From the NCBI GenBank assembly GCA_903830945.1, contig CAIKVT010000021.1, positions 4,519 to 68,518 on the forward strand: DNA of 64,000 nt, in the 5' to 3' direction. Under the pieces are notes generated by a model. That model worked only from the letters and a program-made list of their open reading frames with translations. It searched no databases and was not told where the DNA came from. The position numbers and the translations under genes are program-made. Origin of the DNA: an uncultured Elusimicrobia bacterium (GTDB taxonomy: Bacteria; Elusimicrobiota; Elusimicrobia; UBA1565; UBA9628). Positions 1 to 64,000 of this stretch are shown in pieces. Numbering within the stretch: the first letter of the stretch is position 1; each line of letters opens with the position of its first letter.

Positions 1-997
1 GCGTGCCCGCGTCGATAAGGGTCCCTCCGTTGTATGAGTTGGTCCCGGTCAGAAATAGGGCGCCGGTCCCGACCTTGGTCAGGCTGCCGGCTCCGCTGAA
101 GACGCCGGTGAACGTCGAGCTATTCACGCCGGTGTCGATCGTGCCGCCGCCGGAGTCGAGTGTCACCGCGCGCGAGTCGTTCAGCCCTGACGCCATCTGC
201 AGGGTGCCGCCGTTAAATGTGATGCTGCTGGCGGCGTTGCCCAGGGCGGAGTCCAGGCTGATGCTGAGCGTCCCCGTGTTGATGAAGGTCCCACCGCTAT
301 AGGAGTTGGTCCCGGTCATCAAAAGGGTGCCAGCCCCGACTTTGGTCACGGAGCTGCCGGCGACCCCCTCGCTGATGACACCCGAAAGAGTCGCATTGTT
401 GCCCGCGGTGTCGAATGCGGCGCCGGCGTTGAGCTGGATGTCGTTGGCGGCATTGATGCCCGAGCCGAGCTGCAGGACGCCGCCGTTGTAGGTGAGCGTG
501 CCGGAGCCCAGGGCGAAGTCGCTCTCAACGCCCAGGGTCCCGGCATTGAGGGTGGTGCCCCCGCTGTAAGAATTCGCCCCGCGTAAGTCTAGTTCGCCAG
601 TTCCGGTTTTGGTCAAAGATCCGCCGCCGATAATGAAGGATGTGATGCTCCAGATCTGGGGGCTGCCGTTGTTGAACGTGACCGCGCCGCCGAGGGAGAT
701 GGAGCTGCTTGAGATGGTCACTGCGGAAGGGGCGCCGGTGACATCAAGAGTGGTGTCGTTGTTGATGCTGGGGAGGCCGCTGCTGAGGGCGATCGTCCCT
801 CCACTCCCGGTTCCCCAGGCGATTGTGTTGGTCCCGCCGGCATTATTGGAGTCGGTGACCGCTTTCAGAAGGCTGCCGTTGCCAGAGGCGGAATCATTCA
901 AAACGCTCCAGGTGGCGGCGGCTTGGCCCTGCTGCGCTAGGAAGGCCAGGAAGCAAAGTGCGGCAAGAGGCCGGTTGAGTCTCCGGGGCATGATCAT
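1..997 (-). CDS. Autotransporter-associated beta-strand (PATR-type) repeat protein, N-terminal part; the C-terminus lies beyond the window edge
   Basis: The reverse strand translates without stops from an ATG at 997-995 (MIMPRRLNRPLAALCFLAFLAQQGQAAA, a signal-peptide-like start). Degenerate ~30-aa repeats follow (..TKxGxGxLxLTGTNSYSGGTxxNAGTLxxxxDxALG..). The DNA-level repeat ggtcccggtc is visible. It is absent from the ORF track because it runs off the window. Confidence 0.7.
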   Translation of the reverse strand, partial: MIMPRRLNRPLAALCFLAFLAQQGQAAATWSVLNDSASGNGSLLKAVTDSNNAGGTNTIAWGTGSGGTIALSSGLPSINNDTTLDVTGAPSAVTISSSSISLGGAVTFNNGSPQIWSITSFIIGGGSLTKTGTGELDLRGANSYSGGTTLNAGTLGVESDFALGSGTLTYNGGVLQLGSGINAANDIQLNAGAAFDTAGNNATLSGVISEGVAGSSVTKVGAGTLLMTGTNSYSGGTFINTGTLSISLDSALGNAASSITFNGGTLQMASGLNDSRAVTLDSGGGTIDTGVNSSTFTGVFSGAGSLTKVGTGALFLTGTNSYNGGTLIDAGT

Positions 998-1066
998 GCG
1001 GCGATTATTCTACAAAAAGTGAGGGCGTCATATGGGCGTTGGGCGGCCAAGAACTGTGAGTCCGGG

Positions 1067-2248
1067 CTAGAAAGATCCCAGGCCGGAGAGTACCTGGCGT
1101 GCCGGCCGGGGTCTGCCGAAGAGATAGCCTTGCGCTAGATCGAAGCCGCAGTCGCGCACGCGCTTGAGCTGCTCCGCGGTCTCCACGCCTTCCGCCAGAG
1201 GCTCGGCTTTGGCCCGCCGGATGCGTCCTACCACGTCCTTGATGGCGCGCAGCGGGGCGGCGCCGGCTTCGATGCGGCGGATGACCGCGACGCAGAGCTT
1301 GACGATGTGGGGGGAGAGCGCTTCCACCATCCCCATGTTGAGGTAGCCGCAACCCGCGTCATCGAGAGCCACCCGCGCGCCGCGGCGGCGCAGGGGGTGG
1401 GAAGCGGCGGCGAGCTTGTGGGGCGAGCGGATAGGCAGATGCTCCGTGAGTTCGAAGACCCGGAGCCGCAGGTCTCTCGGATCGCGTACCAGGCGTCTTA
1501 AGGCCGGCGCGTGGAAGAGGTCCGGCCCCAGGTTGACCGATAGCCAATAGGGGGCGGGCAGGCCCGCGGCCTGTTTCCAGGCCCCGGCCACGCAGGCCAG
1601 CTCCAACTCTTGGTGGAGGCCGTGGTAGGCCGCGGCCGCGAAGAGCTTATCGGCCCGCTCAACCGGGCCGCCGACCGGGCCGCGGACCAGGGCCTCGAAT
1701 CCCACGGGCTTGAGGTCGTGCAGGCTCACGATGGGCTGCAGGTGAAAGTCGAGGCGGCCGCAGCGCAGGATATCATGCAAGTGCGCCAGCGAGACGCCAG
1801 GCGCGGTCGTGTTGAACTCGGGGATGCGGTCGGCCAGTGCTTTCCAGAGCGGCTCCGGCTCGGTCAGGCCAGAAGGCACTCGGAGCACGCCGAAGCGGAA
1901 TTCCACGTGCATGGCCGCGGCGCGGCCCAACTCCGCGTCGAGCATCTCGCGTATCAGATCCATGCCGGTTTCGGTCATGGCCGAGATTTGGTCTTCAACG
2001 TCGAAGCCGACGGCCCAGGTCTTCATGCGAAAGGGAGCCATCCAGACGCCGAACTGGGGAGTGAATGGCGCGCAGAGCGGTGCGTGGCGGCTGAGCACGC
2101 GGTGGGCGATGCGGCCGAAGCGCCGGGTGATGTCCCGGTGCACGACCTCGCTGATCCGGTTGCCGTGCATGAACTGCATCTCGGCAGGGTCGTGGAAGCG
2201 GAAAGCTAGTACGTAGGTGGGCTGTCTTCGGGAGGCCGCTTTCTCCAT
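1067..2248 (-). CDS. EAL-domain cyclic-di-GMP phosphodiesterase with an N-terminal domain of unknown type
   Basis: 393-aa ORF. EAL-family motifs are present: QPIVSL, ELTE, DDAGCGY, KLCV, EGVET. Confidence 0.8.
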   Translation of the reverse strand: MEKAASRRQPTYVLAFRFHDPAEMQFMHGNRISEVVHRDITRRFGRIAHRVLSRHAPLCAPFTPQFGVWMAPFRMKTWAVGFDVEDQISAMTETGMDLIREMLDAELGRAAAMHVEFRFGVLRVPSGLTEPEPLWKALADRIPEFNTTAPGVSLAHLHDILRCGRLDFHLQPIVSLHDLKPVGFEALVRGPVGGPVERADKLFAAAAYHGLHQELELACVAGAWKQAAGLPAPYWLSVNLGPDLFHAPALRRLVRDPRDLRLRVFELTEHLPIRSPHKLAAASHPLRRRGARVALDDAGCGYLNMGMVEALSPHIVKLCVAVIRRIEAGAAPLRAIKDVVGRIRRAKAEPLAEGVETAEQLKRVRDCGFDLAQGYLFGRPRPARQVLSGLGSF

Positions 2249-2331
2249 GGCCGAGGCTCCTAAGCGTGTAGTATAGCTAATTCGCCGCCAGACTTTTGTA
2301 GAATGAACATCGTCGCATCAAGTGCCTTCAG

Positions 2332-2937
2332 ATGAGAGAGAACATAGGCCTGCTGTCCTGCATCTCCATCCTGTTCTTCGTGATGGATCCTTTAGGCAAC
2401 ATCCCGGTCTTCGTCGGGTTGCTTAAGGACCTTTCCGCGGAGAGGATGCGCCGCATCATCCTGCGCGAGCATTTGTTCGCCTTAGGTCTGCTGTTCTTCT
2501 TCCTTTTCTTTGGGCAGTTCTTCCTGCAGGTCCTCGGTATCCAGGACCCGGCTCTGGGCATCTCCGGCGGCATCGTGCTCTTCCTCATCGCCATCAAGAT
2601 GGTCTTCCCAATGAAGGAGGGAGTGTTCGGCGACATGCCCGGCGGCGAGCCCTACTTCGTGCCTATCGCGACACCGCTCATCGTCGGGCCTTCGATGATG
2701 AGCACCGTGCTCATCCTCGCCTCCAAGAGCGACGTGGGCTTCTGGCACCTTTGCGCTGCCGTGGTCGTGGCCTGGTCCGCCTCTTTGCTCATCTTGAGCA
2801 ATGCCTTGCGGTTGGCGGGGCTGCTGGGCGAACGGGGTGTGACCGCGATCTCGCGCCTCATGGGCATGATACTGACCACCATCGCGGTGCAGATGTTGCT
2901 CACCGGCCTGGCTCAGTTCTTCGGCAAGTCGGGCTGA
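2332..2937 (+). CDS. MarC family (UPF0056) integral membrane protein
   Basis: 201-aa hydrophobic ORF with the MDPLGNIPVF motif typical of the MarC family. Confidence 0.75.
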   Translation: MRENIGLLSCISILFFVMDPLGNIPVFVGLLKDLSAERMRRIILREHLFALGLLFFFLFFGQFFLQVLGIQDPALGISGGIVLFLIAIKMVFPMKEGVFGDMPGGEPYFVPIATPLIVGPSMMSTVLILASKSDVGFWHLCAAVVVAWSASLLILSNALRLAGLLGERGVTAISRLMGMILTTIAVQMLLTGLAQFFGKSG

Positions 2938-2944
2938 GGCCAGG

Positions 2945-4435
2945 ATGAGACCATATCGATTCTGGTCGCAATGGCTGGCCGTTTACCTGTTCTGCTGCGC
3001 GGTCTGCGCCTACTTTCAATTCCAATCTCCGTACCTTCCTGAGCCGGATTCTTATTTCCATGTCAAGGCCGCGCTCCTGATGCGTCAGCATGGGCTCTTC
3101 TTGAAGGGTTTCCCTTGGGCGCATTTCAGCCTCTGGCGGGACGGTTACAGCGACGGCTGTCTGCTCTATCATCTGCTTCTGATCCCATTCACCTTCGGCG
3201 GCCTCGTTTTCGGCGCCAAGGCCGCCGCAGTGCTTTTCTCCGCGTTCGCGCTCTCCAGTTTCTTTATGATCCTCACGCTCAATCGCATTCCTCATCGGAT
3301 CTATTGGTTCTGGCTGCTCTTGATGGGGGGGGGCTTCTTCTGGTGGCGCTTGCTGGCTGTGCGACCCCAGGTGCTGTCCATCTCGCTGCTGATGTGGAGT
3401 CTTCATTTCCTCCTCAATGACAGGAAGAGACCCTTCGCTCTGCTCTGTTTCCTGTACCCCTTCGCTTATGTCGCGGCGTTTCTTCCCGTGGTCTTCGCGG
3501 CCCTGCGCTGGGCCTATCTCAAGGTCGTCGAGCGTCGCAGCGAGCACCGCATCCTATTGGCCGGGTCGGGGGCTTATGTGCTGGCCATGCTGCTGCATCC
3601 TTATTTCCCGAAGAACCTCCGGTTCTTCTATGTCCAGAATCTTGTGAGCATGTTTTACTCCGTGACGCGGAAAGTCGAGCTGTTCCAGGGCGGCGAGATC
3701 CGTCCGATGGACACGCTGCAGCTGCTCTCGGCGCACTGGCCTCTCATTTTGCATCTGCTGGTCGTGCTGAGTGTGTTCATGCACCGCCGCCCGCCTCTCT
3801 CGCAGCGCACGCGCGTCCTGTTCCCGATCACGGTCGCGGTGGTCGCCCTGACGCTGGTCTCCAAGCGGTTTATCGAGTATTCTCTCCCGGTAGCGACCCT
3901 GTTCTGCGCCTGCGCGTTCACCGATGTTTTCGCGGGCTGTGCGGCGCGGGCATTCCTGCCGGAACGCCGCGTGCTGGCCGGGGCTCTGGTGGCGGCCTGG
4001 CTCGGTTTGGTGGCGGCCGCCAGCGGCTCTTGGTTCGCGACGATGCGCGGCCAGTTTGCCCACCTCCCGCCGCCGCATTTCGAGCGTCTGGCGCGTACGC
4101 TGGCGGCCCAGGCCCCGCCAGGTTCCCTGATCTACACTTGCGATTGGGACGAGCCGCCGGAATTGCTGTACTTCAATGACCAGCATCGTTATATGGTCAT
4201 GATGGATCCCGTGTTCATGTATTATCAAGATCCCGCGCTTTGGGAGCTTTGGCACGGCACCGCTAACGCGATTTTGCCGCCGGATGATATCCATCGGGCT
4301 CTCCAGGAGCGTTTTGGGGTCCGTTTCGGGCTCTGCTCTCGGAAATTCCAGCCCTTCCGCGATCTGGTCGGCCGCGACCGGCGCTATAAGATAATAGACG
4401 AGGACGACGAGGGCTTTGTCTTTAAGGTTCTTTGA
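2945..4435 (+). CDS. Polytopic membrane protein of unknown function (multi-TM N-terminal region, ~190-aa soluble C-terminal domain; possibly glycosyltransferase-like)
   Basis: 496-aa ORF with many hydrophobic segments. It contains a 9-G homopolymer at 3326-3334. No family motif is recognised with confidence. Confidence 0.55.
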   Translation: MRPYRFWSQWLAVYLFCCAVCAYFQFQSPYLPEPDSYFHVKAALLMRQHGLFLKGFPWAHFSLWRDGYSDGCLLYHLLLIPFTFGGLVFGAKAAAVLFSAFALSSFFMILTLNRIPHRIYWFWLLLMGGGFFWWRLLAVRPQVLSISLLMWSLHFLLNDRKRPFALLCFLYPFAYVAAFLPVVFAALRWAYLKVVERRSEHRILLAGSGAYVLAMLLHPYFPKNLRFFYVQNLVSMFYSVTRKVELFQGGEIRPMDTLQLLSAHWPLILHLLVVLSVFMHRRPPLSQRTRVLFPITVAVVALTLVSKRFIEYSLPVATLFCACAFTDVFAGCAARAFLPERRVLAGALVAAWLGLVAAASGSWFATMRGQFAHLPPPHFERLARTLAAQAPPGSLIYTCDWDEPPELLYFNDQHRYMVMMDPVFMYYQDPALWELWHGTANAILPPDDIHRALQERFGVRFGLCSRKFQPFRDLVGRDRRYKIIDEDDEGFVFKVL

Positions 4436-4461
4436 TATCATATACATGATGAGGCGCGCCG

Positions 4462-4851
4462 ATGGCTGAACCCCCCCGCATCGTGATCCTGGATGACGAT
4501 GATGCAATCTGTGCTATGTTGACCGCGACCTTGGATGGAAGCTACGAGTGCGTGGTCGGGAAGACAGGACGCGAGGGCCTAAAGATATGCGGCAGCAACC
4601 GCGTGGACCTGGTCCTCACGGACATCGGCATGCCCGAACTCGACGGGATACAGATGCTCGAGGAGTTTCAGAAGGACCCCTGCCTTGCTGCCATACCGGT
4701 CCTGGTCCTCACGGCTACGCATTTCTCGCAGCGCTCCCGTTCGCAAGTGTCTTGCTTCCCCCAGGTGCGCGGCATCCTGCTCAAGCCTTGTTCCGTTGAG
4801 GAGATCACGGGGGCCATCGCCCGCGTCTTGAAAGAGCGCCTGGCAAGTTGA
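4462..4851 (+). CDS. Single-domain response regulator receiver (CheY-like)
   Basis: 129-aa ORF with receiver signatures: ILDDDD, DLVLTDIGMPELDG and a conserved Lys region (PVLVLTA). Confidence 0.8.
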   Translation: MAEPPRIVILDDDDAICAMLTATLDGSYECVVGKTGREGLKICGSNRVDLVLTDIGMPELDGIQMLEEFQKDPCLAAIPVLVLTATHFSQRSRSQVSCFPQVRGILLKPCSVEEITGAIARVLKERLAS

Positions 4852-4865
4852 TCCTGCAGGAGAGA

Positions 4866-7502
4866 TCAGAGCAGTCCGGATAGACTTGCCACCAGTTGGT
4901 CCCAGTCCGCCTCGGGCAGCCCGCCCTGCGCGAAATCGGCCCGACCCCCGGCTGAACCCCCGTGCGCCGCCGCGAATTTTTTTGCCAGGGAGCCAGCGTC
5001 AAAGCCCTTGCCGGCCAAGTCCGGGGTCGCGGCCAGCACGAACGAGATCTTGCCTGCATGCGGCGCGGCTAAGAACACCGCGCCCGAGCCCAGCTCGGAT
5101 TTCAGCTTGTCCGATATGCCGCGCAAAGATTTCGGGTCCGCGCCATCGAGCTTCTGCACGCAGAGCTTGATCCCCTTGGCTTCCAGGACCTGGCGCCCCT
5201 CGGTCGTGCCTGCGAGCCTCTTGGCCTTGAGGCCTATCAGAGCGTTCTCCAGGCTCTTCAAGTGCGTGCGCAGAGACGCTTCCTCGCGCATCGCGCAGGG
5301 AGCGGCTTGCCCGTCCAGCGAGCGGATATCCTTGAGTAAGGCGTCCTGTTTTGCCACGAGTTGCGCCATCGCGGCCTTGTGCGCCTCCGCCTTCTTCACC
5401 ACCCATTCGCTGGCCGCCGGCCCAGCCACCGCCTCGATGCGTCGGATTCCCGCGGCCACCGACGACTCCTTCACGATCTTGAAAGTCTCGATCTCCGCGC
5501 TGTTGGACACGTGCGTGCCCCCGCAGAGCTCCAGGCTGAAGCGGTTATGCGGCTCCTGCCAGCCTTTGGCGCTCACCAGCACCGCGCGTGCCTTCTGTCC
5601 GTAGTCTTCTCCCAATAAGGTGATGGCCCCATGCCTCGCCGCCTCGGCCGGAGGCATCTCCTGGGTGTCCACGGGCAATGCCTTGCGGATGGCATCGTTG
5701 ACGATCTGCTCGATGAGCCTGATCTCTTCTGCGGTCACGGCCTTTGGATGTGTGAAGTCGAAACGCAGACGTTTGTCGTCAACATAGGAGCCCGCCTGGC
5801 GCACGTGCGCTCCCAGCAGCTCGCGTAAGGCCTGGTTCAAGAGATGCGTGGCCGTGTGGTGCGCCGTGGTGCGGCGGCGGCGCTGGGCATCGACTTCGGC
5901 GAGTACCTCGTCGCCGGGCTTGAGCGGAACCATGGCAGAAGCCGCCTTGACCATGAGCACCGTGGAAGCCTCGTACTTCTGAGTGTCCAGGACCTCGGCT
6001 AAGAGCGTGCGGCCGTCCGCGGAGAGGAGCTCTCCCGTGTCGCCGACCTGACCGCCGCTCTCCGCGTAGAATGGCGTGCGCTCTAGGACCACGATGCCCT
6101 CGGCCCCTTGGAAGCGCGCGTCTAAGACTTTGGTCTTTTCGGAGAGACTTTTATAGCCCATAAAAACTGTCGCGTGGGCTGCCAGGCCCTGGGAGAGCAT
6201 GTTTTTCTCCCCGGAGCCCTTCCATGAGGATCGGGCCACTTCGGCCGCGGCCTCTGTGGCCTTCTGGAAGCCCTCTTCGTCGACCTGGATGTGGCGCTGG
6301 AGGCAGATCTCCTTGGTGAGCTCGAGCGGGAATCCGAACGTGTCGTAGAGCTTGAAGGCCTGGTCTCCGGGAAAGGTCCCGGAAGTCTTTTCCAACAGGG
6401 TCATAAGTTCGCGCTCGCCCGCGGCCAGGGTCTCGATGAATCGGCTCTCTTCCATCTTCAAGCCGGTGACCACCTGGGCTTCGGCTGGGACGATCTCGGG
6501 ATAAGTGTTTCGAAAGATCTCCAGCACTGCGGGCAGGAGCTTGTAGAGGAACGGCTCCTGACAGTCCAAGAGTTGCCCGTAGCGCACCGCGCGGCGGATA
6601 AGCCGGCGCAGGACGTAGCCGCGCTCCACGTTGGAGGGGATCACTCCCTCGCTCATCAGCATGGCCGCGGCTCGGGCGTGGTCCGAGATGACCCGGAAGG
6701 CTAGATCCGTATCAGGAGAACGATCAGGATCCACCCCGAGTATGTCCGCGGCCTTGCTCACGATAGGAGTGAAGAGGTCCGTGTCGAAGGGGGAGAGCTT
6801 GCCCTGCGCCACGAAAGCCAGCCGCTCCAAGCCCATGCCCGTGTCGATGTTCTGGCGCGGCAGGGGCTTGAGGCTCCCGTCGCCCTGCCGGTCGAACTGC
6901 GTGAAGACCAGGTTCCAGATCTCGATGTAGCGGTCGCAGTCGCAGCCCGGCGCGCAGGAGGGGCTCGCGCAGGCGAAACGCGCGCCGCGGTCGAAGTATA
7001 TCTCGGAGCACGGCCCGCAGGGCCCCGTCGGTCCCATGGCCCAGAAATTGGTGTCCTCGCCCAATCGCCCGACCGGGTTCTTCAAGGCGAGCTTGCCCCA
7101 GAGAGCGGCGGCCTCTTCGTCGTCTTTGAACACCGTGGGATGCAGCAGCTTCGCATCGAGGCCCATGTCTTGGGTCAGGAATTCCCAGGCCCAGGGGATG
7201 GCTTCGGACTTGAAATAGTCGCCGAAGGAGAAATTGCCCAGCATCTCGAAGAAGGTCAGGTGCCGCAAGGTTTGGCCTACGCGGTCGATGTCCGTGGTGC
7301 GGAAGCACTTCTGGCAGCTCGCGGCGCGGGTGAGGTCCTTTTTGATGCCCAGGAAGTAGGGCTTGAAAGGAACCATGCCTGCGGAGTTGAACATCAGCGT
7401 CGGATCGCCCTGCGGGATGAGGGGAGTCGAAGGGCGCACTATGTGGCCCCGGCTCGTGAAAAAATCAAGGTATTGCTGTCTTAATTGAATTCCAGTTTTC
7501 AT
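4866..7502 (-). CDS. alaS: Alanine--tRNA ligase
   Basis: 878-aa ORF. The N-terminus RPSTPLIPQGDPTLMFNSAGMVPFKPYF is the class II AlaRS signature. The editing and C-terminal domains are of the expected length. Confidence 0.95.
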   Translation of the reverse strand: MKTGIQLRQQYLDFFTSRGHIVRPSTPLIPQGDPTLMFNSAGMVPFKPYFLGIKKDLTRAASCQKCFRTTDIDRVGQTLRHLTFFEMLGNFSFGDYFKSEAIPWAWEFLTQDMGLDAKLLHPTVFKDDEEAAALWGKLALKNPVGRLGEDTNFWAMGPTGPCGPCSEIYFDRGARFACASPSCAPGCDCDRYIEIWNLVFTQFDRQGDGSLKPLPRQNIDTGMGLERLAFVAQGKLSPFDTDLFTPIVSKAADILGVDPDRSPDTDLAFRVISDHARAAAMLMSEGVIPSNVERGYVLRRLIRRAVRYGQLLDCQEPFLYKLLPAVLEIFRNTYPEIVPAEAQVVTGLKMEESRFIETLAAGERELMTLLEKTSGTFPGDQAFKLYDTFGFPLELTKEICLQRHIQVDEEGFQKATEAAAEVARSSWKGSGEKNMLSQGLAAHATVFMGYKSLSEKTKVLDARFQGAEGIVVLERTPFYAESGGQVGDTGELLSADGRTLLAEVLDTQKYEASTVLMVKAASAMVPLKPGDEVLAEVDAQRRRRTTAHHTATHLLNQALRELLGAHVRQAGSYVDDKRLRFDFTHPKAVTAEEIRLIEQIVNDAIRKALPVDTQEMPPAEAARHGAITLLGEDYGQKARAVLVSAKGWQEPHNRFSLELCGGTHVSNSAEIETFKIVKESSVAAGIRRIEAVAGPAASEWVVKKAEAHKAAMAQLVAKQDALLKDIRSLDGQAAPCAMREEASLRTHLKSLENALIGLKAKRLAGTTEGRQVLEAKGIKLCVQKLDGADPKSLRGISDKLKSELGSGAVFLAAPHAGKISFVLAATPDLAGKGFDAGSLAKKFAAAHGGSAGGRADFAQGGLPEADWDQLVASLSGLL

Positions 7503-7553
7503 AAAAATGATGAGGAATTATACAACAATTGGAAATGGCTGAATGCTCTGGGG

Positions 7554-8810
7554 CTACTGGGAGATGATGTCGGCGCTCGGCACGTCGCCTAGGGTGAGCC
7601 AATGCTGGAAAGCTTTTACAAACAAGGAATCCGCGCCGCCCTGCCATTCGTGGCCGTAGTTCTGGCGGTACACGTTGATGCGCCACTTGTTGTCTTCGAA
7701 GCGCACATAGAAAATGACATTGGGGGATGATAGGTCCGGGTCGCGGCCTGCGCTCGCGTGGGTCAGACTGCGGCCGTTGAAATCGGCGTAGACGAAGACG
7801 CCGTCACGGGAGATCTCCTCGATGGATTTTCCCGACCGGCTCAGCATGTTGTTGGCCACGTCGCGCATCAGGTCGCCCTGCTGGTTGCGGGGATAGCGCG
7901 CCAGGAGGAGGTCAAAACGTTCCTGGGTCAGTACGGAATCGAGGATGCGGTCAGCCTGCTCCTTGGAATTCGTACCCGCCAGAATCCTGGTCAGACCGCG
8001 CTTCTTGACCGTTTCCTCGATATGGGCCGGGGACGCCCCATATTTTTTGGCAGCCTCCAGGATGGATGGCCCCGAACTGCGCAGCCGGGGGTCCAGCTGT
8101 GCGACCGCCTCCTCCTGGGCCTTGAGCATGGAGGCCAGCAACTCGAGCCGCAGGGCTCGGCCCCTTTTTGAAGCGGGCGCGATGCCTTTCGCGGACATGT
8201 AATCTTCGAGCAGGGCTGCGGTCTCGGCATCGGTCGGCGTTTGGGAGCCCATGATGCCTCGGATGTAGTGCCGCGCTCCTTTGGCATCCGGAGTCTGGAT
8301 CACCGCTCCGGCCTGCCCAGTCAGGCTGGCGGCGGTGGCTTTAGCGCGCTCGATCAGCTCTGGTCCCGGCGGGCTGCGTGGCTGCTCTGTGTACTCCGCT
8401 GTGGGCTGTCCAGCTGGTGACTTTTCGCTGGAAATCGTTGTCACAGGCGCGCTCGGAGTATTCAGCGCGGACTGCGGCAAGGAGAGAGGCGCCAGAACGC
8501 TTGGCGCGCAGGGGTGTTGGGCGACCTCGAGCGGCAGAGGGGCAATCGCAAAAATCGGGCCTTGGATTATCGGCACGCTGATCGGAGTTTGGATTGGAGG
8601 CAGCAGGCCGGGGGCGGTCATCCCCGTGCTTGGCGGGGCGATGTGGGCGTTGCTGCCGGAAAGCGGATTACCTACGGATACGGCTTCGCTTGCGGAGTTT
8701 GCCGTGGTCTTGGCCTCTGCCGCCCAGCCCGGCGCCGTGAAGATAAAAAGTGCCGTCGCCAGCGGGGGAATCCTCCTGGTCCGCACCATGTTTGAAGTGT
8801 AGGCGGACAT
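7554..8810 (-). CDS. Secreted Pro/Ala-rich hypothetical protein
   Basis: 418-aa ORF with a signal-peptide-like N-terminus and a low-complexity Pro-rich linker. The C-terminal globular region has no recognised motif. Confidence 0.5.
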   Translation of the reverse strand: MSAYTSNMVRTRRIPPLATALFIFTAPGWAAEAKTTANSASEAVSVGNPLSGSNAHIAPPSTGMTAPGLLPPIQTPISVPIIQGPIFAIAPLPLEVAQHPCAPSVLAPLSLPQSALNTPSAPVTTISSEKSPAGQPTAEYTEQPRSPPGPELIERAKATAASLTGQAGAVIQTPDAKGARHYIRGIMGSQTPTDAETAALLEDYMSAKGIAPASKRGRALRLELLASMLKAQEEAVAQLDPRLRSSGPSILEAAKKYGASPAHIEETVKKRGLTRILAGTNSKEQADRILDSVLTQERFDLLLARYPRNQQGDLMRDVANNMLSRSGKSIEEISRDGVFVYADFNGRSLTHASAGRDPDLSSPNVIFYVRFEDNKWRINVYRQNYGHEWQGGADSLFVKAFQHWLTLGDVPSADIISQ

Positions 8811-8914
8811 ATTTCTGATGTCAAGGGTCCTGGGGACCCCGATCCTCGGTCAGCAATGACATCATTGACTAGAGAATGCGACTTCTGTTATAACATCATG
8901 CGTCTCGCTTCTCG

Positions 8915-9895
8915 ATGAACCTGAAAAAAAGTCTCAAGGAGCTTCTGAACCGCAAGATCACCGTGATAGTGATCCCGACTGCGGCTTTCAGGCCCTGGCG
9001 CTGGCAGTGTACCATCGCGTTTGGGATGTTCTGCCTGGTGCTCTGGTCCGGCGTCACCATCTGGGCCGGGTTCATCGCGGGCCGCCATGTCGACTACTGG
9101 ATCACTAAGGCCGACAACCGCGTGATGCTGGCGAAGATGGGCTATCTCGCAGGAGAGATGGAGAAGGCGCGCGACACCCTTGATGTCGCTAAGGCCACGG
9201 ACCGCCAAATGCGGGTCCTTCTTGGCTTGGCCCATCGCGAGGACCTCCTCGGCAATAATACGGCGGTGGGCGGCCCTACGGCTGCGGACCGCATCAGCCT
9301 GCGCCGCTTGCTGGCCATCGACCCGGCCAGCGTCCGGCAGACCGACTGGCACCGCCAGATCGAGGCACTACGCCAGGAGTCCATGAAGCGTCTGGCCAGC
9401 TTCCAGGAGATCGGCTGGTACATCGGCAACCAGCGCAGCCTTCTGCACGCCACACCCTCCATGTGGCCGACGTCGGGGCAGATCACTTCCTTGTTCGGCT
9501 ATCGGCTTTCTCCCATACAACGTGCGGAGGGTGATCAGGGAGAGTGCCACTCCGGAGTGGACATCGCCAACCGGCCCGACACCTTGATCTACGCCACGGC
9601 CAACGGGACCGTGCGCCTCGCGGGCTGGACTTCCGGCTACGGCCAGGCCATCGTCATCGACCACGGCTACGGTATCTCCACGCTCTATGGCCATACTTCC
9701 AAGTCTTTGGTCCAAGCCGGCGATCGTGTGACCCGTGGACAGGTCATTGCGTACATGGGCACCACCGGGCGCTCCACCGGCGCGCACCTGCATTATGAGA
9801 TCCGGCGCAGCGGCCAGCCGGTCAACCCTATGATCTTCCTTAAGGTCCGTTCCGCCGAGGACCTCCTGGGCTACGCCCAGGCCGCGGGGCGCTGA
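8915..9895 (+). CDS. M23 family metallopeptidase (peptidoglycan DD-endopeptidase-like)
   Basis: 326-aa ORF with an N-terminal TM segment. M23 motifs are present: HSGVDIA, GHTS and HLHYEIR. Confidence 0.9.
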   Translation: MNLKKSLKELLNRKITVIVIPTAAFRPWRWQCTIAFGMFCLVLWSGVTIWAGFIAGRHVDYWITKADNRVMLAKMGYLAGEMEKARDTLDVAKATDRQMRVLLGLAHREDLLGNNTAVGGPTAADRISLRRLLAIDPASVRQTDWHRQIEALRQESMKRLASFQEIGWYIGNQRSLLHATPSMWPTSGQITSLFGYRLSPIQRAEGDQGECHSGVDIANRPDTLIYATANGTVRLAGWTSGYGQAIVIDHGYGISTLYGHTSKSLVQAGDRVTRGQVIAYMGTTGRSTGAHLHYEIRRSGQPVNPMIFLKVRSAEDLLGYAQAAGR

Positions 9896-9899
9896 GGCT

Positions 9900-10295
9900 A
9901 TGTTCGACGCCAAGGAAGGCCGGTTCGACAGCAACGAGTCCATGACTCTGATCGGCGAGGAAGCCTACGTCCACGGCCAGCTCGCGGCCAAGGGCTCCTT
10001 GCGCGTGGAGGGATCCGTGGAGGGCGACATCACGGATGCGGTGTCCGTGGAGATCGGCAAGAAAGGCCGGGTGAAGGGCAATGTCGCCGCGGAGACGGTC
10101 TCCATCGCGGGCGAGTTGGAGGGAGATGTCGTCGCTTCTCGGACCGTGGAGATTCTGGCTCAGGCGCGCCTACACGGCAATGTCCGCGCGCCGAACCTGC
10201 GCGTCGAGGACGGGGCTTTCTTCGAGGGGACTTGCACTATGCGCGGCGGGGATGAACCCGTGGCCGCGTCGGTTAAGGGGAGGAACGCCGCGTGA
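9900..10295 (+). CDS. Bactofilin (DUF583 polymer-forming cytoskeletal protein)
   Basis: 131-aa ORF with beta-helical bactofilin repeats (GSLRVEGSVEGDI..VEIGKKGRVKGNV..VSIAGELEGDV). It starts 5 nt after the M23 gene and overlaps the next gene by 4 nt. Confidence 0.85.
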   Translation: MFDAKEGRFDSNESMTLIGEEAYVHGQLAAKGSLRVEGSVEGDITDAVSVEIGKKGRVKGNVAAETVSIAGELEGDVVASRTVEILAQARLHGNVRAPNLRVEDGAFFEGTCTMRGGDEPVAASVKGRNAA

Positions 10296-11074
10296 TATCT
10301 TTTTTGAACCGTTACCGTAAGACCCTGTTCATCGCGATCGTGGTTGTGTTCCTCCTTGGCACATTCGTTGGCCTGGGCGGATATCTTTTCACCAGCCGGG
10401 ATACGACCCAGGCCGTGGCCTCGGTGGGCTCCGTGAAGATCCTCTATCAGACCTACCGGTCCCGGGTCGACCAGTACGTAGACGCCTTGCGCAACCGCAA
10501 CGGGGAGGTCTCGGACGCCGCGGTCAAAGAGATCAAGGTCAATATGCTGCGGGAGATGATCACCGACGAGATGCTCTTGGTCAAGGCCGAAGAGATGGGC
10601 ATCAGGGTCACCGATGCTGAGTTGGCGCGCGACATCCGCGGCACGCCCGCCTTCCAGTCTGGTGGGGAATTCAGCTCCGAGGCTTACTTCCGCGCCGTGC
10701 GCGCCGCGTTTCGCGACACACCGCAGGGCTATGAGGAGATGCGGCGGCGCAGCTTGGTGGCCGGCCGCCTTAAGCAGCTCATCTTTCAAGCCGCTAAACT
10801 GACCCCCGGCGAGTTGGCGGTGTTCTCCGCCAAGGATCGCGACGCGGCCGAGAAGGATTTCAAGAAGGCCATGGCGCTGCGCCACAAGGATGCCGCGGCC
10901 GCGAAGCTCACCCCCGCCGAGTTCAAGGAGCGCTTCTTCCAGCAGCGCAAGGAATCCGTCGCGGCCCAGGCTCAGCAGATGCGCGCGCAGGAGCTTTTCA
11001 TTTCCTTGCTGCGCCAGGTGAGCTCCCAGGTCGAGATCAAGTCTTTCCTGGAACAGAGGGAGAGCGGTACGTGA
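10292..11074 (+). CDS. SurA N-terminal-domain-like periplasmic chaperone (PpiD/SurA-N family, no PPIase domain)
   Basis: 260-aa ORF with an N-terminal TM/signal anchor and a helical chaperone-like domain (MLREMITDEMLLVKAEEMGIRVTDAE). Confidence 0.5.
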   Translation: MISFLNRYRKTLFIAIVVVFLLGTFVGLGGYLFTSRDTTQAVASVGSVKILYQTYRSRVDQYVDALRNRNGEVSDAAVKEIKVNMLREMITDEMLLVKAEEMGIRVTDAELARDIRGTPAFQSGGEFSSEAYFRAVRAAFRDTPQGYEEMRRRSLVAGRLKQLIFQAAKLTPGELAVFSAKDRDAAEKDFKKAMALRHKDAAAAKLTPAEFKERFFQQRKESVAAQAQQMRAQELFISLLRQVSSQVEIKSFLEQRESGT

Positions 11075-11166
11075 GCCGACGCCTGCGGGATCGGGAGTTC
11101 CGCTGCTGGCGGCCGGACGGATTTCCTCGCGGCCGGCGCGGATAGACCCTCCGGAGCTGATGAGAG

Positions 11167-12123
11167 ATGGATTCCATCGTGGTGGTAGGCTCGGTCGCGC
11201 TCGATTCGGTGAAGACCCTGTGCGGGGAGAGCCAGGAGGCTTTGGGCGGTTCGGCCGTGTACTTCTCCCTGGCCGCCCGGCATTTCGCGCGAGTGACGGT
11301 CGTCGGCGTCATAGGTAAGGATTTCCCTAAGGAGCACCGCCGCATGTTGGCCGAGAAGGGCATCGACCTCTCGGGCCTCAAGGAACTTCCGGGCAAGACA
11401 TTTCGCTGGGTTGGAAAGTTCGGCCGCGACCTCTCCGATGCCAAGACTTTGGCCACGCACCTCAATGTCTTCGCCAAGTTCAAGCCCAAGCTCACGCCGG
11501 CACAGAAGAGATCTCGGGTCGTGTTCCTGGCCAATATCGATCCCGACCTGCAGGCCAGCGTCCTCGACCAGATGCAGAACCCGGATTTGGTCGCTTGCGA
11601 CACCATGAACTACTGGATCATGTCCAAGCCCGACGCCCTGCGGCGCTTGCTGGCACGGGTGCACATCTTTTTCGTCAACGATGCTGAGGCCAAGCTCCTC
11701 TCCCGCCAGTCCACGGCCTTGCATGCCGCGCGTGTCATCTCGCAATGGGGGCCTCAGGTGGTGGTGGTCAAGAAGGGCGAGCACGGCGCTCTCATGAAGG
11801 TGGGCGAGCGCTCTTACGCCTTTCCGGCCTACCCCGTGGAGTCGGTCAAGGACCCTACGGGCGCGGGCGACACCTTTGCGGGAGGCTTCATGGGCTATCT
11901 GACCTCGACCCGCGACTACGACGACATCGGAAACCTCAAGCGCGCCATGCTCTACGGCACGACCTTGGCCTCTTTCAACGTGGAGGATTTCAGCACCCGG
12001 CGCCTGGAGAACCTCCAGCGCACGGCCCTGCAGGCGCGTTTCGACGAGTCCGTTGACTCGCTGCATGTGCCCCACGGGCCTTTCTCGACCCGCGGTCCGT
12101 TGTTGCGCGAAGCGCGCCGCTAA
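11167..12123 (+). CDS. PfkB family carbohydrate kinase
   Basis: 318-aa ORF with the ribokinase-family motif DPTGAGDTFAGGF and an N-terminal GG motif. The 393-aa minus-strand ORF over the same DNA is a shadow. Confidence 0.8.
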   Translation: MDSIVVVGSVALDSVKTLCGESQEALGGSAVYFSLAARHFARVTVVGVIGKDFPKEHRRMLAEKGIDLSGLKELPGKTFRWVGKFGRDLSDAKTLATHLNVFAKFKPKLTPAQKRSRVVFLANIDPDLQASVLDQMQNPDLVACDTMNYWIMSKPDALRRLLARVHIFFVNDAEAKLLSRQSTALHAARVISQWGPQVVVVKKGEHGALMKVGERSYAFPAYPVESVKDPTGAGDTFAGGFMGYLTSTRDYDDIGNLKRAMLYGTTLASFNVEDFSTRRLENLQRTALQARFDESVDSLHVPHGPFSTRGPLLREARR

Positions 12124-12218
12124 AGCCTTGCTCGTGATTAAGGGGCTGGTCAAGCGCTTCGGCGACGCCGTGGCCTGCGTCGTACCCTGGATTCTGGGTC
12201 AGCGGACCTTGGGGGGAT

Positions 12219-13019
12219 ATGAGCCATAAGATTGGACTTCTGCTGTGCGTCCTCATCGCGCCCGTCTCCCTTTCGGCGAGGGGAGGACAGCCTACGCCTT
12301 CAGGGACGGCGCTTCCCGGCGCGTCGAAGCCAAAGATCGCCGTGGTCCTGGATGATTTCGGGCTGACCTATAAACCTAACGTCAAGGACGAGGCATGGAT
12401 GGCCGTGACTTGGCCGGTGACCTTCGCGGTGATGCCTACTTATAAGAAGAATAAGTATGGGATGAATACTGTGACTGCGGCACGGACGGCGAAAGCCGCC
12501 GGGCACGAAATCATCATCCACTTTCCCTTCGACCCATTCCTGAAGCTGGACTTGCCCAAGGATAGGGTCTCGCCGGGGGATTTGGACGCGGTGCGCAAAT
12601 TGTTGAGTGAAAGCCTGCGCGACATGCCTGGCGCAACGGGCATCAATAACCACCGGTCCTATCAGGCGACCATGAACCGGCCGTTGATGGTCGCCTTCAT
12701 GCGGGAGCTCAAAGGCAAGGGGTTGTACTTTTTGGACAGCCACGTCTCGCCCAAAAGCGTGGCCGGTCCGGAGGCGCGCCAGGCGGGACTGAAGGTGGCA
12801 GTCAACGATATCTTTCTGGAGTCGCCGCCGCACTACAACAATATGCCTTTCTGCCAGAAAGTGATGCGTCAGGTCGCGGCCATGGCGCGCAAGCGGGGCT
12901 CGGTCGTGGTCATCGGGCATCATTATTTCCCCGGCACTTATGAGTGCCTTAAGAAAGAGGTACCGAGGCTGCAGGCCGAGGGCTTCGAGTTCGTCTTCGC
13001 CTCAGACCTGGCGAAATAA
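12219..13019 (+). CDS. Divergent polysaccharide deacetylase family protein (YibQ-like)
   Basis: 266-aa ORF with a signal peptide and the KIAVVLDDFG motif of the divergent polysaccharide deacetylase family. Confidence 0.7.
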   Translation: MSHKIGLLLCVLIAPVSLSARGGQPTPSGTALPGASKPKIAVVLDDFGLTYKPNVKDEAWMAVTWPVTFAVMPTYKKNKYGMNTVTAARTAKAAGHEIIIHFPFDPFLKLDLPKDRVSPGDLDAVRKLLSESLRDMPGATGINNHRSYQATMNRPLMVAFMRELKGKGLYFLDSHVSPKSVAGPEARQAGLKVAVNDIFLESPPHYNNMPFCQKVMRQVAAMARKRGSVVVIGHHYFPGTYECLKKEVPRLQAEGFEFVFASDLAK

Positions 13020-13102
13020 AATTCGGGGTAAAATTCGGGGACACAATAAAATTCGGGGACACAATACCTAACCCCGCAGGAATTAAGTATTGTGTCCCCG
13101 AA
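13018..13102. terminator. Tandem repeat plus a 15-bp perfect inverted repeat, likely a bidirectional terminator between convergent genes
   Basis: The unit aaaattcggggacacaat occurs in tandem, about 2.5 copies across 13018-13066. An inverted copy tattgtgtccccgaa sits at 13088-13102. Stem 13052-13066 pairs with 13088-13102 with a 21-nt loop. Confidence 0.5.
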
Positions 13103-13110
13103 CTAAAACC

Positions 13111-13194
13111 TGCCCAGGGAGGGAATCGAACCCACACGGCCTTGCGGCCACTGGATTTTGAGTCCAGCGCGTCTGCCAGTTCCGCCACCTGGGC
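13111..13194 (-). tRNA. tRNA-Leu (anticodon CAA)
   Basis: The reverse complement reads gcccaggtggcggaactggcagacgcg..ctggaCTCAAAAtccag..long variable arm..gtgggttcgattccctccctgggca. The anticodon loop is ctCAAaa and the long variable arm is typical of Leu. Confidence 0.85.
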
Positions 13195-13253
13195 GCCGGG
13201 CGATTGTAGCAATCTTGTACCGCCCTCGCAAAGGTCATAAAATAGAATCTCAT

Positions 13254-14141
13254 ATGCACATCCCTGACGGGTTCTTGGACGCTAAGACCGTTCTGGTCAC
13301 GGCTGGCCTTTCCGCCGTGGGCCTGGGAACGGCTTTGCGCCAAGCCCGGCTGCACATGCCGCGGCGCAGCGTGCCCATGATGGGTCTGGCCGCGGCCTTC
13401 GTCTTCGTCGCGCAGATGCTCAACTTCCCCGTGGCCGCGGGCACCTCCGGCCACCTCGTCGGCGCGGCCCTGGTGGCCGTGCTGCTGGGCCCCGCCGCCG
13501 CCGTCATAGTGATATCGGCCGTGCTCATCGTTCAATGTCTGCTCTTTGCCGACGGCGGTCTCTCAGCCTTAGGCGCCAATATATTCAACATGGCGCTGGT
13601 CGGTTCCGTCGCCGGCTATGCCATCTATGCGGTTATGCATAAGGTCTTCCCGAGCCCCCGTGGGCGGCTGGCCGCCGTGGCCTTTTCCTCCTGGTGCGCC
13701 ACGGTCTTGGCCGCGGTCTGCTGCGCCGGGGAGCTGGCCTGGTCTGGGACCGTCCCTTGGGCGGCGGTCTTGCCGGCCATGACCGGGGTGCATATGCTCA
13801 TCGGACTTGGCGAGGCCGTGATCACGGCCATGGTCATCGCGGCTCTCGACAGAATCGGCTTCGCGGAACTTCCTACAGGGCTCGCGGCCCGTCCCGGCGG
13901 CTTTTTGGTCTACGGATTGCTGCTCGCGCTAGGGTTGGCGCTCTTCGTGGCTCCTTTCGCCTCGCCCTGGCCTGATGGGCTTGAGAAGGTGGCCTTCATG
14001 TTGGGCTTCGCGCATAAGGCCGCTTCACATTCGACCGCTGTGGCATGGGCCGGTGGCCTATCGACGGCGGCGGCCTTCGTGTGTTCCTGGGGGCTAGCCG
14101 GATGGCTCGTGCCGGCCCAACGGGCCGAGGGCAAGAGATGA
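13254..14141 (+). CDS. cbiM: ECF-transporter substrate-specific component CbiM/NikM with a fused CbiN-like C-terminal TM extension
   Basis: The protein starts MHIPDGF, the canonical CbiM N-terminus, at the ATG 13254. The track ORF start at 13158 would overlap the tRNA. At 295 aa it is longer than standalone CbiM, with extra C-terminal TM segments. Confidence 0.8.
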   Translation: MHIPDGFLDAKTVLVTAGLSAVGLGTALRQARLHMPRRSVPMMGLAAAFVFVAQMLNFPVAAGTSGHLVGAALVAVLLGPAAAVIVISAVLIVQCLLFADGGLSALGANIFNMALVGSVAGYAIYAVMHKVFPSPRGRLAAVAFSSWCATVLAAVCCAGELAWSGTVPWAAVLPAMTGVHMLIGLGEAVITAMVIAALDRIGFAELPTGLAARPGGFLVYGLLLALGLALFVAPFASPWPDGLEKVAFMLGFAHKAASHSTAVAWAGGLSTAAAFVCSWGLAGWLVPAQRAEGKR

Positions 14142-14758
14142 GCCTGTTCCACGGTCTCTTGGAGCACCATTGTCGGATGGAGAGCCCCATCCATAGGCTG
14201 TCCGCGGGTCTTAAGCTCATCGTCGGCCTTGGCGTCGTTATCGCAGCCCTGGTCTCGCCTTTGCCCCGGGCTTGGCCCATCCTGGCCGCTTTGGCGGCCC
14301 TTCTGTTGCTGGTCGCCGTGCTGGGCAGGCTGCCATGGGACTTCCTGGCGCGCCGGCTGTTGTTTCTGGAGCCCTTCGTGCTGGGCGTGGCCGCGCTTTC
14401 CCTTCTACGGCCTAACGGTGCCGCGGACTTCGCGGCCTTGGTCGCCAAGAGCTCCCTCTGTCTATTGGCTATGATCGTGATGGCCGCCACGACCCCGTTC
14501 GCGGATATCCTCGCGACCTTGGGCCGGGTGGGGTTGCCCTCCCTGCTCGTCACGGTGCTGACGCTGATGTATCGTTACCTCTTTGTCCTCCTCGACGAGA
14601 CCGAGCGCATGTCGCTGGCCAAATCGAGTCGGACCTTCAGTTCGGGCCGTGTGTGGACCTGGCAGTCCTCGGCCGCCATCGCCGGGGGGCTTTTCATGCG
14701 CTCCAGCCTCAGGGCCCAGAGGGTCTACGACGCCATGTGCGCGCGGGGGTGGCGATGA
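14138..14758 (+). CDS. cbiQ: ECF transporter transmembrane (T) component CbiQ
   Basis: The start ATG overlaps the cbiM stop (ATGA). It is a hydrophobic 206-aa protein in the expected operon position. Confidence 0.75.
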   Translation: MSLFHGLLEHHCRMESPIHRLSAGLKLIVGLGVVIAALVSPLPRAWPILAALAALLLLVAVLGRLPWDFLARRLLFLEPFVLGVAALSLLRPNGAADFAALVAKSSLCLLAMIVMAATTPFADILATLGRVGLPSLLVTVLTLMYRYLFVLLDETERMSLAKSSRTFSSGRVWTWQSSAAIAGGLFMRSSLRAQRVYDAMCARGWR

Positions 14759-15510
14759 CGCCGGCCATAGAGGTGCGCGGCCTGAGTTTCCGTTATCATG
14801 ACGGCAAGGAGGCCCTGCGCGATGTCAGTTTCAGCGTGCAGGAAGGCGAGTGCGTGGGGCTCATCGGGCCCAACGGCGCTGGGAAATCCACATTGCTGCG
14901 GCATCTCAACGGCCTTCTGCCCGAGCAGGCGGGGCCCGGCAGCGCGGTCTCCGTTTTCGGCCGATTGGTCACGAGAGAGAACCTGGATGAGGTCCACCGC
15001 CGGGTCGGTTTTCTATTCCAGGATCCGGATGATCAGCTCTTCTGCCCTACGGTGTTCGAGGACGTGGCCTTCGGCCCCCGACAGTTCGGCTTGGACGCTG
15101 CAGGCCTGGACGCGGTCGTCGCGGAAGCCCTAGGGTTGGTGGGGTTGGAAGGATTCGCGGACCGGGCTCCGCATCACTTGAGCGACGGTGAGAAGCAGAG
15201 GGTCTGTCTGGCCGGTGTGCTGGCCTGCAAGCCGGACATGCTCGTCCTCGACGAGCCGACCAGCGACCTCGACCCTCGCGGCCGCCGGGCTCTGGTGGTT
15301 TTGCTCGAGAGTCTGCCCGTGACCAAGGTCATCGCCTCTCATGATCTGGAATTGATCCTTAGGCTGGCTCCGCGGGCGCTTCTTTTAGACGGCGGCCGGC
15401 TGGTCGCAGATGGCCACACCCGTACGCTTCTGGGAAACGAGGAGTTGATGCTCGCCCGCGGTCTGGAGAAGCCTCATGGCCTGCTCCATGTCCACCCTCA
15501 CGGAGGTTGA
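14755..15510 (+). CDS. cbiO: ECF transporter ATPase CbiO (ABC ATP-binding protein)
   Basis: Walker A (GPNGAGKST), ABC signature (LSDGEKQRV) and Walker B (LVLDEPTSDLD) are present. The start overlaps the cbiQ stop. Confidence 0.85.
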   Translation: MTPAIEVRGLSFRYHDGKEALRDVSFSVQEGECVGLIGPNGAGKSTLLRHLNGLLPEQAGPGSAVSVFGRLVTRENLDEVHRRVGFLFQDPDDQLFCPTVFEDVAFGPRQFGLDAAGLDAVVAEALGLVGLEGFADRAPHHLSDGEKQRVCLAGVLACKPDMLVLDEPTSDLDPRGRRALVVLLESLPVTKVIASHDLELILRLAPRALLLDGGRLVADGHTRTLLGNEELMLARGLEKPHGLLHVHPHGG

Positions 15511-15523
15511 CGGCGGCGATCTT

Positions 15524-16738
15524 TCAGGTGGAGTATTCCGCGTTGATGCGGATGTACTCCTCGGTGAGGTCGCATGTCAAAAAATCCAAGGCCGCCCGGC
15601 CGCGGCCCAGTCGCACGCGGATGGTGTACTCCGGTCCTTTCATGAGTTCGTGCGCGGCTTTTCGGTCGAAGGGCAGGGCCCGGCCGTTGGCATAGACCCG
15701 GTGCGGGCCGAGGTCGATGCTCGCCCGGGCCGGGTCGAAAGGGTAGCCGGAATTTCCCAGCATGGCGAAGAGGCGTCCCCAATTCGGGTCGCAGCCGGCC
15801 CAGGCGGTCTTGACCAGCGGCGAATTGGCGATGGAGCACGCCACGGCGCGAGCCTCGGCCGGTGAGCTCGCGGCCTCGATGCGCAGGCGCACGAGATGCC
15901 TGGCGCCTTCGCCGTCGCGCACGATCTGTTCGGCCAGGGAAGCGCAGATTCCGCGCAGGGCGTCTGCAAAGGGTGTCTCAACGCCGGCAGCGGCGAGCTT
16001 GACGCCGCTGGCGCCGGAGGCCAAGAGCAAAGCCGTGTCGTTGGTCGAAGTGTCGCCGTCGACCGAGATGGCGTTGAAGCTCACGTCAACGGCGGCTTGC
16101 AGTTGCCGGCGCAGGGCCGCGGGTGAGGCCTTGATGTCGGAGAAGATGTAGACCAGCATGGTGGCCATGTTCGGGTGGATCATGCCTGCGCCCTTGGCTA
16201 CACCGGCTACGGAAACGATCTCGCCGCGGATGGAAAATTCAGCGGATGCGAGTTTGGGCCGCAGGTCCGTGGTCATGATGGCCCGGCCGAAGGCGCGTAG
16301 AGCTTTCTCACCGGAGGCTAGACTGCGGGCCAAGATCGGTATCGCGGTCACGATCTTCCCGGCCGGCAGCGGCACGCCGATGATACCCGTGGAGGACGGC
16401 AGTACGCTGCCCGGCGTGATTTTCAGGTCGCGCGCCAGGGCCGAGCAGCAGGCTGCGGCCGCGCGCAGGCCGCAGTCGCCGGTGCCGCAGTTGGCGTTTC
16501 CGGAGTTGACCAGGACGGCCCGCAGACAGCCCCGGGTCTCCTGGAGATGCGCGCGTCCGATGATGATGGGCGCCGCGGCGGCGCGATTGCGCGTGAACAT
16601 GGCTGCGGCCGCTGTGCCGCCGGGAGCCACGGCCAGGGCCAAGTCGGTTTTTCTGCTGGCCTTGATGCCGGCTTGGGCGCAGGAGAAGCGGAAGCCTTGC
16701 GGCAGGCAGACCGGTTCTTCCGGGCCGCGGATGGTCAT
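15524..16738 (-). CDS. argJ: Bifunctional glutamate N-acetyltransferase / amino-acid acetyltransferase ArgJ
   Basis: 404-aa ORF with the ATML autoproteolysis motif (ATMLVYIFSD) and the ArgJ fold length. Confidence 0.9.
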   Translation of the reverse strand: MTIRGPEEPVCLPQGFRFSCAQAGIKASRKTDLALAVAPGGTAAAAMFTRNRAAAAPIIIGRAHLQETRGCLRAVLVNSGNANCGTGDCGLRAAAACCSALARDLKITPGSVLPSSTGIIGVPLPAGKIVTAIPILARSLASGEKALRAFGRAIMTTDLRPKLASAEFSIRGEIVSVAGVAKGAGMIHPNMATMLVYIFSDIKASPAALRRQLQAAVDVSFNAISVDGDTSTNDTALLLASGASGVKLAAAGVETPFADALRGICASLAEQIVRDGEGARHLVRLRIEAASSPAEARAVACSIANSPLVKTAWAGCDPNWGRLFAMLGNSGYPFDPARASIDLGPHRVYANGRALPFDRKAAHELMKGPEYTIRVRLGRGRAALDFLTCDLTEEYIRINAEYST

Positions 16739-17277
16739 ATGCGCGAGAGGCTGCGTCGCGTGCGTCGTTTTTGATTCAGTTCAAGCCGGGCGAGGTTCGG
16801 CAGCCGGCCGCGGATCATGGCGACCTCGTCGCAGTTTTCTCGGCGGCGGCATGCGAGGCAGTCCTTGTAGATCTTGTCGGGCAGGCGTTCGCGCTTGACC
16901 TCGGTAAATCCCAGATGTCCGAAGAACCCGGAGATGCGGGTGAAGAGGCAGACGCAGGCGATGCGGTGCTGGTCCGCTTCCGCCAGGAGGGCGTCCACGA
17001 TCATGCCGCCGATGCCGCGGCCTTTCAGGCGCGGCCAGACCGCGATGGAGCGGATTTCGCCGAGGTGCATGCCGTAGAAATGCAGGGCACCGCAGCCCAG
17101 GATCCCCTGGGCGTCCTCGGCCACGGTGAAGTCCCGGATGTTCTCATAGAGCTCCGGCAGGGAGCGGGCCAGCAGGATGCCGTGGCGGGCATACTCGAAG
17201 ATGAGGCCGTGTATGGCCGCGGCATCGGGAAGCGTGGCCTTGCGGATGCGGATGGTCGTCGTCTTAGAGAGCGGCAT
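16735..17277 (-). CDS. GNAT family N-acetyltransferase embedded in the arg operon (candidate short N-acetylglutamate synthase)
   Basis: The 270-aa track ORF, read from the internal Met ([16 protein letters not shown]..), gives a ~180-aa GNAT fold (acetyl-CoA motif RLKGRGIGGMIVDALL). The 5' ORF extension is a shadow overlapping argD. The C-terminus is Cys-rich (CLACRRRENC). Confidence 0.6.
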   Translation of the reverse strand: MPLSKTTTIRIRKATLPDAAAIHGLIFEYARHGILLARSLPELYENIRDFTVAEDAQGILGCGALHFYGMHLGEIRSIAVWPRLKGRGIGGMIVDALLAEADQHRIACVCLFTRISGFFGHLGFTEVKRERLPDKIYKDCLACRRRENCDEVAMIRGRLPNLARLELNQKRRTRRSLSRI

Positions 17278-18451
17278 CGAGAGCCTCCACCACTTCGTCG
17301 ATCTGGCTGCGCGTGATGATGTATGGCGGCAGGAAGCGCAAGGTGGTCTCGTGGGTCCGGTTGATGATGAATCCGCGCGCCAGCAGACGCTTCTGCACGG
17401 CCTTGGCTGCGTTCGCGGACTTGAGCTCCAGGGCCAGCATGAGGCCCAGTCCGCGCGCTTCTTTGACTTCGCCATGCCGGGCGGCCAGGTCGTCGAGCCG
17501 GGATAGGAAATAGGAGCCCAGCTCTTCAACGCGCGCGAGGAGCCCATCGCGCGCGATCACGTCGAGGACTTCGAGCGCCACGGCACAGGCCAGCGGGCCG
17601 CCTCCGAAGGTGGTGCCGTGCATCCCGGGCGTGATGGCCGCGGCCACGCGGTTGCTGGCCAGAACGGCTCCCAGGGGCAGACCGCAGGCCAGGGGTTTGG
17701 CCAAGGTGACCATGTCGGGCTTGATGGCGTAGCGCTGGAAGGCGAACATCCGTCCCGTGCGGCCCAATCCGCATTGGATTTCGTCGCAGATCAGCAGCGC
17801 TCCGGTCTTGCGGGTGAGGCGGCTGGCTTCGCGGAGGAACTCTCGGCTTACGGGGCGGACCCCGCCCTCACCTTGGACGGTCTCCACGCATACGGCACAG
17901 ACCCGGTCCGAGAACCTGCGGCGCAGGTCCGCGACGTCGTTGAATTTTACGAAGCTCACGCCCGGCATGACCGGGGCGAAGGGCTCACGGTACTTGGCGG
18001 TGAAGGTGGTGGCTACCGCGCCCATGGTGCGGCCGTGGAAGGAGTTCTCCAGGGCGAGGAAGAGCATCCGGTTGCTTTTGTGCCTGGCTCGGGCGAATGC
18101 GCGGGCGAACTTGAGAGCGGCTTCCCAGGCTTCGGTCCCGCTGTTGCAGAAGAAGGCGCGGTCCAGGCCGCTGAGTGTAGCGAGCCGTTTGGCCAACTCG
18201 GCTTGGAAAGGGGTATAGAAGAGGTTTGAGGCGTGCACCAGGCGCGCCGATTGTTCGCGGATGACGCGGGTGACGGCGGGATGAGAGTAGCCCAGAGCCA
18301 TGACGCCGATGCCGCTGAGGAAATCCAGATAGCGCTTGCCGCCAGGGCCGTAGAGATAGGCCCCGCGGCCATGCGTGAGGGCGGCCGGGTAGCGGTCATA
18401 GGTCTGGATCAGGTGCTTCTTCTCGGCTTTCCGCAGGGACGCCAATGTCAT
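17264..18451 (-). CDS. argD: Acetylornithine aminotransferase
   Basis: 395-aa class III PLP aminotransferase (GYSHPAV.., [11 protein letters not shown]). Confidence 0.9.
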
Positions 18452-19233
18452 GAGATCAGGACCTCCGTGCCGTCCTTGAGCCCTTCTCCGAGCAACCTGG
18501 GCAGGAGCTCAGCCCGCGCCGCGGGCAGTATGCGCACGCGGCCGACCCCGCCGCGCAGCGCGTCCTGGCAGGCTTGCAGTTTGGGGAGCATGCCGCCCTT
18601 GATGACGCCTGCCGCCACCAGGGCGGGGATCTGCGCTGACGGCAGTTCGGCGATGACCGCGCCGTCGGCGCCCTTGACGCCCGCTACATCGGTGAGGAAG
18701 ATCAGGGCGTCGGCCACGCAGCCGGCGGCCCCGGCTGCGGCCATCTGGTCCGCGTTGACGTTGTAGTATTCGTGGTCCGGCCCGAGAGCGAGAGTGCTGA
18801 TGACCGGGATGGCGCCCGCGGCCCAGAGCGCTTCGATCCAGCGCGGGTCTACGGCCGTGATCTCGCCCACGAAGCCCAGATCTGCGCCTGGGTGGGACTT
18901 GCGGCGCGCCCGGAAGGCGCCGCCGTCTCCGCCGCAGAGGCCGAGCGCGGGCCGGCCCGCGGCCAGGATGGCGGCCACCAGGCGCTTGTTGACGATCCCG
19001 GCCAGGACCATGAGGGCCGCGTCTCGGGTTTCGGCGTCGGTCACTCGCAGGCCGTCGATGAACCGAGCCTGTTTGCCCAGTCGGGTGAGCAGGCGGGTCA
19101 GGGCCGCGCCACCGCCGTGCACCACCAGGACCTGGTGCCCCTGGCTGGCCAGCGCCGCGATCGCTTGGGCGCATTTGACGAGGGTGAGAGCTTCGTCGAT
19201 CGCCGCCCCGCCGATCTTCACCACCAGCCTCAT
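18448..19233 (-). CDS. argB: Acetylglutamate kinase
   Basis: 261-aa amino-acid kinase family protein (VVKIGGAAI, VVHGGG). The start overlaps the argC stop. Confidence 0.9.
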   Translation of the reverse strand: MRLVVKIGGAAIDEALTLVKCAQAIAALASQGHQVLVVHGGGAALTRLLTRLGKQARFIDGLRVTDAETRDAALMVLAGIVNKRLVAAILAAGRPALGLCGGDGGAFRARRKSHPGADLGFVGEITAVDPRWIEALWAAGAIPVISTLALGPDHEYYNVNADQMAAAGAAGCVADALIFLTDVAGVKGADGAVIAELPSAQIPALVAAGVIKGGMLPKLQACQDALRGGVGRVRILPAARAELLPRLLGEGLKDGTEVLIS

Positions 19234-20327
19234 CGCAGCCCTGCCTCTTCATTGAAGCCGAACATGATATTCATGTTCTGCAAGGCCTGGCCCGCGGCGC
19301 CTTTCATGAGGTTGTCGATGCAGGAGACCACGATGAGCCGCCTGCCGCCCGGGGCTAGCTCGAAGCCCAGGTCGCAGTGGTTGGTGTAGAGTGAATATTG
19401 GATCTGCGGCAGGGCGCCGGAGCCGAAGCAGCGCATGAAGCTTTCGCCGGCGTATGCTTCGCGGTAGAGCCGGTCGATCTGCCGGGCCGTGGCGGGCTTC
19501 TGCAGACGGATGTGCAGGGTGGAGAGGATGCCGCGCGGGATGGGCAGCAGGTGCGGGGTGAAGACCAGCTCGTCGTGGACCAGTCCGGTCTGTTCTAGGA
19601 TCTCGCCGGTGTGGCGGTGGCCGAACACGGAGTAGGCGGAGAAGTTTCCGGCGACCTCCACGAAGTGGGTCTTGGAGGTGGGATTTTTGCCCGCTCCGCT
19701 TACGCCGCTCTTGCAGTCGCAGACCACGCCGGCCGAGCGGTCGATGAGTCCGGCTCGGGCCAGCGGCATCAGGCCCAGGATGACGGATGTGGCGTAGCAG
19801 CCGGGGTTGGCTACCAGTTGGGCACCTTTGATGTCGCGGCGGTATAGCTCGGGCAGGCCGTAGACCGAGGCCGAATCCCAGCGTGCCGCCTTGGTCGGGT
19901 CGCGGTCGGTGAGGGCGTAGACGGCGCGGTTGCCGGAGTCCTTGAGCCGCCAGGCGCCGCTCAAGTCAACCACGCGCAGGCCGCGGTCGAGCGCCTCGGG
20001 CGCCAGCTCGCGCGAGAGATCGTGCGGGGTGGCTAGGAAGAGCAGGCGCACCCTCTGCGCTTTGATTTTCTTCCATGAGAAGGGTTCCAAAGGCAGCGGC
20101 ACAGCACTGCTCAGGGCAGGGTAGAACTCATCGAGCCGTGCGGAGCCTTCGCCTTCTCGTGAGAGAAGGAGGGGGGGCTTGACCTGGGGATGGCGCAGCA
20201 GCAACCGTACCAATTCGCAGCCCGCATAGCCTGTGGCCCCGAGGACTGCGGTACTCAGCTTTCTGGTATTCATGCCCGCGGCGCCTTGACGCGCCAGGTC
20301 TGGGACGGATCGTTTCTGGGCTGTCAT
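19230..20327 (-). CDS. argC: N-acetyl-gamma-glutamyl-phosphate reductase
   Basis: 365-aa ORF with the NAD-binding motif AVLGATGYAGCELVRLL. The true start may be the internal Met at about 20273. Confidence 0.85.
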   Translation of the reverse strand: MTAQKRSVPDLARQGAAGMNTRKLSTAVLGATGYAGCELVRLLLRHPQVKPPLLLSREGEGSARLDEFYPALSSAVPLPLEPFSWKKIKAQRVRLLFLATPHDLSRELAPEALDRGLRVVDLSGAWRLKDSGNRAVYALTDRDPTKAARWDSASVYGLPELYRRDIKGAQLVANPGCYATSVILGLMPLARAGLIDRSAGVVCDCKSGVSGAGKNPTSKTHFVEVAGNFSAYSVFGHRHTGEILEQTGLVHDELVFTPHLLPIPRGILSTLHIRLQKPATARQIDRLYREAYAGESFMRCFGSGALPQIQYSLYTNHCDLGFELAPGGRRLIVVSCIDNLMKGAAGQALQNMNIMFGFNEEAGLR

Positions 20328-20394
20328 CGCGTAAGCCGTGATATTCTACTTAATTCCAGCCATGGTCCCTGCATTATCGTGCGCGCTCCAGGTT

Positions 20395-20432
20395 TTATAA
20401 AGAAAAGCCCGGATGGCGTGAGCCATCCGGGC
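20395..20432 (-). terminator. Rho-independent terminator of the S8 protease gene
   Basis: A GC hairpin gcccggatggcgtgagccatccgggc at 20407-20432 is followed, on the minus strand, by a T-rich tract (ttttctttat). Confidence 0.55.
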
Positions 20433-20450
20433 CTGGGGGTATAAGGCCGG

Positions 20451-22388
20451 TTAGAATTGCTTTTTTTTGATGGCGTCCAGGTGCGATTGGAGGTACTCGA
20501 TGGCCTTTCTGGGATCGATCACGCCGCCGGCCGAGCGTGTGTAGGGGTTTCCGTTGGCTATTGGATTGGAAGTCGCTTGCAGGATCTTCTTGACTTGGGT
20601 CGGAGTCAGCTCCACGCCGCTCTCTTTGGCCTTTTGCAGCAGGAGGGCGGTGGTAGCCGTCGTGTGCGGCGTCGCCATGGAGGTTCCGCTCATATGCTCC
20701 GAGAGATCCTCGTTGGGCTTATTGGCGTAGCCCTTGGCATTGAAGGCGGCGGCGATGACATCGACGCCGTAGGCGAAGACGTCGGGTTTTTGTTCAGTCT
20801 TTCCGGTGGCCGTGTTGATCACATTCTGGTTCGAGGAGAAGGAAGCGATCTGATTGAAGTAATCCACGGCCCCGACCGTTATGGCTTCGGGCGCGAAGCC
20901 GGGCTTTCGGGCGGTTCCCTCACCCTCATTGCCCGCGGCCACCACGACAACCACGCCTTGCTCGGAGAGCTTTTTCACCCAGGAGCTGAGCTGATCGAGG
21001 TCCCGGGGATCCCTGACCTTGGTGTTCGACGCGGAGATGCCCAGGCTCATGTTTACGATGTCGATGCGGTCGCCCTTGATCTTGCCTTCGGCTACGGCCT
21101 GGTTGTGGTCATAGACGTTTTTGAGGCCGTTGGCGATGGCCTGCGTGATCATCATCCCGTCGCGCTGCAGTTCCTTGGGGATGCGCTCCAAGACTGGCGC
21201 CTCCTCGTCAAGCACCTTGATGTTGATGATCTTGACCTTGGGGGCGTAAGCCAGCACGGTGGAGGCCACATGCGTGCCGTGCTCGCCCGTGTAGTTGGGC
21301 TTGCCGAAGGTGGCCTTGTTCTTGGGGTCTACATACCGGTCCTCGGTGATGACCTTGCCGTCCAGGCCGTCCGTAACCTGCCCTTTGAGGAATGGATGGT
21401 CCTTGTCCATGCCTACGTCGAGGATGGCCACGGTCACCCCGCTGCCGTCGATCTTCTGCCGCCAGAGCTTGTCTACGCGCTGCTGCCAGAGGCTTTGGCC
21501 CATGGGGTAGGACTCGAAGAGAGTGCGCCACTGCGCCTGGCTCAGATCCTTCTCTGGGATAGCCTTGACTAGTCGCACCAAGGTGGAAGGCACCAAGGGT
21601 CTTCCATCGGCGCCGATCTGGAGGGTCGTCATCTCGCCGTCCACTTGACGGATAAAATACGGTACGGATTTCGGGCAATCCTTGCCCTTGCATGTCTGTA
21701 GAGCGTCCATGGCGGCGCGCAGGATATCCTGTTTAGTTTTGAGCACGGCGCGCAGGGACTTGCCCTGCTTGCCCAGGCCCGCGTAATCCGCGTCGTCCGG
21801 GATATTCTTGGCCATGATCTCATCGATGCGGGACATGTAGCCGGTCAGCAGTTCGGGGTGGACCTTATACTTGGGATCATCGATGCGCTCGGCGTAGTCG
21901 CGTAAGGCTAAAATCAGGGCGGCCAGCTTCCTGTTAGTGATCCTGGCTATCTTGTCGGCGGGGGTGCGGCTCAGAAGCTCCAGGAGGGCGACCCCGACCT
22001 TGGTTGGGTTCTGGGTGGCCTTCGGTGCGGCCCTCGGCGCTGGCGCATCTTTCTTCGGCAACGCGGGGTTGTTGCCATCCTCCTCATCCACAGGCGCCGG
22101 CACCTCCGAGGGTTTGTCCTCCGCAGGAGCCGTCACCTTTAAGGGGAAACGGTAGAGTTCAACGTAGGCTTCGTCGTTGTTGAGGTTCGCAGCGTTCTGG
22201 AAGTAGATGCCCGGGGGCAGGCCGTAGTCTTGAAGCGCCATGATCTGTTTGATTGACAGGTTCGTCGCGGCCGTGTCATCTTTGTTTTCGTTCGGCGCGG
22301 GTTGGGCGGCCGTCGAAAACGGCGCTAGAGTCAGCGCGAAGAAGCCGGCCGCCAGCCACAGACGCAGCAGTTTCTTAGCCCTGTTCAT
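20451..22388 (-). CDS. Secreted subtilisin-like serine protease (peptidase S8)
   Basis: Catalytic triad motifs are present: DVGMDKDHP (Asp), HGTHVAST (His) and GTSMATPH (Ser). There is a signal peptide from MNRAKKLLRL (the track ORF starts 6 codons earlier), then a long N-terminal propeptide/linker. Confidence 0.85.
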   Translation of the reverse strand: MNRAKKLLRLWLAAGFFALTLAPFSTAAQPAPNENKDDTAATNLSIKQIMALQDYGLPPGIYFQNAANLNNDEAYVELYRFPLKVTAPAEDKPSEVPAPVDEEDGNNPALPKKDAPAPRAAPKATQNPTKVGVALLELLSRTPADKIARITNRKLAALILALRDYAERIDDPKYKVHPELLTGYMSRIDEIMAKNIPDDADYAGLGKQGKSLRAVLKTKQDILRAAMDALQTCKGKDCPKSVPYFIRQVDGEMTTLQIGADGRPLVPSTLVRLVKAIPEKDLSQAQWRTLFESYPMGQSLWQQRVDKLWRQKIDGSGVTVAILDVGMDKDHPFLKGQVTDGLDGKVITEDRYVDPKNKATFGKPNYTGEHGTHVASTVLAYAPKVKIINIKVLDEEAPVLERIPKELQRDGMMITQAIANGLKNVYDHNQAVAEGKIKGDRIDIVNMSLGISASNTKVRDPRDLDQLSSWVKKLSEQGVVVVVAAGNEGEGTARKPGFAPEAITVGAVDYFNQIASFSSNQNVINTATGKTEQKPDVFAYGVDVIAAAFNAKGYANKPNEDLSEHMSGTSMATPHTTATTALLLQKAKESGVELTPTQVKKILQATSNPIANGNPYTRSAGGVIDPRKAIEYLQSHLDAIKKKQF

Positions 22389-22550
22389 ATCGTCCCCTAT
22401 GACCATGGTGACAATAGGATAGGGGGGGAACGCGATTTCGTCAAGACCGGTCAGGCCTACGACGGGATAGGTCTCAAGGCCTAGGCATCATCTCCGGCGC
22501 GATCGTTGCCTTGGACCGAGGACCTGGAATGTGGTAGTCTAGTGATCGCG

Positions 22551-23450
22551 ATGTCCAAGACCATCCTCATCATCGACGACGACCAGACCTTGGTTGCGCC
22601 TCTTAAAGAAGGGCTCGAGGCCATGGGCTATCGGGTGGCGGCGGCCTTCGACGGCCAGCAGGGCATCCACTTGGCCCAGCAGGTCAAGCCGGACCTTGTC
22701 ATCCTGGATTTTTATATGCCCGGGGGCGGGGGGGCCATAGTCTACGAGCGCCTGCGCCAGGGCCAGGAGACGGCCCAGACGCCCATCGTGTTCTCGACGG
22801 TCGTCTCGATGGAGGAGGTCAAGGGCCGTATCCATCCCAGCGCCAACACCTATTTCCTGAGGAAGCCAGTGGGCCTGGGCCAGCTTGCGGCTCTCATTCG
22901 ATCGGTCCTGGGCGAGCAGCAATCGTCGGTGACGGCAGAGGGGCCGCATCTGAGCGCCCAAACACCCGCTGAGGACGCTCAGTGCGGCGGCGCGGTCATG
23001 CTGTCGTCGTCGCGGGTGCATGATCTGGCGGTGCGCGTGACTTACGCGGACACAGACCGGATGGGCGTGGTCTACTACGCCAACTATTTGCGGTTCTTCG
23101 AGCAGGGCCGTACGGAGCTCCTGCGCAGTCTGGGCTCGCGTTACCGTGACCTGGAACTCCATCGAAAGCTTTATCTTCCTGTGGCCGCGGCCTTATGCCG
23201 GTATGTATCGCCGGGTCGATATGACGACCTGCTGCTGGTGCGGACCTGGGTCTCTGCGCTGGGCAAGGCCAGCCTGAGCTTCGCCTACGAGATCCTCGAC
23301 GCGGAGAGCGCCGGTCGCCGCCTCGTCGTGGGCTGTACCCGCCACGCCCTGGTCGATGAGCTTTGGAAGCCCGCTCGGCTGCCGGACGACCTACGCACGG
23401 CGTTGTCGAATTTTTTAGGGCCGGAGCCTGTCGGTTTCAAGACCAAATAG
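22551..23450 (+). CDS. Fusion protein: response-regulator receiver domain plus YbgC/4HBT-type acyl-CoA thioesterase
   Basis: The N-terminus has a receiver domain (ILIIDDDQ.., DLVILDFYMPGGGG). The C-terminal ~130 aa has a hotdog thioesterase signature (VTYADTDRMGVVYYANYLRFFEQGRTELL). The start is taken at the MSKTILII Met. Confidence 0.75.
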   Translation: MSKTILIIDDDQTLVAPLKEGLEAMGYRVAAAFDGQQGIHLAQQVKPDLVILDFYMPGGGGAIVYERLRQGQETAQTPIVFSTVVSMEEVKGRIHPSANTYFLRKPVGLGQLAALIRSVLGEQQSSVTAEGPHLSAQTPAEDAQCGGAVMLSSSRVHDLAVRVTYADTDRMGVVYYANYLRFFEQGRTELLRSLGSRYRDLELHRKLYLPVAAALCRYVSPGRYDDLLLVRTWVSALGKASLSFAYEILDAESAGRRLVVGCTRHALVDELWKPARLPDDLRTALSNFLGPEPVGFKTK

Positions 23451-23528
23451 GATGCCTTCAGGCACATGGCCGTCAACTTATTCCCTTCAGGACGCTCAGT
23501 GCCATCGCGCTACGGGCAGGTGACGCGC

Positions 23529-24608
23529 TCAGGTGTAGGGGACGGCGATGCAGGATCGCGTGTCATGCCCGCGCAGGCGGGCCTCGCTGACGTACCATTC
23601 CCACGCGACATTCAGCAGGACCTTGATGATGCAGGCGGCAGGTACCGCGAAGACGAGTCCTAGGAAGCCGAAGATCTCGCCTCCGATCATCATGGAGAGT
23701 AAAAAGAGGAGCGGGTGCAGGTGCACGGAGTACTTGGCGATGAAAGGCTGAAACAACATCTCGTCGCCTAATCGGATGCCGACGAAGAGAGCGACCACCT
23801 GCAGGCCGGCCTTCGGGGTTCCGAACTGGACGGCGGCCGCGATGCCTCCAACGAGAGCCCCCATGACGGCGCCCAAATAGGGCACGAAGCTGGACACCCC
23901 GGAGAGGACGGCGATGGAGAGCGCTGCGTTGATCCCGAGGGCCAGAAGACCCAGGTAAGAGACCACAGTGATGGCTAGGGCCACGATGAGGATGCCGCGC
24001 AGGTAATGGCCCAGGGATGCGTCGATCTCGTTGAGCAGATGGAGGGCTTGCTCCGCATAGCGGCTCGGGGCCGCTTGGATCAAAGTCGAGATGATGAGCG
24101 GCCCGTCAAGGAGGAGAAAGAAGGTGATGAAGGGCACCAGGAAGAATAGGGAGATCAGCGGGAATAGTCTTAGAATATAGGAAGGCGCGAGCTGGAGCTG
24201 CTCCATGGCCGAGGCGTAGGCGCGGCTGGCGAGCTGCCCGATGGGCAGTCCGCTGCGCGGCAGACGTCTGGCGGCATGGGACTGGAAATCGGCCGCGAAC
24301 TTCTGCGCTCTGGCGAGATAGGCCGGGGCGTCAACCTGTAGACGTGAGGTCTCCGCGCTCACCAGAGGGAGGAGATACTGCGCCAGTAGGAAGAGCAGGA
24401 ATGCGGCCAGAAGGTAGAAGGCTAGAACGATATGGAACCGTCGCAGGCCCCGCGTCTCGACCGCGTCGATGAGCGGGTTGACCACGTAGGCTAAGGCGAA
24501 GCTTAGCACGAAAGGCATCAGGGCTTGGCGTGCCAGATAGGCGCAGTAGAGCCCCCCGGCGCAGACCATGATGGCCGGCAAGAGGGGGGCGACTCGGCGT
24601 TCGGTCAT
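23529..24608 (-). CDS. AI-2E family transporter (PerM/YhhT-like)
   Basis: 359-aa protein with 7-8 TM segments and AI-2E family conservation (FVLSFALAYVVNPLID..). Confidence 0.75.
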   Translation of the reverse strand: MTERRVAPLLPAIMVCAGGLYCAYLARQALMPFVLSFALAYVVNPLIDAVETRGLRRFHIVLAFYLLAAFLLFLLAQYLLPLVSAETSRLQVDAPAYLARAQKFAADFQSHAARRLPRSGLPIGQLASRAYASAMEQLQLAPSYILRLFPLISLFFLVPFITFFLLLDGPLIISTLIQAAPSRYAEQALHLLNEIDASLGHYLRGILIVALAITVVSYLGLLALGINAALSIAVLSGVSSFVPYLGAVMGALVGGIAAAVQFGTPKAGLQVVALFVGIRLGDEMLFQPFIAKYSVHLHPLLFLLSMMIGGEIFGFLGLVFAVPAACIIKVLLNVAWEWYVSEARLRGHDTRSCIAVPYT

Positions 24609-25141
24609 GAGGCGGGCATGCCCCCGGGCGCCGAAGAGATGCGGCGCAGACGCGCTGAGAGGAGCTGGGCGAGATGTGTCATGATCTGCACGCCGATTCG
24701 GGGGTGGTAGTTGAGGATGGACTCCAACTTGGAGCGATAAAGCAGGAATATCTGGGATTTCTCCAGGGCTGTGGCCGTGGCCGTGCGCGGCAGTTGCTCC
24801 AGCAGCGCCATCTCTCCGAAGAATTCTCCGGACTGTATGGTGTATATTTTCTGGGATTTTCCGTCAGGCCCGGTTTTGGTGAGCTCGACTTGGCCCGACT
24901 CCAGGATGAAGAGGGCCCGGCCGATGTCGCCTTCCATGAAAAGGACCTCACCTTCATGATAGGTCCGGCTGTGCATGTTCTCGACGAGATATCCCAGTTC
25001 CACGAAGCCCAGGTCTCGGAAGAGGTCCAGGGATTTGAGGAAGGCCCGCTTGCGCGAAGAGGCGGGGTCGCCGAATATCCGTTTTAAGATGCGCGGCAGA
25101 GGCATTGGGCTAAGAGCTCTTGCCGAGGAATCGGCCGGCAA
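24605..25141 (-). CDS. Cyclic-nucleotide-binding domain protein (standalone cNMP-binding, no HTH)
   Basis: cNMP-binding motifs are present: GEVLFMEGDIGRALFILESGQVEL..FGEMALL. The start may be the internal Met at about 25105. Confidence 0.75.
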   Translation of the reverse strand: MPADSSARALSPMPLPRILKRIFGDPASSRKRAFLKSLDLFRDLGFVELGYLVENMHSRTYHEGEVLFMEGDIGRALFILESGQVELTKTGPDGKSQKIYTIQSGEFFGEMALLEQLPRTATATALEKSQIFLLYRSKLESILNYHPRIGVQIMTHLAQLLSARLRRISSAPGGMPAS

Positions 25142-25355
25142 GATTGAATACCGAGCTGAAGAGATGCAGCCAGCCGGAGCGGACGGCTTGACCGAAGGAG
25201 GCGACTTGATGGTCGACTCGGTAGGTCAGGACCTCCACGGCCTGGGCTGCTTTCTTGATCTTCAGGAGGGTGATGATCATGATGACTACAAGGATGCTGA
25301 GTTCCAAGACGATGATGGCGAGGCAGGCGGCGATGAATGTCTCCATAGTAGGCAC
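25110..25355 (-). CDS. Small membrane protein (DUF948-like), tentative
   Basis: 81-aa ORF with one strongly hydrophobic TM (IAACLAIIVLELSILVVIMIITLL) followed by an amphipathic helix. It occupies an otherwise gene-free gap. Confidence 0.4.
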   Translation of the reverse strand: MPTMETFIAACLAIIVLELSILVVIMIITLLKIKKAAQAVEVLTYRVDHQVASFGQAVRSGWLHLFSSVFNLAGRFLGKSS

Positions 25356-25408
25356 TATAACTAATCGCGCCGAGCGTCGTCAATTGTGGAAATGCTACCA
25401 TCACGAGG

Positions 25409-25903
25409 ATGAATCCCTCGGCTTTTCTTCCCGCCGAGCGCAAGCGCGCTTTGTTGGTCCGCCCGGCCGTTCTGCTGGGCGTCTTCTTCGCGGACCGGCT
25501 GACCAAGTTGTGGGCCATGGAGCGCCTCGCGCCGCGGGCCGGTCTGCCGCTGCTGCCATTCTTCCATCTGACTTATGTGGAGAACACGGGCGCGGCCTTC
25601 GGTATCGGCCGCAGCCGCAACGGGTTCTTCGTGGTCTTGACGCTGACGCTGCTGGGCGCGCTTTGCTTTCTGCGCCGTCACTGGCCTCGCGAGGACCGTT
25701 GGCTGGAGAGCGGATTCCTGCTCGTGGCCGGCGGCGCTCTGGGTAATCTTTACGACCGTCTGGCCTACGGATTCGTGGTGGATTTTCTGGATTTCCGTGT
25801 ATGGCCGGTCTTTAACGTCGCGGATTCCTGCGTGACCGTGGGGGCCTGCTGCCTGGCCTGGGGTCTTTCTCGTTTGGAAAAGACGCCGCTCGGACACACC
25901 TGA
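25409..25903 (+). CDS. lspA: Lipoprotein signal peptidase (signal peptidase II)
   Basis: 164-aa ORF with the LspA motifs NTGAAFG and FNVADSCVTVGA. Confidence 0.9.
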   Translation: MNPSAFLPAERKRALLVRPAVLLGVFFADRLTKLWAMERLAPRAGLPLLPFFHLTYVENTGAAFGIGRSRNGFFVVLTLTLLGALCFLRRHWPREDRWLESGFLLVAGGALGNLYDRLAYGFVVDFLDFRVWPVFNVADSCVTVGACCLAWGLSRLEKTPLGHT

Positions 25904-25940
25904 GCATTTCTGGGCGGCGTGCTTGGCGCCGTGAGAGGAT

Positions 25941-26576
25941 TCAGCTCATCTTGTGGATGAAGTAACCCGCGCCGAAACCGAGCAAGGCACAGGTCATCAG
26001 CCCGACTGGCCCGCCGAGGATGAACCCGATCAGCCCGGCCCAGATCGCCGCCTTGCCGCCCGCGATGGTGGCGTTCCATTTATTGGGGTCATCGGGATCC
26101 TTCTTCTCGCTCGGGGTATCGCCTTGGGGCGGGGGAGTCGACGCGGTCAGGTTCGCTTTTGCTCGGTTGCTGTCGGTGAGAGGGCCCGTTGCGGTCGAAG
26201 TGGTCTGCGCTACGGCAGCGGTCGAGGCGGTCTGCGTTACGGTCGCGGCTGGGGTGCAGAGGGACCCGTCGAAAAGATGGCCGTTGTCGCACGCGCCTGC
26301 AATCTTCTTCGTGGTGTCGCTTGTTTTGGTGGAATCCACATTGCGCTTCGACATCATGTGGCCCATATAGTCGGTTAGGAAAATGCGCCAGCCTTGGGCG
26401 TTTTTCTCATCGGGTTCGCCCAATTGCGCCAGGGCGGTTTTGTAGGTGACGGAGATGGAGGCATCCTCCTTGGCCATGCTGTAGAGCTTTTGATCTTCCT
26501 TGGATAGTCCTTCCGCTGCGGCGAGGAGGGCGGAAGCCAAGACGACGAAGCAGGCCAAGGCCAGAGTCTTCTTCAT
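25941..26576 (-). CDS. Hypothetical secreted protein with a C-terminal Gly-rich TM anchor
   Basis: The signal peptide starts at MKKTLALACFVVLASALLAA. The C-terminal segment is GLIGFILGGPVGLMTCALLGFGAGYFI. No family is recognised. Confidence 0.5.
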   Translation of the reverse strand: MKKTLALACFVVLASALLAAAEGLSKEDQKLYSMAKEDASISVTYKTALAQLGEPDEKNAQGWRIFLTDYMGHMMSKRNVDSTKTSDTTKKIAGACDNGHLFDGSLCTPAATVTQTASTAAVAQTTSTATGPLTDSNRAKANLTASTPPPQGDTPSEKKDPDDPNKWNATIAGGKAAIWAGLIGFILGGPVGLMTCALLGFGAGYFIHKMS

Positions 26577-26714
26577 ATGAACCTCAGGATGAGGAAATCT
26601 GTTACGAGTAGCATAACTCTCCAAGCTCGAATATTCAAGCCCTACTCACCAGCCATATGGTATCCCATGTGGCCGCGTCGGCGCAGTGCCTAAGGTCCCT
26701 GGCGGGTCTGGGTC

Positions 26715-28106
26715 TTAGGACCCAGACCGGTCCAGGAGCCCTACGAGTTCCACGTGCGAGGTCTGCGGAAAGAGATCGACGGGCTGGACCCGGGTCAGGG
26801 AGAACCCGGATCGGCTGAGGTAGCCTGCGTCGCGGGCGAAGGTCGCCGGGTCGCATGAGACGTAGACCACGCGTCGGACCGAGGGACGGGTCAGGAAGCG
26901 CAGTACCGGCACGGTGAGGCCGGCGCGCGGCGGATCCACGACTACAGCTAAGGAGCCGCCCAGGCCTTCCCTGAAAAGTCTCGGCAGGATCGCTTCCACC
27001 CGGCCTCCGGTGAACCGCACGTTGCGCACGGCGTTGCGCTCCGCGGACTTCCAGGCGTCGCGCACCGCGTCGCGATTCTCCTCCACCCCGATGATTTTCG
27101 GAGCCGACGGCGCCAGCCAGAGCGTGAGGGTCCCGACTCCGCAGTAGAGGTCCAAGACCTGGTCGAAGGGGCGCCCTCCCTCGCTGAGGGCCTGCCGGGC
27201 GCAATCATAGAGGACTGCGGCCGCCGCGGTGTTCACTTGTAGAAATGCCCCTGGAGACACCATGAAGGAAAGCTTGCCCAGACGTTCCTCCATGACTGAG
27301 GCGCCCCAGAGACGTCGCCAGTGGGGGCCCAGGATGACCGAGGTCTTGAGCGGCTGGATGTTGTGGTGTATGCCGAGGATCTCGGGGAACGCCGCGCGTA
27401 GGCGGGATACGAAGTCCTCGGCCCCAGGGAATTGCGGGCCGTGCGTGACCAAGGTGACCAAGGCCTGACCTTTTCCATTGGTGCGCACGAAGATATGGCG
27501 CAGCCAGCCCCGGCCGGAGCCCTCGTCATAGGCGCGCCAACCGAGATTTTCGGCGAGTTCCTTGACCTTTAAAACGATGCGCACGGAGATATCGGGCTGC
27601 ACCGGGCAGGTAAGGGCATCTACGATCTGGTGGGAGCTTGCGGCGTAGAAGCCCGCGATGAGGCCCTGGCCTCCGGGGCGCTCTCCGAAAGGGACCATGA
27701 CTTTGTTGCGGTAGGTCCATTGCTGTGGTGAGGGCAAGGTCGGCAGGATGGAGACGTCCTTGAGTTTGCCTATGCGCTCTACGCAGTCGCGCACGAGTGC
27801 GGCCTTGTGGCGCAGTTGGGCTTGGTAATCCAGGTGCTGCCAGTCGCAGCCGCCGCAGGCCGGCCCGGGGCGGTCCGGCGCGAAGTGCAGCGGGCAGGGG
27901 GGGACTTGGCGCTCCGGCCCCGGCGAGAGAAGCCTGAGGATGCGGGCTCGAGCGAAGGATGACTTGGCCGAGATGACTTCGACTTCCAAGATATCTCCGG
28001 GTGCGCCTCCGGCCACGAAGATCACGCGCGGAGAGGCCTCGGCCTTGGCAACGGCTTGGCCTTCCGGGGCCATGCGCAGGACGCGGACCGTCAGTCTTTC
28101 AGCCAT
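26715..28106 (-). CDS. rlmD: 23S rRNA (uracil-C5)-methyltransferase, RlmD/RumA family
   Basis: 463-aa ORF with a TRAM-like N-terminus, an Fe-S cysteine cluster (CPLHF..CGGCDWQH) and a SAM motif (DLYCGVGTLTLWLA). Confidence 0.85.
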   Translation of the reverse strand: MAERLTVRVLRMAPEGQAVAKAEASPRVIFVAGGAPGDILEVEVISAKSSFARARILRLLSPGPERQVPPCPLHFAPDRPGPACGGCDWQHLDYQAQLRHKAALVRDCVERIGKLKDVSILPTLPSPQQWTYRNKVMVPFGERPGGQGLIAGFYAASSHQIVDALTCPVQPDISVRIVLKVKELAENLGWRAYDEGSGRGWLRHIFVRTNGKGQALVTLVTHGPQFPGAEDFVSRLRAAFPEILGIHHNIQPLKTSVILGPHWRRLWGASVMEERLGKLSFMVSPGAFLQVNTAAAAVLYDCARQALSEGGRPFDQVLDLYCGVGTLTLWLAPSAPKIIGVEENRDAVRDAWKSAERNAVRNVRFTGGRVEAILPRLFREGLGGSLAVVVDPPRAGLTVPVLRFLTRPSVRRVVYVSCDPATFARDAGYLSRSGFSLTRVQPVDLFPQTSHVELVGLLDRSGS

Positions 28107-28154
28107 GTTGATCTCCCTCTCATGTCGTATATTTTATCAATTTGGTAAACTCAT

Positions 28155-28983
28155 CATGATGAGAGGCTTGGCATTGTTGCTGCCGGCTGTCCTTCTTGCC
28201 GGGTGCGTCGCCGTGCCCGGCGCGATGGACGAAGACCACCTGGCGCGTCCGCAGGCCATCACCGGGGAGGCGTTTCCTGACCTGGATTCCGGTTTCAACG
28301 AGCAGCAGAGTCTGCATTTCGCGGTGCGCGCTTACGGCAACGGCAAGGCCATGCAGACCGCTGATCTTGCTGAGACCGCGTACCAGCGCATCATGGTGGA
28401 CACCGGCCTTTCCTCCTTTCAGCCTTTGGGCGGGCGCTGCAAGATCATGATCTACGCTAACGCCGACGAGTATCGCAAGAAGACCGGACAACCCGGATGG
28501 TCGAACAGTGTGGTCGTGAGTGGTTCCATCTATTCCTACGAGGGTGGGCACCTCGACAGGATGCTCTCGCATGAGTTGACGCGTCTTATCTTCTATGATT
28601 ACATGGGTCATACCAATATAGACCACCGTTGGGTCAGCGAAGGTCTGGCGATTTATGAGGAAGACAAGGCCGGCCAACCCGCCTCGGGCGGCGTGGCTTC
28701 GCCCATGCCGGCTTGGCCTCAAGGCTGGCAGCCTTTGCCCATGGACTCTATCATCCACATGGTGCCGGCCTCGGACCGGGATCGCACGATCAGCGCCTGG
28801 CATCTTCAGGTGGAGAGCCTGGTGCGCTTTATGATCGAACGCGGCGGCCGTATTGGATTCGGCCAGTTCTTGGGCGATCTGCGTCAGGACGCCGTTTTCG
28901 ACAAGGCCGTGGCCGACGCTTTTTCGGGGACCTGGCGGGACCTCCCGGACCTCTACTCCGCCTGGGTCAGGGCTCAGCAGTGA
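28155..28983 (+). CDS. Hypothetical lipoprotein (possible HExxH-like metallopeptidase fold; uncertain)
   Basis: The lipobox signal is [17 protein letters not shown]. There is a [14 protein letters not shown] segment. The 5' part of the track ORF (27940-) is a shadow overlapping rlmD. Confidence 0.5.
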
Positions 28984-28988
28984 CGGAG

Positions 28989-31277
28989 ATGGGAGATCCT
29001 GGCGATGGTCAGCTGAGCGCCGCCCCCTCCGGGGAAGGAGAACTGCCGCCCTCCGGGGGCCGTGTGCCCATGCGCACGGTGGTCTTGCCCGTGCGCGGCA
29101 TGCACTGCGCCTCCTGCGTGGCGAAGATGGAGTCCGTGGTGGGAGCGCTGAGCGGGGTCCATTCCGTGAGCGTGGACTTGCCCTCCCGTACGGTCGCCGT
29201 TGCCTATGCGCCGCTCCCCGGCCGCTTCGGCGTGCGGGAACTGCGCCGCGCGATAGAGGGCGCCGGTTACGACGTGCTGGGAGAATCCGAGTCCCGGGCC
29301 CAGGCCGAACAGCTGAGCCTGCTGGCCCAGCAGAGCGAGCAGCGCGTGCTCATGACGCGTCTGCAATGGAGCATGCTCTTCGCCGTGCCGCTGTTCTTGT
29401 CGGACTGGCTCAACCTCTCACCCTATACTGAGTTCTTGCTGGCCATACCGTTGCAGGTCTGGGGCGGCTGGCATTTCCACGAGGGGCTCGTGCGCAGCCT
29501 GCGGCGGCGCAGCGCGGACATGAATACCTTGGTGTCCTTGAGCACCTGGGCGGCCTTTTTGCTCAGCGCTTATGTGAGCATGTTCCCCGAAAGCCTGCCG
29601 GCGGCGGCGCGTCATCCGCAATGGGACGCGGTCGCGGGCCTGGTGACGATGATCACCTTGGGCCGTTGGCTCGAGGCCAAGACCCGGGGCAAGACAAATG
29701 AGGCCGTGGCCAAGCTCATGCGCATCGCGCCTAAGACAGTCCGGGTCTTGCGCGCGGGGCCTGGGCATTCCGCCCAGGCCGAGACCGTGCCCATCTCAGA
29801 GGTCGAGGTGGGGGAGATCATCCAGGTGCGGCCCGGGGAGCAGATCGGGCTCGACGGAGCGGTCCTTTCCGGCTCCTCCACAGTGGACGAATCGCTCTTG
29901 ACCGGGGAGAGCCTGCCGGTCGAGAAATCCCTGGGTTCGCGCGTTTGGGGCGGTTCCATCAATAAGACCGGAGCCTTGGATGTCCGTGTAGCAAAGCCGG
30001 GATCGGAATCGGCCTTGGCCCGCATCGTGGAAGCGGTCCGTTTCAGCCAGGCGACCAAGCCCCGCATCCAGCGTTTCGTGGATCGTGTGACGGGTTGGTT
30101 CGTGCCGGGCGTGATTCTCGCGGGCGTCGCCTGTGCCGTGCTTTGGGCGCTTTACGGCCCGGAGCCTAAGGTCGTCTTTGCCCTGACTTCCATGGTCTCG
30201 GTCTTCGCTGTGGCCTGCCCTTGCGCCCTGGGCCTGGCCACGCCGCTGGCCATCGTGGCCGGGGTGGGCCGGGCCGCGGAGATGGGCGTCTTCATCCGCA
30301 ACGCGGACGTCCTGGAGGCCGTGGGCCGCCTGGACGTGGTTCTCTTTGATAAGACAGGGACTTTGACCGAGGGCCGTCCGCGCGTGGTGGAAGCGGTGAT
30401 CGTTGCGGGCGGGCGCGACGAGATGCTCTCCTACGCTTTCGCCGCGGAGCAGCGCTCGGAGCATCCGTTCGCGGCCGCGGTGGTGGCTTACGCCAAGGGC
30501 GCGGGAGTGTCTGCGGCGAAGGTCGACTCTTTCGAGGCTTTTCCCGGTCGCGGAGTCCTGGCCACCAGCGGCGGACGCACCGTGCGCGTGGGCAGTCTGG
30601 GCTGGCTTAAGGAGAACGGCGCTCCGATCCCGCTGGAGCATGCCAGGCGGTTTCAGGAAGAGGCGGGCTCGCTGCTTGGCGTGGTCGTGGACGGCCGCTT
30701 CCTGGGAGTCTTCCTGTTGGCCGACACATTGCGTCCTTCCGCCAAGTCCGCGGTGAGCGCGCTCAAGGACATGGGCCTGGAGGTCTACCTGGTCTCCGGC
30801 GACCGTAACGCGGCCTCCTACCGGGTCGCGGAGGCCGTGGGCATATCGACTGTTTTCGCCGAGGTGCTGCCCGAGGAAAAGGTCAAGACCGTGGCACGGC
30901 TCCAGGCGGAAGGAAAGCGGGTGGCCATGGTAGGCGAAGGGTTCAACGACGCCCCGGCCCTGAGTGCGGCGGATATCGGAATTTCCCTGGCCTCCGGCAC
31001 GGACATCGCTATCGAGGCCGCGGACATCACGCTCGTCAATCCGGACCTGGAGACCTTGGCCCTGGCAATCCGTTTGAGCCAGAAGATCCGCAAGGTCATC
31101 TGGGAGAACCTGGTGCTCTCCTTCGCATACAACCTGTTGCTCATCCCGGTGGCGGCTGGGGCGCTCTATGCGCCTTTCGGGATATTGCTCAAGCCCCAGT
31201 ATGCGGGAGCGGCCATGGCGCTTTCGTCGATCTCAGTCGCCTTGAATTCCCTGCGTTTGCGGAGGAAGAAGATATGA
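28989..31277 (+). CDS. copA: Copper-translocating P1B-type ATPase
   Basis: Present are an HMA metal-binding motif (GMHCASCV), a CPC transmembrane motif ([11 protein letters not shown]), the phosphorylation site DKTGTLT and the hinge [10 protein letters not shown]. The start is taken at the ATG 28989; the upstream part of the track ORF overlaps the lipoprotein gene. Confidence 0.9.
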
Positions 31278-31690
31278 AGAAAAGACTGTTCTATGGATAT
31301 CGTCCGGAGCTGGCTCTTTGCGGGGCGGATGCTCCTTTGCCGCCCATCGAGACCTGGCCGAACCAGCATCGGGGTTATGAGATACGCATCGAGCATCCTG
31401 AATTCACGTCGGTGTGCCCGAAGACGAAGCTGCCGGATTTTGGGACCTTGACGTTGAGCTACGAGCCGGCCCGGCGGTGCATCGAGCTGAAGTCCTTCAA
31501 GTATTACCTGCTGGGGTACCGCAATATGGGGATATTCTACGAGAACGCGGTCAACCGCATCCTTCAGGACATGGTCAGGGCCACGAAGCCCGTCTGGGCG
31601 GAGTTGGCGGGGTCGTTTACCACGCGCGGCGGCATGCGGTCGACCATCGTGGCCCGATATGGGACGAGGCGGATTTCGCACCGCCATTGA
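31274..31690 (+). CDS. queF: NADPH-dependent 7-cyano-7-deazaguanine reductase (type I QueF)
   Basis: 138-aa ORF with the [12 protein letters not shown] catalytic Cys motif and the ELKSFKYYL motif. It overlaps the copA stop. Confidence 0.85.
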
Positions 31691-31770
31691 ATCTCTAGAT
31701 GCATTTTGGTATCTTCTCCTTGCTTCTTTTGCTCTTTTATTAAAAATCTGTGGCGTTCCGATTGTCGCGC

Positions 31771-31795
31771 CCAGTCGGCGCAGTGATAGCGCCCT
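31771..31795 (+). other. Degenerate duplicate of the 5' ~25 nt of tRNA-Val (pseudo-tRNA fragment)
   Basis: gcccagtcggcgcagtgatagcgcc matches gcccagttggcgcagtggtagcgcg of the intact tRNA-Val 55 nt downstream at 23 of 25 positions. It then diverges and cannot be folded into a cloverleaf. Confidence 0.5.
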
Positions 31796-31825
31796 GGGGA
31801 AGTATGGCACTGGATCGGTTTAAGT

Positions 31826-31897
31826 GCCCAGTTGGCGCAGTGGTAGCGCGTTCCCTTGACATGGGAAAGGTCATAGGTTCAAATCCTATACTGGGCA
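31826..31897 (+). tRNA. tRNA-Val (anticodon GAC)
   Basis: The cloverleaf has acceptor gcccagt/actgggc, D-arm gcgcagtggtagcgc, anticodon stem ttccc/gggaa with loop ttGACat, T-arm ataggttcaaatcctat and discriminator a. Confidence 0.85.
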
Positions 31898-31932
31898 CAT
31901 CGTTAACGAGAATGAGAACGGAGTCCTCAAAA

Positions 31933-33690
31933 ATGGCTGAAGTCGCCGTCGACATCGCGACCGTTCGGCACTCCTGCGCTCACGTGCTGGCGCAGGCCGT
32001 GCAGGACCTTTTCCCGGGAACCAAGCTCGGCATCGGCCCGGCCATCGAGAACGGTTTCTACTACGACTTCGATACCCAGCACCACTTCGTCCCGGAGGAC
32101 CTGCCCCGCATCGAGGCGCGCATGCGTGAGATAGCGGAGGCGCGTCAGGCCTTCGTGCGCGCCGAGTGCACGAAGGACGAGGCCAGCGAGTTCCTCAAAA
32201 AGTCGGACGAGAAGCTTAAGATCGAGCTCCTGGGGGACCTTAAGGATGCGACGGTCAGCTTCTATACCAACGGCCCCTTCACCGATATGTGCCGCGGCCC
32301 CCATGTCGCCGACACCGGGGAGATCCGTCATTTTAAGCTGACCTCCATCGCCGGCGCCTACTGGCGCGGCGATGAGAAGCGGCCGATGCTGCAGCGTATC
32401 TACGGCACGGTTTGGACGACCCAGGATCAATTGGACGGTCACCTTAAGATGCTGGAGGAGGCCAAGGCGCGGGACCATCGCAAGTTGGGTCAGGCTCTGG
32501 AGCTTTTCAGCATCGACGAGGCGGCCGGCCCCGGTCTCATCCTGTGGCATCCCAAGGGCGCGCGCATACGCATGGCCATAGAGGAGTGGCTCAAGGGCGA
32601 GGCTCTCCGGCGCGGCTACGAATGGATATACACCCCGCATATCGCGCAACTTTCTCTCTGGCAGACCTCGGGGCATGCCAGTTTTTTCCGGGAGAGCATG
32701 TTCCAGCCGCTGGAGGTGGAAAAGGCGCAGTATCAGCTCAAGCCGATGAACTGCCCTTTTCATATCCTCATCTATAAAAGCCGGCTGCACAGTTATCGCG
32801 AGCTTCCGCTGCGCTTCGCCGAATTGGGCACGGTTTACCGCTACGAGCGCTCAGGGGTTCTGCATGGCCTCTTGCGGGTTCGGGGCTTCACGCAGGACGA
32901 TGCCCATATTTTTTGCGCGCCGGAGAGCATCGAGTCCGAGATCGACGGCTGCATCGATTTCGCGTTGGCGGTGCTCAAGACCTTCGGCTTTGAGAAATAC
33001 ACCGTCGACCTGTCCACTTGGGATCCGGACAAGCGTTCCGACTACAGCGGCGAGGCCGAAGATTGGAAGCGCGCCCAGGGCGCCCTTGAGACCGTGCTCA
33101 AGCGTCGGGGCATCGATTTCCGCCTGATCCCGGGCGAGGCCGCCTTCTATGGTCCGAAGATTGATTTTAAGCTCATCGACGCCATCGGGCGCTCCTGGCA
33201 GTTGACTACTATCCAGTTCGATTTCAATCTTCCCGAGAAGTTCGGCCTGGAGTACGTGGCCGAGGACGGGCAGCGGCGCCGGCCGTTTATGGTGCACCGG
33301 GCTTTGCTGGGTTCCCTGGAGCGTTTTTTCGGGATCCTCATTGAACACTACGCCGGGAAATTCCCGCTGTGGCTCTCGCCGGTGCAGGTCAAGATCCTCA
33401 CCATCACGGACGCCCAGGCCGACGCCGCGCAAGGCTTGGCGCGCCGTCTGGAGGACGCCGGCCTGCGCACGGCTCTGGATCTGCGTCCGGAGAAGGTCGG
33501 CGCCAAGGTGCGCGACGCCACGCTGGAGAAGATCCCTTACATGGTTGTCCTGGGCCCCAAGGACCTCGCGGCCGGCGTGCTTTCCGTGCGCCTGCGTGAC
33601 GGCCGGCAGGTCGGCGGACTCAAAGAGGAGGATTTCATGACCAAGCTCAAGGCCGAGATCGCCGGCAAGACGGCGACCCTATCGCTATGA
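31933..33690 (+). CDS. thrS: Threonine--tRNA ligase lacking the N-terminal TGS (N1) domain
   Basis: 585-aa protein that begins directly at the editing-domain motif (RHSCAHVLAQAV). Class II catalytic and anticodon-binding regions follow (FRESMFQPLEVEK.., YRYERSGVLHGLLRVRGFTQDDAHIF). The track ORF start at 31750 would run through the tRNA. Confidence 0.9.
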   Translation: MAEVAVDIATVRHSCAHVLAQAVQDLFPGTKLGIGPAIENGFYYDFDTQHHFVPEDLPRIEARMREIAEARQAFVRAECTKDEASEFLKKSDEKLKIELLGDLKDATVSFYTNGPFTDMCRGPHVADTGEIRHFKLTSIAGAYWRGDEKRPMLQRIYGTVWTTQDQLDGHLKMLEEAKARDHRKLGQALELFSIDEAAGPGLILWHPKGARIRMAIEEWLKGEALRRGYEWIYTPHIAQLSLWQTSGHASFFRESMFQPLEVEKAQYQLKPMNCPFHILIYKSRLHSYRELPLRFAELGTVYRYERSGVLHGLLRVRGFTQDDAHIFCAPESIESEIDGCIDFALAVLKTFGFEKYTVDLSTWDPDKRSDYSGEAEDWKRAQGALETVLKRRGIDFRLIPGEAAFYGPKIDFKLIDAIGRSWQLTTIQFDFNLPEKFGLEYVAEDGQRRRPFMVHRALLGSLERFFGILIEHYAGKFPLWLSPVQVKILTITDAQADAAQGLARRLEDAGLRTALDLRPEKVGAKVRDATLEKIPYMVVLGPKDLAAGVLSVRLRDGRQVGGLKEEDFMTKLKAEIAGKTATLSL

Positions 33691-33701
33691 GGCGGTTCAA
33701 C

Positions 33702-36700
33702 ATGTCCAAGCATACCAGATTCCTGGCGCACGGCAGTGCGCTGGCCGTTCTGCTCGTGCTGGCTCCGGCCTTCGCCTCCGCTCGCGCCATCACGCAGACC
33801 ACGGCGGAGGAGGAAGCCTTCGGCGCTGGCGCGCAGATGTACCAGGAGACGGGGCGCGATAAGATGGCCGTGGTTCAGGCTTTCGAGAATTTTATGAGCC
33901 AGTTCCCGCAGAGCCCGCGCGTGGCCGATGCCAACTTCATGATCGGCGAGGCCTACCTCGATCAGGCCTTGAGCATCCTCAAGGCCGAAGCCACCGCCAA
34001 GAAGAACTCGGCGGCGCGGCTCCTGGCGCCCAAGAACCCGGCCGCAGCCGTGGCCCTGGAGAATGCCGCCAAGGCCTTTCAGGCCGTCGCCGGCGATAAG
34101 AAATCCGGGCTTGCGCCCTCGGCCCTGTATCGCCTGGGCGAGGTCTATTATAATGAAAAGGATTGGAGCCGGGCCGTCGACGACTTCCGCGACGTGGAGA
34201 AGAACTTCTCCAAGTCCTATATCGTGCCGGAGGCGCTGTTGGGGGTCATCTACGCGGACCTAGCCCTGGAGCAGTTCTCTCAGGCCGAGGCTAACCTCTT
34301 CCTTCTTGGCGAGACCGACCCTGTATTCCTTAAAGAGCCATTGGTGCTCTACGCACAGGGAATCGTGAGCTTGCATAAGGGCGACTATTCGGCGGCCGAG
34401 GCCACCTTGAAAGCGGTGAAAACCGCCGAGGCCCAGTATTACCTGGGTAAGACTTACCTGCTCTCCAAGCGAGCCTACTTGGCCGCGGCCGCTTTCGAGA
34501 ACCTCATCCGCGACTATCCGGACTCCGACTTAAAGGAAGAGGCTCAGTTCTTCATTGGTGATTCCTTCTTTTTGGCCGAGGATTTTGACGGCGCCATCTC
34601 CAAGTACCAGAAGTTCCTCTCGTTCTACCCGGACTCCCCCTTGCGCGTCTCGGCTATGTTCCGCATCGGATCCTCCTACTTTCAAAAGAAGGATTTTGTG
34701 GAGGCGCGCGCCAACTTCCAGTCCGTTCTGGACCGCTATCCTAAGGACTTCTTCGCTCCGCTGGCCCAGTACTTCATCGCCGAGTCCTATCTCGTGGCCG
34801 GGCAAGTGCGCGAGGCCATGTTCGCCTACACCAAGGTCATCACCCAGTATCCGGAGACCGCCAAGGTCTCTCCACTGGCGCACTTCAAGCTGGCTTGGAC
34901 GGGCTATCAGGTGGGGGATTACACTCAGGCCTTGCAGACCTGCAACAACTTCGTGGCTCTCTATCCCACAAACGCCTTGGCCAAGAACGTCTACCTCGTC
35001 ATGGGCAATGCCCTCATCAAGCTCAAGCGCTATCAGGAAGCTACGGCCGCCCTCCAGCGCATCATCGACCTGGCACCATCATCGGACGTCGCGGAGCAGG
35101 CCCTCTTCACCATTCTGAAGAACCAGTTCGATCAGAAGGCTTATAATTCAATCCTTACTTCCTATCAGTTCATCTTCCGACACCTGCCGCCTTCCAAATC
35201 CAAGTGGCGCAGCATGAGCTATCTTTACGCGGCCGAGGCTTATTTAACCCTCAATCAGACGGAGGAAGCCAGGGTCATCTATGAGATGATCCTCAAGGTC
35301 TATCCTGACGACCCGGCCGCCTTCTACGCGCAGGACGGCCTGGCCTGGGCTTATTCCTATCAGGGCCAGGACGACCAGGCCCTGGTGGAGCGCCAGAAGC
35401 TTAAGGCCATGCTCTCGGCCGAGACCTCGACCTTCACCTTCTCGGGATTGAACGAGTTGGGCATCGCGGATAGCCTCTATAACCAGAAGTCCTATGACGA
35501 CGCCTTCCAGCTCTATAATAAGTTCGTCGACGGCAATCCCAAAGCGTCGGAGGCGCCGTCCGCCCTCTATCGCGCGGGCATGAGCCTCTACCACCAGCGC
35601 TACTACACCCAGGCCATCGAGACCTGGCGCAAGCTTCAGGCCAACTATCCACAGGCCAAGGAGACGGTCCAGGCCGTGGTCCAGATCGCCGACACTTTGT
35701 TCCGCGCCCAGAAATACGACGAGTCCATTGCCGCCTACAGAGGCATCATCACCAACTATCCACAGAGTGAACAGCTGCCCATGGCCTACCTGCGCATCGC
35801 CCAGGCGGCCTTCAATAGCAACAATGATGATGCTGCGGTCAAGCAGGTCCGGGAGCTGGTGGCGAAGTTTCCCAAGGCTCCTGAGTCGACGGACGGCATG
35901 GATCTCCTGGAGGCTATTTTCGACCGCAATAAGTCCGTCAATTATAAGACTTTTCTGCGCGAGTTGGTCGCGGCCAACCCAGCCAGCCCCATCGCCGCGG
36001 AAGCGCAGTTCCGCCTGGCGCGGCGCTGCTTCGAGGCCAAGGACTTCGCCACGGCTGCCGTGGAGTTTCAGAAATTCAGCGTGGACTTCACCAACAATTC
36101 TCAGCTGGTCAAGGCCCAGTTCTACCTGGGGGAGAGCTACTTGAGCCAGAATGATTACGCTAACGCCATCCCCGCTTATGAGCGCCTGCTTAATAACTTT
36201 GATAAGGACGAAGACACGCCGCTGACGTTGTTCCACTTGGCCAGCGCCAATTACGCCCTCAAGAAGTACGATGAGGCGGTGAAGTACTACACCCGCCTGG
36301 GGGAGGAGTATCCCAAGGCGTCCTACGCTAAGGAGACCCAGTTCAATTTGGCCCTGGCCTACAAGGCACTGGGCAAGGCTGACTTGGCCCAATACGCTTA
36401 TCAGAAGTATATCGAGCTGGTCGGCGACACTGACCCTCTGGCCCAGTCGGCGCTCTGGGAGATCTTCAGTCTGCAGAAGGACCGCCGGGATTACGATGGG
36501 GCGCTGTCGACTCTCCAGCAGATACAAGGCCACGCCCAACCGGGTTCGGATACGCCGTTTGAAGCGACCTACCGCATGGGCGAGATTGACTTGGCCATTA
36601 ACCGGCCGGACGAGGCCATGAACATATGGGTGAAGCTTCAGGGCATGAAGCCCGCCAACAATCCTTTCCGCCTCGACGCCTTGATCAAGCTCGGCGAGGC

Positions 36701-37013
36701 CTACGAGAAGGCTTCGGACAATGAGCGGGCCGTCATCGTCTATGAGGACTTGGCCCACAACGCGGGTCGGGAGATCGCCCAGTCGGCCGCGGCCAGGGCC
36801 GCGGCCCTGCGCCGACAAGGCGGGGGGGGCAAGGCCTCCGGTGAGCCGGATCAGAAGTGGGCAGCTCCGGCGTCGCGCAAGGGTGCCATCCGTAACAAGA
36901 AGGTCCCGGCCAGCGCGCCGGCGACGGTCCCGCAGGCGGCGCCCGCTGCGGCCCCCGTGGAGAAGGCCGGGTCGCTCAATCTGCCCGGGATGACAGGCGG
37001 CGAAGGGCAATAG
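33702..37013 (+). CDS. Giant secreted tetratricopeptide-repeat protein (CpoB/YbgF-like TPR repeats many times over)
   Basis: 1108 aa with a signal peptide (LAHGSALAVLLVLAPAFASA). TPR-like ~34-aa repeats recur throughout (..EAxxxYxxxxxxYPxSxxxxxAxFxLGxxY..). The C-terminus is Ala/Pro-rich. It lies directly upstream of the tolQ-like gene. Confidence 0.8.
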   Translation: MSKHTRFLAHGSALAVLLVLAPAFASARAITQTTAEEEAFGAGAQMYQETGRDKMAVVQAFENFMSQFPQSPRVADANFMIGEAYLDQALSILKAEATAKKNSAARLLAPKNPAAAVALENAAKAFQAVAGDKKSGLAPSALYRLGEVYYNEKDWSRAVDDFRDVEKNFSKSYIVPEALLGVIYADLALEQFSQAEANLFLLGETDPVFLKEPLVLYAQGIVSLHKGDYSAAEATLKAVKTAEAQYYLGKTYLLSKRAYLAAAAFENLIRDYPDSDLKEEAQFFIGDSFFLAEDFDGAISKYQKFLSFYPDSPLRVSAMFRIGSSYFQKKDFVEARANFQSVLDRYPKDFFAPLAQYFIAESYLVAGQVREAMFAYTKVITQYPETAKVSPLAHFKLAWTGYQVGDYTQALQTCNNFVALYPTNALAKNVYLVMGNALIKLKRYQEATAALQRIIDLAPSSDVAEQALFTILKNQFDQKAYNSILTSYQFIFRHLPPSKSKWRSMSYLYAAEAYLTLNQTEEARVIYEMILKVYPDDPAAFYAQDGLAWAYSYQGQDDQALVERQKLKAMLSAETSTFTFSGLNELGIADSLYNQKSYDDAFQLYNKFVDGNPKASEAPSALYRAGMSLYHQRYYTQAIETWRKLQANYPQAKETVQAVVQIADTLFRAQKYDESIAAYRGIITNYPQSEQLPMAYLRIAQAAFNSNNDDAAVKQVRELVAKFPKAPESTDGMDLLEAIFDRNKSVNYKTFLRELVAANPASPIAAEAQFRLARRCFEAKDFATAAVEFQKFSVDFTNNSQLVKAQFYLGESYLSQNDYANAIPAYERLLNNFDKDEDTPLTLFHLASANYALKKYDEAVKYYTRLGEEYPKASYAKETQFNLALAYKALGKADLAQYAYQKYIELVGDTDPLAQSALWEIFSLQKDRRDYDGALSTLQQIQGHAQPGSDTPFEATYRMGEIDLAINRPDEAMNIWVKLQGMKPANNPFRLDALIKLGEAYEKASDNERAVIVYEDLAHNAGREIAQSAAARAAALRRQGGGGKASGEPDQKWAAPASRKGAIRNKKVPASAPATVPQAAPAAAPVEKAGSLNLPGMTGGEGQ

Positions 37014-37034
37014 GCGGCGCCCAAGGAGAACCTG

Positions 37035-37652
37035 ATGCTCGGCGACAATAGCGTGCTGGTGATGCTCAAAGACAGTTTTACCCTCATCATCCTCGGTTTC
37101 TGCTCCGTGCTCAACATCACGTTTATGATCGAGCGCTGGTGGACCATCCGCAGGGCGCAGGGCAGTGGAGACGCCATCTTGACCCACGTGCATAAGTTCC
37201 TGCAGGAGGGCAAGGCCGAGGCGGCCCAGCAGTACTGCCACAAGCATCCCTCCGCGGTCGGCCAGGTCATCTATTACGGCCTGCTGCACGCCTCGCGGCC
37301 GCGCAAGGACCTCGATGAGCTGCTCGCGAGCAAGCGTTTGGAGGAGCGACTCAAGCTCGAGCGCTATCTGGGCGTGCTGGGCACGCTTGGCAACATCGCG
37401 CCTTTCATCGGCCTTTTCGGCACGGTCGTGGGCATAATCAAGGCCTTCCGCGATCTGGCTCTCTCGGGTGGGGGCGGCCCGGCGGTGGTGGCTAGGGGTA
37501 TCGCCGAAGCGCTGGTGGCGACTGCGGGGGGCCTCGTGGTGGCCATTCCGGCGGTCATCATCTATAATTATTTCATGCGTAAGGTGAAGACCATCTCGGT
37601 AGAGATGGAGGTGGCATCGATCCGGCTGATGGTCATGCTGGGGTCCAAGTAG
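37035..37652 (+). CDS. MotA/TolQ/ExbB proton-channel family protein
   Basis: 205-aa protein with 3 TM segments and conserved C-terminal TM helices (LGTLGNIAPFIGLFGTVVGII). Confidence 0.85.
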   Translation: MLGDNSVLVMLKDSFTLIILGFCSVLNITFMIERWWTIRRAQGSGDAILTHVHKFLQEGKAEAAQQYCHKHPSAVGQVIYYGLLHASRPRKDLDELLASKRLEERLKLERYLGVLGTLGNIAPFIGLFGTVVGIIKAFRDLALSGGGGPAVVARGIAEALVATAGGLVVAIPAVIIYNYFMRKVKTISVEMEVASIRLMVMLGSK

Positions 37653-37659
37653 AGGGAGC

Positions 37660-38091
37660 ATGGCTGGAGCGAGCCAGAAGGCCGACGAGCCAATCGTCGA
37701 CATCAACGTCACACCTCTGGTGGACGTGTGTCTGGTCCTGGTCATTATCTTCATGGCCGTAGCACCCATGGCCATGACCTGGGGCATCACCGTGCTCCAT
37801 TCCAAGGCCAAGACCGCCGAAGGCAAGGCCTCCATCGAGGAGAACGTCCAGGTCAAGCTTACGGTCGACGGCAAGCTCACGGTCAATGGCGCGGCCGTTC
37901 CTGCCGGCGGGCTGGCGGGCAAGATCTCGGAGGCCCTCGTGCGCAGCAAGGACAAGATGGTCACGGTCACGGCTGACGAGGGCAACCATGTGGGCGATGT
38001 GGTGGAAATCCTGGACACGGCCAAGCAGGCTGGCGCGGCCAAGGTCGCGATCTTGAAGAACGAGACCGCGCCTCCGGCTCCTAAGGGATGA
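37660..38091 (+). CDS. ExbD/TolR biopolymer transport protein (copy 1)
   Basis: 143 aa with the INVTPLVDVCLVLVIIFM TM signature. Confidence 0.85.
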   Translation: MAGASQKADEPIVDINVTPLVDVCLVLVIIFMAVAPMAMTWGITVLHSKAKTAEGKASIEENVQVKLTVDGKLTVNGAAVPAGGLAGKISEALVRSKDKMVTVTADEGNHVGDVVEILDTAKQAGAAKVAILKNETAPPAPKG

Positions 38092-38510
38092 GAATGTCAC
38101 GCACCGAATCCTCATTGGATGGCGACGATATCGTCTCGGGCATCAATGTGACGCCCTTGGTGGATGTTTGCCTGGTTCTGGTCATTATCTTCATGGTGAC
38201 CGCACCCATGCTTTCGGATCCGGTCATCAAAGTCGACTTGCCAAAGGCTCATACTAAGGAAGGAGAAGAGAAGGAAAAGATCACCATCACCCTGGGTAAG
38301 GACGGCCGCATGGCCTTGGATTATAAGGAATACAAGACCTTTGAAGCCATGGAGCCGGAACTCAAGGATAAGCTGGCCGGCAGCGAGTCCAAACTCATCA
38401 TCCTCAAGGCGGATGAGAACGCTTTACACGGCAGATTGGTGGACCTCATGGCCAAGGCCAAGGACGCGGGGGCCCAGTCGTTGACCATAGCCACGGAACG
38501 AAAGAAATAG
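38088..38510 (+). CDS. ExbD/TolR biopolymer transport protein (copy 2)
   Basis: 140 aa with the same INVTPLVDVCLVLVIIFM signature. The start overlaps the previous stop. Confidence 0.85.
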   Translation: MRMSRTESSLDGDDIVSGINVTPLVDVCLVLVIIFMVTAPMLSDPVIKVDLPKAHTKEGEEKEKITITLGKDGRMALDYKEYKTFEAMEPELKDKLAGSESKLIILKADENALHGRLVDLMAKAKDAGAQSLTIATERKK

Positions 38511-38528
38511 CGAGGTGTCGAAAGAATC

Positions 38529-39578
38529 GTGACGCAGGCGCGCTTGCCAATGTCGGTGACGGCCTCCATGGCCCTGCATGTCGGGGGAATCTTCCTTTTC
38601 GTGCATATCTCGCAGATCGGGATCAAGGCGAAGTCCGTCGACATCCAGAATGTCGATATCATTCGTGTGTTTAAGCCCACTCCCGCGCCGCAGGTCAAGG
38701 TCAAGGCTCCGCCGCCGACCATCAAGGATTTCTTGAAGATGGCCCTACCGGCCGTGCATAGGCCCCAGCTCATGACCATGCAGGCCAAGCTCCCGGATAT
38801 CCGCCGGCCCCTGCTGCAGGCCACGCCCAAGCTCGAGGATAGGCACATGCAGCAACTGGCGAAGCTGGACGCCCTCGACCTCAATAAGCGCCGCGTGGAC
38901 GAGGCCCGGATCGATACGAAACTTGAAGAGCGCCATACGACGGCCTTAGCCGCCCTGCCGCGCCTGGAAGATGTGGGCCGGCGGCAGGTGCGAAACCTCC
39001 CCGCCGCCATCAAGCTTGAAGAGCAGCGTCAAGACGCCGTGGCTCTTAAGTCCATCCAGGGCATGGCGGTCTCGCCGACGCGCCGCGGCGTGGCCCCGGC
39101 GGAGGTGCTCCAGGAGGCCACTCCCCAACAGAGTTCGCGGTTGGCAAGGATCACCAGCTTCCTGCCGACGGCTTCCGAGTCTGTCCAGCTTCAGCCGCGG
39201 GCCGCGGAGCCTCCGCCTATGATGAAGAAGATCGAGATTGCGCCTCCCTCGCCCAAACGCACGGCCTCCGTCCAGCAGGAGAAGAAGAGAACCGTGGAGA
39301 TCGAGGGTCCCTTGGCCAATCGAAGGGTGCTGTCCTACGATGTGCCTCAGTTTCCGGATTGGGCCAAACAGCGCAACATCATCGAGGCCGAGGTCGTGAT
39401 CCTCTTCTATGTGGACTCGGAAGGCAACGTCCTCTCGGACATGCGCGTCGAACACACTTCCGGTTACGGCCAGCTCGACCGCCTGTCCATGGACAGCCTG
39501 CGTAACTGGAAGTTCGTTCCCATCAGCAGCAGTGAAAGGCAATGGGGAAAAATCACATTCCGTTTTATTCTGGAGTGA
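38529..39578 (+). CDS. TonB/TolA-like energy-transducer protein (TonB C-terminal domain)
   Basis: 349 aa with an N-terminal TM, a long Pro/Lys-rich periplasmic linker and a C-terminal TonB-C fold (AEVVILFYVDSEGNVLSDMRVEHTSGYGQLDRLSMDSLRNWKFVP). Confidence 0.75.
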   Translation: MTQARLPMSVTASMALHVGGIFLFVHISQIGIKAKSVDIQNVDIIRVFKPTPAPQVKVKAPPPTIKDFLKMALPAVHRPQLMTMQAKLPDIRRPLLQATPKLEDRHMQQLAKLDALDLNKRRVDEARIDTKLEERHTTALAALPRLEDVGRRQVRNLPAAIKLEEQRQDAVALKSIQGMAVSPTRRGVAPAEVLQEATPQQSSRLARITSFLPTASESVQLQPRAAEPPPMMKKIEIAPPSPKRTASVQQEKKRTVEIEGPLANRRVLSYDVPQFPDWAKQRNIIEAEVVILFYVDSEGNVLSDMRVEHTSGYGQLDRLSMDSLRNWKFVPISSSERQWGKITFRFILE

Positions 39579-39580
39579 CA

Positions 39581-40531
39581 ATGAAGAGCACGAAACAAGT
39601 CCTCTGTTTTTCGGCGGGTCTTTTGGCCGCGTTATGGGCCCTCCCGGCGGCAGCCGCCACGGCCGGGGGTGAGACCGGCTTCCCCGCTGAGGTTGAGATC
39701 AAGGCCGCGAGCGGGGCGAACAAGCTCAACGTGGTCAAGCCGCCATTGAGCATCGAGGTGGACTCCTTCGAGACCATCCGCCCCTCTTTGGAGCCCGACC
39801 AGTCGTTGCTTTTAGCCGTCTCGCCCCTGACCGTTTCTTGGCGCCGCACCCATCCCGAGTATCTGCATAATCGGCGCGTCATTGAGCCCTGGCTCATGAC
39901 CTTCAGCCAGAGGCCGGGCATAGCGCTGCGGGTGCGCGACCAGCTTTTCGCTTTCCTGGGGCGCAAGCTCGACCCTAAGGAGGCTAAAGGTTACGCCTGG
40001 AATCTGACCATCGCCGACGAGGAAGGCCGGGTATTCCATCACTATGAGAGCTCCAGCGACCCGCCGGAGGAGCTCGTCTGGAGCGGCCAGAACGACCAAG
40101 GCGAGTGGATCAAGGCCGGCCGCTCTTATTCGGCCGTCTACACTTTCACAGACTCGCTCGGATCCCCGCATACCACCGTTGGCAAGCCGATCTTGTTCAA
40201 AGGCATCGTGCATCAGGAAGATACGGGCCTGCATGTGACTCTCGATTCCTCGGTCCTCTTCGGCACCACCAAGGCGGCAACCGAGATCGTTCACCCCGGA
40301 GGCGTGGATCTGCTGCGCTCCGCGGCCGACCTCATCAAGCGGCGCTCTACGGGTATCCCCATATCGGTGCGCGTCTTCGCCAACACTAAAGAGCTCGCTG
40401 ATGCTCAGGGCACCGTGGTCCAGAGTGTGCTCATCCACGAACTCATGACCATGAGCAAGAATGTGGCCGTGGAAGGGGCCCGGGCCGCCTTCTCCGATCA
40501 GAGGGTGGAAATCGTCCTCCTAAATCGGTAG
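39581..40531 (+). CDS. Secreted hypothetical protein, possibly with a degenerate OmpA/Pal-like C-terminal domain
   Basis: There is a signal peptide (MKSTKQVLCFSAGLLAALWALPAAAA). The C-terminus (VTLDSSVLFGTTKAATEI..ISVRVFANTK..RVEIVLL) resembles the OmpA-like peptidoglycan-binding fold in spacing but lacks the GHTD motif. It sits in the Pal position of a Tol-Pal-like cluster. Confidence 0.4.
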   Translation: MKSTKQVLCFSAGLLAALWALPAAAATAGGETGFPAEVEIKAASGANKLNVVKPPLSIEVDSFETIRPSLEPDQSLLLAVSPLTVSWRRTHPEYLHNRRVIEPWLMTFSQRPGIALRVRDQLFAFLGRKLDPKEAKGYAWNLTIADEEGRVFHHYESSSDPPEELVWSGQNDQGEWIKAGRSYSAVYTFTDSLGSPHTTVGKPILFKGIVHQEDTGLHVTLDSSVLFGTTKAATEIVHPGGVDLLRSAADLIKRRSTGIPISVRVFANTKELADAQGTVVQSVLIHELMTMSKNVAVEGARAAFSDQRVEIVLLNR

Positions 40532-42873
<2,342 letters not shown>

Positions 42874-42905
42874 ATGCCCGAGGAATATTGCTATAATTTG
42901 ACACT

Positions 42906-43247
42906 ATGATTTTATATGGATTTCTGAAGGTCGTGCATGTCTCCTCTTGCGCGCTTATGATCATCGTGGTGCTTCTGCAGACCGGTCGGGGAGCGGGTTT
43001 GTCCGTGTTCGGTGGTGGGGGGGACTCCCTGATCAATACGCCTTCCGGATCGGATTTCATGAAGAAGTTCACCGCGGTGTTGGCTGGGACTTTTGCTTTC
43101 ACTTCTCTGTTTTTGACCTTGCTCTCGAGCCGCGCCGGAATGTCGAGTGTCATGAGCCGGGTCCATCCGCCCGCCCCGCCTCCGTTGGAGGCTCCGGCTG
43201 TACCGGCTCCCGCGGCGCCGGCCGTGCCTGCGGGACAGGGCAAGTGA
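42906..43247 (+). CDS. secG: Preprotein translocase subunit SecG
   Basis: 113 aa with the SecG motif LLQTGRGAGLSVFGGGG and two TM segments. Confidence 0.8.
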   Translation: MILYGFLKVVHVSSCALMIIVVLLQTGRGAGLSVFGGGGDSLINTPSGSDFMKKFTAVLAGTFAFTSLFLTLLSSRAGMSSVMSRVHPPAPPPLEAPAVPAPAAPAVPAGQGK

Positions 43248-43254
43248 CGATTTA

Positions 43255-43336
43255 GCGCGGGTGGCGGAACTGGCAGACGCGTACGTTTGAGGGGCGTATG
43301 GGGAAACCCGTGGGGGTTCAAGTCCCCCCCCGCGCA
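43255..43336 (+). tRNA. tRNA-Leu (anticodon GAG)
   Basis: The sequence reads gcgcgggtggcggaactggcagacgcg, then stem tacgt/gcgta with loop ttGAGgg, a long variable arm and T-arm gggggttcaagtccccc. The acceptor is gcgcggg/cccgcgc with discriminator a. Confidence 0.8.
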
Positions 43337-43427
43337 TTTTAAGGTGAAGTTTCGGGCCGCTAGGCCCGGAGTATTAATTTGTGCCCTCATTTGTGCTATC
43401 TTTTCCTCATGTTAAGGGGGTCTTGAA

Positions 43428-44429
43428 ATGAAACATCATGCTATTATTCTGCTGGCCTGCGCCTTCGCGCTGGGCGGCTGCGTCTCCGCGTCCAAGTTTA
43501 AGGACCAGCAGTCGCAGACCTTGTCTCAGCAGAAGCGCGCCGACGCGCTGCAGAAGGACCTAGACGCCGCCAAGGCCTCTTTAGCCGTGGCCAACGACGG
43601 GCTCAAGAAGGCCGCGGATATCGAGACTGGCTCGCGCATCCAATTGAAGGCTAACGCCGACCAGTTGGCTTCTCTCAATGTCCAGATGTCCTCTCTCAAT
43701 ACTCAGATGGCTTCGGTCCAGCAATCCAATAAGGACCTCAAAGAGTCTCTCGACGCCAAGAAGGGCGAGCTGGCCAAGAAGGCCTTCGACCTCATCAAGG
43801 AAAAAGATGCTCTCTCGCAGAAGCTCGCCGCCGCTTCCAACGACCTGGCCGCCGCGACGGTCCGGGCGACCGCGGCTGAGGCGACCTTAGCCGCGCGGGA
43901 GAAGGAGCTGGCCCAGGCCCGCGACGAGAAGGCGGCCCTGGAGAAGGCCAAGTCCGAGGAGCTGGCTAAGGTCAAGCAGAACTATGACAGCCTGACCGCC
44001 GGCCTCAAGTCTGAGATCTCGGCGGGTGAAGTCACCATCACCCAGCTCAAGGGCAAGTTGACCGTCAATATGGTGGACCGTATCCTCTTCGACTCAGGCC
44101 AAGCGGATGTGCGTGCCGACGGCAAGAAGGTGCTGGAAAAGGTCGGCAAGATCCTCACCACGGTCGCGGATAAGGACATCCGTATCGAGGGGCATACGGA
44201 CAACAAGCCCATCGTCGGCGACCTTAAGAACAAGTATGCCACCAACTGGGAGCTTTCCACGGCTCGCGCCACCGCGGTGTTGCGTTACCTGCAGGACATC
44301 GCCAAGGTCGACGCCAAGCACCTGGTCGCGGCTGGCTACGGCGAGTTCCGCCCTGTCGCTCCTAACGATACGCCGGAGCAGCGGGCTTTGAACCGCCGCA
44401 TCGAGATCGTGCTGGTGCCGCGCGACTAG
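43428..44429 (+). CDS. OmpA-family lipoprotein with a long coiled-coil N-terminal region
   Basis: The lipobox is LLACAFALGGC. About 200 aa of Ala/Lys/Glu-rich coiled coil follow. The C-terminal OmpA-like domain has IRIEGHTDNKP and NRRIEIVL. Confidence 0.8.
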   Translation: MKHHAIILLACAFALGGCVSASKFKDQQSQTLSQQKRADALQKDLDAAKASLAVANDGLKKAADIETGSRIQLKANADQLASLNVQMSSLNTQMASVQQSNKDLKESLDAKKGELAKKAFDLIKEKDALSQKLAAASNDLAAATVRATAAEATLAAREKELAQARDEKAALEKAKSEELAKVKQNYDSLTAGLKSEISAGEVTITQLKGKLTVNMVDRILFDSGQADVRADGKKVLEKVGKILTTVADKDIRIEGHTDNKPIVGDLKNKYATNWELSTARATAVLRYLQDIAKVDAKHLVAAGYGEFRPVAPNDTPEQRALNRRIEIVLVPRD

Positions 44430-44442
44430 CCGCGATCGCGAC

Positions 44443-46341
44443 GTGCTTTCAGAGACCAGCCGGGCGGGCCGCATCGCCGTCCGGCTGGTTCCTTTTCTGG
44501 CGGTCCTGGCGACCCTCCTGGCGTTCCTGCCGGCTTTGCGTTGCGGTTTCGTGGACTGGGACGATCCCATGAATTTCCTCAACAACGAACACTACCGGGG
44601 CTTGGGCTTGGATAATCTGCGTTGGATGTTTACGACCTTGGTGCCCGGCAATTATCAGCCGCTCTCCTGGCTTACTTGGGCCGTGGACTATAAGTTATGG
44701 GGGATGAGCCCGCATGGATATCACCTGAGCAATGTCGTCATTCATGCGGCGAATGCGGGGCTGTTGTGCTTGGTTTGTATGGTATTGCTGGCATGGATAC
44801 CCCCCAAGACGGCCACTCCAAAGCAATTCTACGGCTGGCCGCTTGCCGTATCGGCTTTGTTCGGCGCTCTGTTCTGGTCTCTTCATCCTTTAAGAGTGGA
44901 GTCCGTGGCCTGGGTCACGGAGCGCCGCGACGTGCTCTCGACGGCTTTCTATCTGGCCACGGTCCTATGTTACCTGCGCTGGACCCAGCACGAAAGTCGG
45001 CGCTGGTGGTGGGCGGCGCTGACGGCCTACGTTCTCTCATTGCTGTCCAAGGCCATGGGCATGACCTTGCCTGTCGCGCTGCTCATCCTCGATATCTATC
45101 CCCTGCGGCGCTTGCCAGCGAGACCTCGGGCGTGGCTGCTCCCGCAGTGGCGCGGCCGGCTGTTGGAGAAGCTGCCCTTCGCGGCGCTGGGCACGGCCGC
45201 TGCGGGGCTCGGTTACGCGGCCCAGGTCGAGACCAAGGCCACCAACAGCATGGCGGCCTTCGGCCTGCCGGAGAGACTGGCTCATGCCGCCTATGACCTG
45301 GTTTTCTACCTGAGCAAGACGCTGTTCCCAATTAAGCTCGCGCCTTTCTACGAGATGGTTCTGCCCTTCAATCCGTATGCGCCATGTTTCCTATTCAGCG
45401 CCCTGGCGGCTTGCGCCATCGCCGCTTTGGTCTGGCTGGGGCGCAAGAGCCTGCCTGGTCTGGCCGCGGCCATGGGCTTCTACGCTGTCACGGTCTCGCC
45501 GGTCTTGGGCCTGGTTGCGATCGGGAGTTTCCTGGCCGCGGACCGCTATACCTATGTGCCGACTTTGGGATTCTCGGTTCTGGCCGCGGGTGCCTTATGG
45601 GGTTTGCTGACGAGGCCGATGGTACGCATCCGGGCCCCGGTCCTTGCCATCTGCATGGGACTAGTGCTGACCCTAGCCGGGCTTTCCTGGCGGCAGTGCG
45701 GATTCTGGCGCGACAGCGATGCGCTCTGGGGACGCGTTCTGGCGCTGGACCCTTCTTCGCCTTCGGCTCATCACAACTTGGGCGTCGAGCTCGCGGCGCA
45801 GGGGAATTACGCGGCCGCGCTCCGCATGTACCAGTCAGCCCTGATCATGAGGCCGCATTCGCCTTTGGTCCAAGAGGCGTTCGTGCAAGCCGCTTACAAC
45901 GTGGCCAATGCGGCTCTGCACTCAGGACGTCGGCAAGAGGCTCTGCGGCTCTACCGGAAGGTCCTGAACCTCTCTCCGACTTTCGCCGAGGCGCACAATA
46001 ACCTGGGTCTGGCCTTGACTGAGGCCGGCCAGAAGGCCGAGGCTCGTCGTCATTATGAGCAAGCGCTGGGGCTCAAGCCTGGTTTCGCAGCGGCTCATTA
46101 CAACCTGGGCAATGCCTTTGCTGAGGAAGGGCGGCTGGCGCAGGCAGAGGCGGAGTTCCGCCGGGCCGCGGCGTTGGACGAGACTTTGCTGGACGCCCGG
46201 TTCAATTTGGCCAATACTTTGGCCCGTCAAGGCCGCTATGGGAAAGCAACGGACCAATATCGCGCGGTCTTGAGAAAATCCCCTGATTTTCCTCAGGCGC
46301 GGGAAAACCTTGGGAAAGTCAGGCGCTTGGGCGGCTTGTGA
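44443..46341 (+). CDS. TMTC-like membrane protein: N-terminal multi-TM (PMT/DUF1736-like) region fused to C-terminal TPR repeats
   Basis: 632 aa. The N-terminus has about 10 hydrophobic helices with a conserved GxVDWDD-like loop. The C-terminal ~250 aa are TPR repeats (AHHNLGVELAAQGNYAAALRMYQSAL.. repeated). Confidence 0.7.
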   Translation: MLSETSRAGRIAVRLVPFLAVLATLLAFLPALRCGFVDWDDPMNFLNNEHYRGLGLDNLRWMFTTLVPGNYQPLSWLTWAVDYKLWGMSPHGYHLSNVVIHAANAGLLCLVCMVLLAWIPPKTATPKQFYGWPLAVSALFGALFWSLHPLRVESVAWVTERRDVLSTAFYLATVLCYLRWTQHESRRWWWAALTAYVLSLLSKAMGMTLPVALLILDIYPLRRLPARPRAWLLPQWRGRLLEKLPFAALGTAAAGLGYAAQVETKATNSMAAFGLPERLAHAAYDLVFYLSKTLFPIKLAPFYEMVLPFNPYAPCFLFSALAACAIAALVWLGRKSLPGLAAAMGFYAVTVSPVLGLVAIGSFLAADRYTYVPTLGFSVLAAGALWGLLTRPMVRIRAPVLAICMGLVLTLAGLSWRQCGFWRDSDALWGRVLALDPSSPSAHHNLGVELAAQGNYAAALRMYQSALIMRPHSPLVQEAFVQAAYNVANAALHSGRRQEALRLYRKVLNLSPTFAEAHNNLGLALTEAGQKAEARRHYEQALGLKPGFAAAHYNLGNAFAEEGRLAQAEAEFRRAAALDETLLDARFNLANTLARQGRYGKATDQYRAVLRKSPDFPQARENLGKVRRLGGL

Positions 46342-46353
46342 CCGGCCGGTTCA

Positions 46354-47718
46354 TTAGTTTACGATGGATGATCCAGAGAAGGCAGGGGCAGGGGTGAACG
46401 GGGCTATGGCTGAGCCTGTGGCTTGGTAAGACGAGCCCGAAAACGAGGTAACGTATTTGAGGTCGACCTTCATGTCCTGGGCAGCCACTCCACCGCGGTT
46501 CATGAACGATAGTGTCGTGGGTCCGTCGGGGTGTGAGTAGAAGCCGGAGTCACCGACGCTGTTGCCTGCGGAGAGAGGGATGCTCGCAGGTCCCGATGAG
46601 CCGAATGGGATTTGGTTTGGGCCGCTGGCGCCGTACGCGATTAATGTTGATGCGGTCCCTATAGGCATGTTGGCGATAGATACGTGGCCGCTCGTGATGG
46701 CCCGCGCGCCGAAATCAACAGAGATATTGAAATTCATGCCGTCGGGCACCGTGGTACCGCTACCGCAGGACCCTCCAGTGCAGGAGCAGTAGGAGTAGTC
46801 GCCGGTCCCGCTGTAAGTCCCCAGCAAGCCGGATTGTGCGTTGGTCACCTGCTCCCATGAGGAAAGACCATCTGCGATGCCGCTTCCTGTCTGAGAGGCC
46901 CAGGTTTGGAGGTTGTTTTGGCTGCCAGAGAAGTCGCCCACGACTTCCGCGCTCCCGGCGTTTCCGCCGCCCGCGGCCGTATCCTGCCCCGACTGTTGGC
47001 CGGGCAGCGCGTCGTCCCACAAGTGGCCGGACCCCGCCCCCTGCGGCGGCGTCGGGTCCAGGGCGTTCAGGATCTGTTGTGCCTGTTGGCTCAGGTCCGT
47101 CACGCCGGCCGGAGGCTGCCCGGGGGCGATCGTGGTTCCAAATCCGGACTGGGTGATGACCACTTCTCCGTCTTCGTTGTACACAGTCACGCTGCCCGGA
47201 TTTTCGTCGGCGTTGTTCTGCCCGCCGGGGCCGAAGAGGACGACGATCGAGCCGTTCTCTGAGACCTGCCCGCCCGCGATGGTGCCCCGGATGCCGATGG
47301 TCCCTACCGGGAGCTTGACCTTCATGCTGGCCGGGTCCTTGCGCGCCACCTTGCCCGTGACGAAGCGGAACACGCCCTTGGTCACTCGCGCCGTGACCTT
47401 GCCAGCGCTGGTGGCCGGGTCGTAGACGAACTCGTCGAGGACCATGTCGCTGTTGGCGCCAACGGTGAAGACGGTCTCGTCGAGCAGCATGACCTGCAGA
47501 CGGCCCGCCGCGTCGGTGGTGACGTGGTCGTTGAGGAAGAGGGGCTTGCCGCTCTCCATGACCCGGCCTACGGCCGCGTTGGGGGCCTGGGCCATGACCA
47601 CGCCCTTGACTGCGGCCGCGGCGCCGATGCGCGTGAGGCCGGCGGCCGGGATCTGTGCCGGAGCGGTCGTCACGAAGGCGAGCAGCAGAGCGAGAAGGGT
47701 CATAGGCCGACCTCCCAT
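46354..47718 (-). CDS. FecR-domain-containing secreted protein with a Gly/Ser-rich C-terminal region
   Basis: 454 aa with a signal peptide. The N-terminal beta-rich segment (RLQVMLLDETVFTVGANSDMVLDEFVY..VFRFVTGKV) resembles the FecR fold. The C-terminal ~200 aa are low-complexity G/S/T. Confidence 0.5.
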   Translation of the reverse strand: MGGRPMTLLALLLAFVTTAPAQIPAAGLTRIGAAAAVKGVVMAQAPNAAVGRVMESGKPLFLNDHVTTDAAGRLQVMLLDETVFTVGANSDMVLDEFVYDPATSAGKVTARVTKGVFRFVTGKVARKDPASMKVKLPVGTIGIRGTIAGGQVSENGSIVVLFGPGGQNNADENPGSVTVYNEDGEVVITQSGFGTTIAPGQPPAGVTDLSQQAQQILNALDPTPPQGAGSGHLWDDALPGQQSGQDTAAGGGNAGSAEVVGDFSGSQNNLQTWASQTGSGIADGLSSWEQVTNAQSGLLGTYSGTGDYSYCSCTGGSCGSGTTVPDGMNFNISVDFGARAITSGHVSIANMPIGTASTLIAYGASGPNQIPFGSSGPASIPLSAGNSVGDSGFYSHPDGPTTLSFMNRGGVAAQDMKVDLKYVTSFSGSSYQATGSAIAPFTPAPAFSGSSIVN

Positions 47719-49076
47719 CTATAAGTGATCATGGCGGCGATCTTGTTGTTGGTGTAGGCGTAGTTCTTTATGGTGGATAGGGCGTGATAGTACTCGTAGG
47801 TCAGGGTAGCGAGCAGATCCTTGAGCTTGGGGTGGAGCACTCCCAGCGGAGCGCCCAGCGTGCCGCTGGCGCGCATGGTCGAATCGTGGCGGTAGCCGCC
47901 GAGGATTGTGGGGTCCTCGGCCTTATATTTATCGTAGTTGGCGTTGATTGAGGAGATCAGGAATGTCCCGCGGCCCATCAGCCAGGCGCAGTTTATGCCC
48001 GCGGTGAGGCGGTCGAAGCCCCAGTATTGCTCGGCGGCGTTCTTGAAGCCGTAGCCGATGACCGTGCCGAATTTCAGGGACGGGTTCAAGATGTGCTCGG
48101 TCCCGGCGGTGAAGTCCGTCTGTACGCCGGTGCGCTCCGCGGCGGCGCCAACCTGGGGGGTGGCCACGAAATCCTGGTACATGTCTCGGCCTTCGAGGAA
48201 GAGGTTCGTCGTCGGGCTGAAGCGGTAGTCGAGCCGCAGGTCACCGCCGCGGTCGCGCAGGAAGGTGCTCTGCGCCAGCTCGACATGGTCGAAGAGCAGG
48301 CTCGGGGTGAGCTTGACGTGGTTGGCCCGATAGACCCCTCCTATCTGCACCGAGTAGGCTTTGAGGTTGATGTTCTTGGCGAGGGTCTGCTCGGCCTGAT
48401 AATAGTTGAAGGAGCCGAACACCTCGGGCACGGACTGGTAGGGCAGGTCGCGCTTGACGCCGACGTTGCCCATGAGGATCAGGCTGGTGTCGTCGCGTCG
48501 GTCAGAGATGGGAATCGGTGTCCCCAGAAAGAGCGCCTGGCCTGAGGCCGGGGCCGCGTTGCGGTTCGTGTCATACTCGAAGCCCGCGCCGAGCAGGCCG
48601 CTGATGTGGGTCTTCTTCAGGCGCTTGGCCACGGCCGCGGCGTACTTGCCGGACTCCTCGCGCAGCAGCGGGGGCAAAGTGAGTTTCTGCAGGACGTCGA
48701 GCTCCCGCTGGGCCTCCACGATGTTGTCCAAGCGGTAGAGGACGATGGCGTAGAAGAGCCGGACCTCGGTCTGGTTCTGGTCTACTAGGAGGATGCGCTC
48801 CAAAGTGGCGGCCGCGCTCTTCACGTCTCCCCGGCGCACCTGGGCGCGGGCATAACGGTAGTTGAGCTCTACGTTGTCCGGATCAGCGAGGATAGCCTCG
48901 TAGGTGACGTCCTCACCCGGCGCGGAGCGCTTGAGCGCCTCGGATGCGAGGCGCTCGGCGCGTTGTTGCTGCGTCTCTTCGTGGGTCGGTTTCTGGACAT
49001 CCTTGTAAATGTCCTGCGCGGAAAGCCCGGCAGTGACGAGGATAAGAGTTGCCAGAATGATCAATGCGCGTATCAT
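47700..49076 (-). CDS. Putative outer-membrane beta-barrel protein with an N-terminal TPR-like helical region
   Basis: 458 aa with a signal peptide (MIRALIILATLILVTAGLSAQ) and helical TPR-like repeats in the N-terminal ~150 aa. The C-terminal part shows the alternating hydrophobic pattern of beta-barrel strands. Confidence 0.45.
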   Translation of the reverse strand: MIRALIILATLILVTAGLSAQDIYKDVQKPTHEETQQQRAERLASEALKRSAPGEDVTYEAILADPDNVELNYRYARAQVRRGDVKSAAATLERILLVDQNQTEVRLFYAIVLYRLDNIVEAQRELDVLQKLTLPPLLREESGKYAAAVAKRLKKTHISGLLGAGFEYDTNRNAAPASGQALFLGTPIPISDRRDDTSLILMGNVGVKRDLPYQSVPEVFGSFNYYQAEQTLAKNINLKAYSVQIGGVYRANHVKLTPSLLFDHVELAQSTFLRDRGGDLRLDYRFSPTTNLFLEGRDMYQDFVATPQVGAAAERTGVQTDFTAGTEHILNPSLKFGTVIGYGFKNAAEQYWGFDRLTAGINCAWLMGRGTFLISSINANYDKYKAEDPTILGGYRHDSTMRASGTLGAPLGVLHPKLKDLLATLTYEYYHALSTIKNYAYTNNKIAAMITYRWEVGL

Positions 49077-49180
49077 AGTGCCGATATGTTGGCAAAGATT
49101 TCATCGCTCGTCAATGGTCCTGGCCGGTCTGGATATCCCGAAATTGTTGAAAACTCGAGCAAAATTGGCGAGAATGACTT

Positions 49181-51457
49181 ATGGCCCAAAGAGAGGGGAG
49201 CGCTAAGGTCGCGGCCGCAATCCGGTGGTACAAGGCGCGGCGCAGCACCTTTCAAGGCTGGGCGCAGGTCGTGGTCCCGGCGGTGCTTTTTTTGGGGTTG
49301 GTTTCGGTCCGGGTCGCGGAGCCGGGCTGGGTCGAACAGATCCAGCATAAGGCCTTCGATGCCTTCCAGCGGGCCAAGCCCCGCCCTTATGAGCCGGTCC
49401 CGGTCCGCATCATAGACATCGACGACGAGAGTCTCAGGCGCCTTGGGCAGTGGCCCTGGCCGCGGACGCAAGTGGCCCAGTTGGTCCGGCGTCTCAGCGA
49501 CCTGGGCGCCGCGGTCGTGGCCTTCGACGCCGTTTTTGCTGAGCCGGACCGGACCTCTCCGTCCCGGGTCGCGGAGCTCTGGCCCAAGTCCGCGGAGACC
49601 GAAAACTTGCGCCGCCAGTTGACGCGACTGCCGGACCATGACCGGGTCCTGGCCCAGGCCATCAGCCAGGCCGCGGTGGTCCTTGGCTTCGCTCTCGTGG
49701 CAGAGCCCAACGATGTCGTGCCCGCGGTCAAGGCGCCTTTCTCATACGGCGGCGACGGACCGCTGCTCTACCTGGATGATTTTCGGGGCGCGGTCACGGA
49801 CCTTCCCGCTCTGGAGGAAGCGGCCGCGGGCAACGGCTGCTTCAGCTTCCTGCCGGAGCTTGACGGCATGGCGCGTCGGGCGCCGCTCATTTTCAGGCGA
49901 GGCCAGACTCTGCTGCCCGCCCTCTCGGCTGAGGTTTTGCGCGTAGCACAGGGCGCGTCCAATTACGCGGTCAAGTCTTCAGGAGCCAGCGGCGAGGGGG
50001 GCTACGGCCAGCACACCGGCATCAGCAAGATCAAGATCGGCCGCTACGTCATCCCCACGGACAGCAAGGGGCGGGTCTGGGTCTATTTTACGGAGGACGC
50101 GCCGGAGCGTACGGTCTCGGCGTGGAGGGTTTTCAATAAAGGTTTCGACAAGTCCATCATCGAAGGCGGGATGGTCTTCGTGGGCACGAGTGCTGCGGGC
50201 CTCAAGGACATGCGCGCCACGCCTCTTAACCCGGCCCTGCCCGGGGTGGAGATGCACGCCAACGTGGTGGAGCAGGTCTTGCTGGGCCGGTTCTTGCAGA
50301 GGCCGGATTGGGCGACAGGCGCGGAACTCATCTATATGGTCCTGCTCGGCTGCCTGCTCTTGGTCCTGCTGCCTAGGCTCGGCGCGGCTTGGTGCGCGTT
50401 GGTGGGCGGCGCGGGCATGGCGGCGGCCGTGGGATTCTCCTGGCGCATGTTCGCGGACAGGGGCTTGCTCATCGACCCGGTCTTCCCGTGCTTGACCATA
50501 CTCGTGGTCTATATGTCTTCCTCGCTCATCAATTACCTTAAAAGCGAGACCGAGCGCCGACAGGTGCGCAACGCCTTCTCGCGCTATATGCACCCCAAGC
50601 TCGTCGCGGAGCTCGCCAAGCATCCGGAGAAGCTGCGCCTAGGCGGCGAGACGCGGGACATGACCATCCTCTTCTGCGACATCCGGGGATTCACCACCAT
50701 CTCCGAGCAGTTCGACGCCCACGGCCTTACCCAGATGATCAATAAGTTCCTCACCCCCATGACCGGCATCATCATGGACCGGTCGGGTTACATCGACAAG
50801 TACATCGGCGACTGTATCATGGCGTTTTGGAACGCGCCCTTGGACGACCCGGAGCATGCGCGCAACGCCTGCCAGGCGGCCCTGGCCATGCATCAACGGC
50901 TTGCGGAGCTCGAAGGCGTATGGAAGGCGGAGGCAGCGGCCGAGGGCCGCAAGTTCGTGCCTATCCACATCGGCGTGGGCCTTAACACCGGGCTTTGCTG
51001 CGTGGGTAATATGGGCTCTGATCAGCGCTTTAATTACTCGGTGCTGGGCGATGATGTGAACCTGGCCTCGCGCTTGGAAGGACAGTCCAAGCCTTACGGG
51101 GTGAACACGATCATCGGGCCGCGCACTCGCGAGCTGGTCGCGGAGTTCGCGGCGCTGGAGCTCGATCTTATCCGGGTCAAGGGCAAGACCAAGCCCGTGC
51201 GCATATTCACTCTGCTGGGCGACGCCCGGAAAGCCCAGGAGCCCGGCTTCCAGCGGCATGTGCAGGTCCATGACCGGATGCTGGCCGCCTACCGGGCCCA
51301 GAAGTGGGATGAGGCTTTGGCCTTGCTGGCTGAGTGCCGAGGGGGGGGGCTGCCGCTGGAGAAGCTCCACGACTGCTATGAGGAACGCATCCTGGATTTT
51401 CAGCTTCATCCGCCGGCCGCGGGTTGGGACGGCACGTTCACTGCGACGAGCAAATGA
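49181..51457 (+). CDS. CHASE2 sensor domain-containing class III adenylate/guanylate cyclase
   Basis: 758 aa with an N-terminal TM, an extracytoplasmic CHASE2-like region and 3 TM segments. The C-terminal cyclase domain has FCDIRGFTTISEQ, GDCIMAFWNAP and the LGDDVNLASRLE motif. Confidence 0.85.
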   Translation: MAQREGSAKVAAAIRWYKARRSTFQGWAQVVVPAVLFLGLVSVRVAEPGWVEQIQHKAFDAFQRAKPRPYEPVPVRIIDIDDESLRRLGQWPWPRTQVAQLVRRLSDLGAAVVAFDAVFAEPDRTSPSRVAELWPKSAETENLRRQLTRLPDHDRVLAQAISQAAVVLGFALVAEPNDVVPAVKAPFSYGGDGPLLYLDDFRGAVTDLPALEEAAAGNGCFSFLPELDGMARRAPLIFRRGQTLLPALSAEVLRVAQGASNYAVKSSGASGEGGYGQHTGISKIKIGRYVIPTDSKGRVWVYFTEDAPERTVSAWRVFNKGFDKSIIEGGMVFVGTSAAGLKDMRATPLNPALPGVEMHANVVEQVLLGRFLQRPDWATGAELIYMVLLGCLLLVLLPRLGAAWCALVGGAGMAAAVGFSWRMFADRGLLIDPVFPCLTILVVYMSSSLINYLKSETERRQVRNAFSRYMHPKLVAELAKHPEKLRLGGETRDMTILFCDIRGFTTISEQFDAHGLTQMINKFLTPMTGIIMDRSGYIDKYIGDCIMAFWNAPLDDPEHARNACQAALAMHQRLAELEGVWKAEAAAEGRKFVPIHIGVGLNTGLCCVGNMGSDQRFNYSVLGDDVNLASRLEGQSKPYGVNTIIGPRTRELVAEFAALELDLIRVKGKTKPVRIFTLLGDARKAQEPGFQRHVQVHDRMLAAYRAQKWDEALALLAECRGGGLPLEKLHDCYEERILDFQLHPPAAGWDGTFTATSK

Positions 51458-51466
51458 GGGGCCCTC

Positions 51467-52105
51467 ATGGATGAGCATCTCCAAGTCGGAACATTGAATA
51501 TCCTGATGAATGCGGCAGAGGCCCTGAGGAAGAATGGCTTTGAGACCGAGGTGTTCGCGGACGGGGCGTCCGCGGTTGCGTACATCCTCAAGCTGATAGG
51601 CTTGGGCAAGACCGTGGGAATTGGCGGGACTATGAGCGTCGTGGAGCTCGGGCTTGCCGAGCGGCTGGTCGCGGCCCGCAACGAGATCGTCACCCATCAG
51701 CCTGGCATGGGGCCGGAGGAGCGCCGGCGCGTCTTCCGTCAGGCCCAGGCCGCTGATTTCTATATCGCTTCGCCCCAGGCCGTGACGCGGGACGGCAAGA
51801 TGATCTTCGTCGACGGATTTGGGAATCGCGTGTCCGCCATCAGCTATGGCCCGGGGCGGGTCATTCTGCTGGCCGGGCGCAACAAGCTGGTCCGAGATAT
51901 CGATGAGGGGCTCTGGCGGATGCGGAACATCGCCGCGTTGGCCAACAACATAAGGCTCAAGAAGAATAACCCTTGCGTGAAGGCCGGGCTTTGCGTGGAC
52001 TGCTCGAGCCCGGAGCGCATCTGCAATGTGGTGACCATGCTTTGGAAGAAGCCGCGTGGCACGGAGTACAGCGTGGTCCTAGTCAATGAGGAGCTCGGAT
52101 ATTGA
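51467..52105 (+). CDS. LUD-domain (DUF162, LutC/YkgG-like) protein
   Basis: 212 aa, with conservation of the LUD fold (GIGGTMSVVELGL.., ASPQAVTRDGKMIFVDG). Confidence 0.6.
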   Translation: MDEHLQVGTLNILMNAAEALRKNGFETEVFADGASAVAYILKLIGLGKTVGIGGTMSVVELGLAERLVAARNEIVTHQPGMGPEERRRVFRQAQAADFYIASPQAVTRDGKMIFVDGFGNRVSAISYGPGRVILLAGRNKLVRDIDEGLWRMRNIAALANNIRLKKNNPCVKAGLCVDCSSPERICNVVTMLWKKPRGTEYSVVLVNEELGY

Positions 52106-52141
52106 CCGGGCCTGCATTTTGGGCTAAAATATAATTACTTC

Positions 52142-52217
<76 letters not shown>

Positions 52218-52230
52218 ATCTCTGTGAAAA

Positions 52231-52260
52231 AAGCCCTCTGGCAAGAGGGCTTTTTTATTT
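52231..52260 (+). terminator. Rho-independent terminator downstream of tRNA-Ala
   Basis: The hairpin gccctct-ggca-agagggc at 52233-52250 is followed by tttttt. Confidence 0.75.
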
Positions 52261-52416
52261 TGTGCCGACGCGCGATGCTCAGGCTGGTTAGATAAACGGA
52301 ATACAAGTGTTCAACCGTTCCAATTTCTCAGACGGTTGTTTTCATCTTAAAATATCAGCCAGATTTTTTAGGCAAGTTCATCCCGGTATCTGTCTGTCTT
52401 GAAAAATGACCTCGAC

Positions 52417-52436
52417 ATGGACACTTTTTGGACACC
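52417..52436 (+). repeat. 20-nt direct repeat, copy 1 (atggacactttttggacacc; internal GGACAC-T5-GGACAC)
   Basis: It is identical to 63591-63610. It lies in the AT-rich spacer between the tRNA-Ala terminator and the ECF sigma gene. Confidence 0.8.
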
Positions 52437-52469
52437 AATAGCCGTCCCCGGCATTGATGCTTCTGGGAA

Positions 52470-53192
52470 ATGCGCATAGCCCGTGTATTGATTAATCATT
52501 TGGTTCATCGTCTTGATAATGCCATTATTTACACACTGTGCGAGTCTCGGAACATTGACTGCAATGACCGACCGCAGGCACTAAACCTTCGGGGACTTCC
52601 AGAGTCTATATTATCAGCAGGCATCTTGAACGGCCAGAACGTCGACATTGAACTCGTCGAGAGGGCGCGCAAAGGCGATGCCGATGCCTTTGGGATCCTG
52701 GTCATGCATTATCAACGCCTGCTCACAGTTATCGCATTTGAGATTCTGGGAGACACGGGGAGAACGGAGGATGTCGTGCAGGAAGCGTTCCTGTCCGCAT
52801 GGAAATCCCTCCCCCAATATAGGGGAGACGCCAGCTTCAAGAACTGGCTGTGCCGCATCCTGCTTAATAAGACCTATTCCGCGCTTCGTTGGGGACGCCT
52901 GCGCCGATGGCTCAGCCTCGACCAGCCATCCGGGGTTCCCTGGACCGAGACCTTGGAGGATACCGCGCCCGACGCGGACCCGGAACGCATCCGTCTGCGG
53001 GAGGAGCATTCGACCGCGGTGCGGCAGGCCGTGTCCGGTTTGCCGCTCCAGCAGAAGACCGCGGTCATATTGCGCTCCAACGGTCTTGACGTGGCCGAAG
53101 TGGCGCGGACCATGGGCGTCGCGGAGGGGACGGTCAAGGCGCATCTGCACCAGGCCCGCGCTCGACTCTCCTCGGTGATGGGGGGTACATGA
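52470..53192 (+). CDS. ECF (group 4) sigma-70 family RNA polymerase sigma factor
   Basis: Region 2 (LVERARKGDADAFGILVMHYQRLL..VQEAFLSAWKSL..FKNWLCRILLN) and region 4 (LRSNGLDVAEVARTMGVAEGTVKAHLHQARARL) are present. The ATG at 52470 gives 240 aa. A TTG at 52626 would give a more typical ~189 aa, so the start is uncertain. Confidence 0.8.
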   Translation: MRIARVLINHLVHRLDNAIIYTLCESRNIDCNDRPQALNLRGLPESILSAGILNGQNVDIELVERARKGDADAFGILVMHYQRLLTVIAFEILGDTGRTEDVVQEAFLSAWKSLPQYRGDASFKNWLCRILLNKTYSALRWGRLRRWLSLDQPSGVPWTETLEDTAPDADPERIRLREEHSTAVRQAVSGLPLQQKTAVILRSNGLDVAEVARTMGVAEGTVKAHLHQARARLSSVMGGT

Positions 53193-53536
53193 AACAAGAA
53201 GAAGACGACGCATTCTGGTCTGGAGTCGGGGACACGCTCCGGCCCCGCCTCAGCGAAGCTCATTGGACGGCTCAGCGCAACCGCATCCTTTCGCGGTTGG
53301 CCCCGGAGGAATCCGTGTCCGCATTCGCCGGCTGGTGGAAAGTCCCGGCGTTGACGCTGGCCTCGTGCGCTGTCTATGTGCTGTGCGTGGAGACATCCCT
53401 GCTCCCCCAGCCCACATCCGAACCGCCGGCCGCGGCGTCCTCGTCCGCCGGCGTCGTGACCCTGTCGACCATCCTGTCTGACGGGCAGGAGCCGAGCGAA
53501 GGGCATCTTTTGACCATGATCCTTGAAGGGGACTAA
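53189..53536 (+). CDS. Putative membrane-anchored anti-sigma factor
   Basis: 115 aa, translationally coupled to the ECF sigma gene (ATGA overlap), with a single TM (WWKVPALTLASCAVYVLCV). It is assigned by position and topology only. Confidence 0.5.
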   Translation: MKQEEDDAFWSGVGDTLRPRLSEAHWTAQRNRILSRLAPEESVSAFAGWWKVPALTLASCAVYVLCVETSLLPQPTSEPPAAASSSAGVVTLSTILSDGQEPSEGHLLTMILEGD

Positions 53537-53960
53537 AATGAACATGCGCTGGAATCAGATCGCCATATCGGTCGCGGTGGGCTTCCTTGCGGGAGCCTTG
53601 TTCTCCGATTTCTATCACATGCATATCAAGCGCAGGCCGCCCAAGGCCGTCCCGGAGGAAGGGGCGATAGAGAGGTGCACGCGCGAGTTGGACCTTTCCA
53701 AGCAGCAGCAGGACCAGGTGGCCGCCATCTTCAAGGAATATCGTCCAAAAGTGCGCGGTGTGAAGGATTCGATCCGGCCCGCATTGGAAGGCCTGCGCCT
53801 CAAGATCAAATCCGAATTGAGATCGGTCCTTACGCAGATGCAATACTCCAAGCTCGAAAAGCTCGACGATGAGTCCCGGCGGACCGAGGGTCCTCCGCCA
53901 ATGCGGGAGGGTCCAGGAGATTCCCGGCTACACGGCCAGGACCCGCCCCCCCGCCGCTAA
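53523..53960 (+). CDS. Periplasmic LTXXQ-motif protein (Spy/CpxP/ZraP-like)
   Basis: 145 aa with a signal/TM sequence, then helical repeats (LDLSKQQQDQVAAIFKEY.., LRLKIKSELRSVLTQMQYSKL) and a Pro-rich tail. The true start may be MNMRW at 53538. Confidence 0.5.
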   Translation: MKGTKMNMRWNQIAISVAVGFLAGALFSDFYHMHIKRRPPKAVPEEGAIERCTRELDLSKQQQDQVAAIFKEYRPKVRGVKDSIRPALEGLRLKIKSELRSVLTQMQYSKLEKLDDESRRTEGPPPMREGPGDSRLHGQDPPPRR

Positions 53961-54129
53961 GCCAGCGCCCTCCGGCGCAGACTCATCCGTTCCCACCCCC
54001 TAAATCCTCCTGCAGGGTCAACCGGGCCAGAATGCGTGTATTTTACAGGCATTTCCCCAAGTAAACCAAAATCCTTCCTGGGCGTCTCCATTGATGCAGG
54101 GGCTTTAGCCGGGCCGTCACAGAGGGTAT

Positions 54130-54687
54130 ATGCAAAAATCGATGGCCGCGATCTGCAACGCCGCGATCAGCGTGTGCCTTGGGACGATGATCCTGGGCGG
54201 CCGCGTGCAGGCTGCGGACTTCGGATCGGATGTGGGGCAAGGCACTTTCGGCGTCGGGCTGAACTACCCGGGGCTGGGCATGAGATATTTCCCGAGCGAT
54301 CAGCTGGCCTTGGAAGTCAAAGGCGAAGTAGACAAGGACGTGGTGGTCGGAGGCCTGCGGGGGTATTGCTATTTGACGCGCGTTTCCCGAGGAGCGCTTT
54401 TTCTGGGCGCGGAAGCCGACTACATACATTTCAAGGGAGCGGTCAGCCGGGGTTCCGGGGCTGTAGGCCAGGTGTTCGGCGGGTTCGAGTATTTTATATT
54501 GCAGGCTGTCGCTTTGCAGGCTGATTTTGGGCCGGCCTACATCTACCTTAAGAACCAGCAGGGCGGCCTTTCAGTCAGCGGCGTGGAGTACACGGCCAAT
54601 TTCGGGTTCAATTTCTATTGGGGAGGCAGAATGGCGCAAGAATCTCGGCCTTATACGCGGGATGAGGCTTCATGGTTGAGATATTGA
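54130..54687 (+). CDS. Small outer-membrane beta-barrel protein (OmpW/OmpA-barrel-like)
   Basis: 185 aa with a signal peptide, alternating hydrophobic beta-strand pattern and an aromatic-rich terminal strand (ANFGFNFYWGG). Confidence 0.5.
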   Translation: MQKSMAAICNAAISVCLGTMILGGRVQAADFGSDVGQGTFGVGLNYPGLGMRYFPSDQLALEVKGEVDKDVVVGGLRGYCYLTRVSRGALFLGAEADYIHFKGAVSRGSGAVGQVFGGFEYFILQAVALQADFGPAYIYLKNQQGGLSVSGVEYTANFGFNFYWGGRMAQESRPYTRDEASWLRY

Positions 54688-54688
54688 T

Positions 54689-57600
54689 ATGAAACGAATA
54701 TCCTGCTTGATCCTATTGGCGATCTTATCGATCACGGTCGATCTTTCAGCCGGATTCGACATCGGAATCACCAAAGCCATCAAGCGCAAGGTGGATTTGC
54801 TGGACAATAAAGTCACGGACAGCAGGAAGCCCGTGGTCTCGTTCGGATTCTCGCCGAGCGCACCCACCCCGGGCCAGACGGTAAGCTTCATCGACGTCTC
54901 CACGAATACGCTTACGTCATGGTCATGGGCATTCGGGGATGGTGCGACCAGCACCTCCCAAAACCCGGCCCACGCCTACAGCTTCGCGGGAACCTACGCA
55001 GTGACGCTCACAGGCACGAATGCCTGGGGCTCCAGCACCGCCAGGAAGACCGTGACCGTGACGGCCGCGGCGGTCGCGCCGGTCGCGGCCTTCAGCTTCT
55101 CGCCGTCCTCGCCGACCGCCGACCAGACGGTCACTTTCACGGACGTCTCCACCCACACGCCCACTTCCTGGTCTTGGACCTTCGGGGACGGGGGGACCAG
55201 CACTTCGCAAAACCCGACCCACGCCTACACTCCCTCCGGGACCTACATGGCCACGCTGACGGCCTCCAATTCAGCCGGCTCCAACGCCGTCAGCCGCACC
55301 GTGACCGTGAACCCGAGCTCTTTTTCCCTCGCTAGCTCCGCCTTCGCCGAGGGCGGAACCCTGCCGTACGACTACGCCTGCGACGGAGGAGGCGCCTCGC
55401 CCGACCTGTCCTGGAATAATAAGCCGTCCGGCACGCAGGAATTCGCGCTGACGATGAAGACTATAACTGCAGACGGGACGCCTAAATGGAACTGGGTGAT
55501 GTACAGCATCCCCGGGACGACTACGGGCTTGGCCAAGAACACTTCCGGGGTAGGCGTTACCGGGCTTGGCAGCGACCTGTCAGCCCTGGTCTATAATCCG
55601 CCCTGCTCGCTGGGGCCCGGACCCAGGACTTACACCCTGACCTTGTACGCGCTGTCGGAGTCGCCGACCCTGCCCGCCGCCGACCAGGTCACCGGCGCCG
55701 TGCTTATCAGCGCCATTTCGTCCATCACGATCAGTTCGACTTCCCTGGACATGACCTACAGCCGGCCCGCCCCCACGGCCGCTTTCACCTTCTCCCCGTC
55801 CTCTCCGTCTACTGGCACGATCGTTGCTTTTATGGATACCTCCACCCGCACGCCCACCGGCTGGTACTGGGACTTCGGGGATGGGGCGACCAGCAGTTCG
55901 CGGAACTCCACACACGCCTACAGCTCTGCGGGTACGTACACCGCATCGCTGACGGCCTCCAATCCGTACGGCTCCTCCAGCTCAAGCCAGGCCGTGACAG
56001 TCAGCGCGACTGGGATCCTACCCACGGCCGCGTTCAGCTTCTATCCGAGCAGTCCGACCACCTATAACACGGTAAGCTTCACCGACTTCTCGCTGAGCAC
56101 CCCGACGGCCTGGGCCTGGAATTTCGGCGACAGCGCCGTCAGCACGGCACAGTACCCGACGCACGTATACGGCTCCGCGGGCACCTACACCGTGACGCTC
56201 ACGGCGACTAATTCCTCCGGCTCGTCCACCTCGACCCATTCCGTGACCGTGGCCGTGCCGGCCTATAACATCGCGCAGGGCGTTTCCGACCAGGCCCAGG
56301 GCACCACTTTGGCCTTTGACGCCCTCGGCCTGATGAACGCCAACCTGGGCGCCGAATCCTATTTCCCGCCGGGCAAGGTGGCCGACTACACAGGCTTCCA
56401 GTTCCTACGCGACAGCGACCCCAGCAATATGGGCCACAACCCGGATTTCACGGGCCTGACCTCCAACAGCGTCATCCGTATACTCACCGACAGCCAACTG
56501 GCGCAACTGGCTGCCCTGGCCGTGAGCCAGGCGGACCTGGTCAACCAGTACGCATATCACCGCTTCACGCTGATAAAGGCGTTCCGGCGTCTTATGGACG
56601 GGGATATGCCCTCCGGCACCGCCGGTCTGAGCATGAGCGCGGTGACGGGCGTGTCGCAGAACCTCTACGCTATGGACGGCCAGATCGCCTTCGACCGGGC
56701 CCTGCTCTACGCCAACATCTACAAGTCCATGACGCGCGCCCAGCTGGCCGCCCTGGATGCCATGAAAGGGGTGGGCGCCTCCTCCTGGACCGTAACCGAC
56801 GCCAATTTCATGAAGGCCAGGGTAGAGTCCGCGCTGGGTCTCACCTATGCTTCCAACGCGACGATGAACACCCTGGTGCAGACCTACGCCGGCGACCTCT
56901 ACAGCTGGTATTCCGGCACGGTGGAGGCGGACGTCTACTTCTGCCCGGAGCGCCACGGCACCTACTACGGCGGGTTCTACATCAAGGACGCGCCGGCCAT
57001 GAACGCGCCGCAGGGCGTCAGTTACACCATTGACTCGGCTCTGACCGGGAACGCCGGGGCCAGCCTTCTCGACAGCTCGCTGGGCTACGTCACACCCACG
57101 CAGGCCGCCATCATGACTAACCTCATGAACACCCAGAAGAGCAACATGAACGGCATAGTCCAGGTGCGCACGCAGATAGCGGCTCTGCTGCGCACCCTGC
57201 TTGTCTCTACCGCTGCCAGCGACTCCGTCAGGGCGCAGGTGCTCGCGCTGTCCTCCGGCACCTACGGCACGCTGGACGGCCGGAACAACTACTACTACGC
57301 CACCGCCTTCAAGCAGGTCCATGACGCGCTGAGCGCTAGCCAGCGGGCCAAGCTGAAAACGGATTTCTGGGATGGGCTGCTTATCAGCACCTACACCAAC
57401 GGAAAAACTTACGACTATTCGGTCTGCAAATCCACTTATCTCTATTCGGACACCACCACCGACCCGAGCGTGCTGGCCCAGATACAGACTTACATAGACA
57501 ACACCGACTCCCTGTTCTCCACCGACCCGCCCTCGGCCGCGTTCTCATTCTCGCCGAGCACGCCCACGGTCGGGCAGACGATCACGTTCACGGACGCCTC

Positions 57601-58225
57601 CGACGGCCCCCCAACCTCATGGTCGTGGGATTTTGGTGACGGCGGCACCAGCGCGTCGCAGAACCCGACGCACTCTTACGATTCCTCCGGCACCTACACT
57701 GTCTCGCTGACGGCCACCAATGCCATCGGCTCGAGCTCCATAAGCCATACCCTCAGCGTCAGCCAGGGAAGTTTTACCCTGGTGAGCGGCGCGGGGGCCA
57801 GCGGCGGGGCCATGACGCTGGAATATTCCTGTTCCGGCGCCGGGTCTTCGCCGGCGATGTCCTGGACCAACGCGCCCTCCGGGACGCAACAGTTCGCTCT
57901 GACCATGTCTGAAGTCACTCCCCAGTTGGAGACCAAATATAACTGGGTCCTCTACGGCATACCAAGCGGCAGTTCCGGCTTTGCCAAGAACACTACCGGC
58001 GGTGGAACGCTGGGCGAGAGCGACGGAACGGCGGGAACGGCTTACAGCCCGCCCTGCGGCCCCGGTAACAGGCTTTATACGTACAGACTCTACGCCCTGT
58101 CCGGAGCCCCATCGCTCTCGTCCAATCCGGCGCAGGTAACAGGTTCCGTTCTTGCGACCGCGCTCGCGGGCATCACCATCAGTTCCGCGACCATGACGCT
58201 GACCTATACGGCGCCATCGCCATGA
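54689..58225 (+). CDS. Giant secreted multidomain protein: five PKD domains, two PEBP (YbhB/YbcL) domains and a central ~400-aa domain of unknown family
   Basis: 1178 aa. PKD signatures WxWxFGDGxTSxxQNPxHxY occur at about aa 77, 166, 392, 476 and 976. PEBP-like segments lie at about aa 215-335 and 1032-1150 (..YACDGGGASPDLSW.., ..YTLTLYAL..). The central region (about aa 527-955) is paralogous to the protein at 58992-60626. Confidence 0.8.
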   Translation: MKRISCLILLAILSITVDLSAGFDIGITKAIKRKVDLLDNKVTDSRKPVVSFGFSPSAPTPGQTVSFIDVSTNTLTSWSWAFGDGATSTSQNPAHAYSFAGTYAVTLTGTNAWGSSTARKTVTVTAAAVAPVAAFSFSPSSPTADQTVTFTDVSTHTPTSWSWTFGDGGTSTSQNPTHAYTPSGTYMATLTASNSAGSNAVSRTVTVNPSSFSLASSAFAEGGTLPYDYACDGGGASPDLSWNNKPSGTQEFALTMKTITADGTPKWNWVMYSIPGTTTGLAKNTSGVGVTGLGSDLSALVYNPPCSLGPGPRTYTLTLYALSESPTLPAADQVTGAVLISAISSITISSTSLDMTYSRPAPTAAFTFSPSSPSTGTIVAFMDTSTRTPTGWYWDFGDGATSSSRNSTHAYSSAGTYTASLTASNPYGSSSSSQAVTVSATGILPTAAFSFYPSSPTTYNTVSFTDFSLSTPTAWAWNFGDSAVSTAQYPTHVYGSAGTYTVTLTATNSSGSSTSTHSVTVAVPAYNIAQGVSDQAQGTTLAFDALGLMNANLGAESYFPPGKVADYTGFQFLRDSDPSNMGHNPDFTGLTSNSVIRILTDSQLAQLAALAVSQADLVNQYAYHRFTLIKAFRRLMDGDMPSGTAGLSMSAVTGVSQNLYAMDGQIAFDRALLYANIYKSMTRAQLAALDAMKGVGASSWTVTDANFMKARVESALGLTYASNATMNTLVQTYAGDLYSWYSGTVEADVYFCPERHGTYYGGFYIKDAPAMNAPQGVSYTIDSALTGNAGASLLDSSLGYVTPTQAAIMTNLMNTQKSNMNGIVQVRTQIAALLRTLLVSTAASDSVRAQVLALSSGTYGTLDGRNNYYYATAFKQVHDALSASQRAKLKTDFWDGLLISTYTNGKTYDYSVCKSTYLYSDTTTDPSVLAQIQTYIDNTDSLFSTDPPSAAFSFSPSTPTVGQTITFTDASDGPPTSWSWDFGDGGTSASQNPTHSYDSSGTYTVSLTATNAIGSSSISHTLSVSQGSFTLVSGAGASGGAMTLEYSCSGAGSSPAMSWTNAPSGTQQFALTMSEVTPQLETKYNWVLYGIPSGSSGFAKNTTGGGTLGESDGTAGTAYSPPCGPGNRLYTYRLYALSGAPSLSSNPAQVTGSVLATALAGITISSATMTLTYTAPSP

Positions 58226-58295
58226 TGAAAGATCCAGGCGCCGCCAGGCTGGACTTCTTGCCGGCAAAACAGTTTAAACTATGTCTGGAGGAATT

Positions 58296-58910
58296 ATGAA
58301 ACGGCTGACATTTTTAGAGCTTGGCTTGATGCTAGTGCTTTCCCTTCCGGGCGGAGCCGCCCTGGCGCAGTCGGAGCAAGGCGCGGTGAGGAAAAGTCCC
58401 GCACTCCACTTCATCCTGCGTAGCCCGGCGGTGGATGGCGGCGGACAGCTCCCGAAAGACTACACCGGCGACGGAACCAGTTCCACGCTGCCGCTCGAAT
58501 GGAACGGAGCCCCAAAGGAGACAAAGAGTTTCGCAATCATCATGCATCATGTGGCGCCTGACATGATCAAGTGGTACTGGATCCTCTACGACATTCCGGC
58601 CAAAGTCAGGCGCCTGCCCAAGAACGTGAAAGGCGTGGGCAAGCTTGGCAACAACAGCGTCAACGGCCGGGTGGAGTACGCCCCGCCGCATTCCAAGGGC
58701 CCGGGACCCAAGACCTACATCTACACCCTCTACGCCCTATCCGCGCCGCCCAAGCTGGCTGTGCCACCGATTGAAGTCAACCGCGACGCCTTGCTCGCCG
58801 CCATGAAGGGCCTCGTCATCGACAGCGCCCAGCTAAGCGTGGTTTACGAACGGTTTCCCGCACCGGACGGCCGCGAGGGGAATGCGCCGCCCCCAAACGA
58901 CCGGCCATAA
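58296..58910 (+). CDS. Secreted PEBP family protein (YbhB/YbcL, Raf-kinase-inhibitor-like)
   Basis: Signal peptide, then PEBP motifs (LPLEWNGAPKETKSFAIIMHH..DMIKWYWILYDIP..GPKTYIYTLYAL). Confidence 0.8.
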   Translation: MKRLTFLELGLMLVLSLPGGAALAQSEQGAVRKSPALHFILRSPAVDGGGQLPKDYTGDGTSSTLPLEWNGAPKETKSFAIIMHHVAPDMIKWYWILYDIPAKVRRLPKNVKGVGKLGNNSVNGRVEYAPPHSKGPGPKTYIYTLYALSAPPKLAVPPIEVNRDALLAAMKGLVIDSAQLSVVYERFPAPDGREGNAPPPNDRP

Positions 58911-58991
58911 TGCAAGGAATTATATGAGGGCTGACCTAAACCAAAATCATGTTCGGGCGTCTGTATATATGAGGGGTCTTGAGGAGGACTT

Positions 58992-60626
58992 ATGAAAATG
59001 AGAGCGTTCTTGATAGCCGCAATTTTCTCCCTATTGGCTTGGTCAGCTGGGAATTCTTATGCCCAGGAAGAGAATGGCGGGGGTGGAAGAGGCCCGCGCA
59101 GAGGATCGCAGTCTGTCTCCGCAGAGCAAAAGGCCTCCGCCAAGAATGCCCTTTCGGGCTACAACGCCTCGAGCCTCTCAGCCGACGATGCCAAGGCCAT
59201 CCACAGGGCCATGCGGGAGATCGGCATCCACGGGGGGCCTGCGGAGGACGAGCTTCTCAGCTCCATCGGGTTCGACCCCGAAACGCTTAAGAAACTCGAT
59301 CCGCCGCCGGCCAGGCGCGGCGGCCAAGAGAGAGGGGGCAATAGCGGAGGGAGCTCACGGGAGGACCGCGGCGGAGGGATGCGCGGGGACCAGGGCCAAG
59401 ACAGAGGCGGCGAGAGAGCTGGGGCGAGGCCGGGCCCATCGGGGAAGCGCGGCCCGGGCGGCAGCCAATATAGCCTCGAGCAGGCGCTCTCGGACAACGC
59501 CCAGCTGCACACCATCGCATTCAATGGACTGGCGTTTCTGACCGGCGATTTCGGTGCAGCCACCTTCATCCCGCCGGGCAAGGTGTGCGACTTCTTTGGG
59601 TTCCAATACATGCGCGACATCGACGCGGCGAAGAAGGGGCATAACCCCATCTTCCTCAACCGCGTCGTGGGAAACGTCCTTCATATCCTCACAGCCGATC
59701 AAAAGCAGCTGTTTCTGGACCTGGCGGCGGAGCAGGGGCCGCAGCTTACGGCCCTGGCGAAGCTGCGGCTGCCGGTCATCAAGGCTTTCCACCTACAGAG
59801 GGACAACCAGCTGCCTGCGGGCAGTTCCGGGCTGAACAAGGCAGCCGTCATGCGCGGCGTCGGCGAGATCTTCGCCATGGACGCCGAACTCAGCCGCCGT
59901 CGGGCGGAGGTCATGGCGCAGGTGTATTTATCCCTGACGCCTGACCAGAAGGCTTCCTTCGCCAGGATGAAGTTCGGCGATTTCAACACCTGGGCGGACC
60001 TCGACGAGAGCGAAGGCAAGGAAGCCGGCCGCGGCAAGCCCAAGATGTTCAACGTGGCCTATATGACCTACGCCAGCGAGTTCTTCAGCTGGACCGCCGG
60101 CTCGGTGGAAGCGGACGTCTATTTCTGCCCGGAGCGTCACGGCACGTACTTCGGCGGATTCTACATGAAGGACATGCCCGCCATGGGCAAGCGCAATTAC
60201 GACATCAGCACCTCGGTCACCGGCGACAGCGGCAAGGCGTTCCTTGACGACGCGCTCACCCCCGCCCAGCGCCAGAACGTCACAGCGATCCCCGCCCTCC
60301 AGCGGCAGGCCATGGACAAGATCGTGACGGTGCGCCGGGCGATGTCCCAGGAGCTGCGCAAATACCTCAAAGGCCAGACGCCGGACAAGAAAAGGATAAT
60401 AGCGTTGGGCCGCCAATACGGCGAACTGGACGGTGAGGTGTCCTGGTACTATGCCACGGCCTTCGCCCGCGTCAACCGCACGCTCACCGCTCAGCAGCGC
60501 GCTGCATTGGTCAAGCTGCGCAACTTGGACGGCTACACGAGCGCGCCCTATTACATCTATTCGGATGGTGCGCGGGAGGAGCCGGAATTGGGAGACGTCG
60601 ATGCCTTCTTCTTTGCGCCTAAATAA
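58992..60626 (+). CDS. Secreted protein: Gly/Arg-rich low-complexity N-terminal segment plus a ~400-aa domain of unknown family shared with the giant PKD protein
   Basis: 544 aa with a signal peptide. About aa 28-160 are RGG/GGR-rich. About aa 165-544 align with the giant-protein centre (shared blocks FIPPGKVxDFxGFQ..RD.D....GHNP.F and SVEADVYFCPERHGTYFGGFY.KD.PAM). Confidence 0.7.
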   Translation: MKMRAFLIAAIFSLLAWSAGNSYAQEENGGGGRGPRRGSQSVSAEQKASAKNALSGYNASSLSADDAKAIHRAMREIGIHGGPAEDELLSSIGFDPETLKKLDPPPARRGGQERGGNSGGSSREDRGGGMRGDQGQDRGGERAGARPGPSGKRGPGGSQYSLEQALSDNAQLHTIAFNGLAFLTGDFGAATFIPPGKVCDFFGFQYMRDIDAAKKGHNPIFLNRVVGNVLHILTADQKQLFLDLAAEQGPQLTALAKLRLPVIKAFHLQRDNQLPAGSSGLNKAAVMRGVGEIFAMDAELSRRRAEVMAQVYLSLTPDQKASFARMKFGDFNTWADLDESEGKEAGRGKPKMFNVAYMTYASEFFSWTAGSVEADVYFCPERHGTYFGGFYMKDMPAMGKRNYDISTSVTGDSGKAFLDDALTPAQRQNVTAIPALQRQAMDKIVTVRRAMSQELRKYLKGQTPDKKRIIALGRQYGELDGEVSWYYATAFARVNRTLTAQQRAALVKLRNLDGYTSAPYYIYSDGAREEPELGDVDAFFFAPK

Positions 60627-60632
60627 GGAAGA

Positions 60633-62051
60633 ATGCTGATGATCCGCATACCGGTCATCGGAATCATCCTCGCCCTGGCCGCAGGCCCGGCTTGCGCAGC
60701 GCCGGATGCCGAGGGGCGGGGTCGCGGCGGGCGTCACGGTCCGGAGCACCAGGCCAAGGTCGAAGTGCCTGCGCGTCCTCTGGATGTCGTTCTCGGCAGA
60801 CCCACGGCGACCTCGGTCACGGCCAGCGTCCTTTTGTACGCAGGCGGACGCGGAAGCGTCGAGTATGGAGTGCGCCAGGGAGAGTACCCGGACCATACTC
60901 CCGTGACCGAGTTCGGCAAAGGAACCCCGGTCCACATGGTGATCGGACCCCTTAAGGCCGACACGCGCTATTATTATCGGTTCCGTCACGAGACCGCCGG
61001 CGCGCAGGGCGCGGTCGCAGGCACATTCCACACCCAGCGCGCGCCCGGCAGCGCTTTCGTGTTCACTGTGCAGGCTGATTCTCACCTGGATCAGAACACA
61101 AGCACCGAGCTCTACGAGCGGACGCTGCGCAACGCCCTGGCCGACAGGCCGGATTTCCATATCGACCTGGGCGACACGTTCATGACCGGGAAGTATCGGG
61201 GCCAGGATCCATCGAGGCTTTACCTGGCGCAGCGCTACTATTTCGGCTTGCTTTGCCATTCCGCGCCTCTTTTTTTCGTGCTCGGCAATCACGACGGGGA
61301 ACCAGGCGGCGGCCGCGGACAGCCAGCCGACGCGATCCTGCTGCGCAAGAAGTACTTCCCCAACCCTGTCCAGGACGGGTTCTACACGGGAGAGGACCGT
61401 GGCGCCCTGGAGAACTATTACGCGTGGCAATGGGGCGACGCGCTGTTCGTCGTGCTCGACCCGTTCCGATATTCCGGTCGGCCTCGTGGCGAGCCGGAGG
61501 ACAACTGGAACATGACTTTGGGGGCGGAGCAATATCATTGGCTGAAGCGGACTCTGGAAAACAGCAAGGCCGCGTTCAAATTCGTGTTCATCCATCATCT
61601 GGTCGGTGGTGTAAACCGCGACGGCCGCAACCGCGGCGGGGCCGAGGCCGCGGCGTTCTATGAGTGGGGGGGGCGCAACGCGGACGGCAGCGATGGTTTC
61701 GCGGAGCAACGCCCCGGCTGGGAGATGCCCATCCAGCAGCTCCTTGTGCGCAACGGCGTGCAGATCGTTTTTCACGGTCACGACCATTTTTTCGCGAAGC
61801 AGGACCTGGGCGGCATCGTCTACCAGCTTGTGCCGCAGCCCGGAGCACAGGAGCGCCGCAGCGTGCGAGAAGCCGAACGCTATGGATATGAGAAAGGCGA
61901 ATTCCTGAGCAGCCCCGGCCACCTGCGCGTCCGCGTGTCCCCGAACAGCGCTGTTGTGGAGTGCGTCCGGTCACGCTTGCCGGAAGATGAGGGGATGCGG
62001 AAAGAGAAAGACGCGGTCGCCTACACCTATACGATCCCGGCTGCGCCATAA
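60633..62051 (+). CDS. Secreted calcineurin-like metallophosphoesterase with a purple-acid-phosphatase-type N-terminal domain
   Basis: Signal peptide, then an FN3-like N-domain (..VTASVLLYAGGRGSVEYGV..ADTRYYYRFRH). Phosphoesterase motifs are present: GDTFMTGKY, VLGNHDGE and FHGHDHFF. Confidence 0.8.
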   Translation: MLMIRIPVIGIILALAAGPACAAPDAEGRGRGGRHGPEHQAKVEVPARPLDVVLGRPTATSVTASVLLYAGGRGSVEYGVRQGEYPDHTPVTEFGKGTPVHMVIGPLKADTRYYYRFRHETAGAQGAVAGTFHTQRAPGSAFVFTVQADSHLDQNTSTELYERTLRNALADRPDFHIDLGDTFMTGKYRGQDPSRLYLAQRYYFGLLCHSAPLFFVLGNHDGEPGGGRGQPADAILLRKKYFPNPVQDGFYTGEDRGALENYYAWQWGDALFVVLDPFRYSGRPRGEPEDNWNMTLGAEQYHWLKRTLENSKAAFKFVFIHHLVGGVNRDGRNRGGAEAAAFYEWGGRNADGSDGFAEQRPGWEMPIQQLLVRNGVQIVFHGHDHFFAKQDLGGIVYQLVPQPGAQERRSVREAERYGYEKGEFLSSPGHLRVRVSPNSAVVECVRSRLPEDEGMRKEKDAVAYTYTIPAAP

Positions 62052-62065
62052 TCGGATTAGCGCGA

Positions 62066-62251
62066 TCAGGGTGTAGGTGCGGGCCGGAAGACTTTCTTGC
62101 AAAGCCGCCAAATCACGACGCCGACATGCCGCACGACAATCTTATCTCGGCTCGCCTTCATCCCTTTTTTGGCCAGGGCGATCAGCCGCCGCTCAGCTGC
62201 CAGAGGCAGCCTCGGATACTGCCGGACCACCTCGCGATAAGCTTCCCACAT
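62066..62251 (-). pseudogene. Possible truncated remnant of a sigma-70 family gene (regions 1.2-2.1 only)
   Basis: The 61-aa ORF YREVVRQYPRLPLAAERRLIALAKKG..SRDKIVVRHVGVVIWRLCKK resembles sigma-70 region 1.2 (YLREIGRVPLLTxEEEIxLAKR) and the start of region 2 (KxKLIEANLRLVVSIAKKY). It ends abruptly 15 nt from the phosphoesterase stop codon. Confidence 0.3.
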
Positions 62252-62409
62252 ACGGCATATGATGACGAATGCGGATGCGGCTTACACACTCGGCCGAGAG
62301 AGGCGGTCGGGGCCGTGGAGTTTGAGGCCGTAGGCTCATTCTTCGGGGTTGGGGCCGATATTATAATTGACATATAACATGGCGTTTATTATGATAATAG
62401 CCGCTATAT

Positions 62410-63564
62410 ATGGTAACCAATATGCCTGAAAACATCACACGGATACTCGACATCCGTAAAGAAGTCGAGAAAAAGTCGTGTTTCCTATTCGGCCCCAGGC
62501 TGACAGGGAAGACTTGGCTTCTGCGGCATACTCTTAAAAATATCCGGACCTACAACTTGTTGGACCACGACACCTTTCTGCGTCTCAGCCGCTCTGCCAG
62601 CCTCATAGGTGAGGAATGTACGGCTCGGGACTCCATCGTCGTCATCGATGAGGTCCAGAAGCTCCCTTCGCTGCTTGATGCGGTCCACATGCTCATCGAG
62701 GAGCGAGGGATCCATTTTCTTTTGACCGGATCCAGCGCCCGAAAGCTGCGCCGCGGCGGCGTCAACTTGTTGGGGGGCAGGGCCCGGATCAGGAATCTCT
62801 ACCCCTTGAGTTTCTCCGAACTACAGAAGTCCTTCAATCTTGAGCGTGCCGTCAACCACGGACTGCTCCCGGCTATTTACTCGTCGCAGGAGCCGGACGA
62901 GGACTTGAAGGCCTATGTGGGCACGTACCTTCAAGAGGAAGTGGCCGCCGAAGGATTGACGCGAAATATCCCGGCCTTCAGCCGATTCCTGGAAGTGGCC
63001 GCCTTGTGCAACGGCAAGATGATTAATTTCGCCAACATCGCCAACGACGCACAGGTGGCGCGCAGCACCGTTCAGGAATACTTCCAAATACTCAAAGACA
63101 CATTGCTCGCTCATGAGGTGCCGGCTTGGCGCAAATCCGTAAGGCGTAAGCCCATCACAACCTCGAAATTCTATCTGTTCGATTCAGGGGTCGCCCGGAT
63201 CCTTCAGCACCGTGGCCGCATCAATCCTGGCTCTCCGGAATTCGGAGAAGCCTTCGAACACTTCATATTCCATGAATTGTTGACCTACGCCGACTATTGC
63301 CGGGCAGGAGAGATCCGCTACTGGCGGTCGCTCTCCGGTTTTGAGGTCGACTTCGTCCTGGGAGACACTGCAGCCATCGAAGTGAAAGCTGGCAAGAACG
63401 TGTCTCCGCAGGACCTCAAGGGTCTGCGCGCCTTACGCGAAGAGGGGGGCCTCAAGCACTATCTAATGGTGTCCGGCGAGAGAACCGCGCGGGTCATCGA
63501 CGGCATACGCATTCTTCCCTGGAAGGAATTCCTCCAACAGCTTTGGGATGGACGATTCAGCTGA
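62410..63564 (+). CDS. AAA-family ATPase of the AAA_14/DUF4143 type
   Basis: 384 aa with Walker A FLFGPRLTGKTWLL and Walker B VVIDEVQKL. The C-terminal ~150 aa have the conservation typical of DUF4143. An AT-rich promoter-like region lies upstream. Confidence 0.7.
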   Translation: MVTNMPENITRILDIRKEVEKKSCFLFGPRLTGKTWLLRHTLKNIRTYNLLDHDTFLRLSRSASLIGEECTARDSIVVIDEVQKLPSLLDAVHMLIEERGIHFLLTGSSARKLRRGGVNLLGGRARIRNLYPLSFSELQKSFNLERAVNHGLLPAIYSSQEPDEDLKAYVGTYLQEEVAAEGLTRNIPAFSRFLEVAALCNGKMINFANIANDAQVARSTVQEYFQILKDTLLAHEVPAWRKSVRRKPITTSKFYLFDSGVARILQHRGRINPGSPEFGEAFEHFIFHELLTYADYCRAGEIRYWRSLSGFEVDFVLGDTAAIEVKAGKNVSPQDLKGLRALREEGGLKHYLMVSGERTARVIDGIRILPWKEFLQQLWDGRFS

Positions 63565-63590
63565 CGGGACGTCCTCAAACCATAGGAAAG

Positions 63591-63610
63591 ATGGACACTT
63601 TTTGGACACC
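63591..63610 (+). repeat. 20-nt direct repeat, copy 2 (atggacactttttggacacc)
   Basis: It is a perfect match to 52417-52436, and lies 26 nt after the ATPase stop and 85 nt before the tRNA-Ala fragment. Confidence 0.8.
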
Positions 63611-63695
63611 GGGGAAGTCCTGAAGAGTGCTGTCAGTATCGAATAGCGCATGCGCCATCAGCAATTTTAGCCACTGAGCGGCATCCGTGATTGGC

Positions 63696-63743
63696 TGCAT
63701 GGCATGCAAGAGGTCGTCAGTTCGATCCTGACTAGGTCCACCA
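63696..63743 (+). other. Direct repeat of the 3' 48 nt of tRNA-Ala (46/48 identical, includes CCA): candidate att site / island boundary
   Basis: tgcatggcatgcaagaggtcgtcAgttcgatccTgactaggtccacca matches 52170-52217 with two mismatches. The sequence upstream (gccactgagcggcatccgtgattggc) is not tRNA-like. Confidence 0.8.
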
Positions 63744-63764
63744 TTTCAAGCAGCGTCAGTGGCA

Positions 63765-63812
63765 AGAAATCGGCCGGAGCACTTTTGAGTGCTTCGGCCG
63801 ATTTCTTCTTGG
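63765..63812 (+). terminator. Terminator-like long imperfect hairpin followed by a T-rich tract
   Basis: aaatcggccggagcac at 63767-63782 pairs with gtgcttcggccgattt at 63789-63804, followed by cttcttggtg. Confidence 0.45.
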
Positions 63813-63930
63813 TGCGATACTATCATGAGAGAGTTCATGTGTCTCTCAATGGGCGAGTGTCCGCAGAAAGGCTAGAATAAAAAGAACAATATTGTGCGAA
63901 GCTGAATCGGAGCACCGGCTTGCCGACCTC

Positions 63931-64000
63931 ATGACATCCTCAAGCATCCGCGTCATCCTCCATGTCGATATGGATGCATACTTCGCTTCGGTCGAGCAGA
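63931..64000 (+). CDS. dinB: DNA polymerase IV (Y-family), N-terminal 23 codons only
   Basis: It translates to MTSSSIRVILHVDMDAYFASVEQ. The HVDMDAFFASVE segment is the conserved Pol IV N-terminus containing the catalytic Asp residues. It runs off the window. Confidence 0.7.
   Translation, partial: MTSSSIRVILHVDMDAYFASVEQ

Follow-up and report, generated by a model that had tools for sequence, protein, structure and literature searches.

The region between positions 52470 and 62051 of the analysed window, a 64-kb stretch of DNA, contains eight protein-coding genes, all on the forward strand; the open reading frames previously listed for it were all confirmed with their coordinates, although the preliminary description spoke of nine genes where its own list names eight. 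The domains assigned in that description are real by Pfam and NCBIfam profiles, and the domain order it gave for the largest protein is matched. All the non-regulatory proteins carry N-terminal export signals (assigned by visual inspection in the 544-aa protein). The region represents one instance of a genuine, conserved exported (extracytoplasmic) module that is undescribed, as was claimed at the outset: no description of the system was found in Pfam, NCBIfam, the PDB or the searchable literature.

The first three genes form a putative regulatory operon. The ECF sigma factor gene (52470..53192, +) lies in a frame that is open from 52470, with a probable TTG start at 52626 that yields 188 aa, the same as the public gene call; the product possesses regions 2 and 4, as expected of an ECF sigma factor (Sigma70_r2, 55 bits; Sigma70_r4_2, 50 bits; TIGR02937, 83 bits, cut-off 42.9). 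The start of the next gene (53189..53536, +) overlaps the sigma stop codon. Its 115-aa product has a single internal hydrophobic segment (aa 54-72), homologues at the equivalent position in two related loci (L006 and L007), and no family match in Pfam or NCBIfam, anti-sigma families included; position and topology make it a candidate single-pass anti-sigma factor. The third gene (53523..53960, +) encodes a small periplasmic protein of 140-145 aa with an N-terminal hydrophobic anchor (aa 13-31), no PDB match by sequence, and scores to Metal_resist (20.3 bits) and LTXXQ (17.5 bits) that are both below the curated cut-offs; it is possibly a CpxP/CnrX-like co-sensor.

A promoter motif typical of ECF sigma factors, TAAACC-N16-GTCT, occurs exactly three times in the window (0.02 expected), each time directly upstream of a module gene and 19-43 nt from its start codon. 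Copy 1 (52582..52607, +) is located 19 nt upstream of TTG 52626 and, with a -10 element AGTCT rather than CGTCT, is a candidate autoregulatory promoter of the sigma gene. Copy 2 (54062..54087, +), of the form TAAACCAAAATC-N6-GGGCGTCT, precedes the ATG of the barrel gene described below by 43 nt, and copy 3 (58937..58962, +), which is also present in L001, precedes that of the standalone helical-domain gene by 30 nt; copies 2 and 3 match exactly at 20 of 20 positions (0.00 expected). The motif was thus found upstream of 54130, where a search for it had been suggested, and also upstream of the sigma gene and of the gene at 58992. At the positions of copies 2 and 3, sister genomes carry another ECF-type motif of their own, with GGAACTTTTT-N12-GTTTAA in the spacer between the PEBP and domain genes. 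These repeats support a predicted AAC/CGT-type promoter shared by the sigma operon and its targets. In the succession of sigma gene, 115-aa single-pass protein and 145-aa anchored protein weakly similar to Metal_resist/LTXXQ, and in the putative autoregulatory promoter, the window recalls the CnrYXH system. The cnr gene order is cnrY-cnrX-cnrH, whereas here the sigma gene comes first; furthermore, the regulated genes include no efflux pump, the anchored protein scores below the Pfam cut-offs and matches no PDB entry by sequence, so the comparison is a resemblance and no more.

The genes downstream of copy 2 encode exported proteins. The first (54130..54687, +) specifies a 185-aa protein with a signal peptide and a faint match to OMP_myx_plus, but none in Pfam, which is plausibly an 8-stranded outer-membrane barrel judging from its sequence. 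It abuts the gene for an exported protein of 1178 aa (54689..58225, +) with the architecture PKD-PKD-PEBP-PKD-PKD-[helical domain]-PKD-PEBP (five PKD and two PBP domains in Pfam). Full-length orthologues of this giant protein are present in L002, L006 and L007, and the barrel gene is found only in these same loci; the PKD domains, the barrel and the 1178-aa architecture are confined to this lineage and its close relatives.

A standalone exported protein of the PEBP fold follows (58281..58910, +). It scores 72.5 bits against the Pfam PBP profile (PF01161, cut-off 24), compared with 108.6 bits for the two copies in the giant protein, to which it is related with E values of 2e-28 and 1e-26; by sequence, its relatives in the PDB are 3n08, YbcL and YbhB, the matching entries being 3n08, 1fux and 1fjj. 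The module PEBP resembles YbhB and YbcL in its fold (Pfam and PDB sequence matches) and is periplasmic like YbcL, but it belongs to a divergent subfamily in which IMHH...PPHSKGPG replaces DPDxP...HR. At the canonical positions of the anion pocket, the standalone protein has IMHHVAPD and GPGPKTY instead of DPDxP and G-x-H-R, and the two domains of the giant protein have MKTITAD/MSEVTPQ and GPGPRTY/GPGNRLY. Both canonical motifs are absent from the consensus of 45 module-associated PEBP domains, in which IMHH..P and GPGxK stand for DPDxP and H-R(Y). The original argument that PEBP proteins bind phosphate-containing ligands is weakened accordingly. Conserved neighbourhoods or fusions are rare for genes of the YbhB family according to a 2022 review (PMC8793217), in contrast to the module PEBP, which belongs to a conserved operon and also occurs in fused form.

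The next gene (58992..60626, +) encodes a 544-aa exported protein that consists of a signal peptide, an R/G/D/E-rich charged linker with a conserved module of ~60 aa, and a helical domain, here denoted type A (aa 160-544; 59469-60623). The second copy of the domain in the window, type B, lies within the giant protein (aa 526-936; 56264-57496); the two copies (aa 160-540 against aa 526-936) are 36% identical (E 2e-75). The domain is a ~390-aa, all-helical tandem of two LTXXQ hairpin units of the Spy/CpxP/ZraP type, in the order near-invariant N-terminal segment, unit 1, near-invariant middle segment (ADxYFCPERHGTYFGGFYMKD in type A), unit 2. The full 544-aa protein passes the gathering cut-off of the LTXXQ profile PF07813 (37.6 bits; cut-off 24.3), as do its halves when scanned separately (26.2 bits for aa 242-324 and 25.0 bits for aa 422-509); the two halves are related to each other (E 7e-4), and unit 2 also weakly matches Metal_resist (CnrX/ZraP). 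The copy in the giant protein scores 18.2 bits in unit 2 and has no match in unit 1. The domain had been described as shared and unassigned: it is indeed shared, and its two near-invariant segments match no Pfam or other family, but the domain is partly assignable, both halves falling in the LTXXQ family, which changes the thinking on mechanism. No solved structure resembling the full-length domain was found in the PDB; the AF2 model is all-alpha (pTM 0.86), with the most conserved segments at low confidence. The family is large, with more than 3,300 clusters at 90% identity and more than 572 loci in species-representative genomes, including metagenome-assembled genomes labelled as ~eight phyla. 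Some homologues carry N-terminal EF-hands.

The last gene (60633..62051, +) encodes an exported binuclear metallophosphoesterase with an N-terminal FN3-like domain and a fold similar to those of purple acid phosphatases (PAP) and PhoD. It passes the Metallophos cut-off (PF00149, 43.5 bits; cut-off 21.5), is borderline for PhoD (27.2 bits; cut-off 27) and below cut-off for Pur_ac_phosph_N (20.6 bits; cut-off 30), and passes no NCBIfam family cut-off. All five metallophosphoesterase motifs (DxH, GD, GNHD, H, GHDH) are present, and the respective residues (D149-x-H151, G180-D181, G218-N219-H220-D221, H321 and G382-H383-D384-H385) are invariant in 24 homologues. A Foldseek search with the AF2 model retrieved purple acid phytase (1.9e-19), PhoD (9e-18) and PAPs (~1e-17), the best matches (6giz, 2yeq, 4dhl and 1xzw) having E values of 1e-19 to 1e-17 and TM scores of ~0.55-0.62. 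The enzyme shares with the PAP and PhoD families the fold, the FN3-like domain, the five motifs and export, but is only ~16% identical to them. An Fe(III)-ligating Tyr is the defining feature of purple acid phosphatases; here motif 2 is an invariant GDTFM that lacks this Tyr, and motif 1 is DSH (DxH) rather than DxG. The initial label of purple-acid-phosphatase-like accordingly holds for the fold and the metallophosphoesterase motifs, but not for the motifs that distinguish purple acid phosphatases.

To characterize the neighbourhood in other genomes, the 80 loci with the highest similarity to type A were fetched, 43 of which were complete, with at least 4 kb on either side of the domain gene; given this selection, the following frequencies may not hold family-wide. 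The same metallophosphoesterase subfamily adjoins the domain in 48 of the 80 fetched loci and the same PEBP subfamily in 30. Among the 43 complete loci, 39 have a partner of some kind and 31 a hydrolase: a PAP/PhoD-like metallophosphoesterase in 26, a Cys-type sulfatase-family enzyme in 12 and an SGL (SMP-30/gluconolactonase-type propeller) protein in three; a PEBP partner is present in 16 and a second, type B paralogue of the helical domain in 13, and a second metallophosphoesterase paralogue is also among the partners in other genomes. The neighbourhood therefore recurs, and its absence from all other genomes, which had been named as grounds for rejecting the module, is not what was observed.

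Natural fusions are known for every pairing of the helical domain, PEBP and the metallophosphoesterase. The domain and PEBP are fused in one order in L061, L067, L072, L075, L077 and L080 and in the opposite order in L039, L052, L062 and L079; the type B domain is fused to PEBP in L036 and L081 and to a phosphoesterase in L020, while in a 1370-aa open reading frame of L031 the type B domain alone was confirmed; and PEBP is fused to the phosphoesterase in L036 and L045. Among Pfam partners PBP is the most frequent, occurring in 11 of the 57 long family members. The proposal that domains occurring both fused and as separate neighbours act in one pathway is supported by these data, in which the same subfamilies adjoin the domain and fusions exist in each pairwise combination. 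It is extremely improbable that the adjacency is coincidental and that the shared domain merely arose by local duplication, functionally unconnected with PEBP and the phosphoesterase. Apart from the general possibility, given that domain shuffling is frequent in PKD-rich surface proteins, nothing favours this explanation, and it is already contradicted by the same partners in dozens of genomes of different phyla, the independent fusions in all pairings and the promoter motifs common to the module genes. Because the arrangement recurs in dozens of unrelated genomes, it is far beyond chance.

The constant element of the module is the helical domain, which is also the most conserved: type A copies outside the sister clade have a median identity of 67% to the window copy (63-76% across phyla), and the identity of the domain exceeds that of the co-located phosphoesterase in all 43 paired loci. 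No hydrolase is encoded within 6 kb in 12 of the 43 complete loci, some of which comprise a two-component system and a PEBP-domain fusion alone, with or without a paralogue, which leaves room for a core function other than hydrolysis. The formylglycine motif C[TSA]P[ST]R is present in the sulfatase-family partners, which also match Phosphodiest. The suggested theme of phosphate handling is accordingly too narrow: with sulfatase-family and SMP-30/gluconolactonase-type partners, the theme is anionic-ester hydrolysis generally. Ordinary nutrient scavenging, in which phosphate (and sulfate) would be freed from organic esters during starvation with the helical and PEBP proteins as passive accessories, would account for the PAP/PhoD-like fold, the Phosphodiest matches of the sulfatase-family partners, the export of all the products and the carriers, which are mainly freshwater and sediment heterotrophs. 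We nevertheless regard it as quite improbable: the sensor is a dedicated one and not PhoBR, no product-uptake transporter, PstS, PhoU or other uptake gene is conserved near the module loci, and it is the helical domain, not an enzyme, that is constant and most conserved, some loci lacking a hydrolase altogether.

The control of the module varies by lineage. A dedicated sensor adjoins it in 23 of the 43 complete loci, usually a divergent OmpR-type two-component system; planctomycete loci have a different sigma factor, and the ECF sigma is that of the window lineage. The initial claim of ECF control is supported for this locus by the three promoter copies, but does not apply module-wide. In ~20 loci the OmpR-type regulator and kinase are transcribed away from the module, and the domain gene is the first on the other side of the divergent promoter. 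This regulator and kinase score best to the heavy-metal czcR/silR/copR and czcS/silS/copS subfamilies of NCBIfam; membership in the heavy-metal CusRS/CzcRS/CopRS families (TIGR01386/TIGR01387) was rejected, the scores being 224.9 against 279.2 bits for the regulator and 251.9 against 292.55 bits for the kinase, whose match spans profile positions 142-457 alone and omits the sensor domain.

The cpxP-cpxRA and zraP-zraSR loci share this divergent arrangement of a gene next to a two-component system. Like Spy, CpxP and ZraP, which work with the envelope-stress sensors BaeSR, CpxAR and ZraSR, the module domain consists of exported all-helical LTXXQ hairpins that pass PF07813, often encoded divergently from a dedicated two-component system, and like ZraP and CnrX it is weakly similar to Metal_resist. 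The domain could then be mainly a signalling accessory and stress chaperone in the style of CpxP-CpxAR or ZraP-ZraSR, a periplasmic protein that would act back on the neighbouring sensor and shield envelope proteins, with the hydrolases and PEBP as variable regulon cargo; the label 'Spy/CpxP family protein refolding chaperone' given by public pipelines, the loci limited to a two-component system, the domain and PEBP, and the differing hydrolase partners between lineages also fit this explanation. However, the domain has ~390 aa and two units per chain, whereas Spy, CpxP and ZraP have ~100-160 aa and one dimerising unit, and its two near-invariant, non-helical segments, which are charged and aromatic and include an invariant Cys-Pro-Glu-Arg, have no counterpart in those proteins. 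Identity of 63-76% across phyla would be unusual for a generalist holdase, and the regulatory operon of the window already encodes a separate small LTXXQ protein. The covalent fusions to PEBP and phosphoesterase also suggest direct cooperation beyond co-regulation. On balance, this explanation is unlikely. We know of no fusion or linkage of Spy, CpxP or ZraP to PEBP or ester hydrolases.

The best scores of the regulator and kinase to heavy-metal subfamilies, together with the weak Metal_resist matches of the small LTXXQ protein and of unit 2, might instead indicate a metal-stress or metal-handling system. In such a system the metal ligands of the domain would be its invariant Cys, its His/Asp/Glu residues and, for type A, the M-x-x-M-x-x-M loop; the same metal would be the cue for the sensor, and the phosphatases would either immobilise it with the phosphate they release or need it as a cofactor. 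The location of FYMKDMPAMGK and CPERH of type A in a flexible loop, the EF-hands of some homologues and the metal dependence of all the partner enzymes are compatible with such a role. Nevertheless, these heavy-metal scores are under the curated cut-offs, the kinase match excludes the sensor domain, neither the Met residues nor the His of CPERH is kept in type B and the wider family (consensus CPERQG...KDAPA), RND efflux genes occur near the module in only five loci, and no PDB entry is related in sequence to the small LTXXQ protein. To our knowledge, no metal-resistance system joins PEBP with a metallophosphoesterase, and none was found in a literature search either. A metal system is likewise quite improbable.

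The interpretation we favour, with confidence slightly short of even, is that of a sensor-coupled exported module for the hydrolysis of phospho- or sulfo-esters, in which the helical domain works with a divergent PEBP and metal-dependent anionic-ester hydrolases. In the window, an extracytoplasmic cue would be sensed via the 115-aa candidate anti-sigma factor and the anchored LTXXQ-like protein, and the released sigma factor would fire three promoters, those of its own operon, of the barrel-giant-PEBP genes and of the domain-phosphoesterase genes. The products are exported to the periplasm, from where the barrel and the giant protein with its PKD domains might bring some of them to the cell surface, and would bind and hydrolyse a phosphoester (or sulfoester) substrate. 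Points against this reading are the lack of a conserved nearby transporter for a released product, the missing anion-pocket motifs of the PEBP subfamily and the 12 complete loci without a hydrolase. The helical domain, PEBP and the hydrolases are probably in physical contact, and we propose that the domain serves as a single-chain 'cradle' for either the substrate or the enzyme. More tentatively, the tandem-LTXXQ domain may represent a new kind of extracytoplasmic protein, a Spy-like cradle in a single chain, with a site for ligand binding or catalysis formed by near-invariant loops lined with Cys, Glu, Arg, Asp and His. Joined by ester hydrolases and a PEBP fold put to a new use, it would constitute an unrecognised periplasmic or cell-surface pathway. 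If so, this pathway, coupled to a sensor of its own, would extend over many phyla and hundreds of species, and would provide the first conserved functional context for bacterial PEBP proteins.

The segment at 52470-62051 consists of eight genes in a row on the + strand according to the ORF listing; the preliminary description spoke of nine although its own enumeration also gives eight, and its gene coordinates and domain calls are borne out by the ORF listing, Pfam and NCBIfam. An ECF sigma factor with regions 2 and 4.2 (52470-53192; Pfam/NCBIfam) is followed by a 115-aa protein that has no family match in Pfam or NCBIfam and contains one internal transmembrane segment (53189-53536; hydropathy scan), a 145-aa protein with an N-terminal anchor in the hydropathy scan and sub-threshold LTXXQ/Metal_resist matches (53523-53960), and a 185-aa barrel candidate with only a faint outer-membrane-barrel match (54130-54687). 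The remaining genes encode a giant protein of 1178 aa in which Pfam recognizes five PKD and two PEBP domains (54689-58225), a standalone PEBP recognized by Pfam/NCBIfam (58281-58910) that aligns with both PEBP domains of the giant, a 544-aa protein (58992-60626), and a metallophosphoesterase (60633-62051) that matches PhoD at borderline level and the purple-acid-phosphatase N-domain weakly. The hydropathy scan shows N-terminal signal-type segments in the barrel candidate, the giant protein, the PEBP and the phosphoesterase; the signal peptide of the 544-aa protein was judged by eye. No further copies of any module gene were found elsewhere within the 64-kb window. Two candidates were rejected, namely a CnrX identity for the small LTXXQ protein (Pfam score below the cut-off, no PDB match) and a 664-aa minus-strand ORF (59928-61922) that runs opposite the domain and phosphoesterase genes. 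Comparable antisense ORFs are present in related loci, where neighbor clustering groups them together; all of them are shadows of a GC-rich conserved gene.

The domain that the 544-aa protein was proposed to share with the giant is real: aa 160-540 of the former align with aa 526-936 of the latter (36% identity, E 2e-75). Its description as unassigned holds for two conserved segments without a family match and fails for the rest, which comprises two LTXXQ units that both pass the Pfam gathering score. The whole 544-aa protein passes this score for LTXXQ (the Spy/CpxP/ZraP family; cut-off 24.3 bits), as do the halves scanned singly (26.2 bits for aa 242-324 and 25.0 bits for aa 422-509), and the two halves are detectably alike (E 7e-4). 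No family match covers the 62 residues before unit 1 or the 85 residues between the units, and these are the segments of highest conservation in the domain, with the patterns PPGKVxDxxGFQxxRDxD....GHNP and W..G..EADxYFCPER.GTY.G.FY.KD, respectively. Their positions are invariant in copies of the standalone type (type A), in the giant protein's copy (type B) and in 57 distant family members. The AlphaFold2 model of the domain, based on 22 sequences (mean pLDDT 81, pTM 0.86), shows an all-helical fold in which long helices form two bundles and the conserved segments are low-confidence loops; neither the single sequence nor a profile of the helical domain matched a PDB sequence. We read the domain as a single-chain tandem of two Spy/CpxP-like units with two family-specific loop segments, which are probably functional. 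By eye, the invariant CPER does not fit the sulfatase formylglycine motif C-x-P-x-R. The N-terminal part of the 544-aa protein (aa 26-155; 59067-59460) is a linker rich in R/G/D/E/Q and highly charged, which surrounds a conserved module of ~60 aa (…LSADDAKAIHRAMREIGIHGGPAEDELLSSIGFDPETLKKLDPPP) that is common to some database homologs (P0008, P0012, P0047, P0059 and P0120); in three others (P0063, P0114 and P0116), EF-hand pairs occupy its position.

The phosphoesterase retains all five metallophosphoesterase motifs. In fold, its AlphaFold2 model (pLDDT 73, pTM 0.79) resembles purple acid phytase, the purple acid phosphatases of plants and Bacillus PhoD (E 1e-19 to 1e-17, TM 0.5-0.6). However, the Tyr of the GDxxY motif of purple acid phosphatases is absent, the module enzyme having GDTFM, so that the fold is PAP/PhoD-like but the enzyme is not a purple acid phosphatase proper. 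Similarly, the PEBP proteins of the module are true PEBP folds in which the DPDxP and H-R pocket motifs of the classical PEBPs are replaced (consensus IMHH..P..TKWYW and PPHSKGPGxKxY); ligand specificity is not transferable from the classical members.

The domain is widespread. A word-indexed search retrieved more than 3,300 clusters, the top 120 of which are all 67-82% identical across the full domain, some bearing the JGI name "Spy/CpxP family protein refolding chaperone". Exhaustive phmmer comparison with 1.84 billion 50%-identity representatives yielded 803 clusters at E≤1e-3, of which 585 also reach E≤1e-10; the proteins are 400-1336 aa long. The window itself has a match in a lake-metagenome contig of 148 kb. 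At least 572 loci were detected in a scan of one genome per species; the 80 analyzed here are the best by domain similarity, so that the frequencies below describe the type A subfamily rather than the whole family. These 80 come from MAGs labeled Elusimicrobia, Planctomycetota, Verrucomicrobiota, Lentisphaerae, Acidobacteriota, Armatimonadota, Desulfobacterota, Bacteroidota and others, the closest being Elusimicrobia-labeled MAGs (80-83% identity). Type A domains from outside the sister clade share 63-76% identity with the window copy (median 67%), and in 43/43 paired loci the type A domain is more conserved than the co-located phosphoesterase (median identity 49.5%). In one 'Elusimicrobia' MAG (CAIXBR01), the PEBP-domain-phosphoesterase block is found on three contigs (loci L002, L004 and L005), so that either the genome has several paralogous copies of it or the bin mixes strains.

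The fetched loci were translated to ORFs and searched with the window proteins, and the neighbors were also clustered de novo. The neighborhood does recur in other genomes: among the 43 of the best 80 loci that extend at least 4 kb on both sides, a partner lies within 6 kb of the domain gene in 39. These partners are the same metallophosphoesterase subfamily (26 loci), often as two paralogs, the same PEBP subfamily (16), a second, type B paralog of the domain (13), a Cys-type sulfatase-family enzyme (12) and an SMP-30/gluconolactonase-type propeller (3); 31 loci have a hydrolase of any kind. In many loci of Verrucomicrobiota, Planctomycetota and Pontiellaceae, Cys-type sulfatase-family and SMP-30/gluconolactonase-like genes directly follow the domain gene (16/80 loci; for example, L082, 10340-11698, and L084, 10257-12406), replacing the metallophosphoesterase or accompanying it. 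The cultured carrier Pontiellaceae B12227 (GCA_029432775.1) combines a two-component system, the domain, a sulfatase and SGL in this way. The C[TSA]P[ST]R formylglycine motif, in the variants CTPSR, CSPTR and CAPTR next to the domain gene, is present in all sulfatase-family partners except that of L021. Furthermore, fusions were seen for every pairing of domain, PEBP and phosphoesterase: the domain and PEBP are joined in either order (L075 among others), the type B domain is joined to PEBP or, in L020, to the phosphoesterase, and PEBP is joined to the phosphoesterase (for example, in L045). PEBP is the commonest Pfam domain fused in long family members (11/57), ahead of PKD, Lcl_C, SGL, T9SS sorting tails and many Ig-like domains; such fusion partners imply secreted or surface proteins. 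Thus, a conserved, exported protein set is centered on the tandem-LTXXQ domain, which is tied both covalently and by position to PEBP and metal-dependent anionic-ester hydrolases, and coincidental adjacency is excluded. The full eight-gene layout with the barrel and the PKD-rich giant was found, among the 80 loci, in L006 and L007 alone, with part of it in L002.

Control by the ECF sigma factor, as suggested in the preliminary description, is supported by promoter motifs in the window; it is not general to the module, and other lineages use other regulators. Of three window matches to the pattern AAAC-N15-17-CGTC, two are near-identical and fall in the module. The refined motif TAAACCAAAATC-N6-GGGCGTCT has exactly two sites against 0.00 expected; one precedes the ATG of the barrel gene by 43 nt and the other that of the standalone-domain gene by 30 nt. 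A looser form, TAAACC-N16-GTCT, has exactly three matches across the 64 kb, where 0.02 are expected. The additional match lies 19 nt ahead of the likely sigma start at 52626 and serves as an independent test, since only the other two went into deriving the pattern. With no further copies elsewhere in the window, the three matching predicted ECF-type promoters, before the sigma, barrel and standalone-domain genes, fit an autoregulated sigma factor that would drive two operons, barrel-giant-PEBP and domain-phosphoesterase. In the sister genomes (seven loci: L002, L003, L004, L005, L006, L007 and L032), a different ECF-type motif, GGAACTTTTT-N12-GTTTAA as opposed to TAAACC-N16-CGTCT in the window, is located at the same two positions. 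The sigma factor of these genomes is far more divergent than the structural genes, and they may exemplify a sigma factor and its promoter changing together; in L006 and L007, no autoregulatory motif was found ahead of the sigma gene.

In about 20 loci, an OmpR-type regulator and a histidine kinase are encoded directly upstream and divergently, and planctomycete loci have a different sigma factor with a ~360-aa partner; the module has a dedicated extracytoplasmic sensor. The cpxP-cpxRA and zraP-zraSR systems likewise have the LTXXQ gene divergent from its own two-component system, and the layout of the loci with a two-component system mirrors both. The helical domain could accordingly be a signaling accessory or chaperone of the CpxP/ZraP kind, for which the hydrolases would be variable cargo. 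This reading, which we consider unlikely, is favored by minimal loci (L052, L061, L062 and L072) that consist of a two-component system and a PEBP-domain fusion, with or without a type B paralog, and in which no hydrolase was found within 6 kb. The adjacent two-component systems score best against the heavy-metal czc/sil/cop subfamilies, always below the cut-offs; a 'heavy-metal' identity was rejected, the match covering the cytoplasmic part of the kinase and excluding the sensor domain. Still less likely is a metal-handling system, to which these regulator similarities, the Metal_resist matches and a Cys/His/Met-rich loop in type A would point; however, the Met and His of this loop are not kept in the wider family.

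A tRNA-Ala(GGC) gene (52142-52217) and a strong terminator-like hairpin (52227-52256) lie directly upstream of the module, and the GC content dips at both module ends (0.58 at 52-54 kb and 0.55 at 62-64 kb); the tRNA, hairpin and dips could indicate where a mobile block inserted. The low-GC stretch just downstream carries an AAA_14/DUF4143 ATPase gene (62410-63564) preceded by a near-consensus sigma-70 promoter, TTGACA-17-TATGAT (62367-62395). The upstream neighbors, a CHASE2-guanylate/adenylate cyclase (758 aa) and a LUD-domain protein (49181-52105), are not kept beside the module in other genomes.

Under the scheme we propose, an envelope cue would release the sigma factor, and the hydrolase, the helical protein and the PEBP proteins would be exported together to the periplasm, with the PKD-rich giant and the barrel placing some of them on the cell surface. 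A phospho- or sulfo-ester substrate would be bound and hydrolyzed in the periplasm or at the surface, the helical domain acting as a single-chain cradle that holds the substrate or the enzyme. As a whole, this pathway appears plausible, if somewhat short of probable; there is a smaller but still substantial chance that a new extracytoplasmic pathway is defined by the domain as a ligand-binding or catalytic module of a new type. Plain scavenging of phosphate or sulfate is improbable, and the dedicated sensor and the absence of uptake genes speak against it.

The building blocks, namely LTXXQ proteins under envelope sensors, PEBP and metallophosphoesterases, are already known; no model, structure or paper on the whole domain or module was found in Pfam, NCBIfam, PDB or the searchable literature. 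A review of the FT/PEBP/YbhB family describes bacterial members as rarely occurring in conserved operons or fusions and does not mention an association of PEBP, helical domain and phosphoesterase (PMC8793217, 2022). With the module, bacterial PEBP proteins acquire a context of conserved operons and fusions. It also reveals an unstudied family, with at least 572 loci in species-representative genomes, that has no family model of its own and is currently mislabeled as a simple 'Spy/CpxP refolding chaperone'. The three-promoter ECF regulon of the window offers a directly testable entry point. That LTXXQ envelope-stress proteins are linked to exported phospho/sulfo-esterases suggests a so far unexplored means of controlling or assisting extracellular ester hydrolysis, which is relevant to Planctomycetota, Verrucomicrobiota and other abundant heterotrophs of freshwater and sediment.

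Follow-up and report, generated by a model that had tools for sequence, protein, structure and literature searches.

The two similar segments encoded in the window (the whole 64,000-nt stretch of DNA from an uncultured Elusimicrobia bacterium) are ancient paralogues, the A-type and the B-type member of one large, unnamed family of exported all-α proteins. We call the family domain X, the A-type copy in the 1178-aa protein X-A, and the B-type copy in the 544-aa protein X-B. Each domain (~380-415 aa) is a tandem duplication of a ~180-aa unit, in which a loop element peculiar to the family precedes an LTXXQ helical hairpin of the Spy/CpxP type (Table 1). X is genetically tied to PEBP and to a PhoD/PAP-like metallophosphoesterase by adjacency and by fusions in all three pairings; a further tie is to a CusRS-like two-component system next to X or, in the window, to an ECF sigma factor.

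In a BLASTP alignment with composition-adjusted statistics, 147 of 406 columns between 56267-57554 and 59487-60626 were identical (36%; 53% positives; 241 bits, E = 1e-80). Since 200 shuffles of segment 59487-60626 reached 26 bits at most (mean 17) against 241 bits for the real one, the alignment is not driven by composition, and a compositional artefact was rejected as the source of the paralogy. The original prediction, made from the letters alone, that the two segments align over their whole length is therefore borne out; the sequence blocks it quoted were all found in place in both proteins, and its segment boundaries were essentially those given by the family HMM (Table 1). The X-A/X-B pair is a conserved A + B pairing across phyla and no local duplication; all of the two-copy loci (21 of 21, across phyla) held an A-type and a B-type copy, and the two types probably cooperate.

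The family is large and spans many phyla. Its homologues amounted to more than 3700 and more than 1400 matches at 90% clustering and to 988 clusters at 50% identity (E ≤ 1e-3). A collection with one genome per species contained at least 558 confirmed stretches. The species-representative hosts were Elusimicrobia-labelled MAGs, Planctomycetota, Verrucomicrobiota, Lentisphaerae and Desulfobacterota, followed by Acidobacteriota, Armatimonadota, Bacteroidota and others. Gimesia maris and Victivallis vadensis are experimentally tractable members of the host range. X-B homologues were 65-82% identical across many phyla and occur with charged linkers comparable to that of X-B. The nearest homologues of X-A shared 51-57% identity with it and frequently carried fused PKD or PEBP domains. 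A hydrophobic N-terminus was present in 307 of 364 homologues. JGI labels homologues as 'Spy/CpxP family protein refolding chaperone', and our literature searches found no publication on the double-LTXXQ family.

Table 1 Features of the X gene cluster (positions in the window; residues in domain numbering)
Feature	Position	Strand	Basis
Terminator-like hairpin upstream of the ECF sigma factor gene	52227-52256		
ECF sigma factor, cluster head	52470..53192	+	Pfam Sigma70_r2, Sigma70_r4_2, Sigma70_ECF
115-aa protein with a single hydrophobic segment, putative anti-sigma factor	53189..53536	+	identity from position only
145-aa small protein in CnrX-like or Spy-like position	53523..53960	+	weak LTXXQ/Metal_resist similarity
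1178-aa secreted multidomain protein, ORF	54689..58225	+	Pfam PKD_4 5e-79, PBP 4e-31
X-A, aa 532-946 of the 1178-aa protein	56282..57526	+	family HMM envelope, 474 bits
X-A loop element 1, SYFPPGKVADYTGFQFLRDSDPSNMGHNP	56357..56443	+	translation
X-A loop element 2, GTVEADVYFCPERHGTYYGGFYIKDAPAM	56915..57001	+	translation
Stand-alone secreted PEBP (YbhB/YbcL-type), between the two X genes	58281..58910	+	Pfam PBP 5.6e-20
544-aa secreted X-B protein, ORF	58992-60626	+	
Signal peptide and Gly/Arg-rich disordered linker of the X-B protein	58992..59486	+	translation
X-B, aa 166-544 of the 544-aa protein	59487..60623	+	family HMM, 654 bits
X-B loop element 1, TFIPPGKVCDFFGFQYMRDIDAAKKGHN (K32, D35, Q40, R43, D44, H52)	59562..59645	+	translation
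X-B N-terminal LTXXQ hairpin unit, motifs LTADQ and LTPDQ	59646..59981	+	Pfam PF07813
X-B loop element 2, GSVEADVYFCPERHGTYFGGFYMKDMPAMG (D210, Y212, C214, P215, E216, R217, K228, D229)	60099..60188	+	translation
X-B C-terminal LTXXQ hairpin unit, motifs LTPAQ and LTAQQ	60234..60536	+	Pfam PF07813
Secreted PhoD/purple-acid-phosphatase-like metallophosphoesterase	60633..62051	+	Pfam Metallophos 6e-11, PhoD, Pur_ac_phosph_N

The internal duplication was evident from a comparison of residues 8-167 with residues 193-350 (hhalign probability 97.7%, E = 1.9e-12), and the N- and C-terminal hairpin units of X-B were homologous when only the hairpins were compared (hhalign E = 1.2e-11). Against the Pfam LTXXQ model (PF07813; gathering cut-off 24.3 bits), the whole X-B domain scored 40.2 bits, and its units passed the cut-off separately, the N-terminal one with 26.6 bits (model positions 13-97 of 100) and the C-terminal one with 25.4 bits (positions 15-99 of 100). 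X-A stayed under the threshold, with 18.3 bits for its C-terminal unit and no match for its N-terminal unit, and 39 of 68 family members matched the model. The four motifs of X-B lie at about residues 68 (LTADQ), 149 (LTPDQ), 256 (LTPAQ) and 333 (LTAQQ), each opening a predicted helix. A Spy protomer carries two LTxxQ motifs (PMC4791398); therefore, one X chain with four such motifs has the content of two Spy protomers. The domain is larger than the small protomers (about 100-160 aa) from which LTXXQ proteins assemble homo-oligomeric cradles or barrels; its 380-415 aa comprise two units and two ~55-aa loop elements in one chain. The periplasmic location and the link to an envelope-stress sensor that mark the family are indicated by the signal peptides and the adjacent two-component or ECF genes. 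From these sequence comparisons, the double-LTXXQ domain appears to belong with the LTXXQ / Spy-CpxP-ZraP family, while a chaperone, metal-related or kinase-related activity is a candidate.

The domain had been described as being without recognisable family, which holds for the domain as a whole and fails for its parts. The whole double-LTXXQ domain had no match in Pfam, NCBIfam, PDB sequences (searched with a single sequence or a profile) or PDB folds, and LTXXQ, whose threshold both X-B hairpins pass, was the sole family found. An alkaline-phosphatase-like or sulfatase-like fold, which had been named as a possible known assignment, was rejected; the AF2 model of X-B (pLDDT 91.6, pTM 0.90) is all-α except for two short β bridges, and the Pfam and PDB searches gave no such matches. 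A sulfatase formylglycine motif was likewise discarded, as CPER is incompatible with C-x-P-x-R.

The conserved polar residues are concentrated in the two loop elements, whose consensus reads PPGKVxDxxGFQYxRD...GH for loop element 1 and (C)PERxGTYxGGFYxKD for loop element 2. The hhalign comparison of the two halves placed loop element 2 in register with loop element 1, and the CPERHGTY block is the pseudo-symmetric twin of PPGKV.D. We counted the conservation of these residues over 137 diverse cluster representatives. In loop element 1, K32, D35, Q40, R43, D44 and H52 were kept in at least 98% of the representatives, and H52 in 100%; the invariant residues were H52, D210, Y212, P215, E216, R217, G223 and K228. 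CPERHGTY, predicted to be invariant and to be a candidate active or metal site, is identical in the two copies of the window, and only its P, E, R and Y are invariant across the family. Position 218 was Gln in 76 of 137 representatives and His in 59, and Cys214 was replaced by Ala or Thr in 7 (~5%). Because His218 is often Gln and Cys214 is sometimes replaced, a site built on this Cys and His is unsupported, and we rejected a Cys/His metal site on the variability of His218; among the Cys, His, Glu and Arg of the block, E216 and R217 are invariant. A C34-C214 disulfide was also rejected, with C34 present in only 33% of the sequences and no informative covariation. Mutual-information contacts between the loops were dominated by the split into A and B subfamilies and gave weak hints only, such as the pairs 50-239 and 54-239.

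In the window, the two X genes lie in a cluster headed by the ECF sigma factor gene, and signal peptides were seen in the secreted proteins of the cluster. The putative anti-sigma factor that follows had no match in Pfam or NCBIfam. The 145-aa protein matched Pfam Metal_resist (6e-4) and LTXXQ (7e-3), both under their cut-offs, and a profile comparison between it and the double-LTXXQ domain was not significant. The 1178-aa protein is composed of a signal peptide, PKD domains at residues 48-117 and 135-208, a PEBP domain (222-362), further PKD domains at 362-439 and 445-504, X-A (532-946), a PKD domain (946-1030) and a second PEBP domain (1029-1178); the PKD repeats and PEBP domains were placed by BLAST. 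The stand-alone PEBP protein has a visible signal peptide and matched TIGR00481 at 8e-12, which is under the cut-off. The metallophosphoesterase gene starts 6 nt past the stop codon of X-B.

Beyond the window, gene neighbourhoods were counted in 39 loci having at least 5 kb on each side. A metallophosphoesterase was present in 22 of them, directly adjacent and on the same strand in 14, and it was absent within 5 kb from the remaining 17. A histidine kinase with a response regulator occurred within 5 kb in 18 loci, PEBP in 15 and a sulfatase in 13; SGL was another of the ester hydrolases that co-occur with the domain. At the A-type-only loci (L003, L087 and L088), the two-component system was the only recurrent neighbour. 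The best match of the linked two-component systems was a heavy-metal sensor family, below the curated NCBIfam cut-offs, and the periplasmic domain of the linked kinases showed little conservation and no metal motif. As in the window, the cluster of locus L001 has an ECF sigma factor at its head. Two conserved neighbour clusters (U212 and U214) were discarded as antisense shadow ORFs of response-regulator and sulfatase genes. Fusions joined X to PEBP in 17 ORFs, X to the metallophosphoesterase in locus L025, and PEBP to the metallophosphoesterase in loci L039 and L047. PEBP was the commonest fusion partner of X (16 of 59 long representatives), and other partners included PKD, Ig-like (Big), FG-GAP, T9SS-tail and dockerin modules.

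The metallophosphoesterase of the window has the Metallophos motifs (DxH, GD, GNHD, H, GHxH), the N-terminal Fn3-like domain and the fold match of the PhoD/PAP type. Its AF2 model (pLDDT 75.9) matched PhoD (2yeq; Foldseek E = 9e-17) and plant PAPs (1e-16 to 1e-13), and its invariant residues are D149/H151, D181, N219/H220/D221, H321 and H383/H385. Because the sequence reads GDTFM, without the chromophoric Tyr of PAPs (GDxxY), the protein is PhoD/PAP-like and not a purple acid phosphatase. Compared over 45 loci, which were chosen by their similarity to X-B and are biased accordingly, X-B was more conserved than this partner enzyme in every locus, with a median identity of 67.6% against 47.6%.

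Our tentative reading is that X is a ligand-dependent, single-chain, Spy/ZraP-like partner or sensor for the phosphoesterase/PEBP module, acting through putative ligand binding. A single X chain would mimic the two-protomer cradle of Spy/CpxP/ZraP dimers, and the two loop elements would feed one predicted binding site (K32, D35, Q40, R43, D44 and H52 together with D210, Y212, E216, R217, K228 and D229), for which a hard metal cation and/or a phosphate-type anion is the candidate ligand. Whether periplasmic or surface-exposed, X could be a ligand-dependent partner of the co-encoded secreted phosphoesterase/PEBP module, possibly as a holdase, a metallochaperone or a substrate presenter, and may exert feedback on the envelope sensor encoded nearby in the manner of CpxP, ZraP and CnrX. 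Several observations speak against a partner role. The eleven or twelve invariant polar residues exceed the needs of a simple metal site and resemble an enzyme active site, and a conservation of X-B above that of its partner enzyme would be unusual in a chaperone despite the biased choice of loci. The metallophosphoesterase is missing within 5 kb from 17 of the 39 fully flanked loci, the two-component matches fall under curated cut-offs, and the modules fused to X (PKD, Ig-like, T9SS-tail and dockerin) are commoner among surface enzymes or binding modules than among chaperones of the periplasm. A bolder and rather doubtful proposal is that the duplicated Spy scaffold is no longer a chaperone and that the A/B pair is an extracytoplasmic enzyme or a dedicated metal/phosphate-handling factor in a hitherto unrecognised, phylum-spanning system for phosphoester scavenging or metal-phosphate detoxification, together with PEBP and Sec-exported PhoD-like phosphoesterases, and induced through a CusRS-like sensor or an ECF sigma factor of its own.

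It is also conceivable, though unlikely, that the duplicated Spy-like scaffold of X supports a new extracytoplasmic enzyme, such as a phosphodiesterase, an esterase or a lyase. The invariant His, Tyr, Asp, Glu, Arg, Lys and Gln of the loops would be its active site, and a phosphorylated or sulfated substrate outside the cell would be handled in succession by X and by the phosphoesterase, sulfatases and PEBP. Twelve polar residues that are invariant or nearly so over the 137 representatives, an identity of 65-82% across phyla that exceeds the conservation of the partner enzyme, fusions to PKD, Big, FG-GAP, T9SS-tail and dockerin modules as found in secreted enzymes, and the company of the metallophosphoesterase, sulfatase and SGL would all suit such an enzyme. 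However, the Pfam and PDB searches gave no sequence or fold similarity to known enzymes, we know of no enzymatic member of the LTXXQ scaffold family, and Cys214, the sole nucleophile-type residue, is replaced in 7 of 137 representatives; A-type-only loci with just a two-component system are also easier to reconcile with a stress effector than with a catabolic enzyme. Those loci, together with the two-component system in 18 of 39 loci and the ECF sigma factor at the head of two clusters, would rather favour a pure signalling accessory of the CpxP/CnrX type, which would respond to a cue in the periplasm by regulating the neighbouring histidine kinase or anti-sigma factor and would have no direct role toward the phosphoesterase or PEBP. 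As far as is known, characterised LTXXQ proteins are all wired to envelope signalling, as in CpxP-CpxA, ZraP-ZraS, CnrX-CnrY and Spy under Bae/Cpx. Nevertheless, we regard this role as improbable, given that PEBP fusions, the metallophosphoesterase fusion of L025 and large PKD-rich surface proteins are ill-suited to a dedicated kinase regulator, that roughly every second fully flanked locus lacks a sensor gene nearby, and that the linked kinases show little conservation in their periplasmic domains. Very improbable, in our judgement, is a general ATP-independent Spy-like periplasmic chaperone, or a structural or adhesive surface module, that lacks a specific ligand and uses the invariant polar residues to staple its halves. 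The LTXXQ homology of both halves and the JGI label agree with it, and the residues common to both loops (Pro, a basic residue, Gly, Tyr and a basic-Asp pair) could be structural, but the conservation is far above that expected of a general chaperone, the A + B pairing is conserved, the fusion partners are specific, and the invariants are asymmetric, with H52, Q40 and D35 in the first half only and D210, Y212 and E216 in the second.

With about 1000 clusters at 50% identity in many phyla, X is a large family without a Pfam or NCBIfam model or a solved structure. A single-chain double Spy/CpxP unit with two added, pseudo-symmetric, invariant loops makes for a specific structural hypothesis and names a few residues for mutagenesis. 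Its fusion-supported linkage with PEBP, a PhoD/PAP-like phosphoesterase and a dedicated sensor delimits an extracytoplasmic module that is open to testing in Planctomycetota, Verrucomicrobiota and other little-studied bacteria that abound in the environment. The module may shed light on bacterial PEBP proteins, and a non-chaperone Spy-scaffold system, if true, would give them their first functional context.

Among known systems, Spy, the periplasmic ATP-independent chaperone of E. coli (PF07813, PDB 3o39), is a homodimer of ~140-aa protomers, whereas X fuses two units in one ~380-aa chain and places before each unit a ~55-aa loop element with invariant polar residues that Spy lacks. X is also far more conserved, has recurrent PEBP and PKD fusions and phosphoesterase links, and in its A-type copy falls short of the Pfam threshold of the Spy family. 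CnrX and ZraP bind metal through motifs rich in His, Glu and Met that lie within the hairpin. Compared with these proteins of the LTXXQ/Metal_resist group (ZraP, 3lay; CnrX, 2y39), X holds its polar residues in the extra loops with a single invariant His, and its metal binding is putative. CpxP, the periplasmic inhibitor of CpxA, resembles X in its LTXXQ family and in a gene that adjoins an OmpR-type two-component system, from which the X gene of L003 is divergent; it differs in size, single-chain duplication, loop elements and fusions, and kinase inhibition by X is putative. The lipase-specific foldase Lif and the saposin domain of acid sphingomyelinase are all-helical accessories encoded with or fused to a secreted hydrolase, which in acid sphingomyelinase is a metallophosphoesterase, and the accessory is required for folding or substrate presentation. 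No sequence or fold similarity between X and Lif or saposin was detected, and the comparison illustrates a possible mode of action only. As an analogy and not a homology, it matches the adjacency of X to the metallophosphoesterase and their fusion in L025.

The two window segments (56267-57554 and 59487-60626) described as paralogous in the original prediction are indeed so: pairwise BLASTP with composition-adjusted statistics aligned them at 36% identity and 53% positives over 406 columns (241 bits, E 1e-80), and all the motif blocks quoted there were found in the two proteins. Compositional bias is not the cause of the alignment, as 200 shuffles of the X-B segment never gave a top score above 26 bits. 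A family HMM delimited the domain, hereafter X, as X-A in the larger protein and X-B in the smaller one. All 21 fetched two-copy loci carry one A-type and one B-type copy, with A preceding B in 18; therefore the window pair is ancient and co-inherited, and local duplication was ruled out as its origin.

X is itself internally duplicated. Residues 8-167 are homologous to residues 193-350 (hhalign on the split family alignment: probability 97.7%, E 1.9e-12, 152 columns), and the long hairpins of the two halves by themselves align at E 1.2e-11. Scanned singly, the X-B hairpins scored 26.6 and 25.4 bits against Pfam LTXXQ (PF07813, Spy/CpxP family; gathering score 24.3) over nearly the whole model, and 39 of 68 family members match LTXXQ. 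Therefore, X carries two Spy/CpxP-type units in tandem on one chain. The earlier statement that the domain belongs to no known family holds for the domain as a whole, which no described family matches, but not for its B-copy hairpins, each of which passes the Pfam threshold. Pfam returned LTXXQ alone for X, covering part of the B copy; NCBIfam and PDB sequences (single-sequence and profile searches) gave no match, and a literature search found nothing on the family. The AlphaFold2 model of X-B, built from a 68-sequence alignment (pLDDT 91.6, pTM 0.90), is all-alpha, and an alkaline-phosphatase or sulfatase-like fold was rejected on this basis; among PDB sequences and folds, X matches no known all-alpha enzyme.

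Ahead of each LTXXQ unit lies a family-specific element of ~55 aa, in which a helix leads into a conserved loop and a second, short helix into another loop. When the halves are aligned, 'F.PPGKV.D..GFQYMRD' is in register with 'YFCPERHGTYFGGFYMKD'; thus, the CPERHGTY block is the pseudo-symmetric counterpart of PPGKV. Across 137 diverse representatives of the clusters, sharing 36-65% identity with the window X-B, H52, D210, Y212, P215, E216, R217, G223 and K228 are invariant, P29, P30, G31, K32, D35, Q40, R43, D44, G51, Y221 and F225 are conserved in at least 98%, and position 229 is Asp in 131 (about 96%). The CPERHGTY block, which had been called invariant and proposed as an active or metal site, is invariant at P215, E216 and R217, and nearly so at Y221; Cys214, however, is present in 130 representatives (Ala in 5, Thr in 2), and position 218 is His in just 59 and Gln in 76, a split seen within both subfamilies. 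Since X also has no second conserved Cys, the data do not support a Cys/His site, whether catalytic or metal-binding. The remaining conserved polar set comprises carboxylates, one His, two Tyr, one Gln and four basic residues; K32/R217, R43/K228 and D44/D229 are symmetric between the halves, while D35, Q40 and H52 are confined to the first half and D210, Y212 and E216 to the second. We infer that these residues may form a binding site whose ligand would be a hard metal cation, a phosphate-type anion or both.

The family is large. With the B-type query, >3700 clusters (90% identity) were matched. The top 120 share 67-100% identity with it and belong to Phycisphaerae, Planctomycetaceae, Verrucomicrobiota, Hydrogenedentota and Pontiellaceae; their labels, where they have any, are 'hypothetical' and 'Spy/CpxP family protein refolding chaperone'. 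The A-type query matched >1400 clusters (51-57% identity) from Planctomycetota, Syntrophus, Niveibacterium and Competibacter, many fused with PKD, PEBP or Ig-like domains. With an A+B profile, 988 clusters at 50% identity were retrieved from 1.84 billion representatives (435 at E<=1e-30), and at least 558 stretches were confirmed in a one-genome-per-species collection. The closest genomes (82%) are lake MAGs labeled Elusimicrobia, whose loci (L007, L011, L012) keep the window gene order. One MAG, CAIXBR01 (contigs L007, L009, L010), has at least three separate PEBP/X-B/metallophosphoesterase cassettes, so that the module can be multi-copy within one genome.

Features of the X gene cluster and its surroundings (window coordinates)
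Feature	Position	Strand	Remark
FecR-domain gene	46354-47718	-	divergent from CHASE2 gene
TPR gene	47700-49076	-	divergent from CHASE2 gene
CHASE2-domain adenylate/guanylate cyclase	49181-51457	+	
Terminator-like hairpin	52227-52256		strong; upstream of tight same-strand cluster
ECF sigma factor	52470-53192	+	
Single-pass protein	53189-53536	+	115 aa
Small protein	53523-53960	+	145 aa; weak LTXXQ/Metal_resist similarity
ORF between small LTXXQ-like gene and large protein	54130-54687	+	185 aa
Large PKD/PEBP/X-A protein	54689-58225	+	1178 aa
X-A domain	56282-57526	+	aa 532-946; family HMM
Antisense ORF over X-A	56405-57322	-	305 aa
Stand-alone PEBP	58281-58910	+	
X-B gene	58992-60626	+	544 aa
X-B linker	58992-59486	+	includes signal peptide
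X-B domain	59487-60623	+	aa 166-544; family HMM
Antisense ORF over X-B/metallophosphoesterase	59928-61922	-	664 aa
Metallophosphoesterase	60633-62051	+	six bases past X-B gene
Metallophosphoesterase linker	60633-60770	+	includes signal peptide
AAA_14 + DUF4143 ATPase gene	62410-63564		in stretch of G+C 0.547 vs about 0.62

The large protein, the stand-alone PEBP, X-B and the metallophosphoesterase all carry Sec-type signal peptides. In the latter two these are followed by highly charged Gly/Arg/Gln/Pro-rich low-complexity linkers; homologues have similar ones, some with a conserved ~45-aa insert, 'LSAxDAKAIH...GGPxE..LL...GFDPE.L.KLDPPP'. The metallophosphoesterase has the canonical metal-ligand motifs, and by predicted structure it matches PhoD (2yeq, E 9e-17) and the purple acid phosphatases (PAPs) of plants; it lacks the PAP tyrosine. 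The ECF sigma factor and the two small proteins after it resemble a CnrH/CnrY/CnrX trio and lie immediately upstream of the X cluster. The 185-aa ORF is kept in the closest MAGs only and has a weak outer-membrane beta-barrel match (TIGR04565, E 0.003) far under the cut-off. Housekeeping genes (ThrRS, GAPDH, PGK, TonB, OmpA-like) lie farther upstream, and the low-G+C stretch just past the cluster may point to a boundary there or to an inserted element. The antisense ORFs appear conserved across loci solely because they shadow conserved genes, and neighbor clusters U212 and U214 were rejected as the same artefact.

At other loci, we analyzed 83 non-redundant regions by BLAST clustering of ORFs from our own simple caller, which on high-GC DNA produced antisense shadow ORFs that were discarded; the fetched loci are skewed toward the B type, and many are short MAG contigs. 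For 39 loci both flanks reached at least 5 kb; within 5 kb of X, we found a metallophosphoesterase homologue in 22 of them (in 14 as the immediate same-strand neighbor, its start and the preceding stop frequently overlapping), an OmpR-type regulator with a HAMP histidine kinase in 18, PEBP in 15, a sulfatase in 13 and a second X copy in 10. These kinases and regulators best match the heavy-metal sensor family (CusS/CopS, CusR/CopR), under curated cut-offs; at A-type-only loci (Niveibacterium, Competibacter and a 7-Mb genome) no neighbor other than this sensor pair recurs. In each of the 45 loci compared, conservation is higher for X-B than for the partner enzyme (median identity 67.6% vs 47.6%), a comparison biased by the choice of loci by X-B similarity.

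The links are also covalent, as all three pairwise fusions among X, PEBP and metallophosphoesterase occur: X-PEBP in 17 ORFs and both orders, X-metallophosphoesterase in a 1456-aa protein (L025:5448-9818), and PEBP-metallophosphoesterase in two loci (L039:7733-9757, L047:7632-9761). A sulfatase-metallophosphoesterase fusion was found as well (L027:11137-14724). In a set of 59 long representatives, X is fused most often to PEBP (16), followed by PKD (10), Lcl_C (4), and T9SS tails, SGL and Metallophos/PhoD (2-3 each). A further PEBP link, here to sulfate-ester chemistry, is a 1109-aa FGE-sulfatase/PEBP/arylsulfotransferase protein (L089:3607-6936) immediately upstream of an A-type X gene.

X is thus an exported, duplicated LTXXQ scaffold whose two pseudo-symmetric loop elements bear a set of invariant polar residues. 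A single chain would reproduce the Spy/CpxP/ZraP dimer, and the two loop elements may make one ligand site. We tentatively propose, at somewhat less than even confidence, that X partners the secreted phosphoesterase/PEBP module in a ligand-dependent way, be it as holdase, metallochaperone or substrate presenter. The phosphoesterase is Sec-exported and lacks a twin-arginine motif; therefore, it must fold and take up its metals outside the cytoplasm, which supports such a role. That X is a new enzyme we consider rather unlikely; this reading is favored by how many polar residues are invariant, by the extremely high conservation and by fusion partners of an enzyme-like kind.

CpxP, ZraP and CnrX feed back on their sensors, and X, adjoining a CusRS-like sensor or an ECF sigma factor, may likewise feed back on its own besides serving the phosphoesterase/PEBP module. 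That X is purely a signaling accessory seems improbable, and a ligand-less general chaperone or structural module more improbable still.

The breadth and conservation of X and the clear module that it defines make it worth following up. X-B belongs to the LTXXQ superfamily by the Pfam threshold and X-A by homology to X-B. X nevertheless departs from the usual architecture of the superfamily, a small homo-oligomeric protomer, and has two extra conserved elements that described LTXXQ members lack.
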